Below are positions 1 through 64,000 of a stretch of DNA of 64,000 nt, one piece after another. The notes below the pieces were generated by a model that saw nothing but the letters and a program-made list of their open reading frames with translations, searched no databases and was not told where the DNA came from. This DNA is from an uncultured virus (IMG/VR IMGVR_UViG_3300042891_000356). Lineage: Duplodnaviria > Heunggongvirae > Uroviricota > Caudoviricetes. Both the position numbers and the translations under genes were made by a program. How positions within the stretch are numbered: position 1 is the stretch's first letter; every line of letters starts with the position of its first letter. Location: the IMG/VR virus record IMGVR_UViG_3300042891_000356. One strand, 5' to 3'.

Positions 1-397
1 TAGAACTAACACCAAGTTTAACTCCACTTTCCAACATTGTTTCTACTAACTTACCCATTGGAGTAGGGAGAACCTTTAATTTACCAAAGCCGTTAGGACC
101 GTCCATCCACATATCTGTAATCATGTGACTTACACGGTCCAAATTAATTTTCAAATCATCTGGGTGATCGACTTCGCCTAAAACGCTGTAGCCACCCTTG
201 ATTTGTTCGTTAATATTTGTTACGGCATTGCTAATTTCATTTACTGGATACACTCGCTCGTTGTGGTTCTTTACGCCACCTTGAATGAATATGCCTTTCA
301 TATAAAGATTCTTACCTTTACCGTCATGACTATCTTCTGTTAGAATTTCCATTCTAGCATTGTCAAAGGTTAAGTTTTCTTTTAAGTATGAAGCCAT
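1..397 (-). CDS. gp21: Prohead core protease (T4 gp21-like), partial, runs off the left edge
   Basis: Not in the ORF track. Manual translation from ATG at 397 gives MASYLKENLTFD...LYMKGIFIQGGVKNHNERVYP...LGEVDHP...NLDRVSH...PTPMG...GVKLGVSS, which are typical gp21 motifs. It lies downstream of the portal. Confidence 0.93.
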   Translation of the reverse strand, partial: MASYLKENLTFDNARMEILTEDSHDGKGKNLYMKGIFIQGGVKNHNERVYPVNEISNAVTNINEQIKGGYSVLGEVDHPDDLKINLDRVSHMITDMWMDGPNGFGKLKVLPTPMGKLVETMLESGVKLGVSS

Positions 398-411
398 TTT
401 AGTATCCTAAA

Positions 412-1182
412 TTATTTGCTTTTACGTGACTCTGTAGTTGCTACTTTTTCTTTATTTGAAAAAGCGTTACCAGCTTTGCCACCAGGAACATTAATATTTT
501 TTGTATTCATTTTTTGTGCTTTTTCAGCTGTAACATCTGCACCAGTGTCACCTTGTGCAATATTTTTAGCAGAGCCGCCCATATCATTTTTCTTAGCTAC
601 AGGTGATGTTGCTTTAGCAGCAGTATTACTTGGAGCAGCTACTTTTTCTACATATTCACGAACGATAGTTTCATCTAATTCTTCTTCTTCGTCTTCTTCT
701 GTATCACATTCTTCAGCTTCCATAAATTCTTCTTCAGCTGGAGCTTCGTCATCGCCGCCAAAATCCATATCAGCGTGTTCTGGTTCATTTTCTTCGCCAG
801 CCATTAAAGCATCAAATTCAGCTTTAAGTTCGTCTAATGCTGACTCTAAATCATCAACACGTGTTTCAACGTCACCGTGCTCTTCTTCGTGTGAATCTAA
901 ATCACCTGAGTTATCAAAGTCGTTTTCTAATTCGCCTTCTTCGCTGTCCATTTCAAATTCGCCAGCGCCTTCATCTTCTTCGCTGATACCTTGTTCATCG
1001 ATAGTAACTTCATCCATGTAACCTTGTACTTTGTTGCCGCCGACTTCTTCTAAATCTGTTTCGTCGATTAGGCTTTCATAAATGTCACGTGATTTTTCAA
1101 CAACGATGTTGTGGAATAATTCGCGAGCCTTATCAGTTTCATCATTAATGATGTGTTCTATTAACTGTTCATACTTGTTCAT
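412..1182 (-). CDS. Highly acidic prohead core/scaffold-like protein
   Basis: 256 aa, very D/E-rich with a coiled-coil segment, located between portal and protease. It has an AAGGAG RBS and an upstream TAAATA motif. Function is inferred from position and composition. Confidence 0.6.
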   Translation of the reverse strand: MNKYEQLIEHIINDETDKARELFHNIVVEKSRDIYESLIDETDLEEVGGNKVQGYMDEVTIDEQGISEEDEGAGEFEMDSEEGELENDFDNSGDLDSHEEEHGDVETRVDDLESALDELKAEFDALMAGEENEPEHADMDFGGDDEAPAEEEFMEAEECDTEEDEEEELDETIVREYVEKVAAPSNTAAKATSPVAKKNDMGGSAKNIAQGDTGADVTAEKAQKMNTKNINVPGGKAGNAFSNKEKVATTESRKSK

Positions 1183-1309
1183 AAAGAACTCCTTAAATTG
1201 TGTCTGTCTAGGTGAGATTTACGTTACGTAATATCTCTGTAATATTATTTACTGGTTTATTGAAAAATCGAAGTTAAATGCGTGTTTTTTGATTGAATTT
1301 GATTGATAA

Positions 1310-1534
1310 TTACATCGGAGGTGCGACTTCGGCTGGCTTGTACTGCGATCTTACTCGTTCTAAGTCTTGCTCTTTTTCTAATCTACGTACATCGTTCATA
1401 ATACGTAAACGATGTAGTTGAGTTAATGTTAATTTAGTTTTACGCAGATCAGACAACTTTAAAGAAGTGTTATCATCCTTTTCAGTTTGGTGCTGTTGCA
1501 CTAATTCAGAATTAAATATTTCAAGTAGATTCAT
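1310..1534 (-). CDS. Small hypothetical head-module protein
   Basis: 74 aa ORF co-oriented between the portal and scaffold-like genes, with TAAATA directly upstream. Confidence 0.7.
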   Translation of the reverse strand: MNLLEIFNSELVQQHQTEKDDNTSLKLSDLRKTKLTLTQLHRLRIMNDVRRLEKEQDLERVRSQYKPAEVAPPM

Positions 1535-1554
1535 AATATTATTTACCTAAAATA

Positions 1555-3270
1555 TTATAAACCAGGAGGTGCAGTAGGTGTTGCTGGTACTGCTGGTTCA
1601 GCACCTGTTGCAGGTAATGCACCTGGTTCTACTCCTGGTGCTGGTTCAGCAGTTAAATCAGGCATTTCTAAATTATCTAAATCACTTTCTATACCTGCTG
1701 GAGTAACATCAACAGCACGTAAACCAGCATCAGTATCAACATTATCCGGAGTAGAATTTCGTTCTTCTGCCCATAGCTCATCATTACGTTGCATTTCTTC
1801 TTCACTTAGATCTAAGTAGCGTTCTAATAAGAAACGTTTACTTAAATATGGTGTTTGTTCCAATGATGTAAATGCTTGTATACGTGCCGCATCAACTTCT
1901 GCTTGACGGTATTTGGCAAAGTTTTGCGGTTCATTTAAGCGTAGTTCAAATAGCTGGCCATCAATGTTAATACCTCTCCAGCGCATGAACATTTTAAACT
2001 CGTTGTCTAGTTTTTCAACTATCATAGTTTGTAAACGCATACAGTATTGATTAAAGCGCCATTCTTGAATTAATGCAGTTGTAGATTTACCATCATTAAA
2101 TGTAGATGCGCTGTCATCACTACCTGTAGGCAAGTAACTGCTAGGAATACGCAGGCCACGGAACATTTTATTAGTAAAGAAACGTAAGTCTGTAATTTCA
2201 CCTAGGTTACTACCGCCTGGTAATGCTTCAACACTTGAACCACGTCCTTCTGCGCCGACTGGAAAGAAAAAATCTTCGTTAGTCGATAGTGGATTGTAAG
2301 TAGCATCCATCATATTTTGTCCGCCACCTGTTTGTGTAGGTATACGACGTTGATGTACTTCATTTTTAATACGATCCACAAAGGCCATGGCCATGTGTGT
2401 GGGCATATTACCTACGTCAATTTTAAATACACGACGTTCCGGTGCACGTTGTACACGATAGATAATAATAGCGTCTTCTAACAGTTCTTTTTGTTTAAAG
2501 ATTTTAAATATGCTTTCAAGAATACTAGTACCAAACGGCCAGTTAACATCTAAGCCTTCTGTTAGACTAATATGCACTACATGTTCTGCATCTAGCACTG
2601 CTTCGTTTTGTGCATGACTAAAGCGTGAACCGCCACTGTACGGAACATTAGGTTGTACGTATGAACCTGCACCGCCACTACCACCTTGTTGTGGGTGATT
2701 CGTATAAGTGTCGCTTGAGCTTAATGCTGTCGCAGTTAAGTTTTGAAAGTTAAGATTAAGATTTTTAATTACGTATTGTTCCGGCTCTTTGCCTTCTGCT
2801 TCATTAACAATAACTTTGATTACACTGCCCATTTCTGTCCAGTATAATTTAAATGTTTCTGGGTCACGTAAGAATACTTGATCACCGTATTTTAATGTAT
2901 TACGTACAAGTTTAAATAGACGTTTGTTTAATTGATTTAGATTAACCCATTGTAGCAATTGATCTTTAAGTAATTTAACTTCGTTATCTGTTGGATCTTC
3001 TTTAAAGAATAAATCAAAGCCTGTACCGTTTTCTGTATTTGGCTGTGTGCAGAATTCTGCAATGATATCAAGAGCTGCATTAACTTCACTGTCCATGTCC
3101 ATTTGTTCATACTGATTATAACGCTCGGTACGATTTGGGTGGCCAATATACACTTCGGGCAATTGGCTTTGATAGTTGCGATAGCTTGGATCTGCTGAAT
3201 TGTTAATTCCACTGATTGGACTTAGTTGTCCGCCAGTGTTTGCGGTTCGAAAGTGCTTTTTCCATGACAT
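1555..3270 (-). CDS. gp20: Portal vertex protein (T4 gp20-like)
   Basis: Motifs LLEDAIIIYRVQRAPERRVFKIDVGNMP, EDFFFP, LPGGSNLGEITDLRFF and LRIPSSYL are characteristic of gp20. Confidence 0.96.
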   Translation of the reverse strand: MSWKKHFRTANTGGQLSPISGINNSADPSYRNYQSQLPEVYIGHPNRTERYNQYEQMDMDSEVNAALDIIAEFCTQPNTENGTGFDLFFKEDPTDNEVKLLKDQLLQWVNLNQLNKRLFKLVRNTLKYGDQVFLRDPETFKLYWTEMGSVIKVIVNEAEGKEPEQYVIKNLNLNFQNLTATALSSSDTYTNHPQQGGSGGAGSYVQPNVPYSGGSRFSHAQNEAVLDAEHVVHISLTEGLDVNWPFGTSILESIFKIFKQKELLEDAIIIYRVQRAPERRVFKIDVGNMPTHMAMAFVDRIKNEVHQRRIPTQTGGGQNMMDATYNPLSTNEDFFFPVGAEGRGSSVEALPGGSNLGEITDLRFFTNKMFRGLRIPSSYLPTGSDDSASTFNDGKSTTALIQEWRFNQYCMRLQTMIVEKLDNEFKMFMRWRGINIDGQLFELRLNEPQNFAKYRQAEVDAARIQAFTSLEQTPYLSKRFLLERYLDLSEEEMQRNDELWAEERNSTPDNVDTDAGLRAVDVTPAGIESDLDNLEMPDLTAEPAPGVEPGALPATGAEPAVPATPTAPPGL

Positions 3271-3294
3271 AGTTATATTCTCTTTACGATAGTG

Positions 3295-3302
3295 TATTTA
3301 TA
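3295..3302 (-). promoter_or_regulatory. T4-type late promoter (TATAAATA) for the portal gene
   Basis: Exact TATAAATA on the minus strand about 25 nt upstream of the portal ATG. A gp55-like sigma factor is encoded in the window. Confidence 0.8.
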
Positions 3303-3304
3303 GC

Positions 3305-5860
3305 CTAATAGCTGTTCTGTAAAATTCCCGATGTATACTTGTTATTAGTATACATAGCTTCATTCATACGTTTCATTTCTTCAACCATTCTAATAGTATT
3401 TTCTGCCAGGCTCTTAATGTGCTCGTTACTTGCAGAATCTTGCACTACGCTAGCACCGCTACTATTACGCTGCTCTTCTGGATTTTGCAGGTCAGCTACC
3501 CAGCCCTTCATCATTTCAGCCATCCCTTGTGCACCGCCTTGTGCGGTTATGCTGCTGTTTGTTGCCCACGTTGCAGGTTTAAAATCAGATCCTCCTAGAG
3601 TTCCTTCGTAGAGCATGCTTGCAAGATCTTCACTTTCTTCAGCTTTAACTCTTTTAAGCCCTGACATCATGCTTTCTAAAGATCGTATAGCACCTTGCAA
3701 GACTTTAACTGTGTCAGTGTTTGTTGTGTTTGCGGCTGTTATAAACTTTTCAGTTGTTGCGGCACTTATTACACTTGCAGGACCGCTGACAAGCTCAGGC
3801 CCTGCTTCACCTACTATTCCAGTAGCGCCGGCTCGTATTGAACCACCGTTAGCATGTTTACTAATACCTTTCATGTAGTTTTCTATCATGCTAGGTGCTC
3901 GTTCAGGTTGAGCCATGCCCATAGCACGTAGATTTTCCATGCGTTTCTTTTCATCAGCAATCTTAGCTAATTCTGCATTGTATCCTTCGATATCACCGTC
4001 TTCTTTAAGTTGCTGTAGTTCTTTATTTCGTGCTTGTTCTTTATTCCATGCGGCTAAATCTTGTTGATATCGCATTTCGCCAAAGCCGCCGTACTCTTTA
4101 GTATATTGATTTTTTAATATTCTAGTGTTCTTCTCATCAGAAGCTTTTTGTTCTTTAGTTTTACCATAACCATACTCATCCAATGTATCTTGAACACTAC
4201 GCAGCATCTTTTTAGAAAGATTAGCAAAATCCATGATTGCCGGAGTTAATATGTTTTGTAGAGATTTTTTTAACTCCATTGCAGCAGTTTCTGCGTCAAC
4301 TACACCTTTAGTTAATCCATCGGTAGTTTTTTCTTGGTCTTTAGCCGCTTTTTCCCCGGCTTTAATTGCTTCAGGAGTAGCTAGTTTAATTTCATTAATT
4401 GATTGCATAAACGATTTAGCTAAGTCACTTGCGTGACCAGGTATTCCGGCAGCATCTACCAACCCAATGCTAGTTTGATCTAAGAATTCTTTTTGCATTC
4501 TCCCGTTTTCACGAGCATTAATATTACGCATTTTTGCATCATCTAATGTACCTTGTTGATAGTTTTGATATGCTTCTGATACACTATCACGCAGGCCACC
4601 ACTTAAAGCTGCTGCAGATGCACCTTGAGAATTAATCACACTGCCAAAGTTAACCATATCCATAAAATTCTTACGTTGTAACGAATTCATGTTTGAGAAA
4701 GCTCGCATAATTGCGGCTTGTTCTTCTGGAGATTTTTTTGCTAATTTTTGTTGAAACGCAAGTTGATTTGCTTCATCTTGCACTTGAGCCATTTTTTTCT
4801 TAGCATCTTCGCCGGTTATAGCAGCAATGATACGTAAATTTTCTGCATATTTTTGTGTTTGTTCTGCTACTTGCTGATTACTTGCTCTCAGTGGTCCTGA
4901 TGTGCTACCACGCATAGATTTCATTGTTTCTGCAACTAATTCAGCTTGTTCCTCAAACCCGTAACCAAGATTAAGTAAATTTTTCTTCATTGATGCACCA
5001 CCAGCGGTTAGTGCACCGCCAATTCGTTTAGCACCTTCGTTTATACCCAATCCACTAGCACCTATGTTTGCGCTTTGATTCTTTAATACATTAGCAAATA
5101 AATCAACTGTCATGCCTGCTGCACCAGCAGCATTACGCATACCGGTCATACCATCAGCAAACATAGCACCACTAGCACTCATTGAATTAAATGCTTTGTA
5201 TGTTTTTTCTACTTCTACCTGTGCTACGTCAACAGCAAATTTTGCTACTTTGGCAGCAGTTTCCGCAGTTGCGTTTGCAACCATACCCAACCCAGTGGTA
5301 ACCATACCAATTGCTGCAACAAATGGGTTTTTAGCGTCCATCATTTTGCTACCGAATTTCTCAGCGGCGCCACCTGCAGTTTTTATTCCTGCAGCCGCAA
5401 CATCAATTCCTATTTTAAATAAATCGCCTGATAATTGTGCCGCTGATTGATTTGCCTGCAGACCTTTAACAAATGCACCAGCACCCTGAACCATAGATAC
5501 TGTTGATTTGGTTACTCCTTCAGCTACATCTTCCGTAACTCCACGCATCATTGCAGAATGCGCTAAAGCATCACGCTCAGCTAACAATGATTGTTTTTTG
5601 CTTGTTTTTGCAGCATCATCGGTGGTATCACCTAATTCAGACAGTGCATCATTTAATTCGTCTAATACTTTTTTCTGTTGGGCGTAACCAGCTTGACCTT
5701 TCTTAATTTCTTTATTAAGATCTTCAATTTGCTTTTTAAATTCTTTTGTACCTTTGCCGGTAACTTTAATGAAATCACTTAACCCATCAGTGGTCGTACC
5801 AAATCTCTCGGCCATTGCCTGAATTTCTTGTTGCATCGTTGTAAAATCAATATCAGCCAT
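3305..5860 (-). CDS. Tape-measure-like / baseplate hub protein
   Basis: 851 aa, Ala/Gly/Gln/Lys-rich and helical, with no Cys. The C-terminal ANGG...GIVGEAGPELV motif is common in tape measure proteins. Confidence 0.7.
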   Translation of the reverse strand: MADIDFTTMQQEIQAMAERFGTTTDGLSDFIKVTGKGTKEFKKQIEDLNKEIKKGQAGYAQQKKVLDELNDALSELGDTTDDAAKTSKKQSLLAERDALAHSAMMRGVTEDVAEGVTKSTVSMVQGAGAFVKGLQANQSAAQLSGDLFKIGIDVAAAGIKTAGGAAEKFGSKMMDAKNPFVAAIGMVTTGLGMVANATAETAAKVAKFAVDVAQVEVEKTYKAFNSMSASGAMFADGMTGMRNAAGAAGMTVDLFANVLKNQSANIGASGLGINEGAKRIGGALTAGGASMKKNLLNLGYGFEEQAELVAETMKSMRGSTSGPLRASNQQVAEQTQKYAENLRIIAAITGEDAKKKMAQVQDEANQLAFQQKLAKKSPEEQAAIMRAFSNMNSLQRKNFMDMVNFGSVINSQGASAAALSGGLRDSVSEAYQNYQQGTLDDAKMRNINARENGRMQKEFLDQTSIGLVDAAGIPGHASDLAKSFMQSINEIKLATPEAIKAGEKAAKDQEKTTDGLTKGVVDAETAAMELKKSLQNILTPAIMDFANLSKKMLRSVQDTLDEYGYGKTKEQKASDEKNTRILKNQYTKEYGGFGEMRYQQDLAAWNKEQARNKELQQLKEDGDIEGYNAELAKIADEKKRMENLRAMGMAQPERAPSMIENYMKGISKHANGGSIRAGATGIVGEAGPELVSGPASVISAATTEKFITAANTTNTDTVKVLQGAIRSLESMMSGLKRVKAEESEDLASMLYEGTLGGSDFKPATWATNSSITAQGGAQGMAEMMKGWVADLQNPEEQRNSSGASVVQDSASNEHIKSLAENTIRMVEEMKRMNEAMYTNNKYTSGILQNSY

Positions 5861-5887
5861 AACTTTTTTTACCTATGTTTTTACCGC

Positions 5888-5923
5888 TATAAATATATAA
5901 TATGGTACTATCAATTATTTATA
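5888..5923. promoter_or_regulatory. Pair of opposed late promoters (TATAAATA on + at 5888-5895, on - at 5916-5923)
   Basis: Two exact TATAAATA octamers on opposite strands in the 74 bp gap between divergent genes. Confidence 0.75.
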
Positions 5924-5934
5924 GGAAATAAATC

Positions 5935-6798
5935 ATGGTGAATCAAACTCAGTCATTTGCACCAACTAATCCGTTGGCTAAACACTTTCGGCAACCTGCA
6001 TTATATTTAAAATTGCCTAGTGGCGGAGCACATTGGCCTGAAGGCTCAATTGACCTACCGTTAAACAATGAAATTGCAGTGTTACCTATGAGTACAAAAG
6101 ATGAAATTACACTTAAAACTCCAGATGCATTGCTTAACGGGCAAGGTGTAGTTAATGTAATTGAAAGCTGTTGTCCAAATATTAAGGATGCATGGATGAT
6201 GCCTAGCATCGATGTTGATTCAGCTATTATTGCTATACGTATTGCCAGCTACGGTAATCAAATGGATTTTGGTGCTACCTGTCCAAAATGTAGTGAGACT
6301 AGCGACTATGCTATCGATTTAAGTGTTATATTAAGCAATATTACTGCACCTGTATATACACAAAAGGTTAAAGTTGATGAATTAAAAATTAAACTTAAAC
6401 CACAGGCATATTTCAATGTTAATAAATCTAATATGATTGCGTTCGAAGAACAGCAAATAATGAAAACGTTAGGTCAATTAAACGATAACCCAGAAGAACT
6501 TAAAAAAGTTTTTGATCAACAATTATCTAAAATTATTGATTTAAATGTATCACTATTAACAGGTAGTACTGATTATATTGAAATGCCCGACGGTAGTATT
6601 GTATCCGACGAAGCATTTATCAATGAATTCTACAGTAATTGTGATTCTAATGTAATTAAAACAATTAAGGCTACATTAACAGAATTAGGTAAACAAGGCG
6701 GTATTAAGCCAATCGATGTTAATTGTCATAGCTGTAACGCAGAATTTAGTGTAACGGTTGAATTTGATTTTGCAAGTTTTTTCGCAGTAGGCTCTTAA
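5935..6798 (+). CDS. gp26: Baseplate hub assembly / tail assembly chaperone (T4 gp26-like)
   Basis: LPSGG, MSTKDEITLKTPDALLNG, DVDSAIIAIRIASYG, two CxxC pairs (CPKC, CHSC) and a C-terminal ..SFF match the gp26-like pattern. Confidence 0.75.
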   Translation: MVNQTQSFAPTNPLAKHFRQPALYLKLPSGGAHWPEGSIDLPLNNEIAVLPMSTKDEITLKTPDALLNGQGVVNVIESCCPNIKDAWMMPSIDVDSAIIAIRIASYGNQMDFGATCPKCSETSDYAIDLSVILSNITAPVYTQKVKVDELKIKLKPQAYFNVNKSNMIAFEEQQIMKTLGQLNDNPEELKKVFDQQLSKIIDLNVSLLTGSTDYIEMPDGSIVSDEAFINEFYSNCDSNVIKTIKATLTELGKQGGIKPIDVNCHSCNAEFSVTVEFDFASFFAVGS

Positions 6799-7013
6799 CA
6801 CTAGACAACGATGCAATCGTAGAACTGTTAGACGGCTACGAAAAAGAGATAAGGGCCTATAAAGATGATGCGTTGCGAATTTCCTGGTATATGCGAGGGG
6901 GAATAAGTTACGAAGATGCAATGATGTTAAGTCAACAAGAAAGAGAACTAATATCAAAAATAATTAAAGAAAATATGGAAACAACCAAAAAAAGTGGGAT
7001 GCCATTTTTCTAA
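6777..7013 (+). CDS. gp51-like C-terminal extension of the gp26-like protein, probably reached by -1 frameshift
   Basis: The -1 frame is open from 6768 to TAA 7011-7013 and reads FFRSRLLTLDNDAIVELLDGYEKEIRAYKDDALRISWYMRGGISYEDAMMLSQQERELISKIIKENMETTKKSGMPFF. There is no ATG until 6891. A terminator follows. Confidence 0.7.
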   Translation, partial: FFRSRLLTLDNDAIVELLDGYEKEIRAYKDDALRISWYMRGGISYEDAMMLSQQERELISKIIKENMETTKKSGMPFF

Positions 7014-7022
7014 TAGAATACT

Positions 7023-7046
7023 AAAGCACATTTATTGTGCTTTTTT
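7023..7046 (+). terminator. Rho-independent terminator, possibly bidirectional
   Basis: AAAGCACA-TTTAT-TGTGCTTT followed by further Ts, about 10 nt after the stop at 7013. Confidence 0.75.
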
Positions 7047-7099
7047 ATTGACTATAATATACACCTGTCAAAGTCATTATAACAGCAAAAACTTTAATA

Positions 7100-7600
7100 T
7101 ACTTAAAAGATGTCTAACGACATCTGCATTATCGCTATCGCTCAATGCTTTTTCTTCTAATCTAATTAATTTAAATTACTTTAATACTTACTGTATTGCT
7201 TTTGACTTTAGAACTGCTTCATCCAGATTATAGTCATACTTCACCCATTACAGGCAAAGTAAAACAGAGCGACTTCATCCGAGTGCTTCATCATACTAAC
7301 TAAAAGAGATTATATTCATTTACACGGAAGCGGTCGCCCTGTACTCCCTACTCTTGCTTCTTGCGACGGTTGATGCATAATCCGTAGTTAGCCAAACTAT
7401 GTCATCATATGGGTTGTATCTTTTTCACAGTGCCCAAATCATTCGGTTTTTACACCTAATTTTTATATTGTTGATTCGCTTTTTATAGCACAATACACGG
7501 TCGCCATTCAGTGTGTAGTCTAGTCTACACGTTCCACGTGCGGCCATTACGCGAGCACGATCTCCTCTGAATACAGAACTTAATCTGCAATAGGGCTGTT
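7100..7600 (-). ncRNA. Putative large structured non-coding RNA, family unassigned, boundaries approximate
   Basis: Gap without a credible ORF containing many helices that pair better on the minus strand (G-U wobbles), long-range pairings and an 8-bp loop-to-distal pseudoknot. Details are in the findings. Confidence 0.7.
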
Positions 7601-7701
7601 AAAACATTTACTACTTTACTACGGAGTTGGAATTTGTTTCTATGAGAGTGACTTGGTGTCTGAGAGCTGTGTGTTTATTGTAATACGTTTAGTGTCGTTG
7701 G

Positions 7702-8142
7702 TCAACTGGTTTTATTAATTTTTAAATCTTTTACGGAACCCTTGCCTAATTTAATTTGTATAATACCATTGTAGTTATCTTCCCTCAACAGTACTTCTTC
7801 CATAAATTGATAATGCGCTTCCATGTAGTTAGTTTCACCACGACTTAGACATAGATGTATAATTTCGCGTTTAAACTGTTCCTTGCCTAAAGCTAGGATA
7901 TCTGCTACTAGTCGACTCGAAGAACCCCAATAGTCTTTCCAATCAGTTTCAATTGTTTCTAGACGTTTGTTCTTCTTGCCTTTTAACGGTGGTCTTTTTT
8001 TGATAGTTTTAAAATACTTACGACCCACATAATCGTAGCCGTTAGTAAGATTGGTTATTCTATAAATGAAACCGTAGTATTCACCAATATCCCCCGAATC
8101 GAAAGGTGTACCATTATAGATCCAGGGGAAGTCGTATGTCAT
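7702..8142 (-). CDS. Stand-alone GIY-YIG family endonuclease
   Basis: GFIYRITN...YVGRK, YWGSS, FKREII...E and YNG match GIY-YIG motifs. It is 146 aa with no obvious C-terminal DNA-binding module. Confidence 0.85.
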   Translation of the reverse strand: MTYDFPWIYNGTPFDSGDIGEYYGFIYRITNLTNGYDYVGRKYFKTIKKRPPLKGKKNKRLETIETDWKDYWGSSSRLVADILALGKEQFKREIIHLCLSRGETNYMEAHYQFMEEVLLREDNYNGIIQIKLGKGSVKDLKINKTS

Positions 8143-8149
8143 ACGTTAT

Positions 8150-8335
8150 TTATTTTGCAGCCGCTGCATTTTTCTTCTCTTGGATTTCTGCACGACGAGC
8201 TTTAGTTAACTTACCTAAATCACCTAATGCACCACGAGCACGTGCCGCTGCGGCCTTAACACCCTTAACTTCAAATTTTTCTGATTCTGCTACGTATAGT
8301 TCTACTGCTGCTAAAATATCTTCATGAATTGACAT
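8150..8335 (-). CDS. Small basic histone H1-like (Hc1-type) protein
   Basis: 61 aa with KFEVKGVKAAAARARGALGDLGKL, resembling the Hc1 family core. AAGGAG RBS and TAAATA lie upstream. Confidence 0.65.
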   Translation of the reverse strand: MSIHEDILAAVELYVAESEKFEVKGVKAAAARARGALGDLGKLTKARRAEIQEKKNAAAAK

Positions 8336-8391
8336 GTTTACTTCTCCTTGTTATTATGTGTATTTAACCACCTTGTAGTGGGTGGTAAAAT

Positions 8392-9276
8392 TTAATTAAA
8401 TTCTATTTCTCTCTGCCATTGATTTGTAAAACTTGTACCTAATTTATTTTTAGTACAGGTATTAACGCAAATATTATTGGGATTAAGCGATAACCACGAC
8501 TGCTGTATATTAGTAAAATCGTTGATAGTATGTGAAGTAGTTCCAAGCCAACAACACGGATGCATGATACCTTTAGCTGATATATATAAACTTTGATCTT
8601 TAAGTGCAGCACACTCTATAGTACCACTAGTCACAGTAGGATTTGCCCACCCGGACGGAGATTGTAGGAATGATATTGGGGTACTGTTAAATCTTTTGCT
8701 GACCTTGGCGCGAAACCATTTAAATCCAAGCTCTCTTGCTAATTGCTGTGCTTGGTCAACCTGATGTTCGTTGTGTTTAAACACTAACATCTCCCAATGA
8801 GCAAGCCCACCTGCTTGTATAAATGCCTGTGCATTTGCTATTATTTTATTCCATTCTGTATTGATTCGATAGATATGATTAGTGTCAGCTAACCCATCGA
8901 TACTCCACACTACATATTCTTGCGGAGCAGTACTAGGTTGATGCATAACTGTGGCTAATTCTCTCCACCAGTTAGTAGATCTTAGCCCACCATTTGTATT
9001 CATTCCTAATATTATTTTAGGATTTACACTTCTAAAATATTTAAAAATTTCTAATGTGTGTTTGCCAGCTGCTGGATCACCGTAGTCGCCGCACATAAAC
9101 ATTTTATCAAGATTGCGAATAACATCTTCGCTAACTAATTTTTTAATTTGATCTACAGTAAGATGATGCAAAACATTCTTATTGAACGTTGTATCTGTTT
9201 CTCTCGCACACTGTGGACAGGCCGCATTGCATGCGTCGGTTGGTTCGATATGCAATACTTTAATATTAGATAACAT
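8392..9276 (-). CDS. Radical SAM protein with C-terminal SPASM/twitch-like cysteines
   Basis: CNAACPQC (CxxxCxxC), MCGDYGDP, NTNG, SIDG and C-terminal C..PCC..CxxxC. The start is placed at the ATG overlapping the gp46 end; the track start is 9306. Confidence 0.88.
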   Translation of the reverse strand: MLSNIKVLHIEPTDACNAACPQCARETDTTFNKNVLHHLTVDQIKKLVSEDVIRNLDKMFMCGDYGDPAAGKHTLEIFKYFRSVNPKIILGMNTNGGLRSTNWWRELATVMHQPSTAPQEYVVWSIDGLADTNHIYRINTEWNKIIANAQAFIQAGGLAHWEMLVFKHNEHQVDQAQQLARELGFKWFRAKVSKRFNSTPISFLQSPSGWANPTVTSGTIECAALKDQSLYISAKGIMHPCCWLGTTSHTINDFTNIQQSWLSLNPNNICVNTCTKNKLGTSFTNQWQREIEFN

Positions 9277-11035
9277 CAACATCTGTGCTATATGATGTAA
9301 ACCCATTCTCTTTGGTTACAGTCATAATATTGTTAACTCGACCTGCAAGTTCATCTTTATGCGAAACAAGCCAAATACTTTTCTCATGCTCACGTGACAT
9401 CTTTTTAAGTATGCTCAATGAACTTTCAACTCCACTACTATCCATACCACTATCAATAAGTTCATCAATGAACAATAAGTTAATAGGATTGTATAAACTT
9501 TCCCAAACATCACGGAATGCCCAAGATAAACTTAATATCAAGCGATTACGTTCACCACGTGACAAGTTATCAAAGTCTAACTCACGTCCTAACTCTGTAA
9601 TCTCAACGCTTAAATCATTTAAGAACGTTACTGTGTGTGGCAATCCAATACGATCCAAGTATTGACTTAGACGTGCGTTTAAATGCAACAAGTTTTGATC
9701 AATGATACGTTTACGGATAAAGCTATCTTTGTTGGTTAATAGTTTTAACAAGAAGTCTTGATGTTCTTTTAACTTAACTAGCTCGTTCATAGTAGTATAA
9801 TCAGTTTCTACTAAGGCAGTCTGTGTCATTTCTTCAATTTGTTCAGCATATGGATCAACTTCTGTAGCCTTAGCGGCTAACTGTGTTTCTAAACTGGTAA
9901 TAGAACCCTTGTGATGAAACGCATCTGCTTCTTTATCGTAATATACTCGAGGTTGAGCACCTAGTGGGCCAATTTCTGCCTTAGCACCAGTAAGTGCAAG
10001 CAACTGTGATTCATCTGACAAATATTGATTCGTAGCAGTTTCAAGTGATGCACGTTTAGCCGCTAACACTTCTTCATGCTTGCTATCATGAAAATGCTGT
10101 CCGCAAGCATAACAAGTATGTGCTTCAAGATCAGAAATTTCTTTAGTAACTTTGTCTATGGTTTTTTGTTCACGGGCAATATCTGCTTCACTACGTAATA
10201 TAGCTTTGGATAAATCATCTAGGTCTTTGCGCTGTTGATTGTAAGCAGTAAGCGCAGTATGTGCCGCTAGCTCTTGTTCGATATCAATTTTACGTAGTTC
10301 TGTAAGGGCATTTTGTAGTTTTACTGTGTCATCTGCATGCTTAGTAGTCCACATAGTTTGCCGACGTTTTAAGCTGTCGATTTGCTCTTGAATACGGCCA
10401 TTTGCGTCGTTTATTGCTTTAATATTGAACTCTTCTTGCTGTATTGCATCCTTGGTAGCACGACCCAACTCTTTGAGTTTTTCTGCCTTTTCACTTAATA
10501 CAGTGATGCCAAGTAACTGTTCGATTATTTCACGTTGGTCATTAGCTTTAAGACTAAGGAACGGTTCGGTATAGGTATTAAGCGCAACAATGTGCTTAAA
10601 CATATTATGCGACATACTTAACAAGCGTTCAATTTCAGCCTGCGTTTCTCTACTGTCGCCTTGACTCTCGTCTGTAATTTCTTTTTCTTCGTCGCCTACA
10701 TAAAACTTCATTATGTTAGGCTTACGTCCACGTTCAATCTTATAATCTTGTCCGTTATGTTCAAACTCAACAGTAACCAACATGTTCTTACCATTGGTTT
10801 TATTAATTAAGTTATCACGTTTAATATTAGTTAATGCTTGTCCAAACAGACTGTAGCTTAAGGCATTGATGATAGTTGTTTTACCAGTGCCGTTACGTGC
10901 GCCACTGTCATCACCACCTAAGTCAACGTTGACTCCTAATACTAACGTGAGATCGTTACGGTCAAACTCAACCGCTTGCGTAGCATTACCTACGCTCATA
11001 AAGTTTTTAACTGTGAGATTTTTTATTTTAAACAT
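9266..11035 (-). CDS. gp46: Recombination endonuclease ATPase subunit (gp46 / SbcC / Rad50-like)
   Basis: Walker A NGTGKTT, coiled coil with CYAC zinc hook, signature LSRGE, Walker B LLFIDELID and H-loop VSHK. Confidence 0.96.
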   Translation of the reverse strand: MFKIKNLTVKNFMSVGNATQAVEFDRNDLTLVLGVNVDLGGDDSGARNGTGKTTIINALSYSLFGQALTNIKRDNLINKTNGKNMLVTVEFEHNGQDYKIERGRKPNIMKFYVGDEEKEITDESQGDSRETQAEIERLLSMSHNMFKHIVALNTYTEPFLSLKANDQREIIEQLLGITVLSEKAEKLKELGRATKDAIQQEEFNIKAINDANGRIQEQIDSLKRRQTMWTTKHADDTVKLQNALTELRKIDIEQELAAHTALTAYNQQRKDLDDLSKAILRSEADIAREQKTIDKVTKEISDLEAHTCYACGQHFHDSKHEEVLAAKRASLETATNQYLSDESQLLALTGAKAEIGPLGAQPRVYYDKEADAFHHKGSITSLETQLAAKATEVDPYAEQIEEMTQTALVETDYTTMNELVKLKEHQDFLLKLLTNKDSFIRKRIIDQNLLHLNARLSQYLDRIGLPHTVTFLNDLSVEITELGRELDFDNLSRGERNRLILSLSWAFRDVWESLYNPINLLFIDELIDSGMDSSGVESSLSILKKMSREHEKSIWLVSHKDELAGRVNNIMTVTKENGFTSYSTDVDVI

Positions 11036-11040
11036 ACTTT

Positions 11041-11068
11041 ATTATAGCAACTATCCTTGATAATTCAA
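11041..11068 (-). promoter_or_regulatory. Sigma70-type promoter for gp46
   Basis: TTGAAT-16 nt-TATAAT with an extended -10 (TGcTATAAT), ending 5 nt before the ATG, which suggests a near-leaderless mRNA. Confidence 0.55.
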
Positions 11069-11613
11069 ATCTGATTGGTTATATTTTCTAAATCTAACTT
11101 TTGAAAAGTAGTTAGATGATGTCGATTATAATCAATAACGTGAGACATTGTGTTTCTTATTGCTTGTAATTCTGATATAGATTTATGTGAAAACTCGTTT
11201 AATATGTTAACTGCTGCCTCAATTCTATCAGCAACTGTGTTTTTAGTATCGTATCCTTCGTCCCACCATTCACTAAAGGTTTTAAAACCAAATTCTTGTA
11301 GCTTTAACAAACTATTCTGAGCATTGATCATTATAAAAGGACTTCCTGTAGACATAGCTTTCCATGTCTTTTCACTAAAATACGGATACGGATAATCACC
11401 AACAGTTTCAGTAATAACATATACAAATGAATAATTTAAAAATTCTGCATTAAATCGAGTTGCTGGATCATTAGTGTCTCCGGTTATAATAGGATCTACA
11501 AATGACTTCCCTATAAACTGGCCTGAATGAATGGCCATTACATTTCGTTGATCTGCAGATAGATCAAGGTAATTATTAAATCTAGTAAAAGGTACAGTGG
11601 TTCTTAGATTCAT
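11065..11613 (-). CDS. Hypothetical protein, C-terminal half of a glycosyltransferase-like phage protein
   Basis: YVITETV...YFSEKTWKAM...PFI...LQEFGFKTFSEWWDEGYD resembles GT10-like C-terminal motifs. The assignment is tentative. Confidence 0.5.
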   Translation of the reverse strand: MNLRTTVPFTRFNNYLDLSADQRNVMAIHSGQFIGKSFVDPIITGDTNDPATRFNAEFLNYSFVYVITETVGDYPYPYFSEKTWKAMSTGSPFIMINAQNSLLKLQEFGFKTFSEWWDEGYDTKNTVADRIEAAVNILNEFSHKSISELQAIRNTMSHVIDYNRHHLTTFQKLDLENITNQI

Positions 11614-12149
11614 GTAAAGTGATATGAAATTGTGCCAGCGTCGAGTAAATTATATTTTTGAAAATAGCATAAAGTAAGCAATCTATGTGCTCGATTGACT
11701 CCGTTAAGACAACAAAATAAATTTTTTATATTTGTTACTTGGAGATTAGCGGGTACAACTGCAGAATCTGGATAGTCGTACCATTGTGAGGTATATACAA
11801 CCTTCAACGGATTGCTATTACATATTTGTTCCATTAAGTGCGCTAGTTCGTCTTTTATACCATAATGATTAGTAAACATAATTAGACATTCTGCTGGTAG
11901 TTGATATCGATTTAATAATACACATAAATTATATAGAGTAAATCCTGTTGCAGATGCAGTAATGTAATAATCAGTATCGTGATGGAGAATTAATATCCGT
12001 TGGTTTTTTAAAAAAACATGATTATTATATTTTGATAATAGTTGATCTAATTTATCTAGTTGATAATCGTAACTAACTAGATCAATGATATCTAAAATCT
12101 CGTAACGATCATTGACAATATCTAACACTTCATTTTTAATTGATAACAT
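11610..12149 (-). CDS. Hypothetical protein, possible N-terminal half of the adjacent GT-like protein
   Basis: 179 aa ending in FCCLNGVNRAHR, with an ATGA overlap to the next ORF. Confidence 0.55.
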   Translation of the reverse strand: MLSIKNEVLDIVNDRYEILDIIDLVSYDYQLDKLDQLLSKYNNHVFLKNQRILILHHDTDYYITASATGFTLYNLCVLLNRYQLPAECLIMFTNHYGIKDELAHLMEQICNSNPLKVVYTSQWYDYPDSAVVPANLQVTNIKNLFCCLNGVNRAHRLLTLCYFQKYNLLDAGTISYHFT

Positions 12150-13005
12150 TTAATTTGATCCACGATGCTTTGGATGTTACTGTATTAACATGATCTAATT
12201 TACTACTAATATCGCTAATACTTGGACACATTTGGCAAATACTTTCTGGTGTATTAAATCCTTTAATAAAGTTATCTAATTCAATATCAGAGCAGTTGAG
12301 ATCGATTCCTTTATAATCTAAATATGGATCCCATTCAGATTGAGTTTGATGCCAATCTGCTAATGTTTTAGCTAATAATGCAATAGAACTGCACTTGTAA
12401 ATTTTACCGTTATACAGCAACGGGCATGTTTTCTGACAACATATTGCAAATGCATCTTCTGGTTTAGAATTGTGCGGCAGCATATTAGAATAATTACCTT
12501 TAAACGTTTTATAAAACGTCTTAGGGAAATTAATTTGAAAGCGCACATTATTTTTAGCACGCCATCGCTGTATACCAAATTCTGTTACCGGCTCCCAATC
12601 TGCATAACTGAACACTTTATTAAGTGCTTCTTGAATATAAAATTGATCAGGTTGATGTACAGTTATTTTAAAAACACAGTTACCTACATCAAATATAGTA
12701 TCTAATATACTAGTTTTTTGAGACAAAATAGTCCCGTTTGTAGTAAATCTTAATTGACTAGCTGGCATTAGTTCTCTACATCCAACTAACCATTGTTCTG
12801 CTTCTTTGTTTAACAACGGTTCTCCGCCAATCAATCCAAAATCGGGTATATTTACACGTTTAAGCCAAGACGAAATCCATTCTTTAGCACTATCCCACTG
12901 TACTGATCCACTAACATTATAATCACTATAATTAGTGCAACCTTCACAGCTTAGATTACAAGATTGTGTAATCATAGTTTCTAAGAACGGTAATTCTCGT
13001 TTCAT
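12136..13005 (-). CDS. Radical SAM protein
   Basis: CNLSCEGC, IGGEPLL, TTNG and C-terminal CC..C..C..CQMC. Confidence 0.9.
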   Translation of the reverse strand: MKRELPFLETMITQSCNLSCEGCTNYSDYNVSGSVQWDSAKEWISSWLKRVNIPDFGLIGGEPLLNKEAEQWLVGCRELMPASQLRFTTNGTILSQKTSILDTIFDVGNCVFKITVHQPDQFYIQEALNKVFSYADWEPVTEFGIQRWRAKNNVRFQINFPKTFYKTFKGNYSNMLPHNSKPEDAFAICCQKTCPLLYNGKIYKCSSIALLAKTLADWHQTQSEWDPYLDYKGIDLNCSDIELDNFIKGFNTPESICQMCPSISDISSKLDHVNTVTSKASWIKLNVIN

Positions 13006-14018
13006 AGATTCCTGTAGATGTCTAATAACAATGCCGGATTGTAATGATCACTGTTAATAGCTGTTAGTTGACTTGTTACGATGGTATCGATACTTTCAAA
13101 TTGAATATTGCCCAACATAATATCTGTGCCAATATCAGTATGCTTAACAGGAATTAAAGTAAGCTCGCGTAAATTGTAAGTGCCTACAAACGTTTCTTTA
13201 ATAAACGTTGCTTCTTCGTATGAAATATCTACATCGATGTTTACACGACAGTGCATGCCTTTTTGCAGTAATGCTTCTGGGCTTTGTAGTATGCCACTTA
13301 AGGTGTAGACACGATACTTAGGCTGATCTGGCCAAGCATGAAACGTTGGCTCATTGCCCCATTCTAATATCATCATGCCACGTTCATCGTCACCTGCATC
13401 TGCATAGTTGTGCGGAAACGCATTGCCTACATAGGTAATGTTCTTACCTGTTTGACGTTTATGGAAGTGTCCACTGTATACATGATCAATATGCCCAAAG
13501 TCCTCGCGTCTAATCTCACCGTGCTCTGGCATCTGTACCATGGCATTCATATAGTAGCCCGGCAACTCAAAGTGCCCAAACATATACTTGGCATTGATCT
13601 TAGGAATCTTTTTATGATCGTCGCCTACTAACCAGGGCACAATACTAACATCGCCCTCTTGATAGAAGTCGTTGATAATTTCAATGTTAGGAATATGTCT
13701 AGCCCATTCAGCTGACTGTATATCACGCTTGTCACGATAATATAAATCATGATTGCCCGGAATGAATATAACACGCTCAAAGGCTCGGCCCAACAACTCT
13801 AAGGCTGTTAGGCTGTAGTTTAACGTAATGATATTAATTGCCGCGCGGTTATTGTGCCAATCACCTAACATAAAGCAAACATCGCAACCTTCTTCTTTAG
13901 CTTTGCTAATAAACCACTTAACAAAGTTTAAACAATCATCGTTGTGTGTTTGACTATTTGACTTTAAGCCAAAATGTATGTCAGTCAGAATTGCTGCTTT
14001 TTTAAATAAATTTGCCAT
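13002..14018 (-). CDS. gp47: Recombination endonuclease nuclease subunit (gp47 / SbcD / Mre11-like)
   Basis: Metallophosphoesterase motifs TDIHFG, LGDW, GNHD, GHFE and SGHFH. Confidence 0.96.
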   Translation of the reverse strand: MANLFKKAAILTDIHFGLKSNSQTHNDDCLNFVKWFISKAKEEGCDVCFMLGDWHNNRAAINIITLNYSLTALELLGRAFERVIFIPGNHDLYYRDKRDIQSAEWARHIPNIEIINDFYQEGDVSIVPWLVGDDHKKIPKINAKYMFGHFELPGYYMNAMVQMPEHGEIRREDFGHIDHVYSGHFHKRQTGKNITYVGNAFPHNYADAGDDERGMMILEWGNEPTFHAWPDQPKYRVYTLSGILQSPEALLQKGMHCRVNIDVDISYEEATFIKETFVGTYNLRELTLIPVKHTDIGTDIMLGNIQFESIDTIVTSQLTAINSDHYNPALLLDIYRNL

Positions 14019-14024
14019 GTAATT

Positions 14025-14054
14025 AGTATATACTACTTAACCTTATGAAGTCTA
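14025..14054 (-). promoter_or_regulatory. Sigma70-type promoter for gp47
   Basis: TAGACT-18 nt-TATACT ending 6 nt upstream of the ATG. Confidence 0.45.
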
Positions 14055-14070
14055 TTGGAATGTAACCAAA

Positions 14071-14967
14071 TTACTCGTCTGCACCATGTCCACCACCACC
14101 GCCCCATGAACCGCCACCTTGATTTTGACGAGTATAGCTTGGTGCGTAGTTGTTCATCTCTAAGATATCATCACGGATGTTTTGATTACGCTTTTCAATG
14201 TTTAGAACACGTGTAAAGCTGTTAGTAATTGCCGCAGTATAGTAGGCAAATGGATTATCTGATTTAGCTTCGTCAAACTGTAGACCAATTTGACTTAACT
14301 GTAGTAATGCCTGACTGCGCATTTCATCATTATAGGTATAACCACGCCAGTTACTGCGAGTAGCATAGCGTTCACATAGCTTAACAAACATATGAGCTAA
14401 TTTAGCAGTCATCTGTCCGTGATCCTTGCTAAACGCACCAGTTTCTAAATCGCCTTTCCAATGACTCTTGCCTACAATAACCGGAGTTAATTCTTCAGTC
14501 ACTGAATAATGAAAGAATGGAGGAAAATTTACCTTAACATACTTAGTAGCACCTTTGACCTTAACTGCTGGTTCATCGTATTCAGTTTCAAACAAATCTT
14601 CATCGTATGCTTCTTGAGCCTTAGCATCAGACTTTTTCTGTTTAACTTCGTCAATAGGTATATGTTCCCAAGTCATGACACGGAATACAAGGTCAGTAAC
14701 TGGAATATTTTCTACAGGAATTGCAAACTCATCTAATTTACGTTTGTTACCTAAAGCTAGCTCGGCTTCTTGTGCTTCTTTAGCTAATCTAGTTGCACGT
14801 GTTGCCCTTGCTTCTGCTACGGTTTTTTTGTTTATTGCACTAACATTTGATACAATAGCATCGTATACGGTTACTTCTTTATTAATGAAGCTACAATATG
14901 CTAATTTACTTTTTGCTATTTCTTTTAATATGTCTTTGTTGTTGAGATAATTAATTTTACGAGCCAC
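14071..14967 (-). CDS. gp55: Late-transcription sigma factor (T4 gp55-like)
   Basis: NYLNNK, NWRGYTYNDEM, FDEAKSDNPFAYYT and F..VLNIEK. It lies upstream of gp47 and gp46 as in T4-like phages. GTG start. Confidence 0.9.
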   Translation of the reverse strand: MARKINYLNNKDILKEIAKSKLAYCSFINKEVTVYDAIVSNVSAINKKTVAEARATRATRLAKEAQEAELALGNKRKLDEFAIPVENIPVTDLVFRVMTWEHIPIDEVKQKKSDAKAQEAYDEDLFETEYDEPAVKVKGATKYVKVNFPPFFHYSVTEELTPVIVGKSHWKGDLETGAFSKDHGQMTAKLAHMFVKLCERYATRSNWRGYTYNDEMRSQALLQLSQIGLQFDEAKSDNPFAYYTAAITNSFTRVLNIEKRNQNIRDDILEMNNYAPSYTRQNQGGGSWGGGGGHGADE

Positions 14968-14988
14968 AGTTTTTGGTTCCTTTTAATT

Positions 14989-15018
14989 AGTATAACATAA
15001 TAGCATTGCACTATACAA
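14989..15018 (-). promoter_or_regulatory. Sigma70-type promoter for gp55
   Basis: TTGTAT-18 nt-TATACT with an extended -10 (TGtTATACT). Confidence 0.55.
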
Positions 15019-15091
15019 CCTATTTATGTAGATAATCTTTAACTGCTACTATTTCTCCGGCAATAAATACACTATAAAAGAGGTTTTTACT

Positions 15092-16327
15092 ATGGCTCTA
15101 AATCCTACAGATGCACCAGTATACGACAATAGAGGCGGATACGTACCAGGTCAGGTTGATTCTACCAACGGTGGATACGACCCTTATGCACCACAAAACT
15201 ACACTGGTGCTTATGCTCCTAGTTTTGCCGGTGGATATAATGGCGAACAAGTATTAAGCAGTGGCGGCGGATACAATCCTAGTAACCCAAGTGCATATTT
15301 AACCAGCTCAGATTCAATTGGCGGTCAAGCCGCTATAACAGAAAATTATAATCAAGGTGCTGACTTCCGTGGTGGCTATTACGGAGATCAAGTTGAAGCT
15401 AGTGGCGGCGGCTACGATCCGTCAAAAGATGTTGCTTCATACGAATCAGAGGATGCTAGACGTAGTCTATTGCCAACTAATGCCGCAGAATCTGGTACAA
15501 AAAATGAACCATCAATTGCAATACAAGATGCAAATGCTAACAGCGGCGCACCGTCAGATGATGATTGGCGTGTGCGTATAAGTTTAGCAGATAAAGCAAC
15601 TATATTTTACAAAGCATCGGGAGTAAATCCAAATAATCTTATGGCTCCTTTAAGAGAAACCAATGGAGTCGTATTTCCATATACACCGAGTATACAAGTA
15701 TCACATGTAGCTAATTACAGTCCAACTACTCCAACACATAGTAACTATTCACAACAATTTTATACTAACAGTGAGGTGAGTGATATTACTATTAGTGGCG
15801 AATTTACTGTACAAGGCATAGACGAAGGAAAATACTTATTAGCCGCTATCTACTTTTTTAGATCGGCTACTAAAATGTTTTTTGGTGGTGGAGCAAACGC
15901 AGGCAATCCGCCGCCTATTGTATTCTTAGATGGCTACGGCAGTCATTATTTCCCCCATGTGCCGTGCGTGATAACTAACTTTACACATGTTATGCCAAAC
16001 GAAGTTGATTATATACAGATTCCAGTTGAAACTACTACATTGACTGAATCAATAGTCGCCCCATCCGACTCAATGAGTGTTGTAAATACACTGGATAATC
16101 AAGGAATGAAATATCAGCCACAATGGGGTAGCAAAAAAGCCACTGCTGAAACAAAAATGTCATCATATAAGACAGTAACATCATCAACAAGAGTTCCAGC
16201 ATCGAGCACAATATCGATTACATTGAAACCAATGTACAGTCGCAAAAATCTACATGATAATTTTGATCTTGATGCATTTTCAGCAGGTAGATTAATACAA
16301 ACTGCTACCACCGGAGGATTCCTATAA
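15092..16327 (+). CDS. Baseplate / tail-tube initiator-like protein with N-terminal GGY repeats
   Basis: FPYTPSI, ITISGEFT, GNPPPIVFLDGYG and VPCVITNF suggest a tube-fold (gp48/gp54-like) protein. It is the first gene of the baseplate module, with TAAATA upstream. Confidence 0.65.
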   Translation: MALNPTDAPVYDNRGGYVPGQVDSTNGGYDPYAPQNYTGAYAPSFAGGYNGEQVLSSGGGYNPSNPSAYLTSSDSIGGQAAITENYNQGADFRGGYYGDQVEASGGGYDPSKDVASYESEDARRSLLPTNAAESGTKNEPSIAIQDANANSGAPSDDDWRVRISLADKATIFYKASGVNPNNLMAPLRETNGVVFPYTPSIQVSHVANYSPTTPTHSNYSQQFYTNSEVSDITISGEFTVQGIDEGKYLLAAIYFFRSATKMFFGGGANAGNPPPIVFLDGYGSHYFPHVPCVITNFTHVMPNEVDYIQIPVETTTLTESIVAPSDSMSVVNTLDNQGMKYQPQWGSKKATAETKMSSYKTVTSSTRVPASSTISITLKPMYSRKNLHDNFDLDAFSAGRLIQTATTGGFL

Positions 16328-16632
16328 TGTCAGCAGTTACCTATAGTCAAACAAGTCCATATAGCAAAACAGATGCATACGGATTCTTTTTAGATGTTGC
16401 AACATTTAGAGATATACCGGCATTAGCCGCTGATGTGGTATACAGAATTGCCGCAACATATAAACATCGTCCAGATTTATTGGCATATGACTTATATGGA
16501 GACAGTGCGTTATGGTGGGTGTTTGCCATGCGTAATCCTAACACTATACAAGACCCAGTGTTTGATTTCTTACCAGGCACAACAATATTCATTCCTAAAA
16601 AAGAAACAATCATTGCGGCGCTAGGATTATAG
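16327..16632 (+). CDS. gp53: Baseplate wedge LysM-like subunit (gp53-like)
   Basis: RPDLLAYDLYGDSALWWVF...N motif. Confidence 0.8.
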   Translation: MSAVTYSQTSPYSKTDAYGFFLDVATFRDIPALAADVVYRIAATYKHRPDLLAYDLYGDSALWWVFAMRNPNTIQDPVFDFLPGTTIFIPKKETIIAALGL

Positions 16633-16635
16633 TAA

Positions 16636-19440
16636 ATGGCACTTACAAAAGCTGAAATAGCTCAGCAAGCTCAACTTAAATTAGTAAATGATTTGTCTGC
16701 TGGCACTATAACGCAAGCACAATTTCAAGCCGGAATCGCAAAAATAAATGCACAATTGTTAAAAGAACAAGCTCCGACACAAGATACAGTAACAAATAAA
16801 TTAGCATCTACACCACCTGCGCCTGCAGGATCAGCAGCGCAGATTAATCAGCAATACACACAATATCAAGTCAAACTAGCAAATGATCTAAAAAGCGGGA
16901 AGATAACGCAGACACAATTTCAAAACGAATTTGAAAAATTACTAGCACAGCAAAATGCAGCACTAGCGAGAGTGCCTAAGGTTTCAAAAACTGAAGATGC
17001 AAGAATAGCAAACAACCCACCAGCGGTAGTAGATGCTAACACATCAACAGCATCAGAAGTTACAAGCAGTGAGCCAATAAAGCCAGGCACAGATTCTAAT
17101 AAAAAGAAACCACCATTGCCTAATCCGTTGCTTGCTTATCCGTTGTATACATACGGGTTAAGTTTAGCGTTATTAACAGTTGACGAATATAATAAAGTAA
17201 TAGATGATACTAAAAACTATCAAGCCAATCGTGTTATTATAGCCAGTGCTGGTAGATACAACAATGATGAAGGTGTATCGATGTTTAAACGTGCACCATT
17301 CTTTGCTGAAGATTTTTATTTTGAAAATCTTGATATGACTACAGTAATTGGCTTAAATGATCATTCACGTGCAACTAATGCAATAACTTTTAAATTTACT
17401 ATTATTGAGCCGTACGGGGTTACTTTATTAAATCGAATAATTGATCTCAGCGCATCGATAGGTTCAAAGAATTATATAGCACAACCGTATCTATTACAAA
17501 TTGATTTCTTTGGTACAAACGACGCCGGCGAAATAGTTGGCATTATACCCGATCAAACAAAACGCATGCCTATTCGTATTTTAAAAATGGATATAAAAGC
17601 CAGCCCCAAGGGCGCAGAATATTCAATTGAAGCTTCTCCTTATAGTCATTCTGCGTGGGACGTATCATCAAGTGGTACACCTGCAAACTTTGAAATAACA
17701 GCAGGCTCAATTGAAAGTTTTTTTAAAAGTAATGAAGAAGAAAATCTCGCCGCACAATTAAAAGCAAACAGAGAATTAAAATCGTCAACTATTATACGTG
17801 CCGCACCCACTGCCGGAGCCGATGGTAGAGGTGTAACAACTATCGCAGGCCGTACGGGCAATCTAATAGGCCCAGAAGGTCAGTTACTTTATGCTCCATC
17901 ATTGTTAATGAGTAAAGAAACAACTAATATTGTTCTAGGCAAAGATCCTGTATATAAGGTAAAATCATACGGTGGCGCCATAAACGCATATTATGCAGAC
18001 TTAGCCGCTACTGGAAAGACATCAGTTGCTGATAGATATTATTTTAAATTTCACGATGATATCATCAAAGAGGGCGGGTTCAATATCAGCGCAGAAACAT
18101 TAAGTACAGCACAAACTCCGATGGCCAGTCAAGAAAACGGCATGACTATAAGGGGCAGTGCAAATACCAGTGTAGATCATAATGCTCGAGTTTTTGGAAT
18201 TAATGCAGGTACAAGTATAGATCAGGTTATTTCCTTTGCTATGCGACATACTCATTATTTACAAGGGCAGGTAAAACCGGCATCAGCATTTGCTGCCGAC
18301 GGTAAAGATTATAAAGCATATCTTGAAAAGTTACAAGGTGAGCCTTTAAAATGGTTTAAAATTATTCCGGTGGTAAAATTAGGTGAATATAACATTAAAG
18401 AAGAAAGATGGGCACGCGACATTACCTATCACGTAGTACCATATACTGTATATAACACAAAAATACCTAGTGCGCCACAGGGTGTATGGACGAATCCTTG
18501 TAAGGTACACAATTATTGGTACACCGGTAAAAATAATGATGTAATTGATTTTAATGTTGAATTTAATGCATTATATTATACCGGACTAACTGCATATAAA
18601 GAAAATTTGTCTAAAGTTCAAAATTTATTAATAGAAAAAACTATTGATGCTCCACTGTCAGCAGAAGCACAACAAGCAAATGCAGTAGCGCCGGCTGGAC
18701 AAAAACCAATAATCGGTGACACACAAAAACATGCAACTGGTGGTGCAATAACAGTTGAAGCAATAACACTTGCTGATGTTGAATCATCATTATACACTAC
18801 CGCTGGTGGTGATATGCTGCAGGCAAAATTAAAAATAATCGGTGACCCGCAATATATTAAGCAAGATGATATTTTTTATCCTCCGGTTCTAACTGCTCTG
18901 TCGGATCAAGTTGATAATACTGGTATAGATCCTAGATTAATTGCCAACGGCAGCCTACACATGGATCAAGGAGAAATATATGTTCAAGTAACAGTTAAGA
19001 GTCCTGTTGATATAGACGAAACTACAGGATTAATGAATTTTGATCCTAAGTACAAAACAAGTTTATTTTCTGGTATGTATCGAGTTTTAAGAGTAGAAAA
19101 TCATTTTAGTGGCGGAAAATTTGAACAAGTTATAGACATGGTACGGTTACCACGCCAACAATCACTCGAACCATCGGCAGCACCAAAAATTACCGATAAT
19201 GCACGCGAAGCAACTGCTGCAACCCCGTTATCAGTTAATGTAGATGCTGCTACTATTGGTCCAGATTTCACAGTGAAAAGAACTAGCGACGACAAAGCAC
19301 CGGATAGCGCACCTGTTGAAGATACTACTCCACCATTACAAACTGCTGAAGAAAAAGCATTGGCTAAAGTAGATGCAACTGCACCAGAAACTGCAATAAC
19401 TACACAAACGGAACCAGTTGCTGTTCCGCCACCAGTATAA
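16636..19440 (+). CDS. Baseplate hub protein (gp27 / late control D-like)
   Basis: LKIIGDP and FSGMYRVLRVENHFSGGKFEQ at the C-terminus, located between the gp53-like and gp5-like genes. Confidence 0.65.
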   Translation: MALTKAEIAQQAQLKLVNDLSAGTITQAQFQAGIAKINAQLLKEQAPTQDTVTNKLASTPPAPAGSAAQINQQYTQYQVKLANDLKSGKITQTQFQNEFEKLLAQQNAALARVPKVSKTEDARIANNPPAVVDANTSTASEVTSSEPIKPGTDSNKKKPPLPNPLLAYPLYTYGLSLALLTVDEYNKVIDDTKNYQANRVIIASAGRYNNDEGVSMFKRAPFFAEDFYFENLDMTTVIGLNDHSRATNAITFKFTIIEPYGVTLLNRIIDLSASIGSKNYIAQPYLLQIDFFGTNDAGEIVGIIPDQTKRMPIRILKMDIKASPKGAEYSIEASPYSHSAWDVSSSGTPANFEITAGSIESFFKSNEEENLAAQLKANRELKSSTIIRAAPTAGADGRGVTTIAGRTGNLIGPEGQLLYAPSLLMSKETTNIVLGKDPVYKVKSYGGAINAYYADLAATGKTSVADRYYFKFHDDIIKEGGFNISAETLSTAQTPMASQENGMTIRGSANTSVDHNARVFGINAGTSIDQVISFAMRHTHYLQGQVKPASAFAADGKDYKAYLEKLQGEPLKWFKIIPVVKLGEYNIKEERWARDITYHVVPYTVYNTKIPSAPQGVWTNPCKVHNYWYTGKNNDVIDFNVEFNALYYTGLTAYKENLSKVQNLLIEKTIDAPLSAEAQQANAVAPAGQKPIIGDTQKHATGGAITVEAITLADVESSLYTTAGGDMLQAKLKIIGDPQYIKQDDIFYPPVLTALSDQVDNTGIDPRLIANGSLHMDQGEIYVQVTVKSPVDIDETTGLMNFDPKYKTSLFSGMYRVLRVENHFSGGKFEQVIDMVRLPRQQSLEPSAAPKITDNAREATAATPLSVNVDAATIGPDFTVKRTSDDKAPDSAPVEDTTPPLQTAEEKALAKVDATAPETAITTQTEPVAVPPPV

Positions 19441-19455
19441 CAAGGAAAGTAATAA

Positions 19456-21594
19456 ATGGCAATAGATCACAGAGTTGGTAATAAGGTTATTAAAAGTCTG
19501 CGCAGAGAAGAAGCTGCTGCAACTAGAGTTGACCCGCACCCATATATTGGCATTGTTAAAAACAATCTTGACCCGACTCGTGCAGGGAGACTACAGGTAT
19601 GGATTCCAGATTTGGGTGGTGACCCAAACGAATCGTCAAATTGGCGTACAGTAAGCTATGCAAGTCCATTTATGGGTACAACTGATATTGCATCAAAATA
19701 CGCAGACAGACCTAACAGTGATAATAAGTTTAGAAATGTACCGCATACTTATGGTATGTGGATGGTACCACCTGACATCGGTGTTGAAGTAATTGTAATA
19801 TTCATTGCAGGTGACCCGTTACGTGGATATTTTATTGCCTGTGTTAACTCACACGTTAGCAGACACATGATGCCCGGATTAGCCAGCAGTAATAAGATTG
19901 ACCCAAGCGGAGCTAGCGATTCTACTAAAAAATCATATCAACCGGGTATTACTGCACCGGTAACAGAATATAACGAAATTGATCCTATTGCAAGAGCAAA
20001 ACCAAATTTTATTGATAATCCTAAACCAATACATGAAGAACAGTATTCTATATTAAAAGCGCAGGGATTAGATAGAGATACAGCTCGAGGTACTATTACA
20101 AGTAGCAGTCAACGCGAAAGTCCAAGCAATGTATTCGGTATTAGTACTCCGGGAAGACCTTATGATGGTGATCCTGCGGATAACGTTGACCTATATAATG
20201 CTAAAGTAAAAGCTGGTAACTTAACCGAAGACGATTATCGTTATACGACTCGCAAAGGCGGCCACACGTTTGTTATGGATGACGGCAATGCTATTGCTGA
20301 AAATCAATTAATAAGATTGCGCACCGCCAGCGGTCATCAAATAATGATGAATGATACAAATAATACTTTATACATTTCGCATAAGACTGGACAAAGTTGG
20401 GTTGAGTTGTCTAGTGATGGCCAAATACATATATATTCACAATCAGGATTCAATGTTAGAAGCGAAGGATCTATTAATTTACATTCGGATACTAACATAA
20501 ATCTCAATGCCGCTAATAATATTAATTTAAATGCTGGCAACAAATTTCAAATTGATTGTGCTAGTTTTAATCTGTTATCTAATGGTGTAGTTACCGTAGG
20601 CGCTGGTGGCGCAATTGGTTTACAAAGTAGTACTGAAGTTAATGTTGATACTGGTAGTATATCAATGAACTCAACAGGCGACATAGCACATACAGGTGCG
20701 CTAATTAAACAGAATAGTGGCGGTGCAAAAACGGTTAAAAAACCTAATCCGATAGCATCACATACTTTTTCCGATGTAGCACTTAATAACAATGGAGTTT
20801 ATGTGCCTTCGGGAAAATTAACATCAATTGTTGCTGTCGCCCCGACACACGAACCATTTAATCGCGGTGAAAAAGTCGCAGAAACATTAGTAATATCAAC
20901 TCCAATAGGCAGTCCTAACTTTAAACCAGCATATAAAGATTTAACAGGAGTATCAGGTCAATTAACTGAAAAAAATATTAGAGATCAACTTATTAATGCC
21001 GACGGTGTAGGTGCAATCGGCCCATTAAGTAAAGATGAAGTAATTGCATTATTGGCTCAAATTGCGAAAAGTGAGAGCAGCGCGGCTACTCCAATGAACG
21101 TAGATTGTAAAGTGCCGCGCTCATACTCGCCGAGACTGCAAAACGGTAAGGCAGGATACGAAGCAATTAATCAATGCGGATTTTTAGGTAAGTATCAGAT
21201 GGGATACGCTGCATTACAAACTGCTGGTTTTGTTGCTAGTCACTGTCAAGGAACAGCATCATTGGGCAACGATTCAATGTGGCTAAACGGATTAAGTCGT
21301 GATAAGTTTCTTAATACACCTGCACTACAAGAGCAGGCAATCTATAACTTTACTAAAGCCAATTATAATACATTGGTCGCCAAAAAAACAATTACAACAG
21401 AAACTTCAAAAGAAGAAATTGGTGGATTACTAATGACAGCTCATATGTTAGGCGCAGGCGGAGCAAATACATTTGCACGTACCGGTGTTGGTGCTGATAT
21501 TAATAACGGAACTTCTGGTGCAAGTTACTATCAGAAAGGAAAATATGCTATTGCAGTAATGGCACCAAAAGTACAGGCACTTAGAGACGGATAA
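19456..21594 (+). CDS. gp5: Baseplate hub spike (gp5/VgrG-like) with C-terminal lysozyme-like domain
   Basis: OB-fold DPTRAGRLQVWIP and PPDIGVEV, RTASGH, beta-helix repeats, then KSES...LGKYQMG...AHMLG lysozyme-like motifs. Confidence 0.85.
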   Translation: MAIDHRVGNKVIKSLRREEAAATRVDPHPYIGIVKNNLDPTRAGRLQVWIPDLGGDPNESSNWRTVSYASPFMGTTDIASKYADRPNSDNKFRNVPHTYGMWMVPPDIGVEVIVIFIAGDPLRGYFIACVNSHVSRHMMPGLASSNKIDPSGASDSTKKSYQPGITAPVTEYNEIDPIARAKPNFIDNPKPIHEEQYSILKAQGLDRDTARGTITSSSQRESPSNVFGISTPGRPYDGDPADNVDLYNAKVKAGNLTEDDYRYTTRKGGHTFVMDDGNAIAENQLIRLRTASGHQIMMNDTNNTLYISHKTGQSWVELSSDGQIHIYSQSGFNVRSEGSINLHSDTNINLNAANNINLNAGNKFQIDCASFNLLSNGVVTVGAGGAIGLQSSTEVNVDTGSISMNSTGDIAHTGALIKQNSGGAKTVKKPNPIASHTFSDVALNNNGVYVPSGKLTSIVAVAPTHEPFNRGEKVAETLVISTPIGSPNFKPAYKDLTGVSGQLTEKNIRDQLINADGVGAIGPLSKDEVIALLAQIAKSESSAATPMNVDCKVPRSYSPRLQNGKAGYEAINQCGFLGKYQMGYAALQTAGFVASHCQGTASLGNDSMWLNGLSRDKFLNTPALQEQAIYNFTKANYNTLVAKKTITTETSKEEIGGLLMTAHMLGAGGANTFARTGVGADINNGTSGASYYQKGKYAIAVMAPKVQALRDG

Positions 21595-21602
21595 ATATTA
21601 TT

Positions 21603-21980
21603 ATGGCTATTTTATATAAAGGTTTCTCAACAGTAGGCAGAAACAAAAAGTTTCGTCTAACTGACTTTGAGTTAATTAAGCAAGATTTAATAAATCACTT
21701 TCAGATCCGTAAAGGTGAGAAACTGATGAATCCAAATTTTGGCACGATTATATGGAACGTCTTATATGATCCATTTACTCCTGAACTTAAGAGTGCAATC
21801 ATAGCTGATATTAAAGCAATTGCTGCGTATGATCCTAGAGTTTCTATCGATAATGTTATTGTTACAGAGTATGAAACTGGCATTCAAATTGAACTCGAAT
21901 TACGCTATCTACAGACAAATCAAACAAATCTAATGAATCTTAGATTCAATAATCAAAACCGTACACTCACAGCAAATTAA
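21603..21980 (+). CDS. gp25: Baseplate wedge subunit (gp25-like)
   Basis: IKQDLIN..RKGEKLMNPNFG and YDPRV. Confidence 0.92.
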   Translation: MAILYKGFSTVGRNKKFRLTDFELIKQDLINHFQIRKGEKLMNPNFGTIIWNVLYDPFTPELKSAIIADIKAIAAYDPRVSIDNVIVTEYETGIQIELELRYLQTNQTNLMNLRFNNQNRTLTAN

Positions 21981-22031
21981 TAAACTACGTACTTTTTTCC
22001 TTAAATAAATACATTATAACAGGGAATTAGT

Positions 22032-25000
22032 ATGGCTACTACCACAAGACAATCAGGTTTATTAGTTGCAGAAGACTGGACACGAGTCTATCAAACCTTC
22101 CGTAATGCGGACTTTCAAAGCTACGACTACGAAACACTTCGTAAGTCAATGATTGATTATTTGCGCTTATATTATCCAGAGGACTTTAACGACTTTATTG
22201 AATCAAGTGAATTCATTGCCTTAATTGATTTGATTGCGTTTTTAGGTCAAAGTCTTGCTTTCCGTGGTGATTTAAATGCACGTGAAAACTTTATTGACAC
22301 TGCGCAACGTCGCGATAGTATACTTAAACTTGCTAAACTAATATCATACAATCCTAAACGTAATATCCCAGCTAGTGGATTTTTAAAAGTTGACAGTGTA
22401 AGTACAACTGAAACTATTTACGATAGTAACGGCATTAATCTAGCTGGCTTAGTAATCTCATGGTCAGACTCGGCAAATGATAATTGGTATGAGCAGTTTA
22501 CAGCAGTGATTAATGCAGGATTATTGTCAACTCAATCTATAGGTAAACCCAGTAACTCACAATTAATCAATGGTGTAACTAACGACGAATATCAAATAAA
22601 TTTAGTACCAAGTATTATTGCAACCTACAGTTTTACAACTAAAATTGAAGGCACTACAACTAAATTTGAAATGACTAGCCCTACAAGCGCAGGTAAAACT
22701 TTTATATATGAAAGTGCGCCACGTCAAAATCAACCATTCAATCTACTTTACCGTAACGATAATTTAGGTAATACAAGTACAAACACAGGGTTCTTTACCT
22801 ATTTCAAACAGGGCGAATTAAAATCACTTGATTTTACATTCCAGGAAAGTACGCCAAATCGTGTGTACAGTGTTAACGTAGACAACATTAATAATACTGA
22901 TATCTGGCTATATAGTTTAGATGCACAAGGTTTACCTAATGCAATATGGACACAGGTTGCAACAGTAAACAATACCAATGTTATCTACAATAAAAGTACT
23001 AATAAATCTATATTCCAAGTTAATACTAGAGCCAGCGATCAAATTGATCTAGTATTTGGTGATGGATCTTTTGCTAATATACCTCAAGGTAATTATAGAC
23101 TGTATTACCGTGTAAGTAATGGTACTGATTATAAAATTACTCCAGATGAAATGCAAGGTATAGTTGTACCAGTTAATTACATCAGTCGAAGTGGTCGAGT
23201 TGAAACACTTACCCTTCGTGCAAGTTTGCGCTATACAGTAGCTAACGCTAGTTCACGTGAAACACTTGACGAAATACGTCAAAAAGCACCACAACAATAC
23301 TACACACAAGATCGTATGGTGACAGGCGAAGACTACAACATCTTGCCTTATACATTGTTCAGTAACATACTCAAAGTTAAAGCAGTCAACCGTACCAGTT
23401 CTGGTATTAGTCGTTACTTAGATGTTATTGATACAACTGGAAAATATTCAAGCACTAACATCTTTGCAGATGACGGTGTGCTATATCGTGATCCATTTGT
23501 TAACACATTCTCTTTTGATTATAACACAAGAAATGATATTTACAAAGCGATCTACAATAAAGTAAAACCAATAGCATCGGCACAGGAAACAATACAATTT
23601 TTCTACAGCAAGTACCCAACAATCGCTATCACTAATGCATACTGGAATTATTCAACCACTGTGGCCAACGGGTCTACTGGATATTTCATTGATGCAAATG
23701 ATACTATACTACAAGTTGGCGATGTAGTATCTACAAATAACAAATATATTAAACAAAGTTCTATAATTAAATTTAGTGCAGGTACTGGCAACTATTTTGA
23801 TGCACGTAATACTATTCAAACAGGTACACCTAGCAAGTCAGGTGACAAGTACTTTATCTACGCAAGTGTTCAACAGGTTATTGGTGATGGCACCAACGGC
23901 GGCGCCGGCAATTTAGCCAATGGGTCTGGACCAATTATATTAGGTGAACAAGTACCTAACGGTGCATTGGCCATTGCAGTGTACGCAGTATTTGACACTG
24001 ACTTTTCAACATCACTAGTAGATTCTATTGTGAGTTATGTGCAGGCCTATGAAGATTTTGGACTACGATATGATATTGATACTACATCATGGAAATTAAT
24101 ATTACCTGGCGATTTAGATACAGGTGAATTTAGTCTAGGCTATGCAGGTAACACCAGCAGTACAGGATTAGATGCTAGCTGGATGATACGCTTTAAAACA
24201 GTTGGTCAAACCTATACGGTATTATATCGCGGATTAAATTATGTATTTGAAAGTGTAAAAGAAACTAACTTCTACTTTGATAATACAGTTAAAGTGTTTG
24301 ATCCTAAAACTGGATTTACTGTACATGATAATATTAAAATATTAAAAGTTAATAGCAATCCAGATGATGTAAATTCACTGGCATTAGATTATACGTGGTA
24401 CATTTATAAAAATATTATCGAAGTTGACGGATACGAAAATCCTAGTAAAATTTTAGTTACTTTTTCAGATATAGATAATAATGGTATTTTAGATAATCCG
24501 GAGTTATTTGAGTTAATTGTTAGCCCCGATACTAATAGTAATAGTAAGTATGTATTTTTCCAATCAACGTATGGATATGATAATTTTGTTACACAAACTT
24601 TAGTAAGTAATAGTCTTGTTGAATCAACTTACACTACCTTAGTTGCGGCGCAAGCCGATGCAACCTTGTATACGTCTAGCAAATTATTTTATATTGCTCC
24701 AGAAAATAAATTCTATCAACTAACTGTTACTGGTGCATCATATGTATTAAATGAAGTATTTGATTACACTGCTAAGGTAGGACGTCAAGATTTATATTTC
24801 CAATATCGACATAATAGTCCTAACTATCGTCGTATTGACCCAAGTCCGAATAATATTATTGATTTGTATCTATTAACGAAACAATATTCAACTGATTATA
24901 CAGCATGGATACAAGATAGTACCGGTACTGTTACTGAACCAACGGCACCAACAGTTGATGCACTAAGTACGGAATTTAGTAGTTTAGAAAATTATAAAAA

Positions 25001-25415
25001 TTTAACAGATACTATCATTTATAACCCTGCTAAATTTAAACCAATATTTGGTGATAAAGCGCCAGCTTCGTTGCAAGCAACATTTAAAGTTGTAAAAAAT
25101 GCAAGTATCATTGTCAGCGATAATGATGTTAAAACTAGAGTTATCGATGCAATCAACAGTTATTTTGATGTTGCAAATTGGGACTTTGGTGAAACATTTT
25201 ACTTCAGTGAATTGAGTGCATATTTGCATAGTGTACTTGCACCTAATATTGCAAGTATAACAATTGTGCCATCAAGCGAATCTAGTACGTTTGGTAGCTT
25301 GTTACAAATCAATGCAAACTATAACGAAATTATTGTAAGTGCAGCAACTGTGGACAATGTACAGATTATTAGTGCAATTACCGCGGCGCAAATCAACCAA
25401 ACTGTATTGGCTTAA
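22032..25415 (+). CDS. gp6: Baseplate wedge subunit (gp6-like)
   Basis: ENFIDTAQRRDSILKLAKLISYNP, VFGDG, ETLDEIRQKAP and RMVTGEDY. Confidence 0.9.
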   Translation: MATTTRQSGLLVAEDWTRVYQTFRNADFQSYDYETLRKSMIDYLRLYYPEDFNDFIESSEFIALIDLIAFLGQSLAFRGDLNARENFIDTAQRRDSILKLAKLISYNPKRNIPASGFLKVDSVSTTETIYDSNGINLAGLVISWSDSANDNWYEQFTAVINAGLLSTQSIGKPSNSQLINGVTNDEYQINLVPSIIATYSFTTKIEGTTTKFEMTSPTSAGKTFIYESAPRQNQPFNLLYRNDNLGNTSTNTGFFTYFKQGELKSLDFTFQESTPNRVYSVNVDNINNTDIWLYSLDAQGLPNAIWTQVATVNNTNVIYNKSTNKSIFQVNTRASDQIDLVFGDGSFANIPQGNYRLYYRVSNGTDYKITPDEMQGIVVPVNYISRSGRVETLTLRASLRYTVANASSRETLDEIRQKAPQQYYTQDRMVTGEDYNILPYTLFSNILKVKAVNRTSSGISRYLDVIDTTGKYSSTNIFADDGVLYRDPFVNTFSFDYNTRNDIYKAIYNKVKPIASAQETIQFFYSKYPTIAITNAYWNYSTTVANGSTGYFIDANDTILQVGDVVSTNNKYIKQSSIIKFSAGTGNYFDARNTIQTGTPSKSGDKYFIYASVQQVIGDGTNGGAGNLANGSGPIILGEQVPNGALAIAVYAVFDTDFSTSLVDSIVSYVQAYEDFGLRYDIDTTSWKLILPGDLDTGEFSLGYAGNTSSTGLDASWMIRFKTVGQTYTVLYRGLNYVFESVKETNFYFDNTVKVFDPKTGFTVHDNIKILKVNSNPDDVNSLALDYTWYIYKNIIEVDGYENPSKILVTFSDIDNNGILDNPELFELIVSPDTNSNSKYVFFQSTYGYDNFVTQTLVSNSLVESTYTTLVAAQADATLYTSSKLFYIAPENKFYQLTVTGASYVLNEVFDYTAKVGRQDLYFQYRHNSPNYRRIDPSPNNIIDLYLLTKQYSTDYTAWIQDSTGTVTEPTAPTVDALSTEFSSLENYKNLTDTIIYNPAKFKPIFGDKAPASLQATFKVVKNASIIVSDNDVKTRVIDAINSYFDVANWDFGETFYFSELSAYLHSVLAPNIASITIVPSSESSTFGSLLQINANYNEIIVSAATVDNVQIISAITAAQINQTVLA

Positions 25416-25445
25416 ATACTATATAACACTTGAGATTATAATAAC

Positions 25446-28400
25446 ATGGCGACAAAAAAGACTTCAAATTTTCTTCCTACCATATTTCAAACCGACGTTA
25501 ACAATAAGTTCTTGTCGGCTACTATGGATCAGTTAGTCACTGAACCAAATTTAAGAAATATATATGGATATATCGGAAGAACATTTGCGCCAACATATAA
25601 AAACAAAGACAGTTACGTAATTGAAAATTCAGCTAACAGACAAAAGTATCAACTTGAGCCAAGCATAGTAGTTCGAAATGAACAAAAAGAAATTACATTC
25701 TTTGCTGGTTATAATGACATATTAAATAAAATTGAATACTATAGTGGATTAACTTCAAATCATGATAGACTATTTGATGGCGAGTACTATAGTTTTGATC
25801 CGCAGATCTCTTTTGATAAGTTTGTTAACTTCAGCCAATACTACTGGCTTAAAGATGGTCCGGACCCGGTTGATGTTAATACAAGTGGAGTAGACTTAGA
25901 AAAAACATTTACAGTTACACGTAATGCAAACATATCTCGTTACGATTTCACTACTGGCGGACTAATAAAAAATACAATTACCTTGGCACGTGGCGGACAA
26001 TATACGTTTGAAGTTGATCAACTTGGTGCAGGCTTTTGGATACAGACTGAACTTGGCGTTGATGGCCTAGTAAATGCAACACCAACAATTAGCACACGCG
26101 ATGTACTTGGTGTCACTAACAATGGTGCAGAAACAGGTACAATTACATTTAATGTTCCGCAGACAACAGCGCAAGAACGATATGTATTAATGAATGTAGT
26201 GGCCAATGTGGAATATGCTGTTCCTCTTGCTTATTCAGATATACAAAATCGTACTGTTAGTCAATTTCTTGCAGAGTTTCCGGCATACGCAGGAATTACT
26301 GGTCAACTAAATGGCAAGACTGCAATATTCATCGATCAAAACTTATTAACAAGTCGCGGCGAAGAAGCATGGACCATGCCTGAAGTTATTGACCCAGTTA
26401 CCGGATTAGTTGTATCGGGATACGATGCTGGCACAGTAATCCCAACTGATCAACGTTACGGAGTGTGGAGAGTACAGTTTAATGACATTGGCAACATTGA
26501 CGATCCACTAATTCGATTAGTGCATGTGCAGGATGTATTACTTAACGAAAAAGTCTACATTAGATCCGGGTTTGTTAATGCTAATAAAGAATTCTTTAAA
26601 GATTACGATGAATTTTTTCATGTTGTTCCTGTAATTTCAAGTATACAAGATACGTTATACTTTCAAGACGGTAGTGATCCTTCTATCTACGGTACAATTA
26701 AACTTGTTGACATCGCTGGTTGGGAAATTGATATTGAAAATGACATATTAGGAAAACCTAACTACACTAGCCCCAACGGAGTAATTTTTACCAGTGGATT
26801 AAAAGTAAGTTTTGGCTCTGATGTTACTCCTGCTGCATATCAAAATAAAGAATATTATGTTGAAGGCGTAGGAGCACCAACTGGTATACAACTAATTGAT
26901 GTAGAATTATTAGTTACTCCTGAGTTATACAATGATGAGCTAGCATTAAATTATCCAGATGGTCTACCGGGTAATGTGTCTAATGCAGAATATATTACAA
27001 TTAATCGTGCTAGTAAAGATTTGAATCCGTGGACACGAGGTAATCGCTGGTTTCACCGTGACGTGATTAAATTAACTGCTGAATACAATAACGTAGTGGT
27101 TACATATGATCAAACATATCGTGCCCAACGTCCAATTGTACAATTTGAAGCAGACCTACAACTATTTAATTTTGGTAGAATTGGTAAACGTCCCATTGAT
27201 ATTTTAGATACTACTACTCGAGATGCATTTAACGAATTAAATGGACAAGTATTAACTGTTATAGGCGGAGTTACTTTAGTCGACGGCATGCGAATTCTAT
27301 TTACTAACGATATTGATCCAGTGGTGCGTGATAATATCTATGTAATTAATTTAGTACAAACTCAACTTGATGAACAGGGATTGTTAACAGGCCCTGTGTA
27401 CGTAAATTTAAATCCTGCCGACGATGCCAACAATGAAATTTATGATACTGTAGTAGTAAAAGCAGGATTGTATAAAGGAACAGCATGGTGGTACAACGGG
27501 GATACTTGGACACAAAGCCAAACAAAGACCAGTCTACAACAAGATCCGTTATTTGATGTGTATGATGCCGCCGGCACACGCTTGGCTGAATATGAATCAA
27601 GTACATTTGCAGGTACACGATTATTTGGCTACAATAGAACCAGCACAAGTACAACAGCAGATACTGTACTGTACTTTCCATTAAAATACAGAACATTCCG
27701 TGCGCAAGGCGACATTGAATTTTCTAACTATTTTGATACAGATACATTTAGCTATGTACGTGATAGAGTAGCATACACAGATCGAATTGCCACTGGTTTC
27801 CTACAACAAATCGTAGATAGAAATACATTGATTCCAAAAAATAATTGGAATACAGTAGTTGAGCCACTTAAACAGTATCAATTGATCACATACATCTATG
27901 ATGGTATTAATAGTCCGTTTAAAATTGATGTTACTCCTGTAGCGTCAGCATCTGTTCCTCATGTTAAAGTTTATAAAAATAATACATTCTTAAAAACAAC
28001 GCAATGGACTTTAACAAATAATGCATTAACATTGTCTACTGCGCCGGCGATTGGCGATAAGATTGACATCTTAGTTTATAGCACCGAAATTAGTGCGCTT
28101 GGTCAATATCAAGTGCCACAAAACTTAGATTTAAATGCGCAAAATATTGATTTAGCATCATTGACATTAGGGCAAATTAGAAACCACTTAGTGGAGCTTA
28201 GTCAAAATAGTACAGAATTAGTAGGTGATGTTCTTAGTGATAGTAATCTTAGAGATATTGAGATTAAATCACAAGGCGGCAACATACTGCAACATAGTGC
28301 ACCAATATCAAATGCTGCATTATTTTTATTAAACGACAGCACAAACTTTATCGATGCAATTCGTTATGCGCAACAAGAATACGCTAGATTTAAAAATAAA

Positions 28401-31400
28401 TTCTTAGAATTGAGTGCTACATTATCAGGCATACAACCAACTGAGCCTGTGGCCAGTGTTGATTTAATCTTAACAGAAATTAACAAGATTAAAAACAAAA
28501 CATTCCCATGGTTCTACAGTGATATGGTACCGTATGGTACATTAAAAAATATTGTTAACGGTACTGGTTATACAATATTTGACCCATTGGTACGTTCATA
28601 TGAAATTACTTCAGTATTCGATGCGTCTGCATTAAGCAATAACGCAATACTTGTTTATTTAAATGATGTACAATTGATACTAGGTAGAGATTATACATTT
28701 GATACAGATCGTCCAGCAATAACATTTACAGATACTGTTACATTAGAAGTTGATGACAATGTTAAAATTGTAGAATATCAAGATACAAACGGATCTTATG
28801 TACCAGAAACTCCAACTAAGTTAGGGTTATATCCTAAATTTATTCCTGAGGTCTTTTTAGACGATACGTATCGTACACCTATTAATGTTATCCGTGGACA
28901 CGATGGTAGCATAACTCCAGCATTTGATGATTATAGAGATAGTTTTGTATTAGAATTAGAAAAACGTATATACAATAATATTACCTTGCGCGATAATAAT
29001 AGTTATCGAGACATATATGCAGTTATGCCAGGTAAATTTAGAACAAGTGAGTACTCGTTAGCTGATGCTAATCAATTATTGTCTAAGAATTTCTTAAATT
29101 GGATTGGTAACAATAAAATTGATTTCACAGTCAATGATACATTTGAAAGTAATGATCCATTTACATGGAACTATGGTCGTTTTGTTGATAGAATCGATGG
29201 TGAAATATTGCCTGGTAGTTGGAGAGCTTGTTATCAATATTTCTACGATACAATACGTCCACATTTGACTCCTTGGGAAATGTTAGGTTTTTCTACTATG
29301 CCATCATGGTGGATAGAAGAATATGGCCCTGCACCTTATACAGGTGGTAACAAACTACTATGGGATGACCTAGAACTAGGGTTAATTAAATATGGCGAGC
29401 GTGCTGGTATAGATACTATTTTTGCTCGTCCTGGGTTATCAGCAGTTATCCCTGTAGACGTAAATGGACTTTTATTAAGTCCAGCAGCAATTCTAACTGC
29501 GTCTTTCAATTCTACTAGAGCCGCAACAGCATGGGCAGTAGGTCAACAAGGACCAGTTGAAACTGCATGGCGCAATAGTAGTGATTATCCATTTGCTGCA
29601 CAACAAGCACTTGCATTGGCTAAACCAGCTAGATACTTTGGCTTATTAATGGATGTATCACGTTATTCAAAAAATAATGTATTAGAACAATATATAACTG
29701 ATACAAATGACCATATTAAACAAACATCATTGACCTTCAATGGCGACACGTCATCTGGCACAGTGGTTAGAACAGCAGGTTATATAAACTGGATTGCTGA
29801 TTTCCTAGTGAATCAAGGTATCAATCCTTCTACTATTATTACACCGTTATTGAAAAATTACGAAGTTAACCTTGCATATAAAATGGCCGGGTTCAGTGAC
29901 CAAAAATATCTACAGGTATTAGCAGAGCAAAGTTCACCAACAAGTACAAATGATAGTATTATTATACCAAACGAAAACTACAATGTACATTTGTATAAAT
30001 CAACTCCGGTTGATAAAATAGCCTACAGTGGTGTAATTGTTGAAAAAACTACCAACGGATATAGTGTACGTGGCTATAATTTATCTAATCCATATTTCAC
30101 TATTATTCCAAGTGTTATAAACACAAACGCATATAAAATTACTGTGTTAAACAATTCAGTAACTGTGTTTAGAGATTATCAAAACTTAAAACTAACAGTA
30201 CCATATGGTTACGAATTTAATACTCAACAACAGGTAGCTGATTTCTTAATTAGTTACGAAAGACATTTAATGGCGCAAGGTTTCACATTTAATGATACTG
30301 ATGAGCAACTAGGTGAAACACGTAATTGGAAATTGTCGACTAAAGAATTCTTATTCTGGGCACAACAAGGTTGGGCACCCGGCAGTATCTTAGTGTTAAG
30401 TCCGGTAGCCAATGTGATAAATGCCATTACTGTTGGTGCAATCACTGATGCTATTACAGATAGTCAATATGGTTCTAAAGTATTGGATCAAAATTTTGCA
30501 CTAGTTAAGACCACAAACTATAATGTATTACGTAGTCCGACTGCGTTTAAATTAACATTAACCAACGATGCAGTTATTGGCTATATTGAATTAAATCTAG
30601 TGCAATACGAACATGTATTAATATTTGATAATACAACAGTGTTCAATGATATTATATACAAACCAGAACTTGGTAATAGACAATTTAGATTAAAATTAAT
30701 TGGACAAAAAACAGCCGACTGGGACGGCAGTTTAAGTGCGCCGGGCTTCATTTACAATTCTGGTGACATAGATGCATGGACTGGTAACAAGGATTATTTA
30801 AAAGGCGACTTAGTACAATATAAAAATCAATATTATGTTGCACTACAAAATGTTTCAGCAACAATTGAATTTGAATTTGCCTACTGGAAACAAATTTCTA
30901 CAAGTGAAATTAAAAAAGGATTGTTACCAAACTTTGCTACTATTGCTGCTAAATCTCAAGTATACTATGATTCATATACAAACTTTAAAGATGCGGATCA
31001 AATCAAATACAGCCATGGTTTAATTGGATTTAAACCACGTCAATATCTGGCAGATCTTGGATTAAGCGACACTACGCAAATTGAATTGTATAAAGGATTT
31101 ATTAAACAAAAAGGTTCTGCCAACGCAATTAACCAATTAACCAATGCAGAATTTAATAATTTAAGCAGTGCTATAAATTTCTACGAAGAATGGGCGATTC
31201 GTGTTGGTGAATACGGTGCGTTAGATACTAACCCATACGTTGAAATTGCACTTGATGAAAAAGCATTTTCAGTCAATCCTGCGATTGCTAAATTTGTAAC
31301 TGATTCAAGTAGTGACGGTGTAACTACATTTAATAAATCACAATTATATAAATCAACTGAACAATATGCGGGTACTATTGCGTTGAATAGAAATGCGCAA

Positions 31401-34400
31401 AGTGATTATAATAATGATATCGCCACTGCTGGATATGTGAATATTGACGACGTCGATACTACTATATTTGATCTTGCTAATTTTACAGATTTAAATAATC
31501 AATTAGATGCTATCGGTACTGGCTACACTATATGGTGTGCAAAAGACTTTTCACAAAACTGGAATGTTTATCGAGTATCAGAAACTGACAATCATGTGTT
31601 TTTAGTATCTAACTCACTTGATGGATTTGTGACATTTACCACAGATGAACCGCATGGTTTATCTGCAGGTGATATATTCTTAATTCGTAGCTTTGCTACA
31701 GAATTTGATGGATTCTATCAAGTTGAAAGTGTAGTTGACCTTAATAATATATTAGTCAAGTACTCTGGTGATACAACACAATTAACCACACTCGACGGTG
31801 ACGGTATGTTGTTTATGCTAGACAGCATACGATTCCAGTACATGGAAGATGCACGTTTATATACTCCTCCACATCAATGGAAAGTTGGTGAAAAGATTTG
31901 GATTGATGACGACGCTGAAACAACAGCGGTACAAGGTCAACCATTTGGTACGCAACCAAGCGGTACATGGAAAGTATACGAAAAAACACACCCATGGGAG
32001 ATAGGTCAACGCTTAGTAAAACCAACTAGCGAATACTCGGCAAACATAGGCTATGGCCAAGCATTAAAAATGATTGACAATGCTGAGCAAAATATTTTTG
32101 TTGGTACTACATTGTATGCAAACTTATCCGTTTCGACTAACACAGGTGCAGTAAATGTGTTTGACAAAGTTATGGCAGTGGCATTAAGTGGAAATGTTAC
32201 TGTAACAGCCGGCGATTACATAACACAATCATCGACTGGTGCTAATTTAACTGTGTTAACAAGTGGTGCTAATATTAGTAATATTTCGTTGAGCTATTAT
32301 GGAACTACGACATTAACTACAGGCATTAACAATGGCAATATTGCCATCAATGGATCTAATGTTGCTGTATATCCAACCACAATAACTAATAATGTATATG
32401 TTGAAACTACAACTATAACACCGGATGGCGCAAATACATTTAATTACGGTTCGCATATCGATACAGCCGTTGACGGCCAACAGGTACGTCTAGCAGTTAA
32501 CGCACCAACAAGTTCTGGTTTAGCCGGTGCTGCTAATGTTGGTCTAGTGTATACCTATAATAAACTTGAAGGTGAAACTGTTTGGAATAGAGGACAGGTT
32601 ATTGTAGGTAATGTTATTGCCACCGACGGACAATTTGGCTACGGCTTTGCATTTGATGAATTAGGTCACTGGTTATATGTTGGTGCACCTTACGAATCAA
32701 CTCCTAAAGTTTATGTCTACGGCTTAAAACGATTTGTAACAAGTAATATTGGAACAGTTACTACACCAAGTTCTGTGTCATCTGTAACAGTGCCATTCAC
32801 ACCAGAAGTTACTGATGATGCTAATTCATTAGTAGTTACAAGTGCAACACGTACATATATTCCAAATATTGATTACACCTTATCTGGAACAACTTTAGAT
32901 TTTTCAATATCAGCTAATATACCTAATGCTACTACACTGACAATTTCACAAGGTCCGTATTATGCATTAGTTGAAACTATCGATGGACCAGTGGGCAGTG
33001 AATTTGGTTATTGCATTGATGCAAGTTTAAATGGTGCACAACTTGGTGTAGGTGCACCTGCAGATACTGTTAACGTAGCAGTGTTTAGCGATGGAATAAC
33101 AACAGTTGACAGATCAATTCCTGTAGGAACTAATACTGCATCAATTACAGTGGATGGTAATGTATTACCGCGCATATCATATGTTGAAAATTCAAATGCG
33201 GGTGCTGTTTATGTTTATGATCGTGTTATAGAAGCATTTAATAGTACAAATGGCACAATATATACTACAGAAGAAACAATTGCTGATGTACATACAGTAA
33301 CAATTGATGATATTGAAACACGTGATTACACAGTGACTGGCGCAAACGAAATAACCTTATTTGTGCCGCTTGGCGTGGGTAAAAACGTAAAAATTGAAAC
33401 TAATAAATTTACTCTATTAGAAAGATTAATTGGAATTGACAGTCTAGGCGGAAGTTTAAGTGCTATTCAACAAGGCGCACGATTTGGATCATCATTAACT
33501 ATCTGTTCAAATAATTGTGCATTCTACATTGGTGCCCCATTCTATAATGCAGGTACAGTTTATAATACTGGTGCTGTATGGAAATTTCATAACAAAGGTA
33601 CACTATATGGCATTAACAGAGGATTTACAAAGAACCCAACATTTACTCCAGGCGATACAATTCGTTTAGATAACTTCCAAATTACTGTAACTGGTACAAG
33701 TTTAGATAGTTTAATTGAAGATATCAATGATGCTAATCTATTGGGTATTACGGCAGTTAATGAAAATGGATACCTAAGATTAGACAGTGATAAAACTGTA
33801 GCTAAAAATCGTTTACGTGTCTTATCAGGTAGTGGCACAGTGTATGCTGATGCAGGTTTGGCTATATTTGCATTCATGCAAATTATTGTTAATCCATATA
33901 ATAGTAGTGATGAATATTTTGGTACTAAAGTTATATTAGCTCGTAACGCATATATGTTGGTTATTAGTAGTGACAGAGGAACAACCAATACGTTTACTAC
34001 CTTTGATAGTGACACTACAGTAATCGATGATGATTCTACATCGTTCGTTGATAGTGTTAAAGCCAGCGGTAGTGTGTACACATATGAATTATATGATGAC
34101 CCTCGTGATATGGTTGAACATCCCGGACGTTATGCATTCTGTCAACAACTTGATCCAACTGATTTAAACACAGGTGACGGCTTTGGTACAGCCATTGATA
34201 TAATTGGCGGATATATTATAGTAAGTGCACCGAGCGATGATACTACAATTACTGATGGTGGTAGCATCTACTTGTTTAACAATCCAACAGGTCGTCGTGG
34301 ATGGAGTCTGATTAGATATCAACAACCAACAGTGGATATAGAATCAGTTAATAGAATGTATCTATATAGTAATCTGTCAAACACTATTCTAACAACATTA

Positions 34401-37400
34401 GAATTTATTGATCCTGTAAAAGGTAAAATACTTGGTCGTGCAGAACAAGAAATAGCATACAAAACTGGCTACGATCCAGCTGTATATAATCGTGGCACGA
34501 ATAGTGCAGTTAGTTTAAATGATTCTATATTTTGGAGTAGTACACAAATTGGACAAGTATGGTGGAATCTAAGTCAACTTAGTTATATTGACTACGAGCA
34601 AGATACATTAACATATCGTAGTATTAATTGGGGTCGACTATTCCCTGGTTCAACAGTTGAGGTATTAGAGTGGGTAGAAAGTTCATACCTACCAAGTGCG
34701 TATGTTGCTAGTGGTGGTGAGGGTATTCCAAAATACGAAGACGACAGTGCGTATGTTGAACTTGCGTATGTTGATGCAGTTACTAATATTATTAGTATTA
34801 AATATTTTTACTGGGTTAAAAATAAAACAACTGTTGATCCAAATAATACTACTAGACGTTTGCCGCTTGCTGCAATACAGGACATAATTGAAAATCCTAA
34901 AAATCAAGGCACACCTTATGCAGCAATTATACAAAACAATGCCTTTGTTTTATACAACGTGGGTAGTTATCTTTCTGCGCAAAATACTATATTGCACCTT
35001 GACTATAACACAGTTAAGAATACCAATATTATTCACAGCGAATATGAGTTAGTAGAAAAAGGTAATGCAAATAGTATAATATCTCCTAAAATTATTAATA
35101 AATTAATTGATAGTTTAGCTGGTATCGATATACTAGGTGCAGAAGTACCTGATCCTACTCTAAGTGCAGCTGATAAATTTGGCCTAGGAACAAGACCACG
35201 TCAAGCAATTTTTGCTGATAGAATTGCAGCTTATGCTAACCTAGTAGAATATGTTAATAGTGTGTTGATAACTAAACCAATTGCTAGAAATTGTGATTTA
35301 ACTACTATCAGTTCTTCTGAAGCACAACCTAATATTAAATTAGGCGAATATGATTTAAAAATAGCAACAGAATTAGAATTAGCATATATCGATGTAGCGG
35401 TATTAGCTGTTGGCTACAAAGTTTTAGTAAATCAAGATACTACCCGAGATAATTTGTGGGTTCTGTACGAACTATCTACGGATAAAACTTGGGAAGTTAT
35501 TCAAGTACAAAGTTATAAAACTGACTTGTATTGGGATTATGTTGATTGGTATGCACCAGGTTATGGTATAGATACACAACTTGAATATGTAGTTGACACA
35601 CTAACAGATGCATTAAAATTACCAGTTGCTGTTGGCGATGATGTACTTGTTAGAGTAAGCAGTGGGGGCAATCGTGGTTGGAACTTATTAGTTCTTAACA
35701 GTGATGGTCAATTCGATGTAGTGGGTATACAAGACGGGACTATACAATTAAAAACATCATCTGGTAATTTTATTAATAATAAAACTCCAACTACTGAAAT
35801 TCGTTATATAATTAATGCACTTAAAGATGATATTTTTGTTGGCGAGTTAGATACGGAATTTAATAAATTATTCTTTGTAATGATTAACTATCTATTCAAT
35901 GAACAAAAATATGTTGATTGGATATTTAAAACTAGCTTCATTAGTGTATCACATAAATTGCGATCACTACTACAATATCCTAATTATATCAAAGATAATC
36001 AAACATATTATGAAGATTACATTACAGAAGTTAAACCGTATTCAACTAAAATACGTGAATATTCTATTAACTACGATAGTAATGATGAATTTGCGGGTAG
36101 TGTAACGGACTTTGATTTACCACCATACTATGATACAGAAACAAAAGTATTCCGTAGTCCAAGTGGTGAAAATGTAGTAAAAGATGAAGCACTATGGCAA
36201 ACGGATACTTACAGTCAATGGTATGCAAACAGAAATCATCAAGTTGAAAGCATTGTAGTAGAGTATGGTGGTAGCGGATACACAGCCGAACCAATCGTTA
36301 CTATTGTAGGCGGCGGACTAGCTGCCACAGGAGCAACTGCACGTGCAATCATCGACTTTGATTTAGGTACGGTGACTAGCATTGAGATTTTAACTCGTGG
36401 TACTGGATATTTCTTAACTCCAACTGTGTTAATCAATGGTACAAATACAACACCAGCAACTGCTTATGCTGTACTTAAAAATAATCAAATTAGAACATTT
36501 GATACAACACTAAAATTTGACAGAATCAGTTACACAAGTAGTGTACAAGAATGGACAGCTAATACTGCTTATACTGTTGGTGATATTGTAACTCATATAG
36601 GTTCACTGGCTGGTGCTGTTCGTCATGCATTTATAGTAAATGCAAACATAACATCGGGTTCTACTTTTGTACACACAGAGGATTATACACGCTACAGTTC
36701 AGCTAATTTTACCAATGCAAATGATCGTATTGTAGGATACTACGAGCCGGGTGCTTCGATGCCAGCACGTGATTTAACACAATTACTACGCGGTATTGAT
36801 TATCCAGGAGTAAAAGTACAAGGCCTTGGATTTGACCAAGCACCTGGTTTCAGCGGAGCAACGCCATTTGATACTGGATTGTTTGACCAAATACAATATG
36901 ATGCAGATGGTTTACCATTGTTAGATGATGCAACGGTAGACACAATTATTCGTAGCAGCTACACTGACTTGGCATTAGGCACACGTGCTGAAGATATTGA
37001 TGTTGTGGGCGGTGCGTATGTTGATACATATTCAAGTCATGCTCCAGAAGAAATGGTTCCTGGTATTGTATTTGATACTTTAGACATGCAGGTCTATACT
37101 AAAATTAATGGCAATGTTGATGTAATTGCCTACAGAATGTTTAGTAACATGATGCGTGAAGAAAGTTATTTACGTATTGCCGATGCACATGCAACAACCT
37201 TAGCGGCTCCATTGAGCTTGACTGATACTGAAATTGTTGTAACAGATGCTAGCAAGTTGGCAGAACCTTTTGTGGATGCTATTGGCATAGCTAAGATAGC
37301 TATCCCTGGAGTAATATTCATTAACGGTGAACGCATAACTTATTACACTCGTGATTTAATGACTAATACACTAGGACAAATACGTCGAGGCACACAAGGT

Positions 37401-38264
37401 ACAGCAACGCCAGTAATTCAACTTGCTGGTACGGTTGTAACTGATGGTAGTGTTGATCAAATTATTCCAGGAACAGTGGCTAATGTTGTCCTTAGTACAA
37501 CTACTCCATATACTGTAACATCGACTCCGTCATATTATCTTTCATTGTCTGACAGTGTAACTGCTAATGTAGGTGATGTAATAACACAAACTGTATCTGG
37601 TGCATCATTGACAGTAGCAGGTATTGATTCTGTAGCAAGAGTGTTGTTAGTAGTGCGTAATAACTTAAACAGCCTAACGTTCCAAGATAATTACTTAGAA
37701 CTAAGTGGAAATATTACAGTATCCAGTGGTGATTACATAACGCAAGCATCAACAGGTGCTAATGTAACAGTATTGACTAGTGGTGCTAACATTAGTAACG
37801 TTTCTGTAAGTTACTACGGTATTACAACATTGACTACAGGTAAAGCCGGCGGCAATATTGCAATAAATGGATCTAATGTTGCTGTATACCCAACTACTGT
37901 AACTGGTAATGTGATTGTTGATACAGAAATAGTAATAAATGGTAATAGCACTGGAAATGTTTACCCATTGAGTATTGTTCCTGTTGGTAGAAACAATGAT
38001 GGAATTCCGTTTGTTGATAGTAACGGCAACGTGACTATTGCGGCAAATATAGAATTACACACAACAAACGTATGGTATAATTTAGGCAGTGGGGTAGCAA
38101 CAGATGGTACTGGATTTGATGGCTCAACAACAGTACCGGTATTATTTTTAAAAGCCAGCACAGCATCGAATATTGTAGTTACTGCAATTAAAGATATGAT
38201 TACATCAGAAGATGCGGTAAATACACTAACTACTGAAGATGGTAACACAATTATTGAGGATTAA
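25446..38264 (+). CDS. Giant baseplate wedge / virion structural protein (4272 aa, gp7-position)
   Basis: Uninterrupted ORF after gp6, containing FG-GAP-like repeats, GSGY..P.V motifs and WxxxxxYxxGDxV modules. Confidence 0.8.
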   Translation: MATKKTSNFLPTIFQTDVNNKFLSATMDQLVTEPNLRNIYGYIGRTFAPTYKNKDSYVIENSANRQKYQLEPSIVVRNEQKEITFFAGYNDILNKIEYYSGLTSNHDRLFDGEYYSFDPQISFDKFVNFSQYYWLKDGPDPVDVNTSGVDLEKTFTVTRNANISRYDFTTGGLIKNTITLARGGQYTFEVDQLGAGFWIQTELGVDGLVNATPTISTRDVLGVTNNGAETGTITFNVPQTTAQERYVLMNVVANVEYAVPLAYSDIQNRTVSQFLAEFPAYAGITGQLNGKTAIFIDQNLLTSRGEEAWTMPEVIDPVTGLVVSGYDAGTVIPTDQRYGVWRVQFNDIGNIDDPLIRLVHVQDVLLNEKVYIRSGFVNANKEFFKDYDEFFHVVPVISSIQDTLYFQDGSDPSIYGTIKLVDIAGWEIDIENDILGKPNYTSPNGVIFTSGLKVSFGSDVTPAAYQNKEYYVEGVGAPTGIQLIDVELLVTPELYNDELALNYPDGLPGNVSNAEYITINRASKDLNPWTRGNRWFHRDVIKLTAEYNNVVVTYDQTYRAQRPIVQFEADLQLFNFGRIGKRPIDILDTTTRDAFNELNGQVLTVIGGVTLVDGMRILFTNDIDPVVRDNIYVINLVQTQLDEQGLLTGPVYVNLNPADDANNEIYDTVVVKAGLYKGTAWWYNGDTWTQSQTKTSLQQDPLFDVYDAAGTRLAEYESSTFAGTRLFGYNRTSTSTTADTVLYFPLKYRTFRAQGDIEFSNYFDTDTFSYVRDRVAYTDRIATGFLQQIVDRNTLIPKNNWNTVVEPLKQYQLITYIYDGINSPFKIDVTPVASASVPHVKVYKNNTFLKTTQWTLTNNALTLSTAPAIGDKIDILVYSTEISALGQYQVPQNLDLNAQNIDLASLTLGQIRNHLVELSQNSTELVGDVLSDSNLRDIEIKSQGGNILQHSAPISNAALFLLNDSTNFIDAIRYAQQEYARFKNKFLELSATLSGIQPTEPVASVDLILTEINKIKNKTFPWFYSDMVPYGTLKNIVNGTGYTIFDPLVRSYEITSVFDASALSNNAILVYLNDVQLILGRDYTFDTDRPAITFTDTVTLEVDDNVKIVEYQDTNGSYVPETPTKLGLYPKFIPEVFLDDTYRTPINVIRGHDGSITPAFDDYRDSFVLELEKRIYNNITLRDNNSYRDIYAVMPGKFRTSEYSLADANQLLSKNFLNWIGNNKIDFTVNDTFESNDPFTWNYGRFVDRIDGEILPGSWRACYQYFYDTIRPHLTPWEMLGFSTMPSWWIEEYGPAPYTGGNKLLWDDLELGLIKYGERAGIDTIFARPGLSAVIPVDVNGLLLSPAAILTASFNSTRAATAWAVGQQGPVETAWRNSSDYPFAAQQALALAKPARYFGLLMDVSRYSKNNVLEQYITDTNDHIKQTSLTFNGDTSSGTVVRTAGYINWIADFLVNQGINPSTIITPLLKNYEVNLAYKMAGFSDQKYLQVLAEQSSPTSTNDSIIIPNENYNVHLYKSTPVDKIAYSGVIVEKTTNGYSVRGYNLSNPYFTIIPSVINTNAYKITVLNNSVTVFRDYQNLKLTVPYGYEFNTQQQVADFLISYERHLMAQGFTFNDTDEQLGETRNWKLSTKEFLFWAQQGWAPGSILVLSPVANVINAITVGAITDAITDSQYGSKVLDQNFALVKTTNYNVLRSPTAFKLTLTNDAVIGYIELNLVQYEHVLIFDNTTVFNDIIYKPELGNRQFRLKLIGQKTADWDGSLSAPGFIYNSGDIDAWTGNKDYLKGDLVQYKNQYYVALQNVSATIEFEFAYWKQISTSEIKKGLLPNFATIAAKSQVYYDSYTNFKDADQIKYSHGLIGFKPRQYLADLGLSDTTQIELYKGFIKQKGSANAINQLTNAEFNNLSSAINFYEEWAIRVGEYGALDTNPYVEIALDEKAFSVNPAIAKFVTDSSSDGVTTFNKSQLYKSTEQYAGTIALNRNAQSDYNNDIATAGYVNIDDVDTTIFDLANFTDLNNQLDAIGTGYTIWCAKDFSQNWNVYRVSETDNHVFLVSNSLDGFVTFTTDEPHGLSAGDIFLIRSFATEFDGFYQVESVVDLNNILVKYSGDTTQLTTLDGDGMLFMLDSIRFQYMEDARLYTPPHQWKVGEKIWIDDDAETTAVQGQPFGTQPSGTWKVYEKTHPWEIGQRLVKPTSEYSANIGYGQALKMIDNAEQNIFVGTTLYANLSVSTNTGAVNVFDKVMAVALSGNVTVTAGDYITQSSTGANLTVLTSGANISNISLSYYGTTTLTTGINNGNIAINGSNVAVYPTTITNNVYVETTTITPDGANTFNYGSHIDTAVDGQQVRLAVNAPTSSGLAGAANVGLVYTYNKLEGETVWNRGQVIVGNVIATDGQFGYGFAFDELGHWLYVGAPYESTPKVYVYGLKRFVTSNIGTVTTPSSVSSVTVPFTPEVTDDANSLVVTSATRTYIPNIDYTLSGTTLDFSISANIPNATTLTISQGPYYALVETIDGPVGSEFGYCIDASLNGAQLGVGAPADTVNVAVFSDGITTVDRSIPVGTNTASITVDGNVLPRISYVENSNAGAVYVYDRVIEAFNSTNGTIYTTEETIADVHTVTIDDIETRDYTVTGANEITLFVPLGVGKNVKIETNKFTLLERLIGIDSLGGSLSAIQQGARFGSSLTICSNNCAFYIGAPFYNAGTVYNTGAVWKFHNKGTLYGINRGFTKNPTFTPGDTIRLDNFQITVTGTSLDSLIEDINDANLLGITAVNENGYLRLDSDKTVAKNRLRVLSGSGTVYADAGLAIFAFMQIIVNPYNSSDEYFGTKVILARNAYMLVISSDRGTTNTFTTFDSDTTVIDDDSTSFVDSVKASGSVYTYELYDDPRDMVEHPGRYAFCQQLDPTDLNTGDGFGTAIDIIGGYIIVSAPSDDTTITDGGSIYLFNNPTGRRGWSLIRYQQPTVDIESVNRMYLYSNLSNTILTTLEFIDPVKGKILGRAEQEIAYKTGYDPAVYNRGTNSAVSLNDSIFWSSTQIGQVWWNLSQLSYIDYEQDTLTYRSINWGRLFPGSTVEVLEWVESSYLPSAYVASGGEGIPKYEDDSAYVELAYVDAVTNIISIKYFYWVKNKTTVDPNNTTRRLPLAAIQDIIENPKNQGTPYAAIIQNNAFVLYNVGSYLSAQNTILHLDYNTVKNTNIIHSEYELVEKGNANSIISPKIINKLIDSLAGIDILGAEVPDPTLSAADKFGLGTRPRQAIFADRIAAYANLVEYVNSVLITKPIARNCDLTTISSSEAQPNIKLGEYDLKIATELELAYIDVAVLAVGYKVLVNQDTTRDNLWVLYELSTDKTWEVIQVQSYKTDLYWDYVDWYAPGYGIDTQLEYVVDTLTDALKLPVAVGDDVLVRVSSGGNRGWNLLVLNSDGQFDVVGIQDGTIQLKTSSGNFINNKTPTTEIRYIINALKDDIFVGELDTEFNKLFFVMINYLFNEQKYVDWIFKTSFISVSHKLRSLLQYPNYIKDNQTYYEDYITEVKPYSTKIREYSINYDSNDEFAGSVTDFDLPPYYDTETKVFRSPSGENVVKDEALWQTDTYSQWYANRNHQVESIVVEYGGSGYTAEPIVTIVGGGLAATGATARAIIDFDLGTVTSIEILTRGTGYFLTPTVLINGTNTTPATAYAVLKNNQIRTFDTTLKFDRISYTSSVQEWTANTAYTVGDIVTHIGSLAGAVRHAFIVNANITSGSTFVHTEDYTRYSSANFTNANDRIVGYYEPGASMPARDLTQLLRGIDYPGVKVQGLGFDQAPGFSGATPFDTGLFDQIQYDADGLPLLDDATVDTIIRSSYTDLALGTRAEDIDVVGGAYVDTYSSHAPEEMVPGIVFDTLDMQVYTKINGNVDVIAYRMFSNMMREESYLRIADAHATTLAAPLSLTDTEIVVTDASKLAEPFVDAIGIAKIAIPGVIFINGERITYYTRDLMTNTLGQIRRGTQGTATPVIQLAGTVVTDGSVDQIIPGTVANVVLSTTTPYTVTSTPSYYLSLSDSVTANVGDVITQTVSGASLTVAGIDSVARVLLVVRNNLNSLTFQDNYLELSGNITVSSGDYITQASTGANVTVLTSGANISNVSVSYYGITTLTTGKAGGNIAINGSNVAVYPTTVTGNVIVDTEIVINGNSTGNVYPLSIVPVGRNNDGIPFVDSNGNVTIAANIELHTTNVWYNLGSGVATDGTGFDGSTTVPVLFLKASTASNIVVTAIKDMITSEDAVNTLTTEDGNTIIED
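32185..32386 (+). repeat. Intragenic ~200 bp direct repeat, copy 1
   Basis: Encodes LSGNVTVTAGDYITQSSTGANLTVLTSGANISNISLSYYG...NGSNVAVYPTT, closely matching 37702-37903. Confidence 0.9.
37702..37903 (+). repeat. Intragenic ~200 bp direct repeat, copy 2
   Basis: Encodes LSGNITVSSGDYITQASTGANVTVLTSGANISNVSVSYYG...NGSNVAVYPTT. Confidence 0.9.
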
Positions 38265-38266
38265 GA

Positions 38267-39571
38267 ATGTCGACGATTAAGATTAGCGAATTAGGAAATT
38301 TAACTACAGTACTAGGGAACACAATTGTACCTGTAGTTGGTAATGTTGCAGGAACACTAACAACATTGCGAAGTAATGTCGCCCAGCTACAAACATACAT
38401 CCTTGGTACGGTAGTTACAGATTTAGCAAATTTAACTGCGTCAACTACGGCTAATGCCGCGGTACAAAGTGTCGCTATTGCTGATGTTACTACTGCTTGG
38501 CAAGCAAACGCAACAACACAACTAGGTCAAATCACAGGCGCCAATGCTGCGATAGTTACAGCCAACACAGCAATGAAGGGCTATGTTGATGCACAGGATA
38601 CTACTATTAGCAATTCAGTAACTGGTGCAAATGCGGCTATCGTAACTGCAAATACAGCACTTAAAGGCTATGTTGATGCACAAGATACTATTATCAGTAA
38701 TTCAGTAACAGGAGCAAATGCGGCTATCGTAACTGCAAATACAGCACTTAAAGGCTATGTTGATGCGGCTAATACAATACAGTCAAATGAAATTACTACT
38801 ATTAGCAATTCGGTAACTGGTGCAAATGCGGCTATCGTAACTGCAAATACCGCACTTAAAGGCTATGTTGATGCGGCTAATACAATACAGTCAAACCAAA
38901 TAACCACTGTTAGCAATTCAGTAACAGGTGCAAATGCCGCTATAGTTACAGCTAACACCGCAATGAAAGGTTATGTTGATGCACAAGATACTATTATCAG
39001 TAATTCAGTAACAGGAGCAAATGCCGCTATAGTTACAGCTAACACTGCAATGAAAGGCTATGTTGATGCTAACAATACATCGCAATTAACTTCAATTAAT
39101 AATATTACTAACGGAACAGCAACATTTGGTAATATTGCGCCAACAGCAAATGTTACATATAATTTAGGTAATATAAGCAATCAATGGAATAATTTATATG
39201 TTAACGATATAAACTTGACACTTGGCAGAATAACCGGAGGAACAGTTAGTGGAATCGATTATTCTTTGTTAATAGCTAGCCCTGATAAGAGTATAGCAAT
39301 GGTTGCTGCAAACGCCAATGTTGCTGTTTCTAATTATATATCAGTTGATCCAACCTATGCTAATATAGTGGTCTATAATGCCAATACTGCGGTAACGCAT
39401 ACCTGGCAACTTACAAATGATGGCAAATTAACTTTACCTGCAAATGGAACAGTATCGTACACACCAACAACATCAAGCGACTGGGCAGGTACTGCACCAA
39501 CAACAATACAAGCCGCCATTGATAGATTAGCAACTGTGGTTAAAGCATTGAATGGCGGCACTGGCGCATAA
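38267..39571 (+). CDS. Tail fibre-like protein with coiled-coil tandem repeats
   Basis: N-terminal IKISEL motif, six TGANAAIVTANTA(M/L)KGYVDA repeats and P.ANVTYNLG...W fibre motif. Confidence 0.8.
   Translation: MSTIKISELGNLTTVLGNTIVPVVGNVAGTLTTLRSNVAQLQTYILGTVVTDLANLTASTTANAAVQSVAIADVTTAWQANATTQLGQITGANAAIVTANTAMKGYVDAQDTTISNSVTGANAAIVTANTALKGYVDAQDTIISNSVTGANAAIVTANTALKGYVDAANTIQSNEITTISNSVTGANAAIVTANTALKGYVDAANTIQSNQITTVSNSVTGANAAIVTANTAMKGYVDAQDTIISNSVTGANAAIVTANTAMKGYVDANNTSQLTSINNITNGTATFGNIAPTANVTYNLGNISNQWNNLYVNDINLTLGRITGGTVSGIDYSLLIASPDKSIAMVAANANVAVSNYISVDPTYANIVVYNANTAVTHTWQLTNDGKLTLPANGTVSYTPTTSSDWAGTAPTTIQAAIDRLATVVKALNGGTGA
38534..39070 (+). repeat. Coding tandem repeat, six copies with 87 or 108 nt units
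   Basis: Unit lengths are 29, 29, 36, 36 and 29 aa plus a partial sixth copy. Confidence 0.95.
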
Positions 39572-39603
39572 TGACTATGATTGATAATGAAATAAATAAG
39601 TAT

Positions 39604-40278
39604 ATGGATAAAAAAATGCAAGATTCAACAATCAACACACAACCAACTGCTACACCAGCTAAACAACCTGATGAGCGTGGTGGCATACATCTTCAAGGTC
39701 ATATTAAAATATTTGATCCTGAAACTAATGAAGTGTTTGTAAACAAACGCAATGCTATTCATTATGAAAACATGAGTGAAGCAATTGCACAAAGTTTAAG
39801 TAATAAAGGCACACAATTTATTACTGAAATGCATTTTGGCAACGGTGGTACTACAGTTGACCCGACTGGTGTTATTACATACTTGCCAACTAATACCAAC
39901 GTACAAAATGCCGACTTGTATAGTCCACAATATTTTAAGATTATCGATGACACAAACGCTGCCAATGGCGACCCGCTAAGAAATAAAATGGTAATCACAC
40001 ACGTACCTGGACAAATTTACAGTGATATCATTGTAAGTTGTCTACTAGACTACGGTGAACCAAATGGGCAAGCTGTATTTGATAATAGTCAAGACCTAAA
40101 CGGACAGTTTGTATTTGACGAACTTGGCTTAAAAGGCTTTAATGCATCAGGTGAAGGCCTTGGTAAATTATTAACACACGTGATTTTTAGCCCAGTGCAA
40201 AAATCACTAAACAGATTGATTCAAATTGATTACACGGTGCGCATACAAACACTGACTAATTTAAGTACTACTGCATAA
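39604..40278 (+). CDS. Conserved-looking virion/baseplate protein
   Basis: GHIKIFD, NAIHYEN, FGNGG, FDELGL and HVIFSPVQKSLNR. The start is moved from 39571 to the ATG after the TAAATA motif. Confidence 0.7.
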   Translation: MDKKMQDSTINTQPTATPAKQPDERGGIHLQGHIKIFDPETNEVFVNKRNAIHYENMSEAIAQSLSNKGTQFITEMHFGNGGTTVDPTGVITYLPTNTNVQNADLYSPQYFKIIDDTNAANGDPLRNKMVITHVPGQIYSDIIVSCLLDYGEPNGQAVFDNSQDLNGQFVFDELGLKGFNASGEGLGKLLTHVIFSPVQKSLNRLIQIDYTVRIQTLTNLSTTA

Positions 40279-40291
40279 CTAGGATAATAAA

Positions 40292-41650
40292 ATGGCGTAT
40301 ATAATAAGAAAAACAAACGGAACAACACTTGGTACTATCCTAGATGGTACTGTAGATACTGCGCAGACTAGTTTAACATTAGTTGGTCGTAACTACAGTA
40401 ACTACGGTCAGATAATGACTGATAACCTAGTATCATTACTTGAAAATTTTGCCTATGACATTGAACCTAGCAATCCGCTAAGTGGACAATTATGGTGGGA
40501 TACAACTGCTAAATTATTGAAAGTCTACACCGGTACATATTTTAAAATTATTAGTAGTGCAACTGCACAAAATAGTAGTACCGTTGGTGCACCGTCAACA
40601 GTAGTTGCGGGTGACATTTGGTGGGATACCTATGCTGAACAATTATACGTATATGATGGTACTACACCATATAATGTCGCTGGTTGGAAATTAGTTGGTC
40701 CAGTCTGGAGCAAAGTTAATGGTAAGAGTGGTGCCTTATGGGAACAAATTATAGACACTAGTACTGTAACCCATAATGTTGTATCATTATACATAGACGG
40801 CACACGTACTGCAATTATCAGTCAAGATAGTGAATTTACTCCGCAAACTGCAATTACTGGCTTTACCTCTATTAAAACTGGGCACAATTTACGTAGCGGA
40901 CACACCCTTTGGGGCACTGCTAATAATGCTAGTTACTTAGGTGGTGTTATTGCTAGCAATTATTTACGTACAGATATTAATAACAGCACTACTGGCAATT
41001 TACGTATTGTAAATGACAGTGGTATTACAATTGGGGCTGGTTTAGACTTGTCATTATCAGTTAGTGGAGTTAACGCATCGATAACAAATAATAGCACAAA
41101 TGGTGATATTAATTTAGTTACAAACAGCACAACATATTTAACGATTAATGGCACAACAGGTGTTGTTGAAGTAGCAGCAGATCCAACGACAACGTTAGGT
41201 GTAGCTACAAAAAATTATGTTGACGACAGTTTTGTTGATGCTACATTAACTGGAGTTTCAACAGCAATCACAATGCCAGCACTTACAGCTAATACAAGTA
41301 TTGCTACTACTGAATTTGTTGTTAATAATTCTGGTTTCTTAAAAAATAAAATATATCAAGGTAATAGTTTCTTAGAAATTCTTGATAGTGGTACTGGCGG
41401 AGCAAATTTGGCAATTGATGGCACTAGCGTAATGACTGCTAGTGCAAGTGGTGTACATTTAGTATCTGGTGCAACTGCGGCAACTCAAGCACAAACTTAT
41501 ACCAGTGCCGGCAATGGTGAAATAGCAACTACACAATATGTAAGAACAGCCGGACAATGGTGGGGCGGCAGTGCTAAATTTGTAAGTACATCAGCACCAG
41601 ATTCTGGACAAGGCAATGATGGTGATTTCTGGTTCCAATACACTGTATAG
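40292..41650 (+). CDS. Tail fibre / baseplate-attached protein
   Basis: SLTLVGRNY...LLENFA...GQLWWD N-terminus, ATKNYVD and ATTEFV fibre motifs, and GDFWF C-terminus. Confidence 0.75.
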   Translation: MAYIIRKTNGTTLGTILDGTVDTAQTSLTLVGRNYSNYGQIMTDNLVSLLENFAYDIEPSNPLSGQLWWDTTAKLLKVYTGTYFKIISSATAQNSSTVGAPSTVVAGDIWWDTYAEQLYVYDGTTPYNVAGWKLVGPVWSKVNGKSGALWEQIIDTSTVTHNVVSLYIDGTRTAIISQDSEFTPQTAITGFTSIKTGHNLRSGHTLWGTANNASYLGGVIASNYLRTDINNSTTGNLRIVNDSGITIGAGLDLSLSVSGVNASITNNSTNGDINLVTNSTTYLTINGTTGVVEVAADPTTTLGVATKNYVDDSFVDATLTGVSTAITMPALTANTSIATTEFVVNNSGFLKNKIYQGNSFLEILDSGTGGANLAIDGTSVMTASASGVHLVSGATAATQAQTYTSAGNGEIATTQYVRTAGQWWGGSAKFVSTSAPDSGQGNDGDFWFQYTV

Positions 41651-41682
41651 AACTGATAAATAATATATAATAGGTAAAAACA

Positions 41683-43134
41683 ATGTCATATACAGTAACT
41701 ACAACAGCAGGGGTAACTATTGCAAGCATAGCAGATGGAACAGTGAATACATCTGCTACAAGTTTAACTCTGATTGGTAAAAACTATGCCGGTTATGGTT
41801 TATTTCTCAATGAGAATTATGTTAAATTACTTGAAAATTTTGCTAATACCACTGAACCTTTACATGCACGCACTGGTCAATTATGGTATGATAGTACAAA
41901 TAATATATTAAAAGTTTACAGTGGCAGTTTATGGAAGCCTATTAGCAGTTCAGCTGCAGCAAGTAGTGCACCAACAGGACCGGTAACAGGCGATCTATGG
42001 TGGGATACTAGTAATGCGCAACTTAAAGTATGGAGCGGCAGTGCGTGGGTAACTATTGGACCATCATATACAACTACAGCAGGTACATCCGGTGCCGTTG
42101 TTGAAACTATCTTAGATAGTAGTTCAATTAGCCATGTTATAGTTAAATTTTACATTTCAAATAGTGTAATTGCTATTCTAAGTAAAGATAGCGAATTTAC
42201 TCCACAAACATCAATTACAGGGTTTACGACAATTAAACCTGGTATGAACTTAATCAGTCCTACTGTATTAACTGGGGCTCAATTTACTGGATCGGCTAGT
42301 AATGCATTACAGGTTGGTGGCGTTGCTGGTGGCGCATATTTACGTAGCGATCAAAATACTAGCACATCATATCAAATTACTGCCGGCGGCATTGTTGTTG
42401 GCAATTTAGCCATTAGCTCAGTGACTGGCACGGTTGGATTAGTTAACTCATCAAACAACAGCGATTTAAATTTATGGGTTAACAAAGGCGGAGTTAGTAC
42501 TAAGGCAATTGGTATTACTGGAACCACAGCTGCAGTTACATTACCAGGTAGTTTAATTGCGCAAAGTACAGCAAGTGTTGCAGGTAATTTAACAGTTACT
42601 GGTTATACTTTAAATCAAGGCATCACTATAGTATCTAACTCAATTTTACCAAACGGTAATGCTACAATTAATATTGGTAGTACATCTAGTAGATTTGCCA
42701 ATGTACATGGTACAAATTTTATTGGACAGGCAATTACAGCAAGTTATGCTGACTTGGCAGAAAGATTTGAAACAGACACTCCACTATTGCCAGGCACGGT
42801 AGTTGAACTTGGCGGAGTTAAAGAAATTACTGCTGCTGTTCAAGAATTAAGTGAAGCAGTATTTGGCGTGATAAGTACTAACGCAGGCTTTTTAATGAAT
42901 GGTAGTGCTGGATCAAATGTTACACATCCGCCAGTTGCAGTTAATGGTCGTGTACCAGTTCGTGTAATTGGCACGGTAGCAAAAGGCGATAGACTAGTAA
43001 GTGCAGGCCGCGGATTAGCTCGCGCCGCAACACGCAGTGAAATGACAGCATTTAATGTTATTGGTCGTGCGCTAGAAAATAAAACAACAACAGGCGAAGG
43101 CACTGTTGAAGCAATAGTTAAATTAAACAGTTAA
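41683..43134 (+). CDS. Tail fibre protein with putative C-terminal autocleaving chaperone domain
   Basis: N-terminus is paralogous to 40292-41650. The C-terminal YADLAERF...GVIST...GRVPVRV..GD.LVS resembles the peptidase G2-type intramolecular chaperone. Confidence 0.72.
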   Translation: MSYTVTTTAGVTIASIADGTVNTSATSLTLIGKNYAGYGLFLNENYVKLLENFANTTEPLHARTGQLWYDSTNNILKVYSGSLWKPISSSAAASSAPTGPVTGDLWWDTSNAQLKVWSGSAWVTIGPSYTTTAGTSGAVVETILDSSSISHVIVKFYISNSVIAILSKDSEFTPQTSITGFTTIKPGMNLISPTVLTGAQFTGSASNALQVGGVAGGAYLRSDQNTSTSYQITAGGIVVGNLAISSVTGTVGLVNSSNNSDLNLWVNKGGVSTKAIGITGTTAAVTLPGSLIAQSTASVAGNLTVTGYTLNQGITIVSNSILPNGNATINIGSTSSRFANVHGTNFIGQAITASYADLAERFETDTPLLPGTVVELGGVKEITAAVQELSEAVFGVISTNAGFLMNGSAGSNVTHPPVAVNGRVPVRVIGTVAKGDRLVSAGRGLARAATRSEMTAFNVIGRALENKTTTGEGTVEAIVKLNS

Positions 43135-43144
43135 GGAAACAAAA

Positions 43145-44086
43145 ATGGCATACGCATCGGCAGGATTAATTTCAGCAACAGACTATAATAACTTAGCCTG
43201 GGGCGGAACTCAAGGTACATATACAGCAAGCCCAACTAATATTGCTTATGTCATGGGTGTAGGCGCAGGTGCTGTAGGATATGGCCAAACTGTTACTGCT
43301 ATTAATACAGTTGCCGCAGCCGCAACTGTAACGGCCACACAGTGGAGTGGATTGTTAACATTGCTTAATGGCGCATTGGGACATCAAAGTGGCGCTGGCG
43401 CACAATTAAGTGGTAACTATACTGCTGGACAAACTATTACATACTTTGCTAACGTAGCAACGGCTGTAACAACAATTAATACGAATGCGGCTTTATACAG
43501 TGCGCAAGGTTCTACAACTACTGGTGCCAATTTTGATGCATCAGTAAATGGTTCAACTGGTTTAAGTAGTTATACAGTGGATCGTGTAGTAACATTTGGT
43601 AGTGCCAATCAAGCACGCTATTTCTTTAATGCAGGCGGTCAATTAAATTTAAGATTAAGTGCAATTAACTCAACTGATAACGGATCAGAAAGTAGCTTTA
43701 ATAGACTAGTGACTGGCTTAGGCGGTGTTGGATTTAGAAATACTACAAACACTGGTCGCACTGGTACTGGTATTACTCTAAACACCAACAATACCGCATT
43801 CGGCTATAGAAATAATGTACTTAATACTCCTACTACTATAATAGCAGTGACCGATACTACTGCAAGTTATACAGCAAGTACTGCTAGTATTAGAGTCTTT
43901 ACAGCCAGCAACGATACAACAAATGGATCCAATGGTTTAAGTGTAACTTTCCGTACTGTATTTTCTATCGCTGATAAAACTTGGGATGATACATTAAGTT
44001 TAACCTACAGAATGGCAGTTGACATTGTATACCCAGAATCAACATACTTAACTACTAATGCATGGGGTACACCGACTATCACATAG
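43145..44086 (+). CDS. Virion structural protein (Thr/Ala/Gly/Asn-rich)
   Basis: 313 aa with ARYFFNAGG motif. It is the last gene of the tail module before a terminator. Confidence 0.65.
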   Translation: MAYASAGLISATDYNNLAWGGTQGTYTASPTNIAYVMGVGAGAVGYGQTVTAINTVAAAATVTATQWSGLLTLLNGALGHQSGAGAQLSGNYTAGQTITYFANVATAVTTINTNAALYSAQGSTTTGANFDASVNGSTGLSSYTVDRVVTFGSANQARYFFNAGGQLNLRLSAINSTDNGSESSFNRLVTGLGGVGFRNTTNTGRTGTGITLNTNNTAFGYRNNVLNTPTTIIAVTDTTASYTASTASIRVFTASNDTTNGSNGLSVTFRTVFSIADKTWDDTLSLTYRMAVDIVYPESTYLTTNAWGTPTIT

Positions 44087-44115
44087 TTGACAACTTAATA
44101 TAAATGTCTTATACT
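44087..44115 (+). promoter_or_regulatory. Near-consensus sigma70 promoter for the accessory enzyme cluster
   Basis: TTGACA-17 nt-TATACT. Confidence 0.8.
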
Positions 44116-44146
44116 ATAGGTAAGTTATTTTGACTTACCTATTTTT
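44116..44146 (+). terminator. Rho-independent terminator at the end of the tail module
   Basis: ATAGGTAAGTT-ATTTT-GACTTACCTAT stem-loop followed by TTTT. Confidence 0.7.
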
Positions 44147-44162
44147 ATGGCTAATTACTATT

Positions 44163-44480
44163 ATGACAACAGAAATTACTCAACTAGTTGCTCAAATTAA
44201 ACAAGCAACGGATTATCAAACCAACAAACGCATACTTAAAGAAAAAATACAAACGGATTTACATGTTCCGTATAACAATGGACTCTTTAAAGTAACACCG
44301 GAACTTATAGCGTTCCTAGCAACGTGGACTGCTGATACATTGTATCTTGAAGATACCTACGAAAATCCTATAGAAATACAACGACTAGCATTTTTAGAAT
44401 TGTGTCAGCAACACTATCAACAAGTAATGAACGCATGGCATATTCAATATGATGAACTTAAACGTGCCCGCAAAGTCTAA
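44163..44480 (+). CDS. Hypothetical protein
   Basis: The track ORF starts at 44130 inside the hairpin, so ATG 44163 is more plausible. It is the first gene of the tightly overlapping cluster. Confidence 0.7.
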   Translation: MTTEITQLVAQIKQATDYQTNKRILKEKIQTDLHVPYNNGLFKVTPELIAFLATWTADTLYLEDTYENPIEIQRLAFLELCQQHYQQVMNAWHIQYDELKRARKV

Positions 44481-45225
44481 AGGTGCTGTATTATTTGCAG
44501 TTAACACAGCCACAGTCGATTATGTTCGAATCGCTGAGCAGGCCGCACGTTTAATTAACCATACTCTAAACTTACCTACTACCATTATTACAGATACAGG
44601 CGTACCTAGTTTAAGTAACTATCGCACTGGCTATGCTGGCGGCACAGAATGGAAGAATGGTGGCAGATATCGTGCATATGAACTTAGTCCCTATGATGAA
44701 ACTATCTTACTTGACAGTGACTACCTACAGTTTGACTCAAGTCTATTGACCATACTTGAAACCACAGTTGATTATAAGTTAATGCACAATAATCAAAGTC
44801 CTCAACAGTCAATGTCGGGCAATATGGGTCAGTTAAGTTTAGATTATGTATGGGCTACTGCCCTGACATTCAAACGTACAGATAAAACACAAATGTTATT
44901 TGATCTAGTTGGTCGTATTGAACGTAACTATGCTTACTATCAAAAACTATATCACCTAAGAGAACGCAATTTCCGTAATGATTATGCGTTTGCCATTGCC
45001 AACAACATTATTAATGGGTACACTACTAACACCACACAAAGTATACCTTTTACCATGTTAACCTTGGATAAACTAATTAAAAACATTGAAATAACAGGCG
45101 AAAAGATGATTATACGCGAAGAAAATTCTGCACATGTCATTGCCAAGCAAAACATACACGTAATGGATAAAGATTATTTGCTTAGTAAAAAGTTTGATCA
45201 GTTAGTGGATACAGTATGCGCATAA
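44449..45225 (+). CDS. Glycosyltransferase-like protein (GT-A type)
   Basis: SPYDETILLDSD DxD motif and FRNDYAF. Confidence 0.7.
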   Translation: MMNLNVPAKSKGAVLFAVNTATVDYVRIAEQAARLINHTLNLPTTIITDTGVPSLSNYRTGYAGGTEWKNGGRYRAYELSPYDETILLDSDYLQFDSSLLTILETTVDYKLMHNNQSPQQSMSGNMGQLSLDYVWATALTFKRTDKTQMLFDLVGRIERNYAYYQKLYHLRERNFRNDYAFAIANNIINGYTTNTTQSIPFTMLTLDKLIKNIEITGEKMIIREENSAHVIAKQNIHVMDKDYLLSKKFDQLVDTVCA

Positions 45226-46073
45226 CACCACATCAAGCACAGCAGGGCTTTATGACCATTGCACAGAATACAGCAGAGGTTGATTACTTACAGCTTGCTT
45301 ATGTACAAGCAATGAGTATTAAACTAACCATGCCCGGCAGTTTATACGCAGTAGCAGTTGATAAACATACACTAGAGCAAGTTACAGAACAACACCGCCG
45401 AGTGTTTGATTACGTAGTTACTATTGACAATGACCTAGCTCAAGACGAAACTTGGAAGTTATCAAATGAATGGCAGGCATTTTATCTCACACCATTCAAA
45501 GAAACAATTAAACTTGAAAGTGACATTGTATTCACTAGAAGTATTGCGCATTGGTGGACTGCTTTTAGATTAAAGAATGTTGTACTAAGTACCGGCTGTA
45601 GAGATTATCAGCAAGAATTAAGCGCATCACGCGAATACAGAAAGTTGTTTGACGATAATGAATTGCCTGATACCTACAATGGATTAATGTATTTTAGATA
45701 CAGCCGCGAAGCTACTGAATTCTTTATGTTAGCAGAACAAATATTTAAAAATTGGGCCTATTTACGTGACAATGTATTACTCAACTGTCGTGATGATAAT
45801 CCTACTACCGATGTTGTTTATGCTCTGGCTGCAAAGTTACTTGGTGTAGAAGATTGCACACTACCCAGCTTAGATTTTATTAATTTTGTACACATGAAGC
45901 CGGCAATTAACGCATGGACTAGTACACCATGGCCTGAGTTAGTTGTATGCGAAACGGATTTACCGATGATACGTATTGCCAACACCAATCAATATCATCC
46001 TATTCATTATCATGAAAAATCTTGGGTAACGGATGAATTAGTCGAGGAGTATGAACATGAACTCTTTAAGTGA
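45216..46073 (+). CDS. Glycosyltransferase-like protein (GT-A type), paralog of the preceding gene
   Basis: TPFKETIKLESD aligns with SPYDETILLDSD. YNGLMYF and FVHMK are also present. Confidence 0.65.
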   Translation: MRITPHQAQQGFMTIAQNTAEVDYLQLAYVQAMSIKLTMPGSLYAVAVDKHTLEQVTEQHRRVFDYVVTIDNDLAQDETWKLSNEWQAFYLTPFKETIKLESDIVFTRSIAHWWTAFRLKNVVLSTGCRDYQQELSASREYRKLFDDNELPDTYNGLMYFRYSREATEFFMLAEQIFKNWAYLRDNVLLNCRDDNPTTDVVYALAAKLLGVEDCTLPSLDFINFVHMKPAINAWTSTPWPELVVCETDLPMIRIANTNQYHPIHYHEKSWVTDELVEEYEHELFK

Positions 46074-46407
46074 ATTTGAAAAAGCATTGGCCATGCTCAA
46101 ACCCATTGTAGAAGAAGATAAAGAATATAGATTACACTACAATGAACTTGGAATCATTACAATGTGTACAATGATGAACCACCCGGCAGATACGCAGTAT
46201 GTTGTTGTTAGTCAAGATGAATATGAGAATTATTTTCGCTATACAATTGTAGATGGCCAGCTGAAAAAGATTGACAACAATCCGGGATATCGTGTACAAT
46301 TAAAGAAAAGTACTACAGGCCACGCCACAGTAAAGAAACATGCAGGACTAATAATAGAACCAACTGACACCTATCAGGATATAGAATACTATGACACAAA
46401 TCGTTGA
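46051..46407 (+). CDS. Hypothetical protein
   Basis: 118 aa ORF overlapping both neighbours in the same operon. Confidence 0.7.
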   Translation: MNMNSLSEFEKALAMLKPIVEEDKEYRLHYNELGIITMCTMMNHPADTQYVVVSQDEYENYFRYTIVDGQLKKIDNNPGYRVQLKKSTTGHATVKKHAGLIIEPTDTYQDIEYYDTNR

Positions 46408-47287
46408 TATTGCAGATTTAGACTGCATTTACCTAAGCTACGATGAACCTAAAAAAGAAGAGTTTTGGATTAAAATTCAAAACATGGTGCCGTGGGCTAA
46501 ACGAGTAGATGGAGTTAAAGGCAGTGATGCCGCACATAAAGCCGCGGCAGCCGCAAGTGATACTGAACGCTTTGTATTAATAGATGGCGACAACTTACCT
46601 GACCCAGAGTTCTTTAACCTACAACTTACATTAGATGACACCAATCGAGATGTAGTATTCCGTTGGAAAGCACGTAATATTATCAATGGACTTATGTATG
46701 GCAATGGTGGTATGAGTTGCTGGACCAAGGACTTTGTAAACAATATGCGCACACATGAAGCCAGCGATGGTGCAGATGATACTGCCGTTGAGTTTTGTTT
46801 TGATCCACGCTACTGGGCTATGAATGATTGCTACAGTACAACATATCCAAATCAAAGTCCATATCAAGCATGGCGAGCAGGATTCCGTGAAGGTGTTAAG
46901 ATGTGTTTAGACCGCGGTGCTAAACCCTCACTACAAGAATTTGAACGACGTGTACATGAACGCAACTACGATCATTTAAACATATGGCACAATGTAGGTA
47001 TGGATGTAGAGAATGGTGACTGGGCTATGTACGGTGCTAAACTAGGCACATACATGACAATGATTACAGATTGGGATTATAGAGAAGTGCAGGACTTTGA
47101 CGCATTAAACAGAATTTGGCATCAGAACAAAGTGCTAAACCTAGTAGAAGAATGCAGTGAAATGTCACATACATTAAGTGTGAAATTAGGATTACCTGCA
47201 CCACATTTAACCGCAGACCAAAGTAAATTCTTTAAGCATCATTACAAGAGTGTGTTTAAAAATCAAGGCCCGATGTCACGTGAATAA
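46391..47287 (+). CDS. Glycosyltransferase-like protein
   Basis: LDCIYLSYDEP, RVDGVKG..AAH, FVLIDGD (DxD), NGLMYGNGG and AWRAGFRE. Confidence 0.65.
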   Translation: MTQIVDIADLDCIYLSYDEPKKEEFWIKIQNMVPWAKRVDGVKGSDAAHKAAAAASDTERFVLIDGDNLPDPEFFNLQLTLDDTNRDVVFRWKARNIINGLMYGNGGMSCWTKDFVNNMRTHEASDGADDTAVEFCFDPRYWAMNDCYSTTYPNQSPYQAWRAGFREGVKMCLDRGAKPSLQEFERRVHERNYDHLNIWHNVGMDVENGDWAMYGAKLGTYMTMITDWDYREVQDFDALNRIWHQNKVLNLVEECSEMSHTLSVKLGLPAPHLTADQSKFFKHHYKSVFKNQGPMSRE

Positions 47288-47840
47288 ATTATATGTCGAT
47301 GGTTGCAGTTTTGTGTATGGAGAAGGATTGCCTCGAGAGTATTCATTGGGTAATTTATTACATGCTGATTTAGATTTGTCTAGTCCTGGCAAAAGTAATA
47401 TTGCTATGTGTGAGGATTTATACAACAATATTAATCAATATGATACATTTATTATTGGATTTACATTTTCAAGTAGGTATTCTTTTTGTAATGAATTATT
47501 TGAAAGAAAAAACTTATGTGTAGGAGTACCTGCACCAAAGTTTAGCTCTGAGAAAGATGAAAAAGATTATGACATTTTACGAGATTTATATATAAAATTT
47601 TCAGATCCGGCTGTGTTAGATCTACGCACTGATTTTTATATAGATAGTGTTATTAATCTATTGGAATCTTATAACAAAAAATACGTATTATTTAGTTGGG
47701 AACATAGAAAAATGAAACAACATAAGAAAAAAATATTGTACATAGGAAGTATGTTTACTTTCGATGAGAAGTTAAGTGACGGACATTTAAATGAATTGGG
47801 TATGAAAAAATTAGCTAAGATACTTACTAAAAATCAATGA
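47280..47840 (+). CDS. SGNH/GDSL-like hydrolase or acyltransferase
   Basis: VDGCSFVYG, PGKSN and DGHLN. A GTG start at 47280 is more plausible than 47250. The gene is AT-rich. Confidence 0.6.
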   Translation: MNKLYVDGCSFVYGEGLPREYSLGNLLHADLDLSSPGKSNIAMCEDLYNNINQYDTFIIGFTFSSRYSFCNELFERKNLCVGVPAPKFSSEKDEKDYDILRDLYIKFSDPAVLDLRTDFYIDSVINLLESYNKKYVLFSWEHRKMKQHKKKILYIGSMFTFDEKLSDGHLNELGMKKLAKILTKNQ

Positions 47841-49237
47841 GCAAAAGTGTATTTCTAACAGCCGCAGAAGAAATGAAGGACAAATTAGGTCCTGCACTCT
47901 GCTTGGCTAAGTGGCAACAGGTAAGTCTACACCTACCAACCGGATTAACTAACAGTTGCTATCATCCGCCTTTGCATGAAATTGACAGTGCGCCTTTGCT
48001 GTTCAATCCCAGTGCCTTACACAACACTGACTACAAGAAACAGCAACGTAAACTTATGTTGGAGCAAACACGTCCAGCAGAATGTAGTTACTGTTGGAGT
48101 GCAGAAGATAATAAACAACTAAGCGATAGACACTATCGTTCCGGCGAACCATGGGCGGCTGAACACTATGAAGAAATAGTAAATGCACCTTGGGATCAGG
48201 ATGCCGCTCCAAGTTATGTTGAAGTAAACTTCAGTCATGGCTGTAATCTAGCCTGTAGCTATTGTAGTCCGCAGTATTCAACAGAATGGGGCAAAGATAT
48301 TGCTAAATGGGGTGCGTATCCTACTAGTACACCACACAACGCACCTGAACACTTCGAAGGCAGACGTAAGCCTATTCCGGTTCGTGAAGCTAATCCTTAC
48401 GTAGATGCATTTTGGGCTTGGTGGCCAGAACTATATGGTAGCTTAAAACACTTCCGCATGACGGGTGGCGAACCGCTTATGGATAAGAATACACATCGCG
48501 TATTTGATTATATCTTAGCCTTGCCTAAAGCAGACTTACATGTTGATGTAACAAGTAACTTTAGTGTTGAACCCGAACTGTTTGACAAGTACTTAGATAA
48601 AGTTAAACAACTATGTACAGGTGAACGCATAGAACACTTCATGCAGTATGTAAGTTTAGACTCGGGTGATCCTAGACAGTCTGAATACATCCGTAGAGGA
48701 TTAAATCCTAATAGAGTTGAGGGCTATGTTAATCGTTATCTAACAGAAGTACCGTATCGCAATAGTTTAACTTTCATCATTACTATGAGTAATTTAAATA
48801 TTCTGGGGTTGAAACGATTATTAGAACACGTATTAGAATTGCGTCGTCGACATAGTTCAACTTACCAACGTGTATGGTTTGATACACCATTGTTACGTAG
48901 TCCAACCTGGCAGAGTCTGCAGATACTTCCCAGCAGTTATTATACTGTGTTGGAAGATGTTATTGCCTACATGAAAGCAAACCTAATGCCCGAAGATAGT
49001 TTTGAGGGATTTAAAGATTATGAAATACAACGTATGGAACGCAACTTACTTTGGATGAGGGATGGTAGCAAATTGGCACCAGAGTATGTTACACTACAAC
49101 GTGCAGACTTCTATCGATTCTTTAGTGAATACGATAAACGTCGAGGCGCATATGAAACTGATGCAGGACACTTTACCGATATATTCCCGCAGATGAAAGA
49201 ATTTTGGAACGAATGCAAATATCATGCCGAAAATTAA
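47837..49237 (+). CDS. Radical SAM protein with N-terminal twitch-like Fe-S domain
   Basis: CLAKW..SCYH..ECSYCW, followed by CNLACSYC and GGEPLM. Confidence 0.88.
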   Translation: MSKSVFLTAAEEMKDKLGPALCLAKWQQVSLHLPTGLTNSCYHPPLHEIDSAPLLFNPSALHNTDYKKQQRKLMLEQTRPAECSYCWSAEDNKQLSDRHYRSGEPWAAEHYEEIVNAPWDQDAAPSYVEVNFSHGCNLACSYCSPQYSTEWGKDIAKWGAYPTSTPHNAPEHFEGRRKPIPVREANPYVDAFWAWWPELYGSLKHFRMTGGEPLMDKNTHRVFDYILALPKADLHVDVTSNFSVEPELFDKYLDKVKQLCTGERIEHFMQYVSLDSGDPRQSEYIRRGLNPNRVEGYVNRYLTEVPYRNSLTFIITMSNLNILGLKRLLEHVLELRRRHSSTYQRVWFDTPLLRSPTWQSLQILPSSYYTVLEDVIAYMKANLMPEDSFEGFKDYEIQRMERNLLWMRDGSKLAPEYVTLQRADFYRFFSEYDKRRGAYETDAGHFTDIFPQMKEFWNECKYHAEN

Positions 49238-50576
49238 TAACGAAACAGACTTAGAATATAAGCGTAGAGTGATAGACATTAAGTCAGAGTCATTCTGTGC
49301 TGCCAAATGGTATAATGCTACTATATGGTTAGGCTCGGGTATGACTACTAGCTGTCATCATCCGCTACCGCACAAGGTATCGCTTGAAGATATTGCCGCT
49401 AACCCTAAAGCATTGCATAACAGCATACGCAAGAAAGAAGAACGTCGTATGATGCAACAAGGCGAACGACCTGCAGGCTGTGAATACTGCTGGAAGATAG
49501 AAGACATGGGCACAGAAGCAGTCAGTGACCGTGTGTACAAAACTGTAATTTATTCAGATGAGGATTTAGATTATGCATACAATTTACCCGCAGACCAAGA
49601 CGTGGATCTGCAGACATTGGAAATTTCTTTTGACCGTACTTGTCAATTTGCTTGTAGTTACTGCAATCCTGCTTTTAGTAGCGCCTGGGTCAGGGACATT
49701 AAGACAAATGGTGCTTACACAAACTTGGTATCAGACGGTAGGAATCACTTTACTCATGTTCATGATAGTAGTCAACTTTACACACTCAATGAAGTTAATC
49801 CTTATGTGGAAGCGTTCTTTGCTTGGTGGGAAACAGACCTACACAAGACGTTAAAAGAACTGCGCATCACAGGTGGCGAACCATTAATGTCAGGTTACAC
49901 TTGGCGTCTAATAGATTGGTTTAAAGAACACAGGGGTGCTAGTACTACACGTCTTGCAATCAATAGCAATCTTGGTTTTAAACGTGATGTACTTGAGCGT
50001 TTACTTGACAGTACACAAGGTATCGAACTTGATATCTATACCAGCAATGAAGCAATGGGCAGACATGCAGAATACATACGTGATGGATTAGAATGGACTC
50101 AATGGGTTGATAACTTAATATTCCTATTAGAATCTAAACAGGTACGTGGAGTACATGTTATGGGCACAATCAATGCATTATGCTTATCAAGTCTGAGTGA
50201 ATTTTTGTACAACATAATGAAACTTAAAGAAAAATACGGACGTGAGTCACTGTCGTTTACTCTAAATATTCTTCGCTTTCCTAGTTTTCAAAGTCCATTG
50301 ATATTGCCGGCAGAATTACGTGCAAAATACAGCGCAGAGCTTGATAAATTTTTATCCATCAATAAAAAGAATACAATATTCCATGAGCACGAACTTGAGC
50401 ACATTAAACGACTAATCGAATATTTGACTATGGTGGATACTCCGCACAGTGAAGCATTTGATTTGCCTAAATTGCAGAACGATTTTAAACAGTTTTATCA
50501 ACAATACGACCAACGTCGAGGCAAAGACTTTAAATATACATTTACACAATTAACTAACTGGTACGACACACTATGA
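49224..50576 (+). CDS. Radical SAM protein with N-terminal twitch-like Fe-S domain
   Basis: CAAKW..SCHH..GCEYCW, followed by CQFACSYC and GGEPLM. Confidence 0.88.
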   Translation: MPKINNETDLEYKRRVIDIKSESFCAAKWYNATIWLGSGMTTSCHHPLPHKVSLEDIAANPKALHNSIRKKEERRMMQQGERPAGCEYCWKIEDMGTEAVSDRVYKTVIYSDEDLDYAYNLPADQDVDLQTLEISFDRTCQFACSYCNPAFSSAWVRDIKTNGAYTNLVSDGRNHFTHVHDSSQLYTLNEVNPYVEAFFAWWETDLHKTLKELRITGGEPLMSGYTWRLIDWFKEHRGASTTRLAINSNLGFKRDVLERLLDSTQGIELDIYTSNEAMGRHAEYIRDGLEWTQWVDNLIFLLESKQVRGVHVMGTINALCLSSLSEFLYNIMKLKEKYGRESLSFTLNILRFPSFQSPLILPAELRAKYSAELDKFLSINKKNTIFHEHELEHIKRLIEYLTMVDTPHSEAFDLPKLQNDFKQFYQQYDQRRGKDFKYTFTQLTNWYDTL

Positions 50577-53122
50577 GCGATGAGCCAAGCAAAAAATTAA
50601 CAGTACATCATAAAAATCACAATTACAATACTCGAAAACCTGTATACATACATGAAGATGAGTTAACGGAAGATCAAACATATAAACTAATAGAAAGCAA
50701 ACACTTCTGCATGATACCATGGACACACATGCACGGTATTCCTGATGGGCGTGCTTATCCTTGCTGTTTAGGTGAAATGCATTTGCCCATAGGCAATTTC
50801 AAAGAGAATACTATGGCTGAGGTATGGAACGGGACACCGTACAAACAGATGCGTATCAATATGTTAGAAGATAAGCCGAGTAAAGAATGTACACGTTGCT
50901 ACGAGCAAGAAGAAAATGGATTCTTTTCGATGCGTAACAGTCAAAATAAAAACTTTGGACATCATATTGCCTTAGCAGATAAAACTAATGCCGACGGCAG
51001 TTTAGATGATTTCAAATTACGCTACTATGATGTGCGTTTCTCTAATCTATGTAACTTCAGCTGTAGAACTTGCGGAAGTTTGTTTAGCAGTAGTTGGTAT
51101 GCAGAAGAAACTAAACTGTTTGGTAAATTAAATCACCCACAGATTATGTTTGCCGGTACAAATAAAGACGACATGTGGGAACAGATGCAGGAACATATTC
51201 CGTATCTAGAGCAGATCTACTTTGCTGGCGGCGAGCCATTAATCATGGAAGAACATTATCGCATCTTGGAAGAATTAGTTAAGCGTGAAATGTTCCATGT
51301 TAGATTAATCTACAACACAAACTTTAGTCACATACGTCTTAAGGATAAGATGGTGTTCGAATACTGGAAACTATTTGATACAGTATGTGTAGGCGCAAGT
51401 TTAGATGATAGCTATCTACGTGGAGAATACATACGTAAAGGACAAGACTGGGAAGAAACAGTAGATAATCGTCGCAAAATGATTGAAATTTGTCCTAATG
51501 TTGACTTTTACGTAAGTAGCACAGTTAGTATATTTAATGCATGGCATGTAATGGATTTTCACCGTGAGTGGGTTGAGCTTGGACTAATCAAAGCTATGGA
51601 TTGGAATGTAAACATTCTGCAAAGTCCAGAACGTGATCGAATTGACGTATTACCAATTCAATTTAAAGATAGAATCAAACAACGAGTTGAAGAACATATT
51701 GCTTGGCTTGCTCCGATAGATCAACTGCAACGAGCTACTTCTGGTTATCGAGCTATTATCACATTTATGTATCAAGATGACAAGAGTCATTTATTGGGAG
51801 AATTTTTTAAGATAAATGATCAGACTGATACACATAGAAAAGAAACATTTGAAGAAGTGTTTCCGGAGTATCGAGAATTGCGTGATCACTTGGGTATTAA
51901 CAAAACGCATGATAGTATCTGTATGTTACCTTGGGTTAGTATCGAAGCAAGTCCGGTAGGCACAGCTCGTCCGTGTTGTTTAGCCAAAGATGAAATAACT
52001 AAACCCGATGGTACCCCATACAAACTTAGAGAAAATTCATTGGCAGAAATTTACAACAGTGAATACATGCAGGACCTACGTCGACAATTTCGTCGAGGTG
52101 AAAAGCCTAGCACATGTAATCGTTGCTGGAGTGAAGAGGATGCTGGTATAGTTAGTAAACGTATCAACAGCAGAATTAGACTTAAAGAGTTTTATCCTAT
52201 TGTTGATTGGAAAAACGATACGCCAGATCAACTTTGGTTTATTGATCTTAAGCTAGGCAACATTTGTAATCTTAAATGTCGTATATGTGGTTCTTGGTCT
52301 AGTAGTAAATGGGCCAAAGAAGAAATTGATTACGAGTCTAGAAAATATAAAGATGTACAGGGGTATGACCGTAAACAACACAGTGCATATATGTTCCTAC
52401 AAGAAGGTACATGGCCAAGAGAAAGCGAAGTGTTTTGGGAAAATTTAAAAGAACTATTACCTAACATCAAGTACTTTGAATTTACTGGTGGTGAGCCATT
52501 CTTAATTGAAGAGCATTTTAAACTACTACGCTATGCAGTAGAACATGGTTATAGCAAACGTATTGATATACATTATAATACCAACGGTACAGTGTATCCC
52601 AGTGACGAAGAAGTTGCATTGTGGGGTAAATTTAGAAATGTTGAGATTGCTATTAGTATCGATAATACCGAAGCACGTTTCGAATATGAACGTTATGGTG
52701 CAGTGTGGGAAGAAGTAAAAACTAATGTTATAAAATTTAACGCGATGCGAACTAATTTAATTCAAACACAAGTTTGTATGACTATAAACATACAAAATGT
52801 TTATTATCTGCCGGAACTTTGTGATTGGGTCAATACTCAACAATTTGATATGGTGCATTTTAATATGTTACATGATCCAAATGTTATGTGCATTAATCGT
52901 ATGACACCTGTGGCACAGAAGTTAGTAATTGATAGATTAACTGCTTATCCATTTAATGTCAAACATCGTGTTGAAATTGATAAAATAATTCAATTCATCG
53001 AAAATGGCGAAGGCAGTGATGGCACAGCATTTGTACAAAAAATGCAACAGACTGATACCTATCGTGAGCAGAGTATGTTAACCACACATAGAGAAATTGC
53101 CGTAGCAATGGGTTATGAATAA
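50573..53122 (+). CDS. Tandem double radical SAM protein (two twitch + radical SAM units)
   Basis: Unit 1 has CMIPW/PCC/CTRC, CNFSCRTC and GGEP. Unit 2 has CMLPW/PCC/CNRC, CNLKCRIC and GGEP. Confidence 0.9.
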   Translation: MSDEPSKKLTVHHKNHNYNTRKPVYIHEDELTEDQTYKLIESKHFCMIPWTHMHGIPDGRAYPCCLGEMHLPIGNFKENTMAEVWNGTPYKQMRINMLEDKPSKECTRCYEQEENGFFSMRNSQNKNFGHHIALADKTNADGSLDDFKLRYYDVRFSNLCNFSCRTCGSLFSSSWYAEETKLFGKLNHPQIMFAGTNKDDMWEQMQEHIPYLEQIYFAGGEPLIMEEHYRILEELVKREMFHVRLIYNTNFSHIRLKDKMVFEYWKLFDTVCVGASLDDSYLRGEYIRKGQDWEETVDNRRKMIEICPNVDFYVSSTVSIFNAWHVMDFHREWVELGLIKAMDWNVNILQSPERDRIDVLPIQFKDRIKQRVEEHIAWLAPIDQLQRATSGYRAIITFMYQDDKSHLLGEFFKINDQTDTHRKETFEEVFPEYRELRDHLGINKTHDSICMLPWVSIEASPVGTARPCCLAKDEITKPDGTPYKLRENSLAEIYNSEYMQDLRRQFRRGEKPSTCNRCWSEEDAGIVSKRINSRIRLKEFYPIVDWKNDTPDQLWFIDLKLGNICNLKCRICGSWSSSKWAKEEIDYESRKYKDVQGYDRKQHSAYMFLQEGTWPRESEVFWENLKELLPNIKYFEFTGGEPFLIEEHFKLLRYAVEHGYSKRIDIHYNTNGTVYPSDEEVALWGKFRNVEIAISIDNTEARFEYERYGAVWEEVKTNVIKFNAMRTNLIQTQVCMTINIQNVYYLPELCDWVNTQQFDMVHFNMLHDPNVMCINRMTPVAQKLVIDRLTAYPFNVKHRVEIDKIIQFIENGEGSDGTAFVQKMQQTDTYREQSMLTTHREIAVAMGYE

Positions 53123-53597
53123 TCTTGCATTTGGCTGTAGTCATACGTATGGTATTGGTGTTGAGCCACATGAGGCGTGGCCGGCACTATTAGGAGCAAC
53201 TAACTGTGGTGTTCCTGGATGTAGTAGTGACTTAATTGCAAGAATCATGCCTGCACTATTAGCCGAGCATACCCCGGCAATTGTTTATGTATTATGGCCC
53301 GATTGGAGACGATTTGAATATGCAGAACATGGAAAGATTAAGCAGTCACTAGCTACCGATGCTAATAGAATATACTTTATGGATACAGCTACTGACGAGT
53401 GGTTACATGAAAATTTCAACAAACAAGTAAACACAGTTAAACAATTGTGTAAAGATATAACATTGATCGATATGACTTTACACGATTTAATTCCGTATAT
53501 GGATCATGCTGACCGATGGCCACTATCAAAATTAGGGCATCATTACGATCATACATGGCATCAACAAGTAGCAGACATATTTAATGCAAAAACCTAA
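53115..53597 (+). CDS. SGNH/GDSL-like protein
   Basis: AFGCSHTYG, GVPGCS and C-terminal GHHY. Confidence 0.6.
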   Translation: MNNLAFGCSHTYGIGVEPHEAWPALLGATNCGVPGCSSDLIARIMPALLAEHTPAIVYVLWPDWRRFEYAEHGKIKQSLATDANRIYFMDTATDEWLHENFNKQVNTVKQLCKDITLIDMTLHDLIPYMDHADRWPLSKLGHHYDHTWHQQVADIFNAKT

Positions 53598-54873
53598 TAC
53601 ACTTTGTTTAGCACCATGGGTACATACATATCTTAGTCCTCAAACTGAAAGACGTATGTGCTGTGCTAGTCGCGAGCCCGCACAGAACTTTGAACAGTAT
53701 ATAGATACTAGTGCTGGCACAGGCAAATACATTCCCATTACGTTAGAAGAACACTGGAACAGTGACCACATGAAGTCAGTGCGCCGACGTATGATGGCCG
53801 GTGAAACCCTACCTGAGTGTGAAGTATGTAATGACAAGTTGTTGAACACATCAGTTTACCGTAGTTATTTTGATTCACTTTTTGGCCATAAGTATTTACA
53901 AGTGCTAGAGAATACTCAACCAGACGGAACTACTACACTCCGCCCTGTTAGTTGGGATTATCGCTTTAGTAACTTGTGTAATTTCAAATGTCGTATGTGT
54001 GGTGATATGTTATCTAGTGCGTGGGAAACAGAGGAACGCACTCACAATATGATCAATTGGTCAAATCCAAAAAACAATTGGATGCTGCCCGAAATCAAAG
54101 AACAAATAACAGAATTTCAAGATAGTCAAATAGAACAAGAGTTTGCAGAAGCTGTAGAAGAGCATCGAGTAGAAGAGGTATATTGGGTAGGCGGAGAGCC
54201 ACTGATGTACGAACAACATTGGCGTTATATGCGACGCATTGTTGAACTAGGAGATGGTAAACGTGTTTACGCAAGATACAATACAAATCTTAGCCGTGTC
54301 AACTATCGCGGTATCAATTTGTACAGTGACATTTTATCTGGGCTACGTGACTGGCAGATCTGCGCAAGCCTCGACGGAACTGGAGCAATTGGACAATATA
54401 TTAGAACAGGACTTGACTACAATTCATGGCTTACAAACTTCCGTCAAGGAGTTAGAATCGCAGGTCATAGACGCCAAATGCGAATTGATTTCACACTTAC
54501 CTTGCCCGGTATGTTCGAAGTCATCAACATTACCAACCTTGCTAAAGAAGAAAATGTAGACATACTAGCTAAAGTTGTTTTTAGCTTTAGCCCGGACATT
54601 ATTCTTAGTCCGCTTGCACTACCTCGCGACTTACTACATCCGTGGTTAGACGAACTAATCCCACAAACTTCTGGCGCTATGCAGGATATACTTGTACAGT
54701 TAAAATCACGACCAACGTTTGATGAACAATGGCCCGATACATATAAGAAAGAGCTTGACAAAGGTAAGCAACGTGTGTTACAATTAGAAAGTATACGTAA
54801 CGATACGCTTACACTAGCAGATATATTAAAAGAGAGACCGGCTGTATATGAATGGTACAAATCAATTAGTTAA
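53584..54873 (+). CDS. Radical SAM protein with N-terminal twitch-like Fe-S domain
   Basis: CLAPW..MCC..ECEVC, followed by CNFKCRMC and GGEPLM. Confidence 0.88.
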   Translation: MQKPNTLCLAPWVHTYLSPQTERRMCCASREPAQNFEQYIDTSAGTGKYIPITLEEHWNSDHMKSVRRRMMAGETLPECEVCNDKLLNTSVYRSYFDSLFGHKYLQVLENTQPDGTTTLRPVSWDYRFSNLCNFKCRMCGDMLSSAWETEERTHNMINWSNPKNNWMLPEIKEQITEFQDSQIEQEFAEAVEEHRVEEVYWVGGEPLMYEQHWRYMRRIVELGDGKRVYARYNTNLSRVNYRGINLYSDILSGLRDWQICASLDGTGAIGQYIRTGLDYNSWLTNFRQGVRIAGHRRQMRIDFTLTLPGMFEVINITNLAKEENVDILAKVVFSFSPDIILSPLALPRDLLHPWLDELIPQTSGAMQDILVQLKSRPTFDEQWPDTYKKELDKGKQRVLQLESIRNDTLTLADILKERPAVYEWYKSIS

Positions 54874-56020
54874 AATAACTTTACGCAATCCGTTGGATAA
54901 AACAGATCTATTAGATTATTATATTGTTCCGCATGATACTGCATTGTCTCGAGACTGGGTAACAGCACTTAAGATATTATTGAGCAATCGTAATCTATTA
55001 GAAAAAAATTATTGTTTTATGGGGTTTCCTAAAACTGCACGTAACTTAGAATATCTGTGTGAGTTAGCCAACCAAGCTGTTGAAACTATTAATAATTTTG
55101 ATTTTACACAGCATGGACTTGACGATTATATCATCGAAGAGTGGTTTCATCCTAATACTGTTCGTTTTCCTGATTCTTATTCAGTAGAGGATCGTGTACG
55201 AGGAGATAGTGTTGAGGCGCATCTTTCTCATCGCCTTAAGATTGGACTTCATCCAAAGCATACTGTATTAAACCAATTACACAACCATTTTGAACGTCTT
55301 CAAGGAACAGTATCGAGTTTAAGCAAATATTATTGTGCAGCAGATTATGAAACAAAGTATGCTATCAGACAGTTAAACATCCTGTGTCATGAAATGGAAA
55401 CTCTTATTTTAAGCCAACGTAAGGCTAGAGTAATTCCTGAATGGTGTAGACCTAGTCAAATTACTACATTTTTACACGCGGACCGATATACACTAACTGA
55501 CGAACATAGACAGGGATTTTTAACTAATGGTTATGATCGGCAATTTGGCGAAGTCTATATGCATTGGGCACAAATTGGCAAAACATTATTTGAAGTATGG
55601 CGTGACGAAGGTGCACCTGAGCTTACTGACACTGTATGTGAAGCAATCACAGCATTAGAATACTATAGCGGTGAATTTGATGTAGAGTGGGCAAAGGATG
55701 TTACTCGAGCTGATAACTTTCCGTGGCATGATAAACAACAACAAGAATTCACCGATTGGCTAGTAGCAAACAAATTGGACCCTGCTAACACAAAACTTAG
55801 TCTAGGATATCTACCCATTGGCACAGTTGATCTTATTAAAAGTTTTGGTACAACTGACATGTTTGACATATGGGATAAATTAAATAATCATTTAGATATT
55901 TTTAAAATAGAAGTCGACGATGTAAGTTGTACCTTTGATTATTGTTGGTCAGATGCAGATTACAAACAACAACAAATAGATAATATGAGGCCAGGTTATG
56001 ATTTTAGTAGCAGGGGGTGA
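54848..56020 (+). CDS. Hypothetical protein
   Basis: 390 aa ORF overlapping both neighbours. LHNHFE and CHEME could be metal ligands. No family was recognised. Confidence 0.75.
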   Translation: MNGTNQLVKITLRNPLDKTDLLDYYIVPHDTALSRDWVTALKILLSNRNLLEKNYCFMGFPKTARNLEYLCELANQAVETINNFDFTQHGLDDYIIEEWFHPNTVRFPDSYSVEDRVRGDSVEAHLSHRLKIGLHPKHTVLNQLHNHFERLQGTVSSLSKYYCAADYETKYAIRQLNILCHEMETLILSQRKARVIPEWCRPSQITTFLHADRYTLTDEHRQGFLTNGYDRQFGEVYMHWAQIGKTLFEVWRDEGAPELTDTVCEAITALEYYSGEFDVEWAKDVTRADNFPWHDKQQQEFTDWLVANKLDPANTKLSLGYLPIGTVDLIKSFGTTDMFDIWDKLNNHLDIFKIEVDDVSCTFDYCWSDADYKQQQIDNMRPGYDFSSRG

Positions 56021-56816
56021 TAGTTTTACCTATGGGAGTGAGCTCAAAGACGGAGTATCTCCTCTGGATCCCACTGGAACGGCGCCAGCATACCCAATTG
56101 TCAGTCTGAGTACTTACACAGCATTATTGGCCAAGGATTTTGGTATGCACTACGAATGTGCAGCATATCCGGGATTTAGTAACAGTGCTATTCGTCGTAC
56201 TACAATGAATGCCTGCGAAAAATTACAAGACGTTGGATTAGTATTTGTAACATGGACATTCCCGGGCCGTTACGAATTTAGATTTAATTACGATACTGAA
56301 GAACGATGGGGTCATTGGTATAATCTTACAGCTTGGTCAATTATAGATGATATAGAAGACATTAAACGTGAATTTAAAACAGATGATCCTGATATACTCA
56401 AACATCATATTACTCATTTAAACCGAGCCAAGCAAACAGGCACCGCAGAATTTGCTAAAACATTTTATAAACATGTCGGGTCAACTACCTATTGGGAAAC
56501 ATACATTTCATTATCAGAAATAATTATGTTGCAACAATATCTACAGTTAAAGAATATACCGTATATATTTTCAATGGTGGATGAAGCACTATTAAATAAC
56601 TGTATGTATTTAATGAACGATGATAGTATAGCATTATTATACAATCAAATTGACTTTAGTCGATGGATTACTTTTCCAAATAATCAAGGATTTTATACAT
56701 GGGCAAGAGACTTTAAATATCCTATGGGCACAACACATCCATTAGAGCCTGCACATACGGACGCGGCAAAATATATCAAGGAGAACTATAATGAATTGGT
56801 TAAGGAATTTATATAA
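55998..56816 (+). CDS. SGNH/GDSL-like protein
   Basis: AGGDSFTYG, PGFSN and THPLEPAH. Confidence 0.68.
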   Translation: MILVAGGDSFTYGSELKDGVSPLDPTGTAPAYPIVSLSTYTALLAKDFGMHYECAAYPGFSNSAIRRTTMNACEKLQDVGLVFVTWTFPGRYEFRFNYDTEERWGHWYNLTAWSIIDDIEDIKREFKTDDPDILKHHITHLNRAKQTGTAEFAKTFYKHVGSTTYWETYISLSEIIMLQQYLQLKNIPYIFSMVDEALLNNCMYLMNDDSIALLYNQIDFSRWITFPNNQGFYTWARDFKYPMGTTHPLEPAHTDAAKYIKENYNELVKEFI

Positions 56817-56892
56817 TAGAATTAAATTAGAAATAACCTATCGTAAAAAATTAAAAGAATTACGTAAACGTGATCCATTTATCTACAAATAA
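56791..56892 (+). CDS. Small basic 33 aa protein, not in the ORF track
   Basis: MNWLRNLYNRIKLEITYRKKLKELRKRDPFIYK, with an AAGGAG RBS upstream and a TAATG overlap with the next start. Confidence 0.7.
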   Translation: MNWLRNLYNRIKLEITYRKKLKELRKRDPFIYK

Positions 56893-57533
56893 TGCGAGTA
56901 TTAACTGTTGGTGACAGCTTTACATATGGCGACGAGTTATCTGATATTCAGCAGGCATGGCCATATATATTGCAAAATAAATTATCCTGCAGGTTAACTA
57001 ATCTAGGAAAACCCTCTACGGGCAATACTAGTATGGTTCGAAATGTAGTAGAGCATGCGGCAGATTATGATTTGATTATCGTAGCATGGAGTCATTTTGC
57101 GCGAATTGAATTTGCCGACGAATGTGGAATATATGATACATGGCCCGGACATCGAGGCGTTATGTTTACGGGTGAAACAGCATTTCGAACAGATGTTTTA
57201 GACTATATAACGCGGCACCACGATGATGAATATTTATATAAACAATATCTGTTACACATAATTCTATTACAAACTTATGCGGATAAGCATAATAAAAAAT
57301 TGCTTATGCTCAATACCACTATTAGTCAATTAACCTTACGTAATAGAATATCTTTATTACCTATAATTAATCAAATTAATACTCAACACTTTATTGGCTG
57401 GCCCGGCGAATCGATGATGGATTGGGCATATGGCACACCAAAAGGTCCAAACGGACACTTCTTAGAAGAAGGTCACGCTAAGGTAGCAGACAAAATTTAT
57501 GAACATATTAGGCATCTCAGCTGGGTTTCATGA
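56892..57533 (+). CDS. SGNH/GDSL-like protein
   Basis: VGDSFTYG, NLGKPSTGN and GHFLEEGH. Confidence 0.68.
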   Translation: MRVLTVGDSFTYGDELSDIQQAWPYILQNKLSCRLTNLGKPSTGNTSMVRNVVEHAADYDLIIVAWSHFARIEFADECGIYDTWPGHRGVMFTGETAFRTDVLDYITRHHDDEYLYKQYLLHIILLQTYADKHNKKLLMLNTTISQLTLRNRISLLPIINQINTQHFIGWPGESMMDWAYGTPKGPNGHFLEEGHAKVADKIYEHIRHLSWVS

Positions 57534-58998
57534 CGCGGCAGTAACAGTCATACAAAATGACGAAATTGTATTTGCTGGGCACAGTGAACGCTACAGTAAG
57601 ATTAAGCACGATCCAAATTTGTGTTCGGCGTTACTAGCAGATGCTATTTTAGAATCTGGAGCCTACCCACATCAAATAGCCTATTACGAAAGACCCTGGG
57701 TTAAAAAGACACGACAACTATATGCCGGGCAATACAGTGAATTGACCAAAGGATGGAGTGTACGTAATATGATTTCAGAAGCTGCGCCTTGGTTTAATCA
57801 CCGAGACATCCCACTTAAAACATATAATCATCATTTAAGTCATGCCGCCGCAGGTTTTCAAACTAGTCCGTTTGACGATGCTACAGTTGTAGTAATTGAT
57901 GCAATTGGCGAGTGGGATACAATCAGCATATGGAAGGCCGAGTATGTCAATGGTCGAGCTGAATACACCCGAGTGTGGCGACAACTATACCCGCACAGTA
58001 TTGGCCTAATGTACAGTGCGTTTACTAAAGAAGTTGGACTCAGACCCTTAGACGAAGAATATATCCTAATGGGTATGGCAGGTTGGGCAGAAAAAAATAC
58101 ACAACCGTTGAGTAATGAGCTTTCAATTTGGTTAGTTGACCACGAGTTTGATCTGACATTAAAACATAACCTGCATATTGGATTACCTGATAATGACATG
58201 CGTCGTCGATGGAATGAATTTGAAATTGCTAGTGCGGCACAGACATTAGCAGAACAATTGATACATAATATAATGTATAAGGCAAGTCAGCTGGCACCCA
58301 ATGACAATTTAGTATATTCAGGTGGCGTTGCGCTTAACTGTAGTGCCAATAGAGATTTGGGAGAATATTTTGATAACGTATGGATTATGCCTAATCCTGG
58401 TGATGCTGGTAGCAGCCTTGGAGCGGCGGCATTGGCACACGGGGGCCGACTTAATTGGAATAATGCTTTTCTTGGTCACAATATTAGTGGCCCTTATCCT
58501 TGCGCCGATGTTGTATCCGAACTAATGACCAATAAGATTGTTGGTGTAGCTAATGGTCGTGCAGAGTTTGGTCCTAGAGCATTGGGTAATCGTAGTTTAT
58601 TAGCAGATCCACGTGGGCCCAATATTAAAGATCGAGTAAATGAAATCAAACGTCGTCAACAGTTTAGACCGTTTGCTCCTATTATACTAGAAGAATTTGT
58701 CGATGAATATTTTGAAATGCCCAACGGATTTGCCACAAGCAGATATATGCAGACCACCGCAAAGTGCTTGCGTCCTGATGAATTTCCTGCTATAATACAT
58801 GTAGATGGTACAAGTCGTGTACAGACTGTGCCTAGAGATGGTAGTGGCATACGTGAACTATTGTGTTTATGGTATACGTGGACCGGTTGTCCGATGTTGC
58901 TTAATACAAGTTTAAACATCAGAGGCGAACCAATGGTAAATGATCGTGCAGATGCAGATCGATTTGAACAGTTATACGGAGTTCGTGTTTTATCATGA
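57499..58998 (+). CDS. Carbamoyltransferase (NodU/CmcH/TobZ family)
   Basis: HDAA, ERYSKIKHD, HHLSHAA, DAIGE, GGVALN, GDAG, EFGPRALGNRS, RPFAP and LNTSLN. Confidence 0.95.
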   Translation: MNILGISAGFHDAAVTVIQNDEIVFAGHSERYSKIKHDPNLCSALLADAILESGAYPHQIAYYERPWVKKTRQLYAGQYSELTKGWSVRNMISEAAPWFNHRDIPLKTYNHHLSHAAAGFQTSPFDDATVVVIDAIGEWDTISIWKAEYVNGRAEYTRVWRQLYPHSIGLMYSAFTKEVGLRPLDEEYILMGMAGWAEKNTQPLSNELSIWLVDHEFDLTLKHNLHIGLPDNDMRRRWNEFEIASAAQTLAEQLIHNIMYKASQLAPNDNLVYSGGVALNCSANRDLGEYFDNVWIMPNPGDAGSSLGAAALAHGGRLNWNNAFLGHNISGPYPCADVVSELMTNKIVGVANGRAEFGPRALGNRSLLADPRGPNIKDRVNEIKRRQQFRPFAPIILEEFVDEYFEMPNGFATSRYMQTTAKCLRPDEFPAIIHVDGTSRVQTVPRDGSGIRELLCLWYTWTGCPMLLNTSLNIRGEPMVNDRADADRFEQLYGVRVLS

Positions 58999-59396
58999 AA
59001 ATCTTAATTTGCGGATTACCTGGTTCGGGTAAAACTACACTTGCACATGCATTATCAAAATTGATAGATTGTATATGGTACAATGCTGATGCAGTCAGAA
59101 GCAAGTATAATGATTGGGACTTTTCCAACGAAGGTAGACTACGCCAAGCAACACGTATGAAAAAGTTAGCTGATGACAGTAACGGTCATGTTGTATGCGA
59201 CTTTGTTGCTCCCACTAACGAAATACGTGATATATTCAACGCCGACTACGTTGTATGGATAGATACAATTAAACTAGGTAGATTTGACGATACAAATAAA
59301 GTGTTCGAACCTCCAAAACATTACGATATACGAGTAACAGAACAAGATGCCGAACGTTGGGCAGCTATTATTGCTAAGGACATAAATGAAGCCTAA
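58995..59396 (+). CDS. Short adenylylsulfate-kinase-like P-loop protein
   Basis: GLPGSGKTT, NADAVR, DFS..GR.RQ and FEPP resemble CysC. It is only 133 aa. Confidence 0.7.
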   Translation: MKILICGLPGSGKTTLAHALSKLIDCIWYNADAVRSKYNDWDFSNEGRLRQATRMKKLADDSNGHVVCDFVAPTNEIRDIFNADYVVWIDTIKLGRFDDTNKVFEPPKHYDIRVTEQDAERWAAIIAKDINEA

Positions 59397-59808
59397 ACAT
59401 CAAACAGCACACATGCAGGCCGCTCACATCTACGCTGAATTAAGTTCGGCACGTAGACTTAAAGTAGGCGCACTAGTAGTAAAAGACGATAGAATTATTT
59501 CAATTGGCTACAACGGTATGCCCAAGGGATGGGATAATAACTGCGAAAATGAATTAGAAGATGGAACAATTAAAACTAAACCAGAGGTGTTACATGCAGA
59601 AACTAACGCAATTGCGAAACTGGCTAGAAGTACTGAGTCTGGGCTTGATGCTGATTTATTTGTTACTCATAGTCCTTGTTTGGACTGCGCTAAACTCATA
59701 TATCAATCAGGTATTAAGCGAGTATTCTATGCTAATGCTTATCGCGATAATTCCGGGATTAATTTCCTTAAATCTTCGGGGATTGCAGTAGAGCAACTAG
59801 ATGTTTGA
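59386..59808 (+). CDS. cd: dCMP deaminase
   Basis: VGA, SIGYNG, HAETNAI and SPCLDCAK zinc motifs. Confidence 0.93.
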   Translation: MKPKHQTAHMQAAHIYAELSSARRLKVGALVVKDDRIISIGYNGMPKGWDNNCENELEDGTIKTKPEVLHAETNAIAKLARSTESGLDADLFVTHSPCLDCAKLIYQSGIKRVFYANAYRDNSGINFLKSSGIAVEQLDV

Positions 59809-62419
59809 TGTATTCTATACAGGCCTAAAGCCTGACTTATTTCCTTTTGAACTGCCTGCTGATACACTAGCGGAAGCTGCCAGTTTAAGTCGCACCAAGT
59901 TCTTTTGGTTTGTTAACGGACAGAATGACTATACAGGATTTGATTTTAGCTTTCGTGCAGTACCTTGGGAAGAACATCAGATACACACATGGCCAAACCA
60001 ATGGCAACCCGATGGCGGAACATACTTAGCCAACAAGTATACTATACAGGACGGCATACACAATTATCATACTGAAACATATACACAACGTCTGCCTAAT
60101 TTAGACTATTGGTATATACCTGATAATATAGATCCTACTAGCATTGATCAAAGATGGGCACCCGATCCGCAAGACCCACCGTACATATATCAATTCCCAG
60201 TTAAGTGGGGATGGGATCGAATTGGTGGTCCAGAGTATCGTGTACCTGATGCTGTCAACATTAAGTTTGTAGATGATTTCTATGCTCGCACCTGCAGTGA
60301 TATGACTTTGTGGTATGTACCTGCCAATATAGATAAAGAATCATTTGACTTTAGTTGGGTACCACATCCAGCAGAACAACCCTACATATATAAATTTCCC
60401 ACAGTGTGGAATGCAGTTGGTGGACCGGAGTATCACACACCCGGTGCTACTCAAGAAAAGTATATCGATGCTGTAGTAGCACGTACACTGCCAGACCGTA
60501 CCTTATGGACTGTTCCGGAAGAAGTTAATGCTGACACTGTAGATTTTAGTTGGGTTCCACATCCACAAGATCCTCCCTACATCTATCACTTTGGCACAGA
60601 ATTTCAATCCAGCATTGGTCTAACATATACTGTGCCCGGAGCAACTGAAGTTAAATTTGCCGGGCCTATTCCAGAACTAGGACAACACGACAATCCAGTA
60701 TTACAAGTATTAGACATATTCTTTATTGACAAGAGTAATGCTAGTGCTGCTCTACGTTATGAAAAGTTAGTTGAACAATATCCACATGTGCAAAAGATAC
60801 GCTATGTTAATTCGATGATTGACACAATACGTCGTTGTATTGTACGTACAAAGACCAGTAAGTTTTGGGTTATCAGTAGTGAAAACATTTACGATAATTT
60901 TGATTTTACATGGCATGCTCAACCGTGGCAAAATTACATGACACATGTGTTTGGATCACAACATCAGAAGTGGAGTGATACATATTTAATTAATCGCTGG
61001 GAGTTTGAACGCACAACCACTTGGGCTAACAGCTTAGAAGAATTTCCAAATCTCAACTTTGTACAAGACCAAAGTATTATTATTCCGGATGACCTACATG
61101 ACATTTACTTTGTGGATCACGGTAATGATAACGATCAACTTGAGCAACTAGAAAAGAAACATCCTGATATTAAACAAACTCGATATGTTGACAACTACCT
61201 TGATACCTTTAAACGTATCATGGCTACGGCAACTACGGAACACGTATGGATAATCAGTAGTCTTTGTGACTATGCTCGCTTTGATTTTAGTTGGCAACCA
61301 GAACCCTGGCAGAAAGAAATGATACACGTATTCCCTAGTGCCAATCAAGCACGCGGTGATACATTCTATATACATGTCGAATCGTTTAAACAGCAAATGG
61401 TTGAACTTGAACTGTTAGATTGGTTTAATGTTATTAACTACTGCGATGAACAACGTGTGCCACGACTACCTATTCCTAGTTATCAGTATGAAGGTGACAA
61501 TTTAATTGCGGCAATTAAGTCGCACGATTTTAAACATCCTTATACGTGGTTTTTTAATTACGATCGTGGTGCACAGTATAATCCAAGCATTTGGTACGCA
61601 AAAGACCGTGAAATTGTTAGTTTTTCGGCCGGAAATAGCTATATTTTAGCCCCTAGAGACGCCAAATCTGCTATCAATACACAAGCGTACGATTATCCCT
61701 ATATTACTAAAATGCCTATGTTTAATGAGCCTGCACTAGATATCATCTATATTAGCAATGGTGAACCAGATGCAGAACGTTGGTATGAACATTTACTCAG
61801 CACAGTAGCCCCAACACGTAAAACAGTTAAACGTGTGCAAAATGTTGATGGGCGAGCTAATGCATACAAAACCGCTGCTGAATTGAGTGAAACGCCGTGG
61901 TTCTTTGCTGTGTTTGCTAAGTTAGAAGTTAATACAGACTTTGATTGGGATTGGCAACCAGACTACTTGCAAGGTCCTAAACATTACATATTCCACAGTA
62001 AGAACCCAGTTAACGGATTAGAGTATGGACACATGGGTGTAATTGCGTACAACAAACGCCTTGTGCAGGAAACAACAGAAACAGGACTAGACTTTACATT
62101 GAGTGCTGCACACGCTGTAGTGCCTCTGCTAAGTGCTACAGCGCATTATAATACTACACCTGAACTAACATGGCGCACTGCGTTCAGAGAGTGTATCAAA
62201 CTTAAAGATGACGTAGAGCGCACAGGCAGTATTGAAAGTCGTTATCGGTTAGACGTATGGTTAACAACGGCTGAAGGTAACTGTGCTGAATCAAGTTTAC
62301 AAGGTGCACAGGACGCACTAGAATATTACAATGATGTTGCTGGTGATATGGATCAACTAATGCTGACGTTTGAATGGGCGTGGTTGAAACAGTATTACGC
62401 TAAAAAGTATATTGTTTAA
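59801..62419 (+). CDS. Multi-repeat glycosyltransferase-like protein
   Basis: Several D(V/I)F(Y/F)...FDF.W...PW modules and three W..P..PYIY.F repeats. The C-terminal domain is paralogous to 46391-47287. Confidence 0.65.
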   Translation: MFDVFYTGLKPDLFPFELPADTLAEAASLSRTKFFWFVNGQNDYTGFDFSFRAVPWEEHQIHTWPNQWQPDGGTYLANKYTIQDGIHNYHTETYTQRLPNLDYWYIPDNIDPTSIDQRWAPDPQDPPYIYQFPVKWGWDRIGGPEYRVPDAVNIKFVDDFYARTCSDMTLWYVPANIDKESFDFSWVPHPAEQPYIYKFPTVWNAVGGPEYHTPGATQEKYIDAVVARTLPDRTLWTVPEEVNADTVDFSWVPHPQDPPYIYHFGTEFQSSIGLTYTVPGATEVKFAGPIPELGQHDNPVLQVLDIFFIDKSNASAALRYEKLVEQYPHVQKIRYVNSMIDTIRRCIVRTKTSKFWVISSENIYDNFDFTWHAQPWQNYMTHVFGSQHQKWSDTYLINRWEFERTTTWANSLEEFPNLNFVQDQSIIIPDDLHDIYFVDHGNDNDQLEQLEKKHPDIKQTRYVDNYLDTFKRIMATATTEHVWIISSLCDYARFDFSWQPEPWQKEMIHVFPSANQARGDTFYIHVESFKQQMVELELLDWFNVINYCDEQRVPRLPIPSYQYEGDNLIAAIKSHDFKHPYTWFFNYDRGAQYNPSIWYAKDREIVSFSAGNSYILAPRDAKSAINTQAYDYPYITKMPMFNEPALDIIYISNGEPDAERWYEHLLSTVAPTRKTVKRVQNVDGRANAYKTAAELSETPWFFAVFAKLEVNTDFDWDWQPDYLQGPKHYIFHSKNPVNGLEYGHMGVIAYNKRLVQETTETGLDFTLSAAHAVVPLLSATAHYNTTPELTWRTAFRECIKLKDDVERTGSIESRYRLDVWLTTAEGNCAESSLQGAQDALEYYNDVAGDMDQLMLTFEWAWLKQYYAKKYIV

Positions 62420-63503
62420 TTATATCTACAATATATTCTACTTCACTATCTGTTAGTTCTGGGTAAATTGGAATACTTAAACAGGTACGACTAAAGTCTT
62501 CTGCACCTTGTAGTACACCCGGATCAAAATTACCGGATACGCTAAGTGTATGTAATGGCATACCGTAATGTATCCGTGTTTCAACACCGTGCTGAGTTAA
62601 ATAATCTTGGAGCATGCGTCTATATTCAGTATGGAATACAAACTTACTCCACGCATGTTCTACCTTACCGTCGATAGGTATTAAATCTACATAGCCATCT
62701 AGTTCGCTGTTGTAGTATTCAGCAATTTGTGTTCTACGCTTCTGCCAACTATCAAAGTGTTTTAGTTTGACCAGCATCTGAGCACAGTCGCTTTCACTCA
62801 TCTTACTGTTAGTACCGGCAACATTATGATCATGGAACTTGCCATTGTCGCGATAGCTACGGCACAGTTCTGCAAAGTCTGCATCATCTGTAAGTATCAT
62901 GCCACCTGAGCCGTAGTTGTTTAAGTTCTTAGTAGGATCAAAACTTAATACACTTATATCACCTAACTTACCACTGGGTACACCACGATAGTATGCACCA
63001 AACGATTGTGCGGCATCTTCTATAACCGGTATACTATGCGTATTCCAAAAGTCTTTATAGGTCTGTAGTTTATCGTAGTCAATAACATTACCAAACAAGT
63101 TTACATACATAACCGCCGCTAGTTCATCTGGTGGTACGTCTATTTTATTTAAATCAATTAAGCCAGATACAGGATCTACATCACAGAATACAGGATCCAT
63201 GCCTGCTTCTATAACTGCATTAACTGTAGCAACAAAACTTTGTGAGGGAATTAGAACTTTGTTCTTTTTGAATAGACTGTAAAAGTCTATGTTGCGTAAG
63301 GCAAAGATAAGAGCTTGTGTGCCACTGTTGACTGCAATGGCATGACGTCGTTCGGACATTTTTGCTACTGTAGATTCGAAGTTTTTGGTGTGTACACCAT
63401 CGAGCACCCGACCAGAAGTATATACTTGATCCGTTACATCAAGTATTTCTTCTCTAATATTAGCGTACTGTCTATCTACGCCAAAGAACTGGATTTTGCT
63501 CAT
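62400..63503 (-). CDS. DegT/DnrJ/EryC1/StrS family PLP-dependent sugar aminotransferase
   Basis: NSGTQAL, FVAT, IEDAAQSFG, SFDPTKNL (catalytic Lys) and LSIPIYP. Confidence 0.95.
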   Translation of the reverse strand: MSKIQFFGVDRQYANIREEILDVTDQVYTSGRVLDGVHTKNFESTVAKMSERRHAIAVNSGTQALIFALRNIDFYSLFKKNKVLIPSQSFVATVNAVIEAGMDPVFCDVDPVSGLIDLNKIDVPPDELAAVMYVNLFGNVIDYDKLQTYKDFWNTHSIPVIEDAAQSFGAYYRGVPSGKLGDISVLSFDPTKNLNNYGSGGMILTDDADFAELCRSYRDNGKFHDHNVAGTNSKMSESDCAQMLVKLKHFDSWQKRRTQIAEYYNSELDGYVDLIPIDGKVEHAWSKFVFHTEYRRMLQDYLTQHGVETRIHYGMPLHTLSVSGNFDPGVLQGAEDFSRTCLSIPIYPELTDSEVEYIVDIIKQYTF

Positions 63504-64000
63504 ACCAAGCGTGGTACCTTTGAAAGCCTTCTTCTACATTTACTTTAGGATTATACCCTAGCTCTCGTTGAGCACGACTAATATCTAAACGACCACGTTT
63601 AGGGAAACTTAAATCACGTGGTGCTATTTCCAAACTACCTTGTCCTGCAATCTTAACAGCAAGCTCGGCGGCATCTTTTAAGTTCCATTGACGCTCTTCG
63701 CTACGTGTAATGTTGTAGATATTACCATTAGCAGCATCTTTAGTAGCCGCAAGTACAATGCCCATAGCAGTGTCTTCTACGTAGGTAAAGTCTAAGACTT
63801 CATCTGGACCATTTACTTTGAGGGTTTCACCACGCATGGCTTTAGTTACAAACTTACTAACCACACGATCCTCTACGTCCCACTCACCATATACGGCACT
63901 TGGTCGAATAATTACATGTTCAAAGCAACCACGTCGACTGTAGTCTTCTACTAGTTTCTCACCCATGTACTTCATAATACCATATTGTCCCTGTGGATTA
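63472..64000 (-). CDS. NAD-dependent sugar epimerase/dehydratase, partial, runs off the right edge
   Basis: The frame is open to the window edge with YGIMK (YxxxK), RPSAVYG, DFTYVED and ELGYNP. Confidence 0.92.
   Translation of the reverse strand, partial: NPQGQYGIMKYMGEKLVEDYSRRGCFEHVIIRPSAVYGEWDVEDRVVSKFVTKAMRGETLKVNGPDEVLDFTYVEDTAMGIVLAATKDAANGNIYNITRSEERQWNLKDAAELAVKIAGQGSLEIAPRDLSFPKRGRLDISRAQRELGYNPKVNVEEGFQRYHAWYEQNPVLWRR

Follow-up and report, generated by a model that had tools for sequence, protein, structure and literature searches.

A modular pseudoknotted RNA family of uncultured freshwater jumbo phages that includes the Polynucleobacter-1 motif

Does the gap that separates the baseplate-hub operon of an uncultured virus (IMG/VR IMGVR_UViG_3300042891_000356) from a GIY-YIG gene encode a structured RNA, and how could such an RNA act? 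An earlier note had suggested that the minus strand of positions 7100-7600 holds a phage RNA that is large, ornate and pseudoknotted, belongs to the broad class of ROOL or GOLLD and is perhaps new. Here, this proposal is assessed by comparing the locus with its relatives. The window is the whole 64,000-nucleotide stretch of viral DNA, to which all positions refer; minus-strand helices are written 5′ to 3′, that is, with descending numbers.

The results demonstrate that the minus strand from ca 7631 to 7104 is a conserved, heavily base-paired non-coding RNA, that it is a member of a very large family in uncultured freshwater jumbo T4-like phages, and that the published Polynucleobacter-1 motif is the 5′ domain in a subset of this family. 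Structure at the RNA level, strand, family, distribution and presence in RNA libraries are shown by these comparisons; from them we infer a mechanism, which is weighed against its rivals below.

A conserved structured RNA on the minus strand

Read as the minus strand, positions 7100-7600 fold to −134.6 kcal/mol (z = −3.44) and are more stable than all 100 of their shuffled versions, the comparison that had been suggested for them; the plus strand has z = −1.35, with 10 of 100 shuffles equally good. The sequences quoted in the earlier note all occur on the minus strand where it had placed them. Its argument that G−U pairs fix the strand holds in the relatives, where many such pairs are conserved (UG, for example, in 57/57 and 55/57 rows), and the strand is therefore the minus one. 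The longest open reading frame, 40 amino acids at 7425-7547, is non-conserved and lies mostly within a lineage-specific insertion. The window holds a single copy of the RNA, which matches the core model R1 (194 positions, 47 pairs) with 169.4 bits (E = 6e-41). Alignments were made with MAFFT L-INS-i, and the features of the locus are as follows.

7702-8142, minus strand: gene of a 146-residue GIY-YIG protein (Pfam SegE_GIY-YIG, E = 7e-36), directly upstream of the RNA on the same strand
7677-7705, minus strand: sigma-70-like promoter TTGACC-17-TACAAT, 10/12 consensus matches
7597-7670, minus strand: 5′ leader, read from the alignment by eye
7503-7596, minus strand: 5′ domain of the window type, from covariation in 27 sequences
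7460-7500, minus strand: lineage-specific insertion, which the alignment shows in the window and its three closest relatives alone
7408-7456, minus strand: hairpins 7456-7454/7447-7445 and 7438-7433/7413-7408 (with 7429-7428/7416-7415), from an alignment of 29 sequences
7371-7407, minus strand: hairpin 7407-7405/7373-7371 plus 7400-7393/7384-7377, from covariation
7305-7354, minus strand: three-way junction, from covariation (helices 6-10)
7295-7302, minus strand: 3′ strand of the pseudoknot, UAGUUAGU, from covariation and MI
7274-7280, minus strand: first twin heptamer, GGAUGAA, from identity and MI with the second
7233-7265, minus strand: 14-bp hairpin between the twin heptamers, from covariation (helix 12)
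7218-7224, minus strand: second twin heptamer, GGAUGAA, 56 nt downstream of the first
7149-7217, minus strand: A-rich linker, variable in length and sequence in the alignments
7126-7148, minus strand: 3′ module, from covariation (helices 13-14)
7104-7125, minus strand: terminal hairpin AGAUGUC-GUUA-GACAUCU, then UUUU, from covariation (helix 15)
7023-7043, no strand assigned: terminator-like hairpin in the space from the RNA to the convergent small gene; its plus strand is T-rich
6873-7013, plus strand: conserved small ORF of 46 codons, after the hub gene and convergent with the RNA

Across 58 sequences of the core, 88.2% of cells are paired, compared with 74.6% in shuffles and 39-45% when the pairing is slid, and 54 of the 76 pairs have changed on both sides, with none of 500 shuffles as high. 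Together with the covariation of the 5′ domain, this bears out the large, pseudoknotted minus-strand RNA that had been proposed. The helices within 7408-7456 (helices 1-2 of the core covariation) have 5/6 and 1/2 pairs compensated. In the next hairpin, whose stem 7400-7393/7384-7377 and extension 7407-7405/7373-7371 had been predicted, all 8 + 3 pairs have changed on both sides.

The 8-nt loop of this hairpin, 7392-7385, is the 5′ strand of the pseudoknot. Its predicted pairing with 7302-7295 is kept in the relatives, with 6 of the 8 pairs compensated, 91.7% of cells paired and MI peaks at 7388/7299, 7387/7300, 7386/7301 and 7385/7302; among the variants are GCUAACUA/UAGUUAGU, UCUAUUC/GAAUAGA, UUAGCG/CGCUAA and CUGAUAU/AUAUCAG. 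RNAalifold pairs 7359-7355 with 7301-7298 instead, an alternative that was dropped because only the pseudoknot compensates for the G-to-A change that three sequences have at 7300.

In the three-way junction, the helix AGAG 7354-7351/CUCU 7308-7305 encloses two hairpins. The first, 7348-7343/7331-7326, is near-invariant, with an AC(A/C) bulge, GG/CC at 7339-7338/7333-7332 and a 4-nt loop; it had been drawn before and is confirmed by the covariation analysis in relatives. The second is 7324-7321/7314-7311. The invariant alignment columns of the junction read GGUAC.GG...ACCGCC. The words GGCUAACUACG and GGGAGUAC resemble 16S rRNA, and GGUACCG resembles the T-box sequence; these likenesses were put down to chance word matches because no Rfam match supports them.

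The CUCU strand, which pairs with AGAG through true double changes, had previously been assigned to a long-range helix GAGGAGAU/AUCUCUUU (7560-7567/7303-7310). This helix is compatible with 22-29 of 29 sequences; its variable base 7563 (A/U/C/G) is never compensated, and it probably does not form. A further proposed helix, GCGAC/GUCGC (7500-7504/7363-7367), clearly fails: it pairs in only 2-4 of 29 relatives, and GGC 7505-7503 instead pairs with GCC 7596-7594.

This last pairing is the closing helix of the 5′ domain, 7596-7594/7505-7503. It encloses the hairpin 7588-7584/7577-7573, the helix 7572-7567/7511-7506 and the hairpins 7559-7555/7541-7537 and 7530-7525/7518-7513, of which the latter two had been foreseen and have 5/5 and 5/6 pairs compensated. 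Over the 27 sequences, 99.7% of cells are paired and 16 of 25 pairs have changed on both sides; the covariation is 0.508, compared with at most 0.059 when slid and with 0 of 500 shuffles as high. As a separate observation, the domain contains a conserved single-stranded GAGGNGAU (7567-7560) that is Shine-Dalgarno-like. In the leader, a small GAC-ACCAA-GUC hairpin (ca 7659-7649) and the word CAUAGAAACAAAUU are read from the alignment by eye, without statistics; also by eye, words like the latter are seen in other clades 5′ of the RNA. By nhmmer, the envelope of the family begins at ca 7631.

At the 3′ end, beyond the A-rich linker, the module consists of a stem 7148-7145/7129-7126 around GAGCG-NN-AGCGA(A), has 4/4 and 2/2 pairs compensated and is visible in a bacterial copy too; on our reading of its letters, it would form tandem G-A pairs and a 2-bp stem under a GNNA tetraloop. 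The terminal hairpin 7125-7119/7114-7108, noticed earlier as a perfect hairpin, has 6 of 7 pairs compensated and, with its UUUU, is probably the 3′ end or a terminator. Many relatives have only UU at this place.

The two heptamers are identical to each other in 61/61 and 113/113 unique members, with at least 13 variants, and in bacterial copies they are again twinned, with other letters. That two distant heptamers change together so as to stay identical is an unusual evolutionary signature, which points to a specific, searchable partner. The long hairpin between them, 7265-7252/7246-7233, of which the earlier note had seen a part, has changes on both sides in 10 of 14 pairs; a drawn helix 7282-7277/7228-7223 shows no double-sided covariation. 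No complementary partner of the heptamer was found in cis, the best column having a complement in 29/61 sequences. Near neighbouring genes it occurs at 0.87 sites per locus, which is about chance, with no preferred place, and in the window it is not enriched (5 matches against ca 1 expected, two of them being the twins themselves). A reading as CsrA-type GGA sites was rejected because GGA is often AGA, GAA, AAA or GGC.

These elements allow for an RNA-only homo-oligomer that assembles itself, as for ROOL, GOLLD and OLE, with the pseudoknot and the heptamers as contacts between protomers. Every one of the 7-8 bases in the loop of hairpin 7400-7377 is paired to the distal strand; such pairing would be equally easy between molecules, and covariation cannot assign it to one case or the other. 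The twin elements suggest symmetry, and the RNA is phage-borne, large and ornate. Such complexes are reported for GOLLD, ROOL and OLE (10.1101/2024.12.08.627333). We nevertheless consider this assembly unlikely for the present RNA; no sequence or model similarity to any of the three was found. A ribozyme, self-processing or with another RNA as its substrate, appears very improbable, as does a structured RNA primer at a replication origin. A pseudoknot and a three-way junction in an invariant core, together with a GNRA-capped module, are typical of catalytic RNAs, and the heptamers could be two identical processing sites, but no Rfam 15 ribozyme family matches, and the RNA-library contigs discussed below list no pile-up of molecule ends, though contigs cannot reveal ends.

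Family, distribution and exchangeable 5′ domains

By nhmmer, 78 of 84 hub-anchored related viral loci have a homologue in the same position, and the phage members are sited between the baseplate-hub operon and the GIY-YIG gene. Among viral contigs, the core pattern returned 120 true members out of 120, and ca 1,600 stretches are estimated for the viral collection. We propose that the family be recognized by an R1 match, the pseudoknot and two identical heptamers around a long hairpin, all of which are present in the window. For freshwater jumbo phages of a large uncultured clade, the family can serve as a ready marker. Its covariation suffices to draw a near-complete secondary structure without experiment.

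A blastn search of 6900-7750 against 50,697 phage records gave no match. The cultured relatives Atu_ph07, PA5oct and Phosso, whose hub protein is 31-34% identical, keep the small convergent ORF and are without the GIY-YIG gene; they have no nhmmer match and no hallmark motifs, and R1 has no match in their loci or whole records (best E = 0.33). A poorly chosen 19-nt degenerate motif, searched in 4 of 64 parts of the genome contigs, gave only chance matches among the 123 loci checked, all of them covering the motif alone and lying mostly in GC-rich genomes. In the literature on jumbo-phage structured RNAs and on new GOLLD/ROOL-like classes, nothing was found on this RNA.

The Rfam search that had been called for (Rfam 15, gathering score) finds no family in the window, and 6700-7900 has no match to RF01718, Polynucleobacter-1, at E up to 10. 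The RF01718 covariance model (141 positions, gathering score 37 bits) does match relatives, in 3/8 and 11/20 loci, with 55-121 bits and 40-100 nt upstream of the core. R1 and an HMM, built with the window sequence, match all 98 loci bearing a Polynucleobacter-1-like domain; the core is always 40-100 nt downstream of it, and the motif never occurs in a locus that lacks the core. Among 164 core-bearing loci with room at the 5′ side, 43 have the window-type domain, 82 have RF01718, 39 have neither and none has both. Since the 5′ domain of many relatives is RF01718, the 141-nt motif is one of at least three 5′ domains that replace one another on a core not described before, and the window thus carries a variant of a partly described RNA. 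The idea that the RNA may be new is supported in that the window copy is without an Rfam match; the RNA is not wholly new, the 5′ domain of many homologues being Polynucleobacter-1. On our reading, an H4 hairpin with a loop ..AAUG(G)CC.. looks shared by both 5′ domain types.

Diverged copies adjoin integrases in three small Burkholderiales genomes, on integrase-bearing islands. In two bacterial loci, R1 is found downstream of RF01718, full-length but weak (21.8 and 16.6 bits). The neighbours are wholly different from those in phages (integrase, DUF6641 and, in one genome, Zorya), and the islands are without any packaging genes. The bacterial loci have a gene downstream on the strand of the RNA, which in locus L333 is an integrase. 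The downstream proteins of two bacterial loci are unrelated when compared, and PADLOC has no match among the flanking small proteins; a type III toxin-antitoxin reading was rejected on these two grounds.

Transcription, neighbouring genes and mode of action

Judged from the promoter, transcription would start near 7670. The first hexamer of the promoter overlaps the stop codon of the GIY-YIG gene, and the promoter is kept in the two closest relatives; it was not seen in most other members, in which the stop codon of the upstream gene abuts the RNA. The family is present in lake metatranscriptome libraries: contigs of 1550, 1583, 573 and 407 nt from four runs of three studies cover the RNA region. 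They show neither strand, ends nor local depth, DNA carry-over is possible, and uncovered parts, such as most of the hub gene, carry no meaning. The depths per contig over the RNA are 159.5, 94.7, 12.9 and 39.7, and short hub-gene contigs have 2-6, which is not an expression ranking.

The GIY-YIG gene neighbours the RNA in most loci, with its stop 148-294 nt before the core start; an insert of 950-1900 nt separates the two in 5 of 43 loci. It is no sporadic homing endonuclease, being a conserved neighbour with 34-100% identity across loci. A group I intron with a GIY-YIG homing endonuclease was likewise rejected, as there is no Intron_gpI match and no downstream coding sequence on the strand; as a stand-alone conserved neighbour, the protein also does not have the arrangement expected of an intron endonuclease. 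The same holds for a tmRNA or tRNA-like element, with ARAGORN finding none in the window and Rfam giving no tmRNA match.

Because the RNA-library contigs run unbroken through the GIY-YIG and Hc1-like genes, the RNA may be the 3′ part of that mRNA. As a cis-acting structured 3′ UTR of the Hc1-like/GIY-YIG operon, it would terminate transcription before the convergent late hub operon and block 3′ exonucleases. This would agree with the position of the GIY-YIG stop, which most members have 148-190 nt ahead of the core start, at the edge of the 5′ domain, with the unbroken contigs, and with the terminal hairpin, which is at the very end and abuts the convergent gene, the stop codon of the small ORF touching it in many relatives. 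We nevertheless consider it unlikely. A conserved, pseudoknotted structure of some 500 nt whose core is invariant far exceeds what a terminator or stabiliser needs, the RNA is kept where the GIY-YIG gene is missing or 950-1900 nt away, bacterial islands carry it without that operon, and the window has a promoter between the GIY-YIG gene and the RNA.

The persistence of the RNA without the GIY-YIG gene, and in bacterial islands with other neighbours, favours a stand-alone RNA. We consider it somewhat better than an even chance that the transcript spans ca 7670 (or at least 7631) to 7104 on the minus strand as a self-contained structured RNA of ca 530-570 nt and that it works in trans as a compact, folded scaffold or decoy particle rather than as a regulator of neighbouring genes. 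Its layout is modular: an exchangeable 5′ domain, which in the window is a five-helix fold, a conserved core that comprises the loop-to-strand pseudoknot and the three-way junction, a long hairpin between identical heptamers, an A-rich linker, a GNRA-capped 3′ module and a terminal hairpin. The constant core would make the fold, the heptamers would show the same short sequence twice to a partner read twice, either one that is duplicated or dimeric or another copy of the RNA itself, and the swappable 5′ domain would fit the particle to different phage or host lineages. Against a particle acting in trans, the RNA begins at the GIY-YIG stop codon in most close relatives, and the same-strand downstream gene of the bacterial loci, one an integrase, fits the older cis-regulatory idea for RF01718.

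That older idea can be put as a leader or sensor, in which a fold dependent on a ligand or factor decides on read-through past the terminal hairpin, into integrase-side genes in bacteria and antisense to the hub operon in phages. Polynucleobacter-1 is marked as likely cis-regulatory in the table of the 2010 study (PMC2864571), the bacterial loci have their downstream gene (in L333 the integrase), and the terminal hairpin with its U-run is terminator-like in the window. On our reading, the window lineage allows a second pairing, of the 3′ strand of this hairpin with the heptamers (21/61 sequences). This pairing is not kept in other clades, however, and phage loci have no gene downstream of the RNA on its strand. 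In addition, the downstream proteins of two bacterial loci are unrelated, and known riboswitch leaders resemble the RNA neither in size nor in having modular 5′ domains. Altogether, a leader or sensor seems quite improbable to us.

Returning to the particle acting in trans, a more specific version may be entertained, to which we give only a small chance: the RNA could be a guide-like or decoy-like specificity module, a modular RNA of ca 0.5 kb common to two kinds of freshwater Burkholderiales mobile elements, jumbo lytic phages and defence-adjacent integrase islands, in which a symmetric partner would read the heptamers twice as a programmable recognition element. Examples would be a phage counter-defence RNA mimicking an RNA encoded by an island or an RNA directing a dimeric enzyme. 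If true, this would be a new functional class rather than one more inert ornate RNA, and the Polynucleobacter-1 motif of 2010 would be one swappable head.

Comparison with known systems

Large, highly structured RNAs of bacteria and phages are rare, and RNase P, group I and II introns, tmRNA, OLE, ROOL, GOLLD and omega RNAs have each taught new biochemistry. With ROOL, GOLLD and OLE (which we take to be RF03087, RF01998 and RF01071) the present RNA shares its large size, many helices, pseudoknots and phage association. It differs in having no match to their Rfam models and in its genomic setting, the window being without tRNA genes. The assignment to the ROOL or GOLLD class is not supported as originally worded: both are in Rfam, and neither they nor OLE match 6700-7900 at E up to 10. 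In the loci of eight relatives, the ROOL, GOLLD and OLE models have no match at E up to 1.

The prohead RNA of phi29 is also phage-encoded, structured and near structural and portal genes, and its loops pair with a distant strand, in that case between molecules. The window RNA is ca three times longer, and a sequence relation is not expected. T4-type packaging is not known to need an RNA. The RNA antitoxins of type III toxin-antitoxin systems and their phage-borne mimics (ToxI and pseudo-ToxI) are alike in being an RNA common to bacterial defence-island neighbourhoods and RNA-only phages, with repeated short units; the window RNA has two 7-nt repeats only, not tandem 36-nt units, and no conserved toxin gene downstream.

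Closest of all is Polynucleobacter-1, which belongs to the same family and shares the freshwater and Burkholderiales setting. Its Rfam model covers only a 141-nt 5′ domain, which the 5′ domain of the window does not match, and lacks the remaining ca 350 nt with the pseudoknotted core, the twin heptamers and the 3′ module. In the table of Weinberg et al. (2010, PMC2864571) the motif is listed as likely cis-regulatory in Burkholderiales, whereas here most copies are on jumbo phage contigs with no downstream gene. Polynucleobacter-1 is thus shifted from a bacterial 5′ UTR to a jumbo-phage and island RNA, and a 16-year-old orphan Rfam motif is recast as a fragment of a much larger RNA.

Fold, strand and covariation

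The sequences quoted in the earlier note are all present where it placed them. On the minus strand, the region 7100-7600 folds far better than shuffled sequence (z = -3.44, matched by 0 of 100 shuffles); the plus-strand values are z = -1.35 and 10 of 100. The assignment to the minus strand is fixed by conserved G-U pairs. ARAGORN finds no tRNA or tmRNA in the window, and the longest open reading frame (ORF) in the gap, 40 codons, lies mostly inside a 40-nt insertion restricted to the window's closest relatives.

The core alignment consists of 58 sequences (7445-7100), with a structure taken from RNAalifold and the pseudoknot proposed in the note. Standard pairs occupy 88.2% of 4,150 cells, as against 74.6% after column shuffling, where none of 500 shuffles does as well, and 39-45% with partners slid 1-3 columns out of register. 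Both-side changes occur in 54 of 76 pairs, and the covariation score is 0.400 vs at most 0.101 when slid. In the pseudoknot, formed by hairpin loop 7392-7385 and 7302-7295, 6 of 8 pairs are double-changed and 91.7% of cells are paired; its strands differ by clade (GCUAACUA/UAGUUAGU, UCUAUUC/GAAUAGA, UUAGCG/CGCUAA, CUGAUAU/AUAUCAG, CUGACUA/UAGUCAG), and its pairs are recovered blindly by mutual information. The comparison of homologous gaps that the note had proposed, this pseudoknot included, thus reveals strong covariation. The structure counts also bear out its hairpins (a) (the stem carrying the pseudoknot loop), (e) and (f). Two of its helices are lost, (d) clearly and (c) probably: GCGAC/GUCGC of (d) is paired in just 2-4 of 29 relatives, and the long-range helix (c), GAGGAGAU/AUCUCUUU, shows no compensation for the variation at 7563. 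The CUCU strand of the latter pairs instead with AGAG at 7354-7351, with true double changes.

The window-type 5' domain (7600-7500, 27 sequences) is paired in 99.7% of cells, with double changes in 16 of 25 pairs and a covariation score of 0.508 vs at most 0.059 when slid. Within it, a conserved single-stranded GAGGNGAU at 7560-7567 (minus strand), GAGGUGAU in several relatives, resembles a strong Shine-Dalgarno sequence; neither a start codon nor an ORF is conserved downstream of it.

Phage setting and family size

The source of the window is an uncultured jumbo T4-like phage, with a portal protein ca 50% identical to those of Agrobacterium phage Atu_ph07, Sinorhizobium phage Phosso and the Pseudomonas PA5oct group. 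Public runs with a matching stretch carry the label lake water or freshwater metagenome; the best DNA runs may include the source sample and are therefore not independent support. The features around the RNA are:

5935-6798, plus strand, baseplate-hub gene (Pfam T4_baseplate)
6873-7013, small conserved ORF behind the hub gene
6958-7701, gap holding the RNA, between the hub gene side and the GIY-YIG gene
7702-8142, minus strand, GIY-YIG gene, 146 aa

The order in the phage loci is portal, 851-aa protein, hub, small ORF, RNA (convergent) and GIY-YIG, beyond which often come an Hc1-like and a radical-SAM protein, then gp46. The GIY-YIG protein is 34-100% identical across loci, and its stop codon lies 148-294 nt ahead of the core, which in most members places it right at the border of the 5' domain. 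A good match to a sigma-70-like promoter (TTGACC-17-TACAAT, 7705-7677) overlaps this stop in the window, and transcription is predicted to start near 7670. In a few loci GIY-YIG does not adjoin the RNA, and in 5 of 43 unique loci an insert of 950-1,900 nt, possibly of mobile genes, lies between its stop and the core (L016, L017, L018, L032, L071); the RNA is thus separable from its usual upstream neighbour. In a relative of the window, locus L004, the RNA is set apart from the small convergent ORF by an insertion of ca 825 nt (5099-5924) that the window lacks.

Residues 85-129 of the GIY-YIG protein weakly match Pfam Trans_coact (late-transcription coactivator; E = 0.0035) and phrog_254 (E = 0.0037); the annotation of its best PHROG, phrog_447, as 'NAD synthetase' is an apparent mislabel. 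The Hc1-like protein (8150-8335, minus strand, 61 aa; Pfam Hc1, chlamydial histone H1-like, E = 6e-9) is conserved beside GIY-YIG in many relatives, and its gene lies within RNA-library contigs that also cover the RNA region. Elsewhere, 25446-38264 (plus strand) is one ORF of 4,272 codons among other very long ones (22032-25415, 1,127 aa); its presumed product is a giant protein of the jumbo phage, either part of the virion or injected.

A hub protein search gave four close viral loci, whose gaps are 92-94% identical, and 40 aligned hub proteins led to 80 loci from 454 confirmed stretches. Of the 84 loci, an HMM of the gap finds a same-strand homologue directly after the hub operon in 70, and in 78 after one iteration; of the six missed, five have little or no sequence past the hub gene and the sixth matched in the first round. 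Independently of genes, a pattern of two invariant core blocks matched at least 120 loci in the viral collection, with ca 1,600 stretches estimated. Since all 120 matches listed are true members by nhmmer (119 cover more than 150 of the 194 core positions), the family is very large.

The cultured relatives are without the RNA: blastn against 50,697 phage records gives no match to it, and Atu_ph07, PA5oct and Phosso have no nhmmer match, no covariance-model match and no hallmark motifs. The equivalent places (Atu_ph07, L085 4058-4940; PA5oct, L086 4528-5870; Phosso, L087 5223-6238) hold tiny hypothetical ORFs only or no annotation, and other non-coding elements might lie there.

Contigs over the RNA region occur in four metatranscriptome runs from three studies, from relatives ca 90-97% alike:

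7017-8398, contig of 1,550 nt
6772-8282, contig of 1,583 nt
7279-7808, contig of 573 nt
7295-7708, contig of 407 nt

The region is present in RNA libraries, which can contain DNA, and the contigs, showing neither strand nor ends, do no more than allow for its co-transcription with the upstream genes. The RNA may act in cis, as a 3' UTR or as a leader.

Alternative 5' domains and bacterial copies

At gathering scores, no Rfam 15 family matches anywhere in the window, and a permissive scan gives two low matches only, both meaningless; the earlier note assigned the RNA to no known family, and for the window's own copy this holds. The same permissive scan of eight relatives' loci finds RF01718 (Polynucleobacter-1) in three, at 91-110 bits (cut-off 37), directly 5' of the shared core. 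Of 20 loci taken from the gene-independent pattern matches, 11 reach its gathering score. An HMM of this domain type detects it in 98 of 200 core-bearing loci; it invariably lies 40-100 nt ahead of where the core begins, and no locus has it without a core. Where a core is preceded by 250 nt or more of sequence (164 loci), the 5' domain is of the window type in 43, of the Polynucleobacter-1 type in 82 and of neither in 39, and no locus carries both. The RNA therefore has three or more alternative 5' domains, of which the published 141-nt motif is one; that of the window does not match RF01718. The full RNA is ca 450-570 nt long across the family.

RF01718 is above cut-off in three of 151 sampled Burkholderiales-order genomes, all three of 1.8-1.9 Mb, and was not found in the remainder. 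Just downstream of it, the core covariance model aligns end to end in two bacterial loci, weakly (21.8 and 16.6 bits), and the bacterial sequences have the same architecture. Of four bacterial loci (one a sub-cut-off match), two have a tyrosine integrase downstream and three a divergent DUF6641/phrog_31551 gene. In one genome (L335, G053:C4:62000-81000), PADLOC identifies a Zorya type I locus at 12262-18972 (ZorD of 1,331 aa, ZorC, ZorB), ca 1.5 kb from the RNA copy, with a tyrosine integrase at 8730-9368. These neighbours tie the family to mobile elements, not to a single gene neighbourhood.

Twin heptamers and relation to Polynucleobacter-1

7280-7274 and 7224-7218, twin heptamers GGAUGAA (window), either side of a 14-bp hairpin (7265-7233)

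The twin heptamers are mutually identical throughout the first set (61 of 61 unique sequences) and in 113 of 113 of an independent one, where one of 114 was not located by the expression. Their sequence takes at least 13 forms, and the bacterial copies are twinned with different letters (GGCGAAA, AGCGAAA or AGCGAUG). The covariation is parallel, not complementary (7280/7224, GG 35 and AA 26; 7276/7220, GG 44 and AA 17; 7274/7218, AA 36 and UU 25). A helix drawn at 7282-7277/7228-7223 shows no double-sided change, and C-A mismatches arise in it, so it does not account for the pattern. The complement of the heptamer is found neither within the RNA nor near neighbouring genes, and is not enriched in the window.

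Our best, though tentative, reading of the twinning and of the exchangeable 5' domain is that the RNA might act in trans as a folded particle, which would offer two copies of one short sequence to a partner that is itself symmetric or duplicated, the 5' domain serving as a lineage adaptor. Less probably, the RNA may form an RNA-only oligomer, or be a ribozyme or primer RNA. We are close to certain that the RNA family itself is real, strand-specific, modular and pseudoknotted, that it abounds in contigs of freshwater jumbo phages and also occurs in some Burkholderiales islands, and that it partly overlaps RF01718.

In PMC2864571, a table lists Polynucleobacter-1, from Burkholderiales and from fresh water or estuary, as a probable RNA with a probable cis-regulatory role, with 16 representatives and one chromosome record in the seed alignment. 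Our literature search, which covered fragments of the 2010 supplement, found no other paper using the name and no description of the core, pseudoknot, twin heptamers or phage setting. The suggestion that the RNA may be new stands in that the window's copy is outside Rfam, and fails in that relatives carry RF01718. The RNA therefore greatly extends an orphan motif already known and is not categorically new, and the core, pseudoknot, twin heptamers and phage setting are additions to RF01718.

Follow-up and report, generated by a model that had tools for sequence, protein, structure and literature searches.

A conserved structured RNA behind a swap-prone small-nuclease slot in uncultivated T4-like phages

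Introduction

When a compact nuclease gene adjoins a large structured RNA in a phage genome, do the two form a working pair, or does each go its own way? The question arises at a locus of an uncultivated T4-like phage from lake or fresh water, where a gene for a short Hc1-like protein, a gene for a small GIY-YIG nuclease and a structured RNA follow one another on the minus strand of a 64-kb stretch of DNA (the window, meaning the whole stretch that was analysed). A sequence-only reading of the window had joined these three into one putative unit, which could be an RNA-guided or RNA-scaffolded GIY-YIG ribonucleoprotein, or else a late-expressed module for DNA processing or packaging. The sequence features that it described are all in place, and its interpretation as a whole is partly supported. 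We consider it probable (roughly 0.6) that the RNA is an autonomous new phage gene at the 3' end of an operon, situated behind a slot in which small nuclease genes are prone to be swapped, and that the three parts are separable.

Layout of the locus

Just past the stop codon of a radical-SAM gene, the minus strand carries a CCACC-N8-GGTGG hairpin (8368..8385), terminator-like in form and without a U run. Directly after it comes the motif GTTAAATA (8361-8368), which contains the TAAATA noticed earlier (8366..8361) and lies 25 nt upstream of the Hc1-like start. The Hc1-like gene (8150-8335, 61 aa) has a strong AAGGAG ribosome-binding site; the GIY-YIG gene (7702-8142, 146 aa) starts 7 nt past the Hc1-like stop codon, as had been seen, and is without a visible ribosome-binding site. 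A clade-specific spacer found only in the window's close relatives (7601-7701) separates the nuclease stop codon from the RNA, whose conserved core of ~494 nt (~7107-7600) reaches to ~7600 and not to 7700 as first proposed. We agree that no terminator lies between the nuclease stop codon and the RNA: the sole minus-strand terminator-like site in 6700-8500 is at 7043..7023, where a bidirectional intrinsic terminator (7023..7043, both strands) with an 8-bp stem and T runs on each strand also serves the 46-aa and baseplate-hub genes that converge on it.

The 61-aa protein matches the Pfam family Hc1 (PF07432) at E 6.4e-9 and 36 bits, against a cut-off of 23.5, over profile positions 5-56 of 57. 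It was rightly described as basic (pI 9.45), with an acidic N-terminal half and a basic C-terminal half. As to the single unit proposed, the neighbourhood is real and strongly conserved, but its parts are separable, the Hc1-like gene being present in just 33 of 63 non-duplicate RNA loci. It is an optional passenger at the RNA locus. Among isolate phages it is rare (two of 50,697 records), and in a marine T4-like virus it is located between PhoH/PDDEXK_1 genes and gp59/gp32 genes, with neither a GIY-YIG gene nor the RNA nearby.

The TAAATA had been taken as a sign of late expression. On its own the hexamer is not above chance, GTTAAATA occurring four times in the window where 7.4 occurrences are expected. 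T4-type late promoters carry TATAAATA ~10 nt upstream of the start site, whereas the Hc1-like gene is preceded by GTTAAATA; upstream of 61 Hc1 homologues we count TATAAATA in none, TTAAATA in 17 and GTATAAT in 31, and the hairpin with the TTAAATA that follows it is conserved in 17 of the 61 distinct upstream sequences. In the window the canonical T4 late motif TATAAATA precedes the hub and tape-measure-like genes, at distances of 40 and 56 nt. We therefore do not retain a late promoter before the Hc1-like gene, although GTTAAATA could serve as a promoter element without being a canonical T4 late promoter.

A conserved structured RNA on the minus strand

The RNA is real and lies on the minus strand, the strand first assigned to it. 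Fold energy against shuffled sequences gives z -3.0 for the minus strand and z -0.9 for the plus strand of this non-coding stretch. Covariation is strong in a helix model built from a 44-sequence clade-A alignment (A1), which does not extend to the type-B and Polynucleobacter-1-type 5' domains: paired cells amount to 98.7% compared with 33-43% in slid controls, compensatory double changes occur in 32 of 80 pairs compared with 5-9 in those controls, none of 500 shuffles reached the observed score, and the G-U pairs are compatible with the minus strand only. When 76 diverse RNA sequences were aligned globally, the alignment was gappy (983 columns), had a poor consensus fold and was set aside. 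The core comprises 15 predicted helices, ends in a 3' hairpin (7125-7108) followed by UUUU, and contains many invariant unpaired nucleotides; its variable parts are internal, namely a clade-specific insertion at ~7463-7502 and an AT-rich variable linker at ~7183-7222. Two long-range pairings, 7439-7433 with 7227-7221 and 7353-7350 with 7284-7281, are tentative.

A coding reading of the region was ruled out, since it has no 3-nt periodicity and no conserved ORF. Rfam 15 yielded no match at the gathering score in the window and matches of chance level only in 6800-8500 (E >= 0.1, 16-18 bits). The candidates group I/II intron, tmRNA, RNase P, riboswitch and ribozyme found no support from Rfam or ARAGORN, and ARAGORN detected no tRNA gene in the 64-kb window. 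In the literature that we searched we found neither this RNA nor a pairing of GIY-YIG with RNA described.

To follow the RNA further we used as search pattern a 31-nt degenerate core motif with 25 fixed positions, which is matched across phages whose proteins are just 30-40% identical. By our estimate the RNA is present in ~250 viral-contig and ~200 metagenome stretches; the core motif was found in none of 185,579 representative bacterial and archaeal genomes. Of 80 loci, 75 keep the RNA downstream of the nuclease; the remaining five have at most ~100 nt of downstream sequence. This is the part of the locus that looks new: a non-coding RNA, structured and highly conserved, that belongs to no Rfam family and on our reading is autonomous. 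Its 5' domain varies in type: type A occurs with GIY-YIG clade A only, type B with GIY-YIG clade B, with most loci that have a PDDEXK_15 gene and with locus L151; the L089 lineage, whose loci have PDDEXK_15, shows a third type that matches the Rfam family Polynucleobacter-1.

The GIY-YIG nuclease

The nuclease matches Pfam PF19835 (SegE_GIY-YIG) at 123.6 bits, against a cut-off of 25, and E 7.1e-36 over residues 7-123, and phrog_447 at E 2.5e-39; its secondary PHROG matches are homing endonucleases. An NCBIfam search with the three proteins gave no matches, and searching the sequences of solved structures with the nuclease gave no meaningful one. The phrog_447 family is T4-GC 213 in the P-SSM4 record, and its Kyanoviridae members are often mislabelled 'NAD synthetase'. 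Residues Y27, Y38/G40, E108 and N125, and likewise R92, are invariant both in eight sequences that include those of RNA-less phages and in 20 locus-encoded homologues; following work on I-TevI, we take the GIY/YIG tyrosines together with the conserved Glu and Asn to be the active site. An AlphaFold model (pLDDT 85.4) has the GIY-YIG alpha/beta fold. The top four VIA-align matches to the model are all GIY-YIG enzymes (the I-TevI catalytic domain at Z 8.8, rmsd 2.5 and 82 aligned residues, PD-T4-3 at 7.2, and the UvrC N-domain and T4 EndoII at 5.1 each), and the best Foldseek match is again I-TevI, with probability 0.96 but E 0.2.

Searches with Pfam bear out that the protein lacks a NUMOD/HTH tail: no DNA-binding region (NUMOD, HTH or zinc finger module) was matched, in contrast to the inserted neighbour genes of two relatives (L024 and L033), which do carry NUMOD3. 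Secondary-structure elements of the model stop at residue 114, and pLDDT is ~55 beyond ~130. The basic insertion described earlier is present but is not peculiar to this gene; it is family-wide, and its lysines are invariant in the homologues of Melnitz, phiN3 and P-SSM4, proteins of 42-46% identity that share the same invariant residues. This hairpin-like insertion probably supplies the DNA contacts. To our knowledge GIY-YIG enzymes are DNA nucleases and not RNA nucleases, which we count against a nuclease-RNA pair, and we infer that the substrate here is DNA rather than RNA. Overall the conserved residues and the predicted fold suggest that the protein is a DNA endonuclease made of one domain, with its catalytic site intact and apparently active, from a phage family that is both large and old. 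A role in DNA processing, the alternative offered by the sequence-only reading, would be possible for such a protein.

Nuclease without RNA and RNA without this nuclease

The nuclease family was found in 462 of 50,697 isolate phage records, all less than 60% identical. When the RNA was compared by blastn with the same 50,697 records there was nothing at E 1e-5, the 26-41 nt matches at E >= 0.5 were of chance level, and the core motif, allowing up to three mismatches, was present in none of five complete genomes that carry the nuclease. In all six phages inspected (Melnitz, P-SSM4, phiN3, vB_OspM_OC, C48C1 and B23), protein genes lie within ~150 nt after the nuclease gene. Because the family exists in hundreds of phages without an adjacent RNA, the nuclease presumably works without the RNA here too.

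Among the 63 non-duplicate viral-contig loci of the RNA, a GIY-YIG gene is directly upstream in 48, a GIY-YIG gene with inserted genes in eight, a PDDEXK_15 gene in six and neither in one; the same four classes number 33, 5, 6 and 2 among 46 further metagenome loci. The genes wedged between nuclease and RNA (eight of the 63 loci) take up 0.7-1.9 kb and encode homing endonucleases or radical-SAM proteins. The contigs in this comparison are mostly fragments; one of 250 kb has PDDEXK_15 and no SegE-type gene, and for one of 177 kb the reverse holds; in the window itself, tblastn with three PDDEXK_15 proteins found nothing. The RNA thus occurs with PDDEXK_15 or with no nuclease in seven of 63 loci. 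At one of these, L151, the RNA is beside PrkA, BLUF and EAL genes, no nuclease is adjacent, and in 115 kb neither SegE nor PDDEXK_15 is matched.

These counts answer the question of co-occurrence in two ways. Adjacency is strong: some small same-strand nuclease is directly upstream of the RNA in 54 of 63 viral-contig loci and within 2 kb in 62, and among the 46 metagenome loci the figures are 39 directly upstream and 44 within ~1.3 kb. This occupancy extends over lineages whose proteins share just 35-40% identity, and a neighbourhood of pure chance does not explain it. The partners do not keep to each other, however, since the nuclease family is in 462 isolate phage records without detectable RNA and the RNA is also found with PDDEXK_15. 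We infer that nuclease and RNA are functionally independent; the replacement by a second nuclease fold could equally be read as a sign that the RNA needs a nuclease partner. For a GIY-YIG ribonucleoprotein guided or scaffolded by the RNA, the sequence-only reading had itself named independent distribution of the two as contrary evidence, and independent distribution is what we find.

Gene turnover upstream of the RNA

The slot upstream of the RNA is occupied by two deeply diverged GIY-YIG lineages and by the unrelated PDDEXK_15, and NUMOD3 homing endonucleases have invaded it repeatedly. The RNA tree implies at least three changes of upstream-gene state. In the GIY-YIG protein tree the two deep clades hold together, and when the tree is left free the RNA-less Melnitz protein falls inside the RNA-adjacent set with support 96/94; a single clade of all RNA-adjacent GIY-YIG proteins was not rejected (AU test p 0.241). 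On free trees the PDDEXK loci fall inside the clade-A hub group and outside the clade-A RNA group, and hub-RNA agreement for these loci was likewise not rejected (AU test p 0.134). Two loci (L121 and L146) have a clade-A nuclease and RNA but a clade-B hub, with 100 support, which hints at recombination between RNA and hub.

A different occupant is a ~130-aa family without a Pfam match, directly upstream of the RNA in L152, L233, L279 and partly L188, where it follows the radical-SAM gene; it is not nuclease-like in appearance.

Spacer and transcription

In most relatives the RNA begins within ~10 nt of the upstream stop codon, and the spacer of the window's clade is the stretch (7600-7700) in which a guide-like segment had been proposed. 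It lies outside the conserved RNA. Moreover, two relatives (L024 and L030) have an inserted NUMOD3 homing endonuclease gene at the junction of the 7601-7701-type spacer and the RNA, so that upon insertion the spacer stays with the nuclease gene.

A sigma-70-like promoter, TTGACC N17 TACAAT (7705..7677, minus strand), with 10 of 12 consensus matches, overlaps the nuclease stop codon and might start a separate transcript of the RNA near 7670. Contigs from RNA libraries reach beyond this promoter on its upstream side, so it is not the sole transcript source, if it is used at all. The library data come from four metatranscriptome runs and place the RNA in lake metatranscriptomes; contigs of three studies cover the region and those of two bridge the nuclease gene and the RNA, which does not amount to proof of transcription, ends or strand. 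The bridging contigs fit a single transcription unit of nuclease and RNA, and the locus genes are presumably co-transcribed. No contig lies on 8432-8851 (the radical-SAM gene) and few on 6500-6750, a pattern that could come from differential expression or equally from strain differences. One contig skips 7597-7718. Contigs from two studies end at 7706 and 7708, which hints weakly that the nuclease stop codon marks a boundary; spacer polymorphism explains these ends as well.

Interpretation

Our preferred reading is that three adjacent and separable genes stand at the 3' end of a minus-strand operon. The RNA would be the terminal element of the operon, transcribed by read-through from whichever gene stands upstream, and in the window's clade it may also be transcribed from the sigma-70-like promoter. 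The swap pattern would be that expected if free-standing nuclease genes had settled next to a gene under very strong conservation; alternatively, functionally equivalent housekeeping nucleases may be replacing each other in place.

The preferred reading has a selfish version, which we put forward tentatively and consider rather unlikely. According to it, the upstream genes are minimal or degenerate free-standing homing endonucleases that cleave in or beside the RNA gene of competing phages, much as SegB of T4 acts in the tRNA cluster, each nuclease family that gains this specificity ending up parked at the RNA. The SegE-type domain and the secondary PHROG matches to homing endonucleases agree with this, as do the nuclease swaps on the RNA tree, the hint of RNA-hub recombination and the fact that true homing endonuclease genes, of the NUMOD3 kind, have inserted at these very junctions. 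Genes for homing endonucleases usually have a sporadic distribution, however, whereas the GIY-YIG gene is common among close relatives (56 of 63 viral-contig and 38 of 46 metagenome loci), the slot is nearly always occupied (62 of 63), the protein tracks the phage lineage, and hub-tree agreement for the PDDEXK loci was not rejected (AU p 0.13). A nuclease with no DNA-recognition domain and with largely vertical inheritance is a poor fit to a classical homing endonuclease. Both precedent and objection are to be found in PMC2988022, where the target of SegB is described as a tRNA intergenic region and the specificity of phage homing endonucleases as coming from DNA-binding modules, of which our protein has none.

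A second alternative, which we regard as unlikely, is a functional pair that involves no guiding, in which the RNA works with whichever small nuclease is encoded upstream, different nuclease folds having been recruited to the same job. The RNA could then be a scaffold, an inhibitor or antidote (compare RNA antitoxins), or a substrate cut from the co-transcript. Several of the observations above speak for such a pair: a same-strand nuclease is directly upstream in 54 of 63 and 39 of 46 loci, two unrelated folds and two deep GIY-YIG lineages share the slot, as a rule no more than ~10 nt separate the nuclease stop codon from the start of the RNA, the type of the RNA's 5' domain correlates with the nuclease type, and RNA-library contigs bridge the two. 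Against it, the same GIY-YIG family is found in isolate phages whose genomes are without such an RNA, insertions of 0.7-1.9 kb between the supposed partners are tolerated in eight of 63 loci, and the RNA of L151 has neither an adjacent nuclease nor a SegE or PDDEXK_15 match in 115 kb. We are doubtful of the idea that this is a novel class of large phage RNA whose function depends on a small endonuclease, of any fold, encoded immediately upstream. If it were true, an RNA scaffold or antidote would control a dangerous stand-alone nuclease, or maturation of the RNA would depend on the nuclease; GIY-YIG (twice) and PDDEXK_15 would have been recruited independently, and a modular RNA 5' domain would change with the partner.

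Finally, that the GIY-YIG nuclease is RNA-guided, as an analogue of OMEGA/HEARO systems with a variable guide beside a conserved scaffold, is very improbable: same-strand adjacency and a protein without a DNA-recognition domain favour it and nothing else does, whereas the locus is fixed in the genome, the proposed guide is outside the RNA, clade-specific and carried along with the nuclease gene, the variable parts of the RNA are internal (~7463-7502 and ~7183-7222) rather than terminal, nuclease and RNA are independently distributed, and the nuclease is swappable with PDDEXK_15.

A compact nuclease adjoining a big RNA is thus insufficient for calling an RNA-guided system. What the locus offers is, first, an RNA of ~500 nt with rRNA-like conservation, which joins the few large phage RNAs without an assigned function and is a good target for work on structure and function. 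Second, the slot with its two nuclease folds and homing genes either shows, in clean and natural form, how nucleases replace one another next to a conserved RNA gene, or points to a partnership.

Comparison with known systems

OMEGA/HEARO systems (IscB, IsrB and TnpB with omega RNA) encode compact RuvC and/or HNH nucleases beside a large structured RNA. The locus resembles them in that a compact nuclease gene adjoins a large structured RNA on the same strand. It differs in that the nuclease is GIY-YIG only, neither RuvC nor HNH, and is swappable and separable from the RNA, co-occurrence not being obligate (462 records in one direction, seven of 63 loci in the other); no Rfam HEARO match was found, and there is no terminal guide, the variable segments being internal to the scaffold and 7601-7701 lying outside the RNA.

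The chlamydial Hc1 proteins are comparable to the window protein, which fits their profile (PF07432) and has a basic C-terminal half; the window protein is phage-encoded, and its 61 aa amount to little beyond the 57-position profile. Its DNA binding is putative, suggested by the family name alone.

Among large RNAs, ROOL and GOLLD, which phages often carry, resemble the window RNA, which has ~500 nt and many invariant unpaired nucleotides, is apparently phage-encoded and has no constant protein partner. It differs from both in that neither Rfam model matches it in sequence or structure and in that the 64-kb window is without tRNA genes. GOLLD and ROOL are described in PMC12286853 as RNA-only homo-oligomers; oligomerisation of the window RNA would be pure speculation. 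With Polynucleobacter-1 (RF01718) the likeness is in the relatives, the 5' domains of L089, L097 and L141 scoring 39.2 bits and that of L175 38.5, against a gathering score of 37. The window RNA does not match it, and the motif spans just 141 nt at the 5' end. It is reported from Burkholderiales and from fresh water or estuary (Weinberg et al. 2010, PMC2864571), and the supplement to that paper gives 16 members, one Polynucleobacter genome among them.

The Seg endonucleases of T4 are close to the window nuclease in several respects: a GIY-YIG gene occupies an intergenic slot beside a stable-RNA gene, the best Pfam match is SegE, and other homing genes invade the spot. SegB in particular is presented in PMC2988022 as a free-standing GIY-YIG enzyme encoded between tRNA genes. 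The window protein differs in being a catalytic domain alone (146 aa) that is nearly always present and follows the phage lineage, and homing by it is putative. Nearest of all are the phrog_447/T4-GC 213 proteins of Kyanoviridae and their relatives, which belong to the same family and have the same invariant residues and basic insertion; in those phages protein genes follow the nuclease gene and the genomes are without the RNA motif, whereas in the window and in ~250 viral-contig stretches it is the RNA that follows.

A structured RNA downstream of the nuclease gene

The stretch 3′ of the GIY-YIG gene encodes a real RNA on the minus strand. A noncoding stretch of some 680 nt, which lacks any conserved ORF and runs to a terminator at 7023-7043, folds better than its shuffles when read as the minus strand (z = -3.0) and not as the plus strand (z = -0.9). 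The same noncoding sequence follows the nuclease gene in 75 of 80 viral-contig loci found via the nuclease protein, down to about 68% identity; in the remaining five, the sequence runs out no more than about 100 nt past that gene. From an alignment of 44 distinct sequences, RNAalifold produced a consensus of 80 pairs, the helix model representing only clade A (clades A and B are the two deep GIY-YIG lineages, with their RNAs, found at such loci). Of the cells counted, 98.7% pair, versus 33-43% in controls with the partners shifted 1-3 columns along; compensatory double changes occur in 32 pairs, versus 5-9 in these controls; and the covariation score is 0.334, versus at most 0.082 in controls, with none of 500 shuffles reaching the observed values. 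Many invariant G-U pairs are compatible with the minus strand only. The region lacks 3-nt periodicity (the three phases vary by 0.157, 0.161 and 0.149), and the longest ORF in 76 RNA homologs has a median of 37.5 aa.

Alignment mapping places the conserved core at 7107-7600 (minus strand), including a clade-specific insertion (about 7463-7502), an AT-rich variable linker (about 7183-7222) and a terminal hairpin (7125-7108) followed by UUUU. A hairpin at 7265-7233 is flanked by two conserved minus-strand motifs, ACUCGGAUGAAG and AUCUGGAUGAAG, which lie at 7281-7292 and 7221-7232, are nearly identical and co-vary across relatives; the pair may form a symmetric tertiary or ligand-binding module. 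The window matched no Rfam 15 family, at gathering or at permissive thresholds, and ARAGORN found no tRNA or tmRNA in it.

Gene neighborhood and transcription

The minus-strand genes preceding the RNA are, in order, an SbcC/gp46-like ATPase (9266-11035), a radical-SAM protein (8392-9306), the 61-aa Hc1-like protein (8150-8335; pI 9.45; ribosome-binding site AAGGAG) and the 146-aa GIY-YIG protein (7702-8142), which starts 7 nt past the Hc1 stop without a recognizable ribosome-binding site. Every sequence feature described in the sequence-only reading is in its place, and a terminator scan confirmed that no terminator-like site separates the nuclease gene from the RNA. The terminator at 7023-7043 is bidirectional, common to the RNA side, the T4-type baseplate hub gene and a converging 46-aa ORF (6873-7013, plus strand) between the hub gene and the terminator. 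This ORF is the most constant downstream neighbor of the RNA: where enough sequence follows the RNA, almost every locus has it, at 50-85% identity. PHROG contains no match to it. Just 5′ of the Hc1/nuclease/RNA block, radical-SAM genes recur (in the window and in L089, L152, L233 and L279; L-numbers are compared viral-contig or metagenome loci, with internal coordinates). Their architectures differ; one form is B12-binding, and another, of 544 aa, weakly matches a short-chain dehydrogenase.

RNA-library contigs from three fresh or lake water studies overlie the Hc1-nuclease-RNA stretch, one of 1590 nt spanning 7145-8289 and another bridging 7279-7808. These data are assemblies rather than reads, and because a contig is no proof of transcription or of its strand and ends, the match is simply consistent with expression and co-transcription. 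Hc1, nuclease and RNA, joined in one unit by the sequence-only reading, form a conserved neighborhood and probably one transcription unit; they are not an obligate functional module. The nuclease and the RNA are distributed independently both ways.

Late expression had also been suggested. The motif 5′ of the Hc1 gene is GTTAAATA, not the canonical T4 late promoter TATAAATA, which was found upstream of none of 61 distinct Hc1 homologs (TTAAATA preceded 17 and GTATAAT 31); late expression of this stretch is therefore not supported, though it may still occur. The window is depleted of TATAAATA, with four copies versus 11.9 expected, two of them 40 and 56 nt 5′ of the hub and tape-measure-like genes. 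The baseplate-hub gene and the 851-aa tape-measure-like gene diverge from a 74-nt gap that contains back-to-back copies, at 5888-5895 (plus) and 5916-5923 (minus).

Nuclease and RNA occur independently

Profile searches place the nuclease in Pfam SegE_GIY-YIG (E 7.1e-36) and in phrog_447, which bears the mistaken label "NAD synthetase". Its homologs share invariant GIY and YIG tyrosines, R92, E108 and N125. The basic insertion remarked on earlier is present, but it is a family trait rather than special to this protein, since the Melnitz, phiN3 and P-SSM4 homologs carry it with invariant lysines. The AlphaFold model (pLDDT 85.4) is nearest to the I-TevI catalytic domain (Z 8.8), PD-T4-3 (7.2), the UvrC N-domain and T4 EndoII (both 5.1), Foldseek also returning I-TevI, weakly; neither domain search nor predicted model contained a DNA-binding module. 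Clade A and clade B proteins are only 35-41% identical.

Nucleases of this family occur without the RNA. By tblastn they are found in 462 isolate phage records, all <60% identical, mostly T4-like cyanophages but also Melnitz, phiM12/phiN3-type phages and others. The gene sits in unrelated neighborhoods in six inspected isolate genomes, with protein genes within about 150 nt 3′, and a 31-nt degenerate core motif derived from the RNA alignment was absent, at up to three mismatches, from five complete isolate genomes bearing the nuclease. In 50,697 isolate phage records, blastn with the RNA returned nothing at E 1e-5 and only chance matches of 26-41 nt (E >= 0.5). The core motif was present in at least 120 viral-contig stretches (about 250 estimated) and at least 120 metagenome stretches (about 200 estimated), and in no contig of 185,579 bacterial and archaeal genomes, each representing a different species.

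Conversely, the RNA occurs without the nuclease. Among the matches listed, 120 viral-contig loci were reduced to 63 by removing 48 with <1000 nt upstream and nine duplicates. GIY-YIG lies directly upstream of the RNA in 48 of these listed loci and behind an insertion of 0.5-1.9 kb in eight; a PDDEXK_15 protein of roughly 173 aa (PF24608, E 1e-21 to 1e-24) replaces it in six, and one, L151, has neither. Insertions include NUMOD3 homing endonucleases (L024, L033), unknown proteins and, in L152, a B12-radical-SAM gene plus a 130-aa protein. After removal of 53 metagenome matches with too little sequence, 19 whose RNA was identical to one from a viral contig and two duplicates, 46 loci were left; among those listed, 33 have direct GIY-YIG, five an insertion, six PDDEXK_15, and two a radical-SAM/130-aa pair with no nuclease within the available 1.5 kb. 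One 250-kb contig has PDDEXK_15 and lacks a SegE-type gene, and a 177-kb contig shows the reverse; both are fragments, like most contigs compared. Of the 63 listed viral-contig loci, 33 have Hc1 within 2.5 kb upstream, and no listed clade-B locus has it; only two isolate phage records have it, one between PhoH/PDDEXK_1 and gp59/gp32 genes, where GIY-YIG and RNA are absent.

The very divergent RNA of L151 (2257-2781, minus strand of the locus) lies between PrkA kinase, BLUF and EAL genes, on a 115-kb viral contig without SegE, PDDEXK_15 or T4 hub matches and with only weak Gp23 matches. Its two repeated CGGAUGAAG-like motifs are altered in concert, suggesting that they act as a pair. The family of about 130 aa stands directly 5′ of the RNA at L152:2731-3123 (minus), L233:901-1305 (plus), L279:1722-2111 (minus) and partly L188, each time preceded by a radical-SAM gene; its members share 31-71% identity and have no Pfam or PHROG match.

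RNA 5′ domains and history of the upstream slot

The RNA 5′ domain takes at least three forms. Type A accompanies GIY-YIG clade A only; type B accompanies clade B, most PDDEXK_15 loci and L151. The third, in the L089 lineage, matches Rfam Polynucleobacter-1 (RF01718) at 38.5-39.2 bits, just above the gathering score of 37 (L089:2671-2810 and L097:2671-2810, minus; L141:2222-2361 and L175:18-149, plus); PDDEXK_15 is upstream in the first three, and L175 is too short to tell. PMC2864571 lists this 141-nt motif, possibly a cis-regulatory one, for Burkholderiales and fresh water. In phages it may form the head of an RNA of roughly 500 nt, and the match may point to a host resembling Polynucleobacter.

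A tree of 76 RNA sequences requires at least three changes of upstream-gene state, with PDDEXK_15 loci in three places, each outside both large GIY-YIG-associated clades. When the protein tree is unconstrained, the Melnitz protein, which has no RNA beside it, joins clade B (96/94 support); a single clade of all RNA-adjacent GIY-YIG proteins is not rejected (AU p 0.24). In the hub tree, PDDEXK loci fall among clade-A hubs, and L121 and L146, with clade-A nuclease and RNA, fall among clade-B hubs (100 support), which hints at recombination between RNA and hub gene; the PDDEXK part of this discordance is not significant (AU p 0.13). Two NUMOD3 genes flank the Hc1-nuclease pair in L024 (2418-2996 and 3552-4250) and L033 (2036-2773 and 3442-4155), marking the region as a homing hotspot.

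Interpretation

The best-supported picture is that an autonomous new structured RNA gene would close the operon, and that in the slot directly upstream small stand-alone DNA nucleases would supplant one another while homing endonuclease genes invade. This picture leaves unexplained that the slot is almost never empty and that RNA 5′-domain type tracks nuclease type, observations that keep alive a functional nuclease-RNA partnership, which we nonetheless consider unlikely. An RNA-guided nuclease in the OMEGA sense, as the sequence-only reading had entertained, is very improbable given the independent distribution of nuclease and RNA in both directions, which that reading had itself named as a refutation, and the position of the proposed guide segment (7600-7700), a spacer outside the RNA.

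For the exchange of small nucleases beside an autonomous RNA gene, two mechanisms might be envisaged. Functionally equivalent housekeeping nucleases may have been replaced in place. Alternatively, the occupants may be minimal selfish nucleases aimed at the conserved RNA gene of competitors, for which a model would be T4 SegB, described in PMC2988022 as targeting the tRNA cluster.
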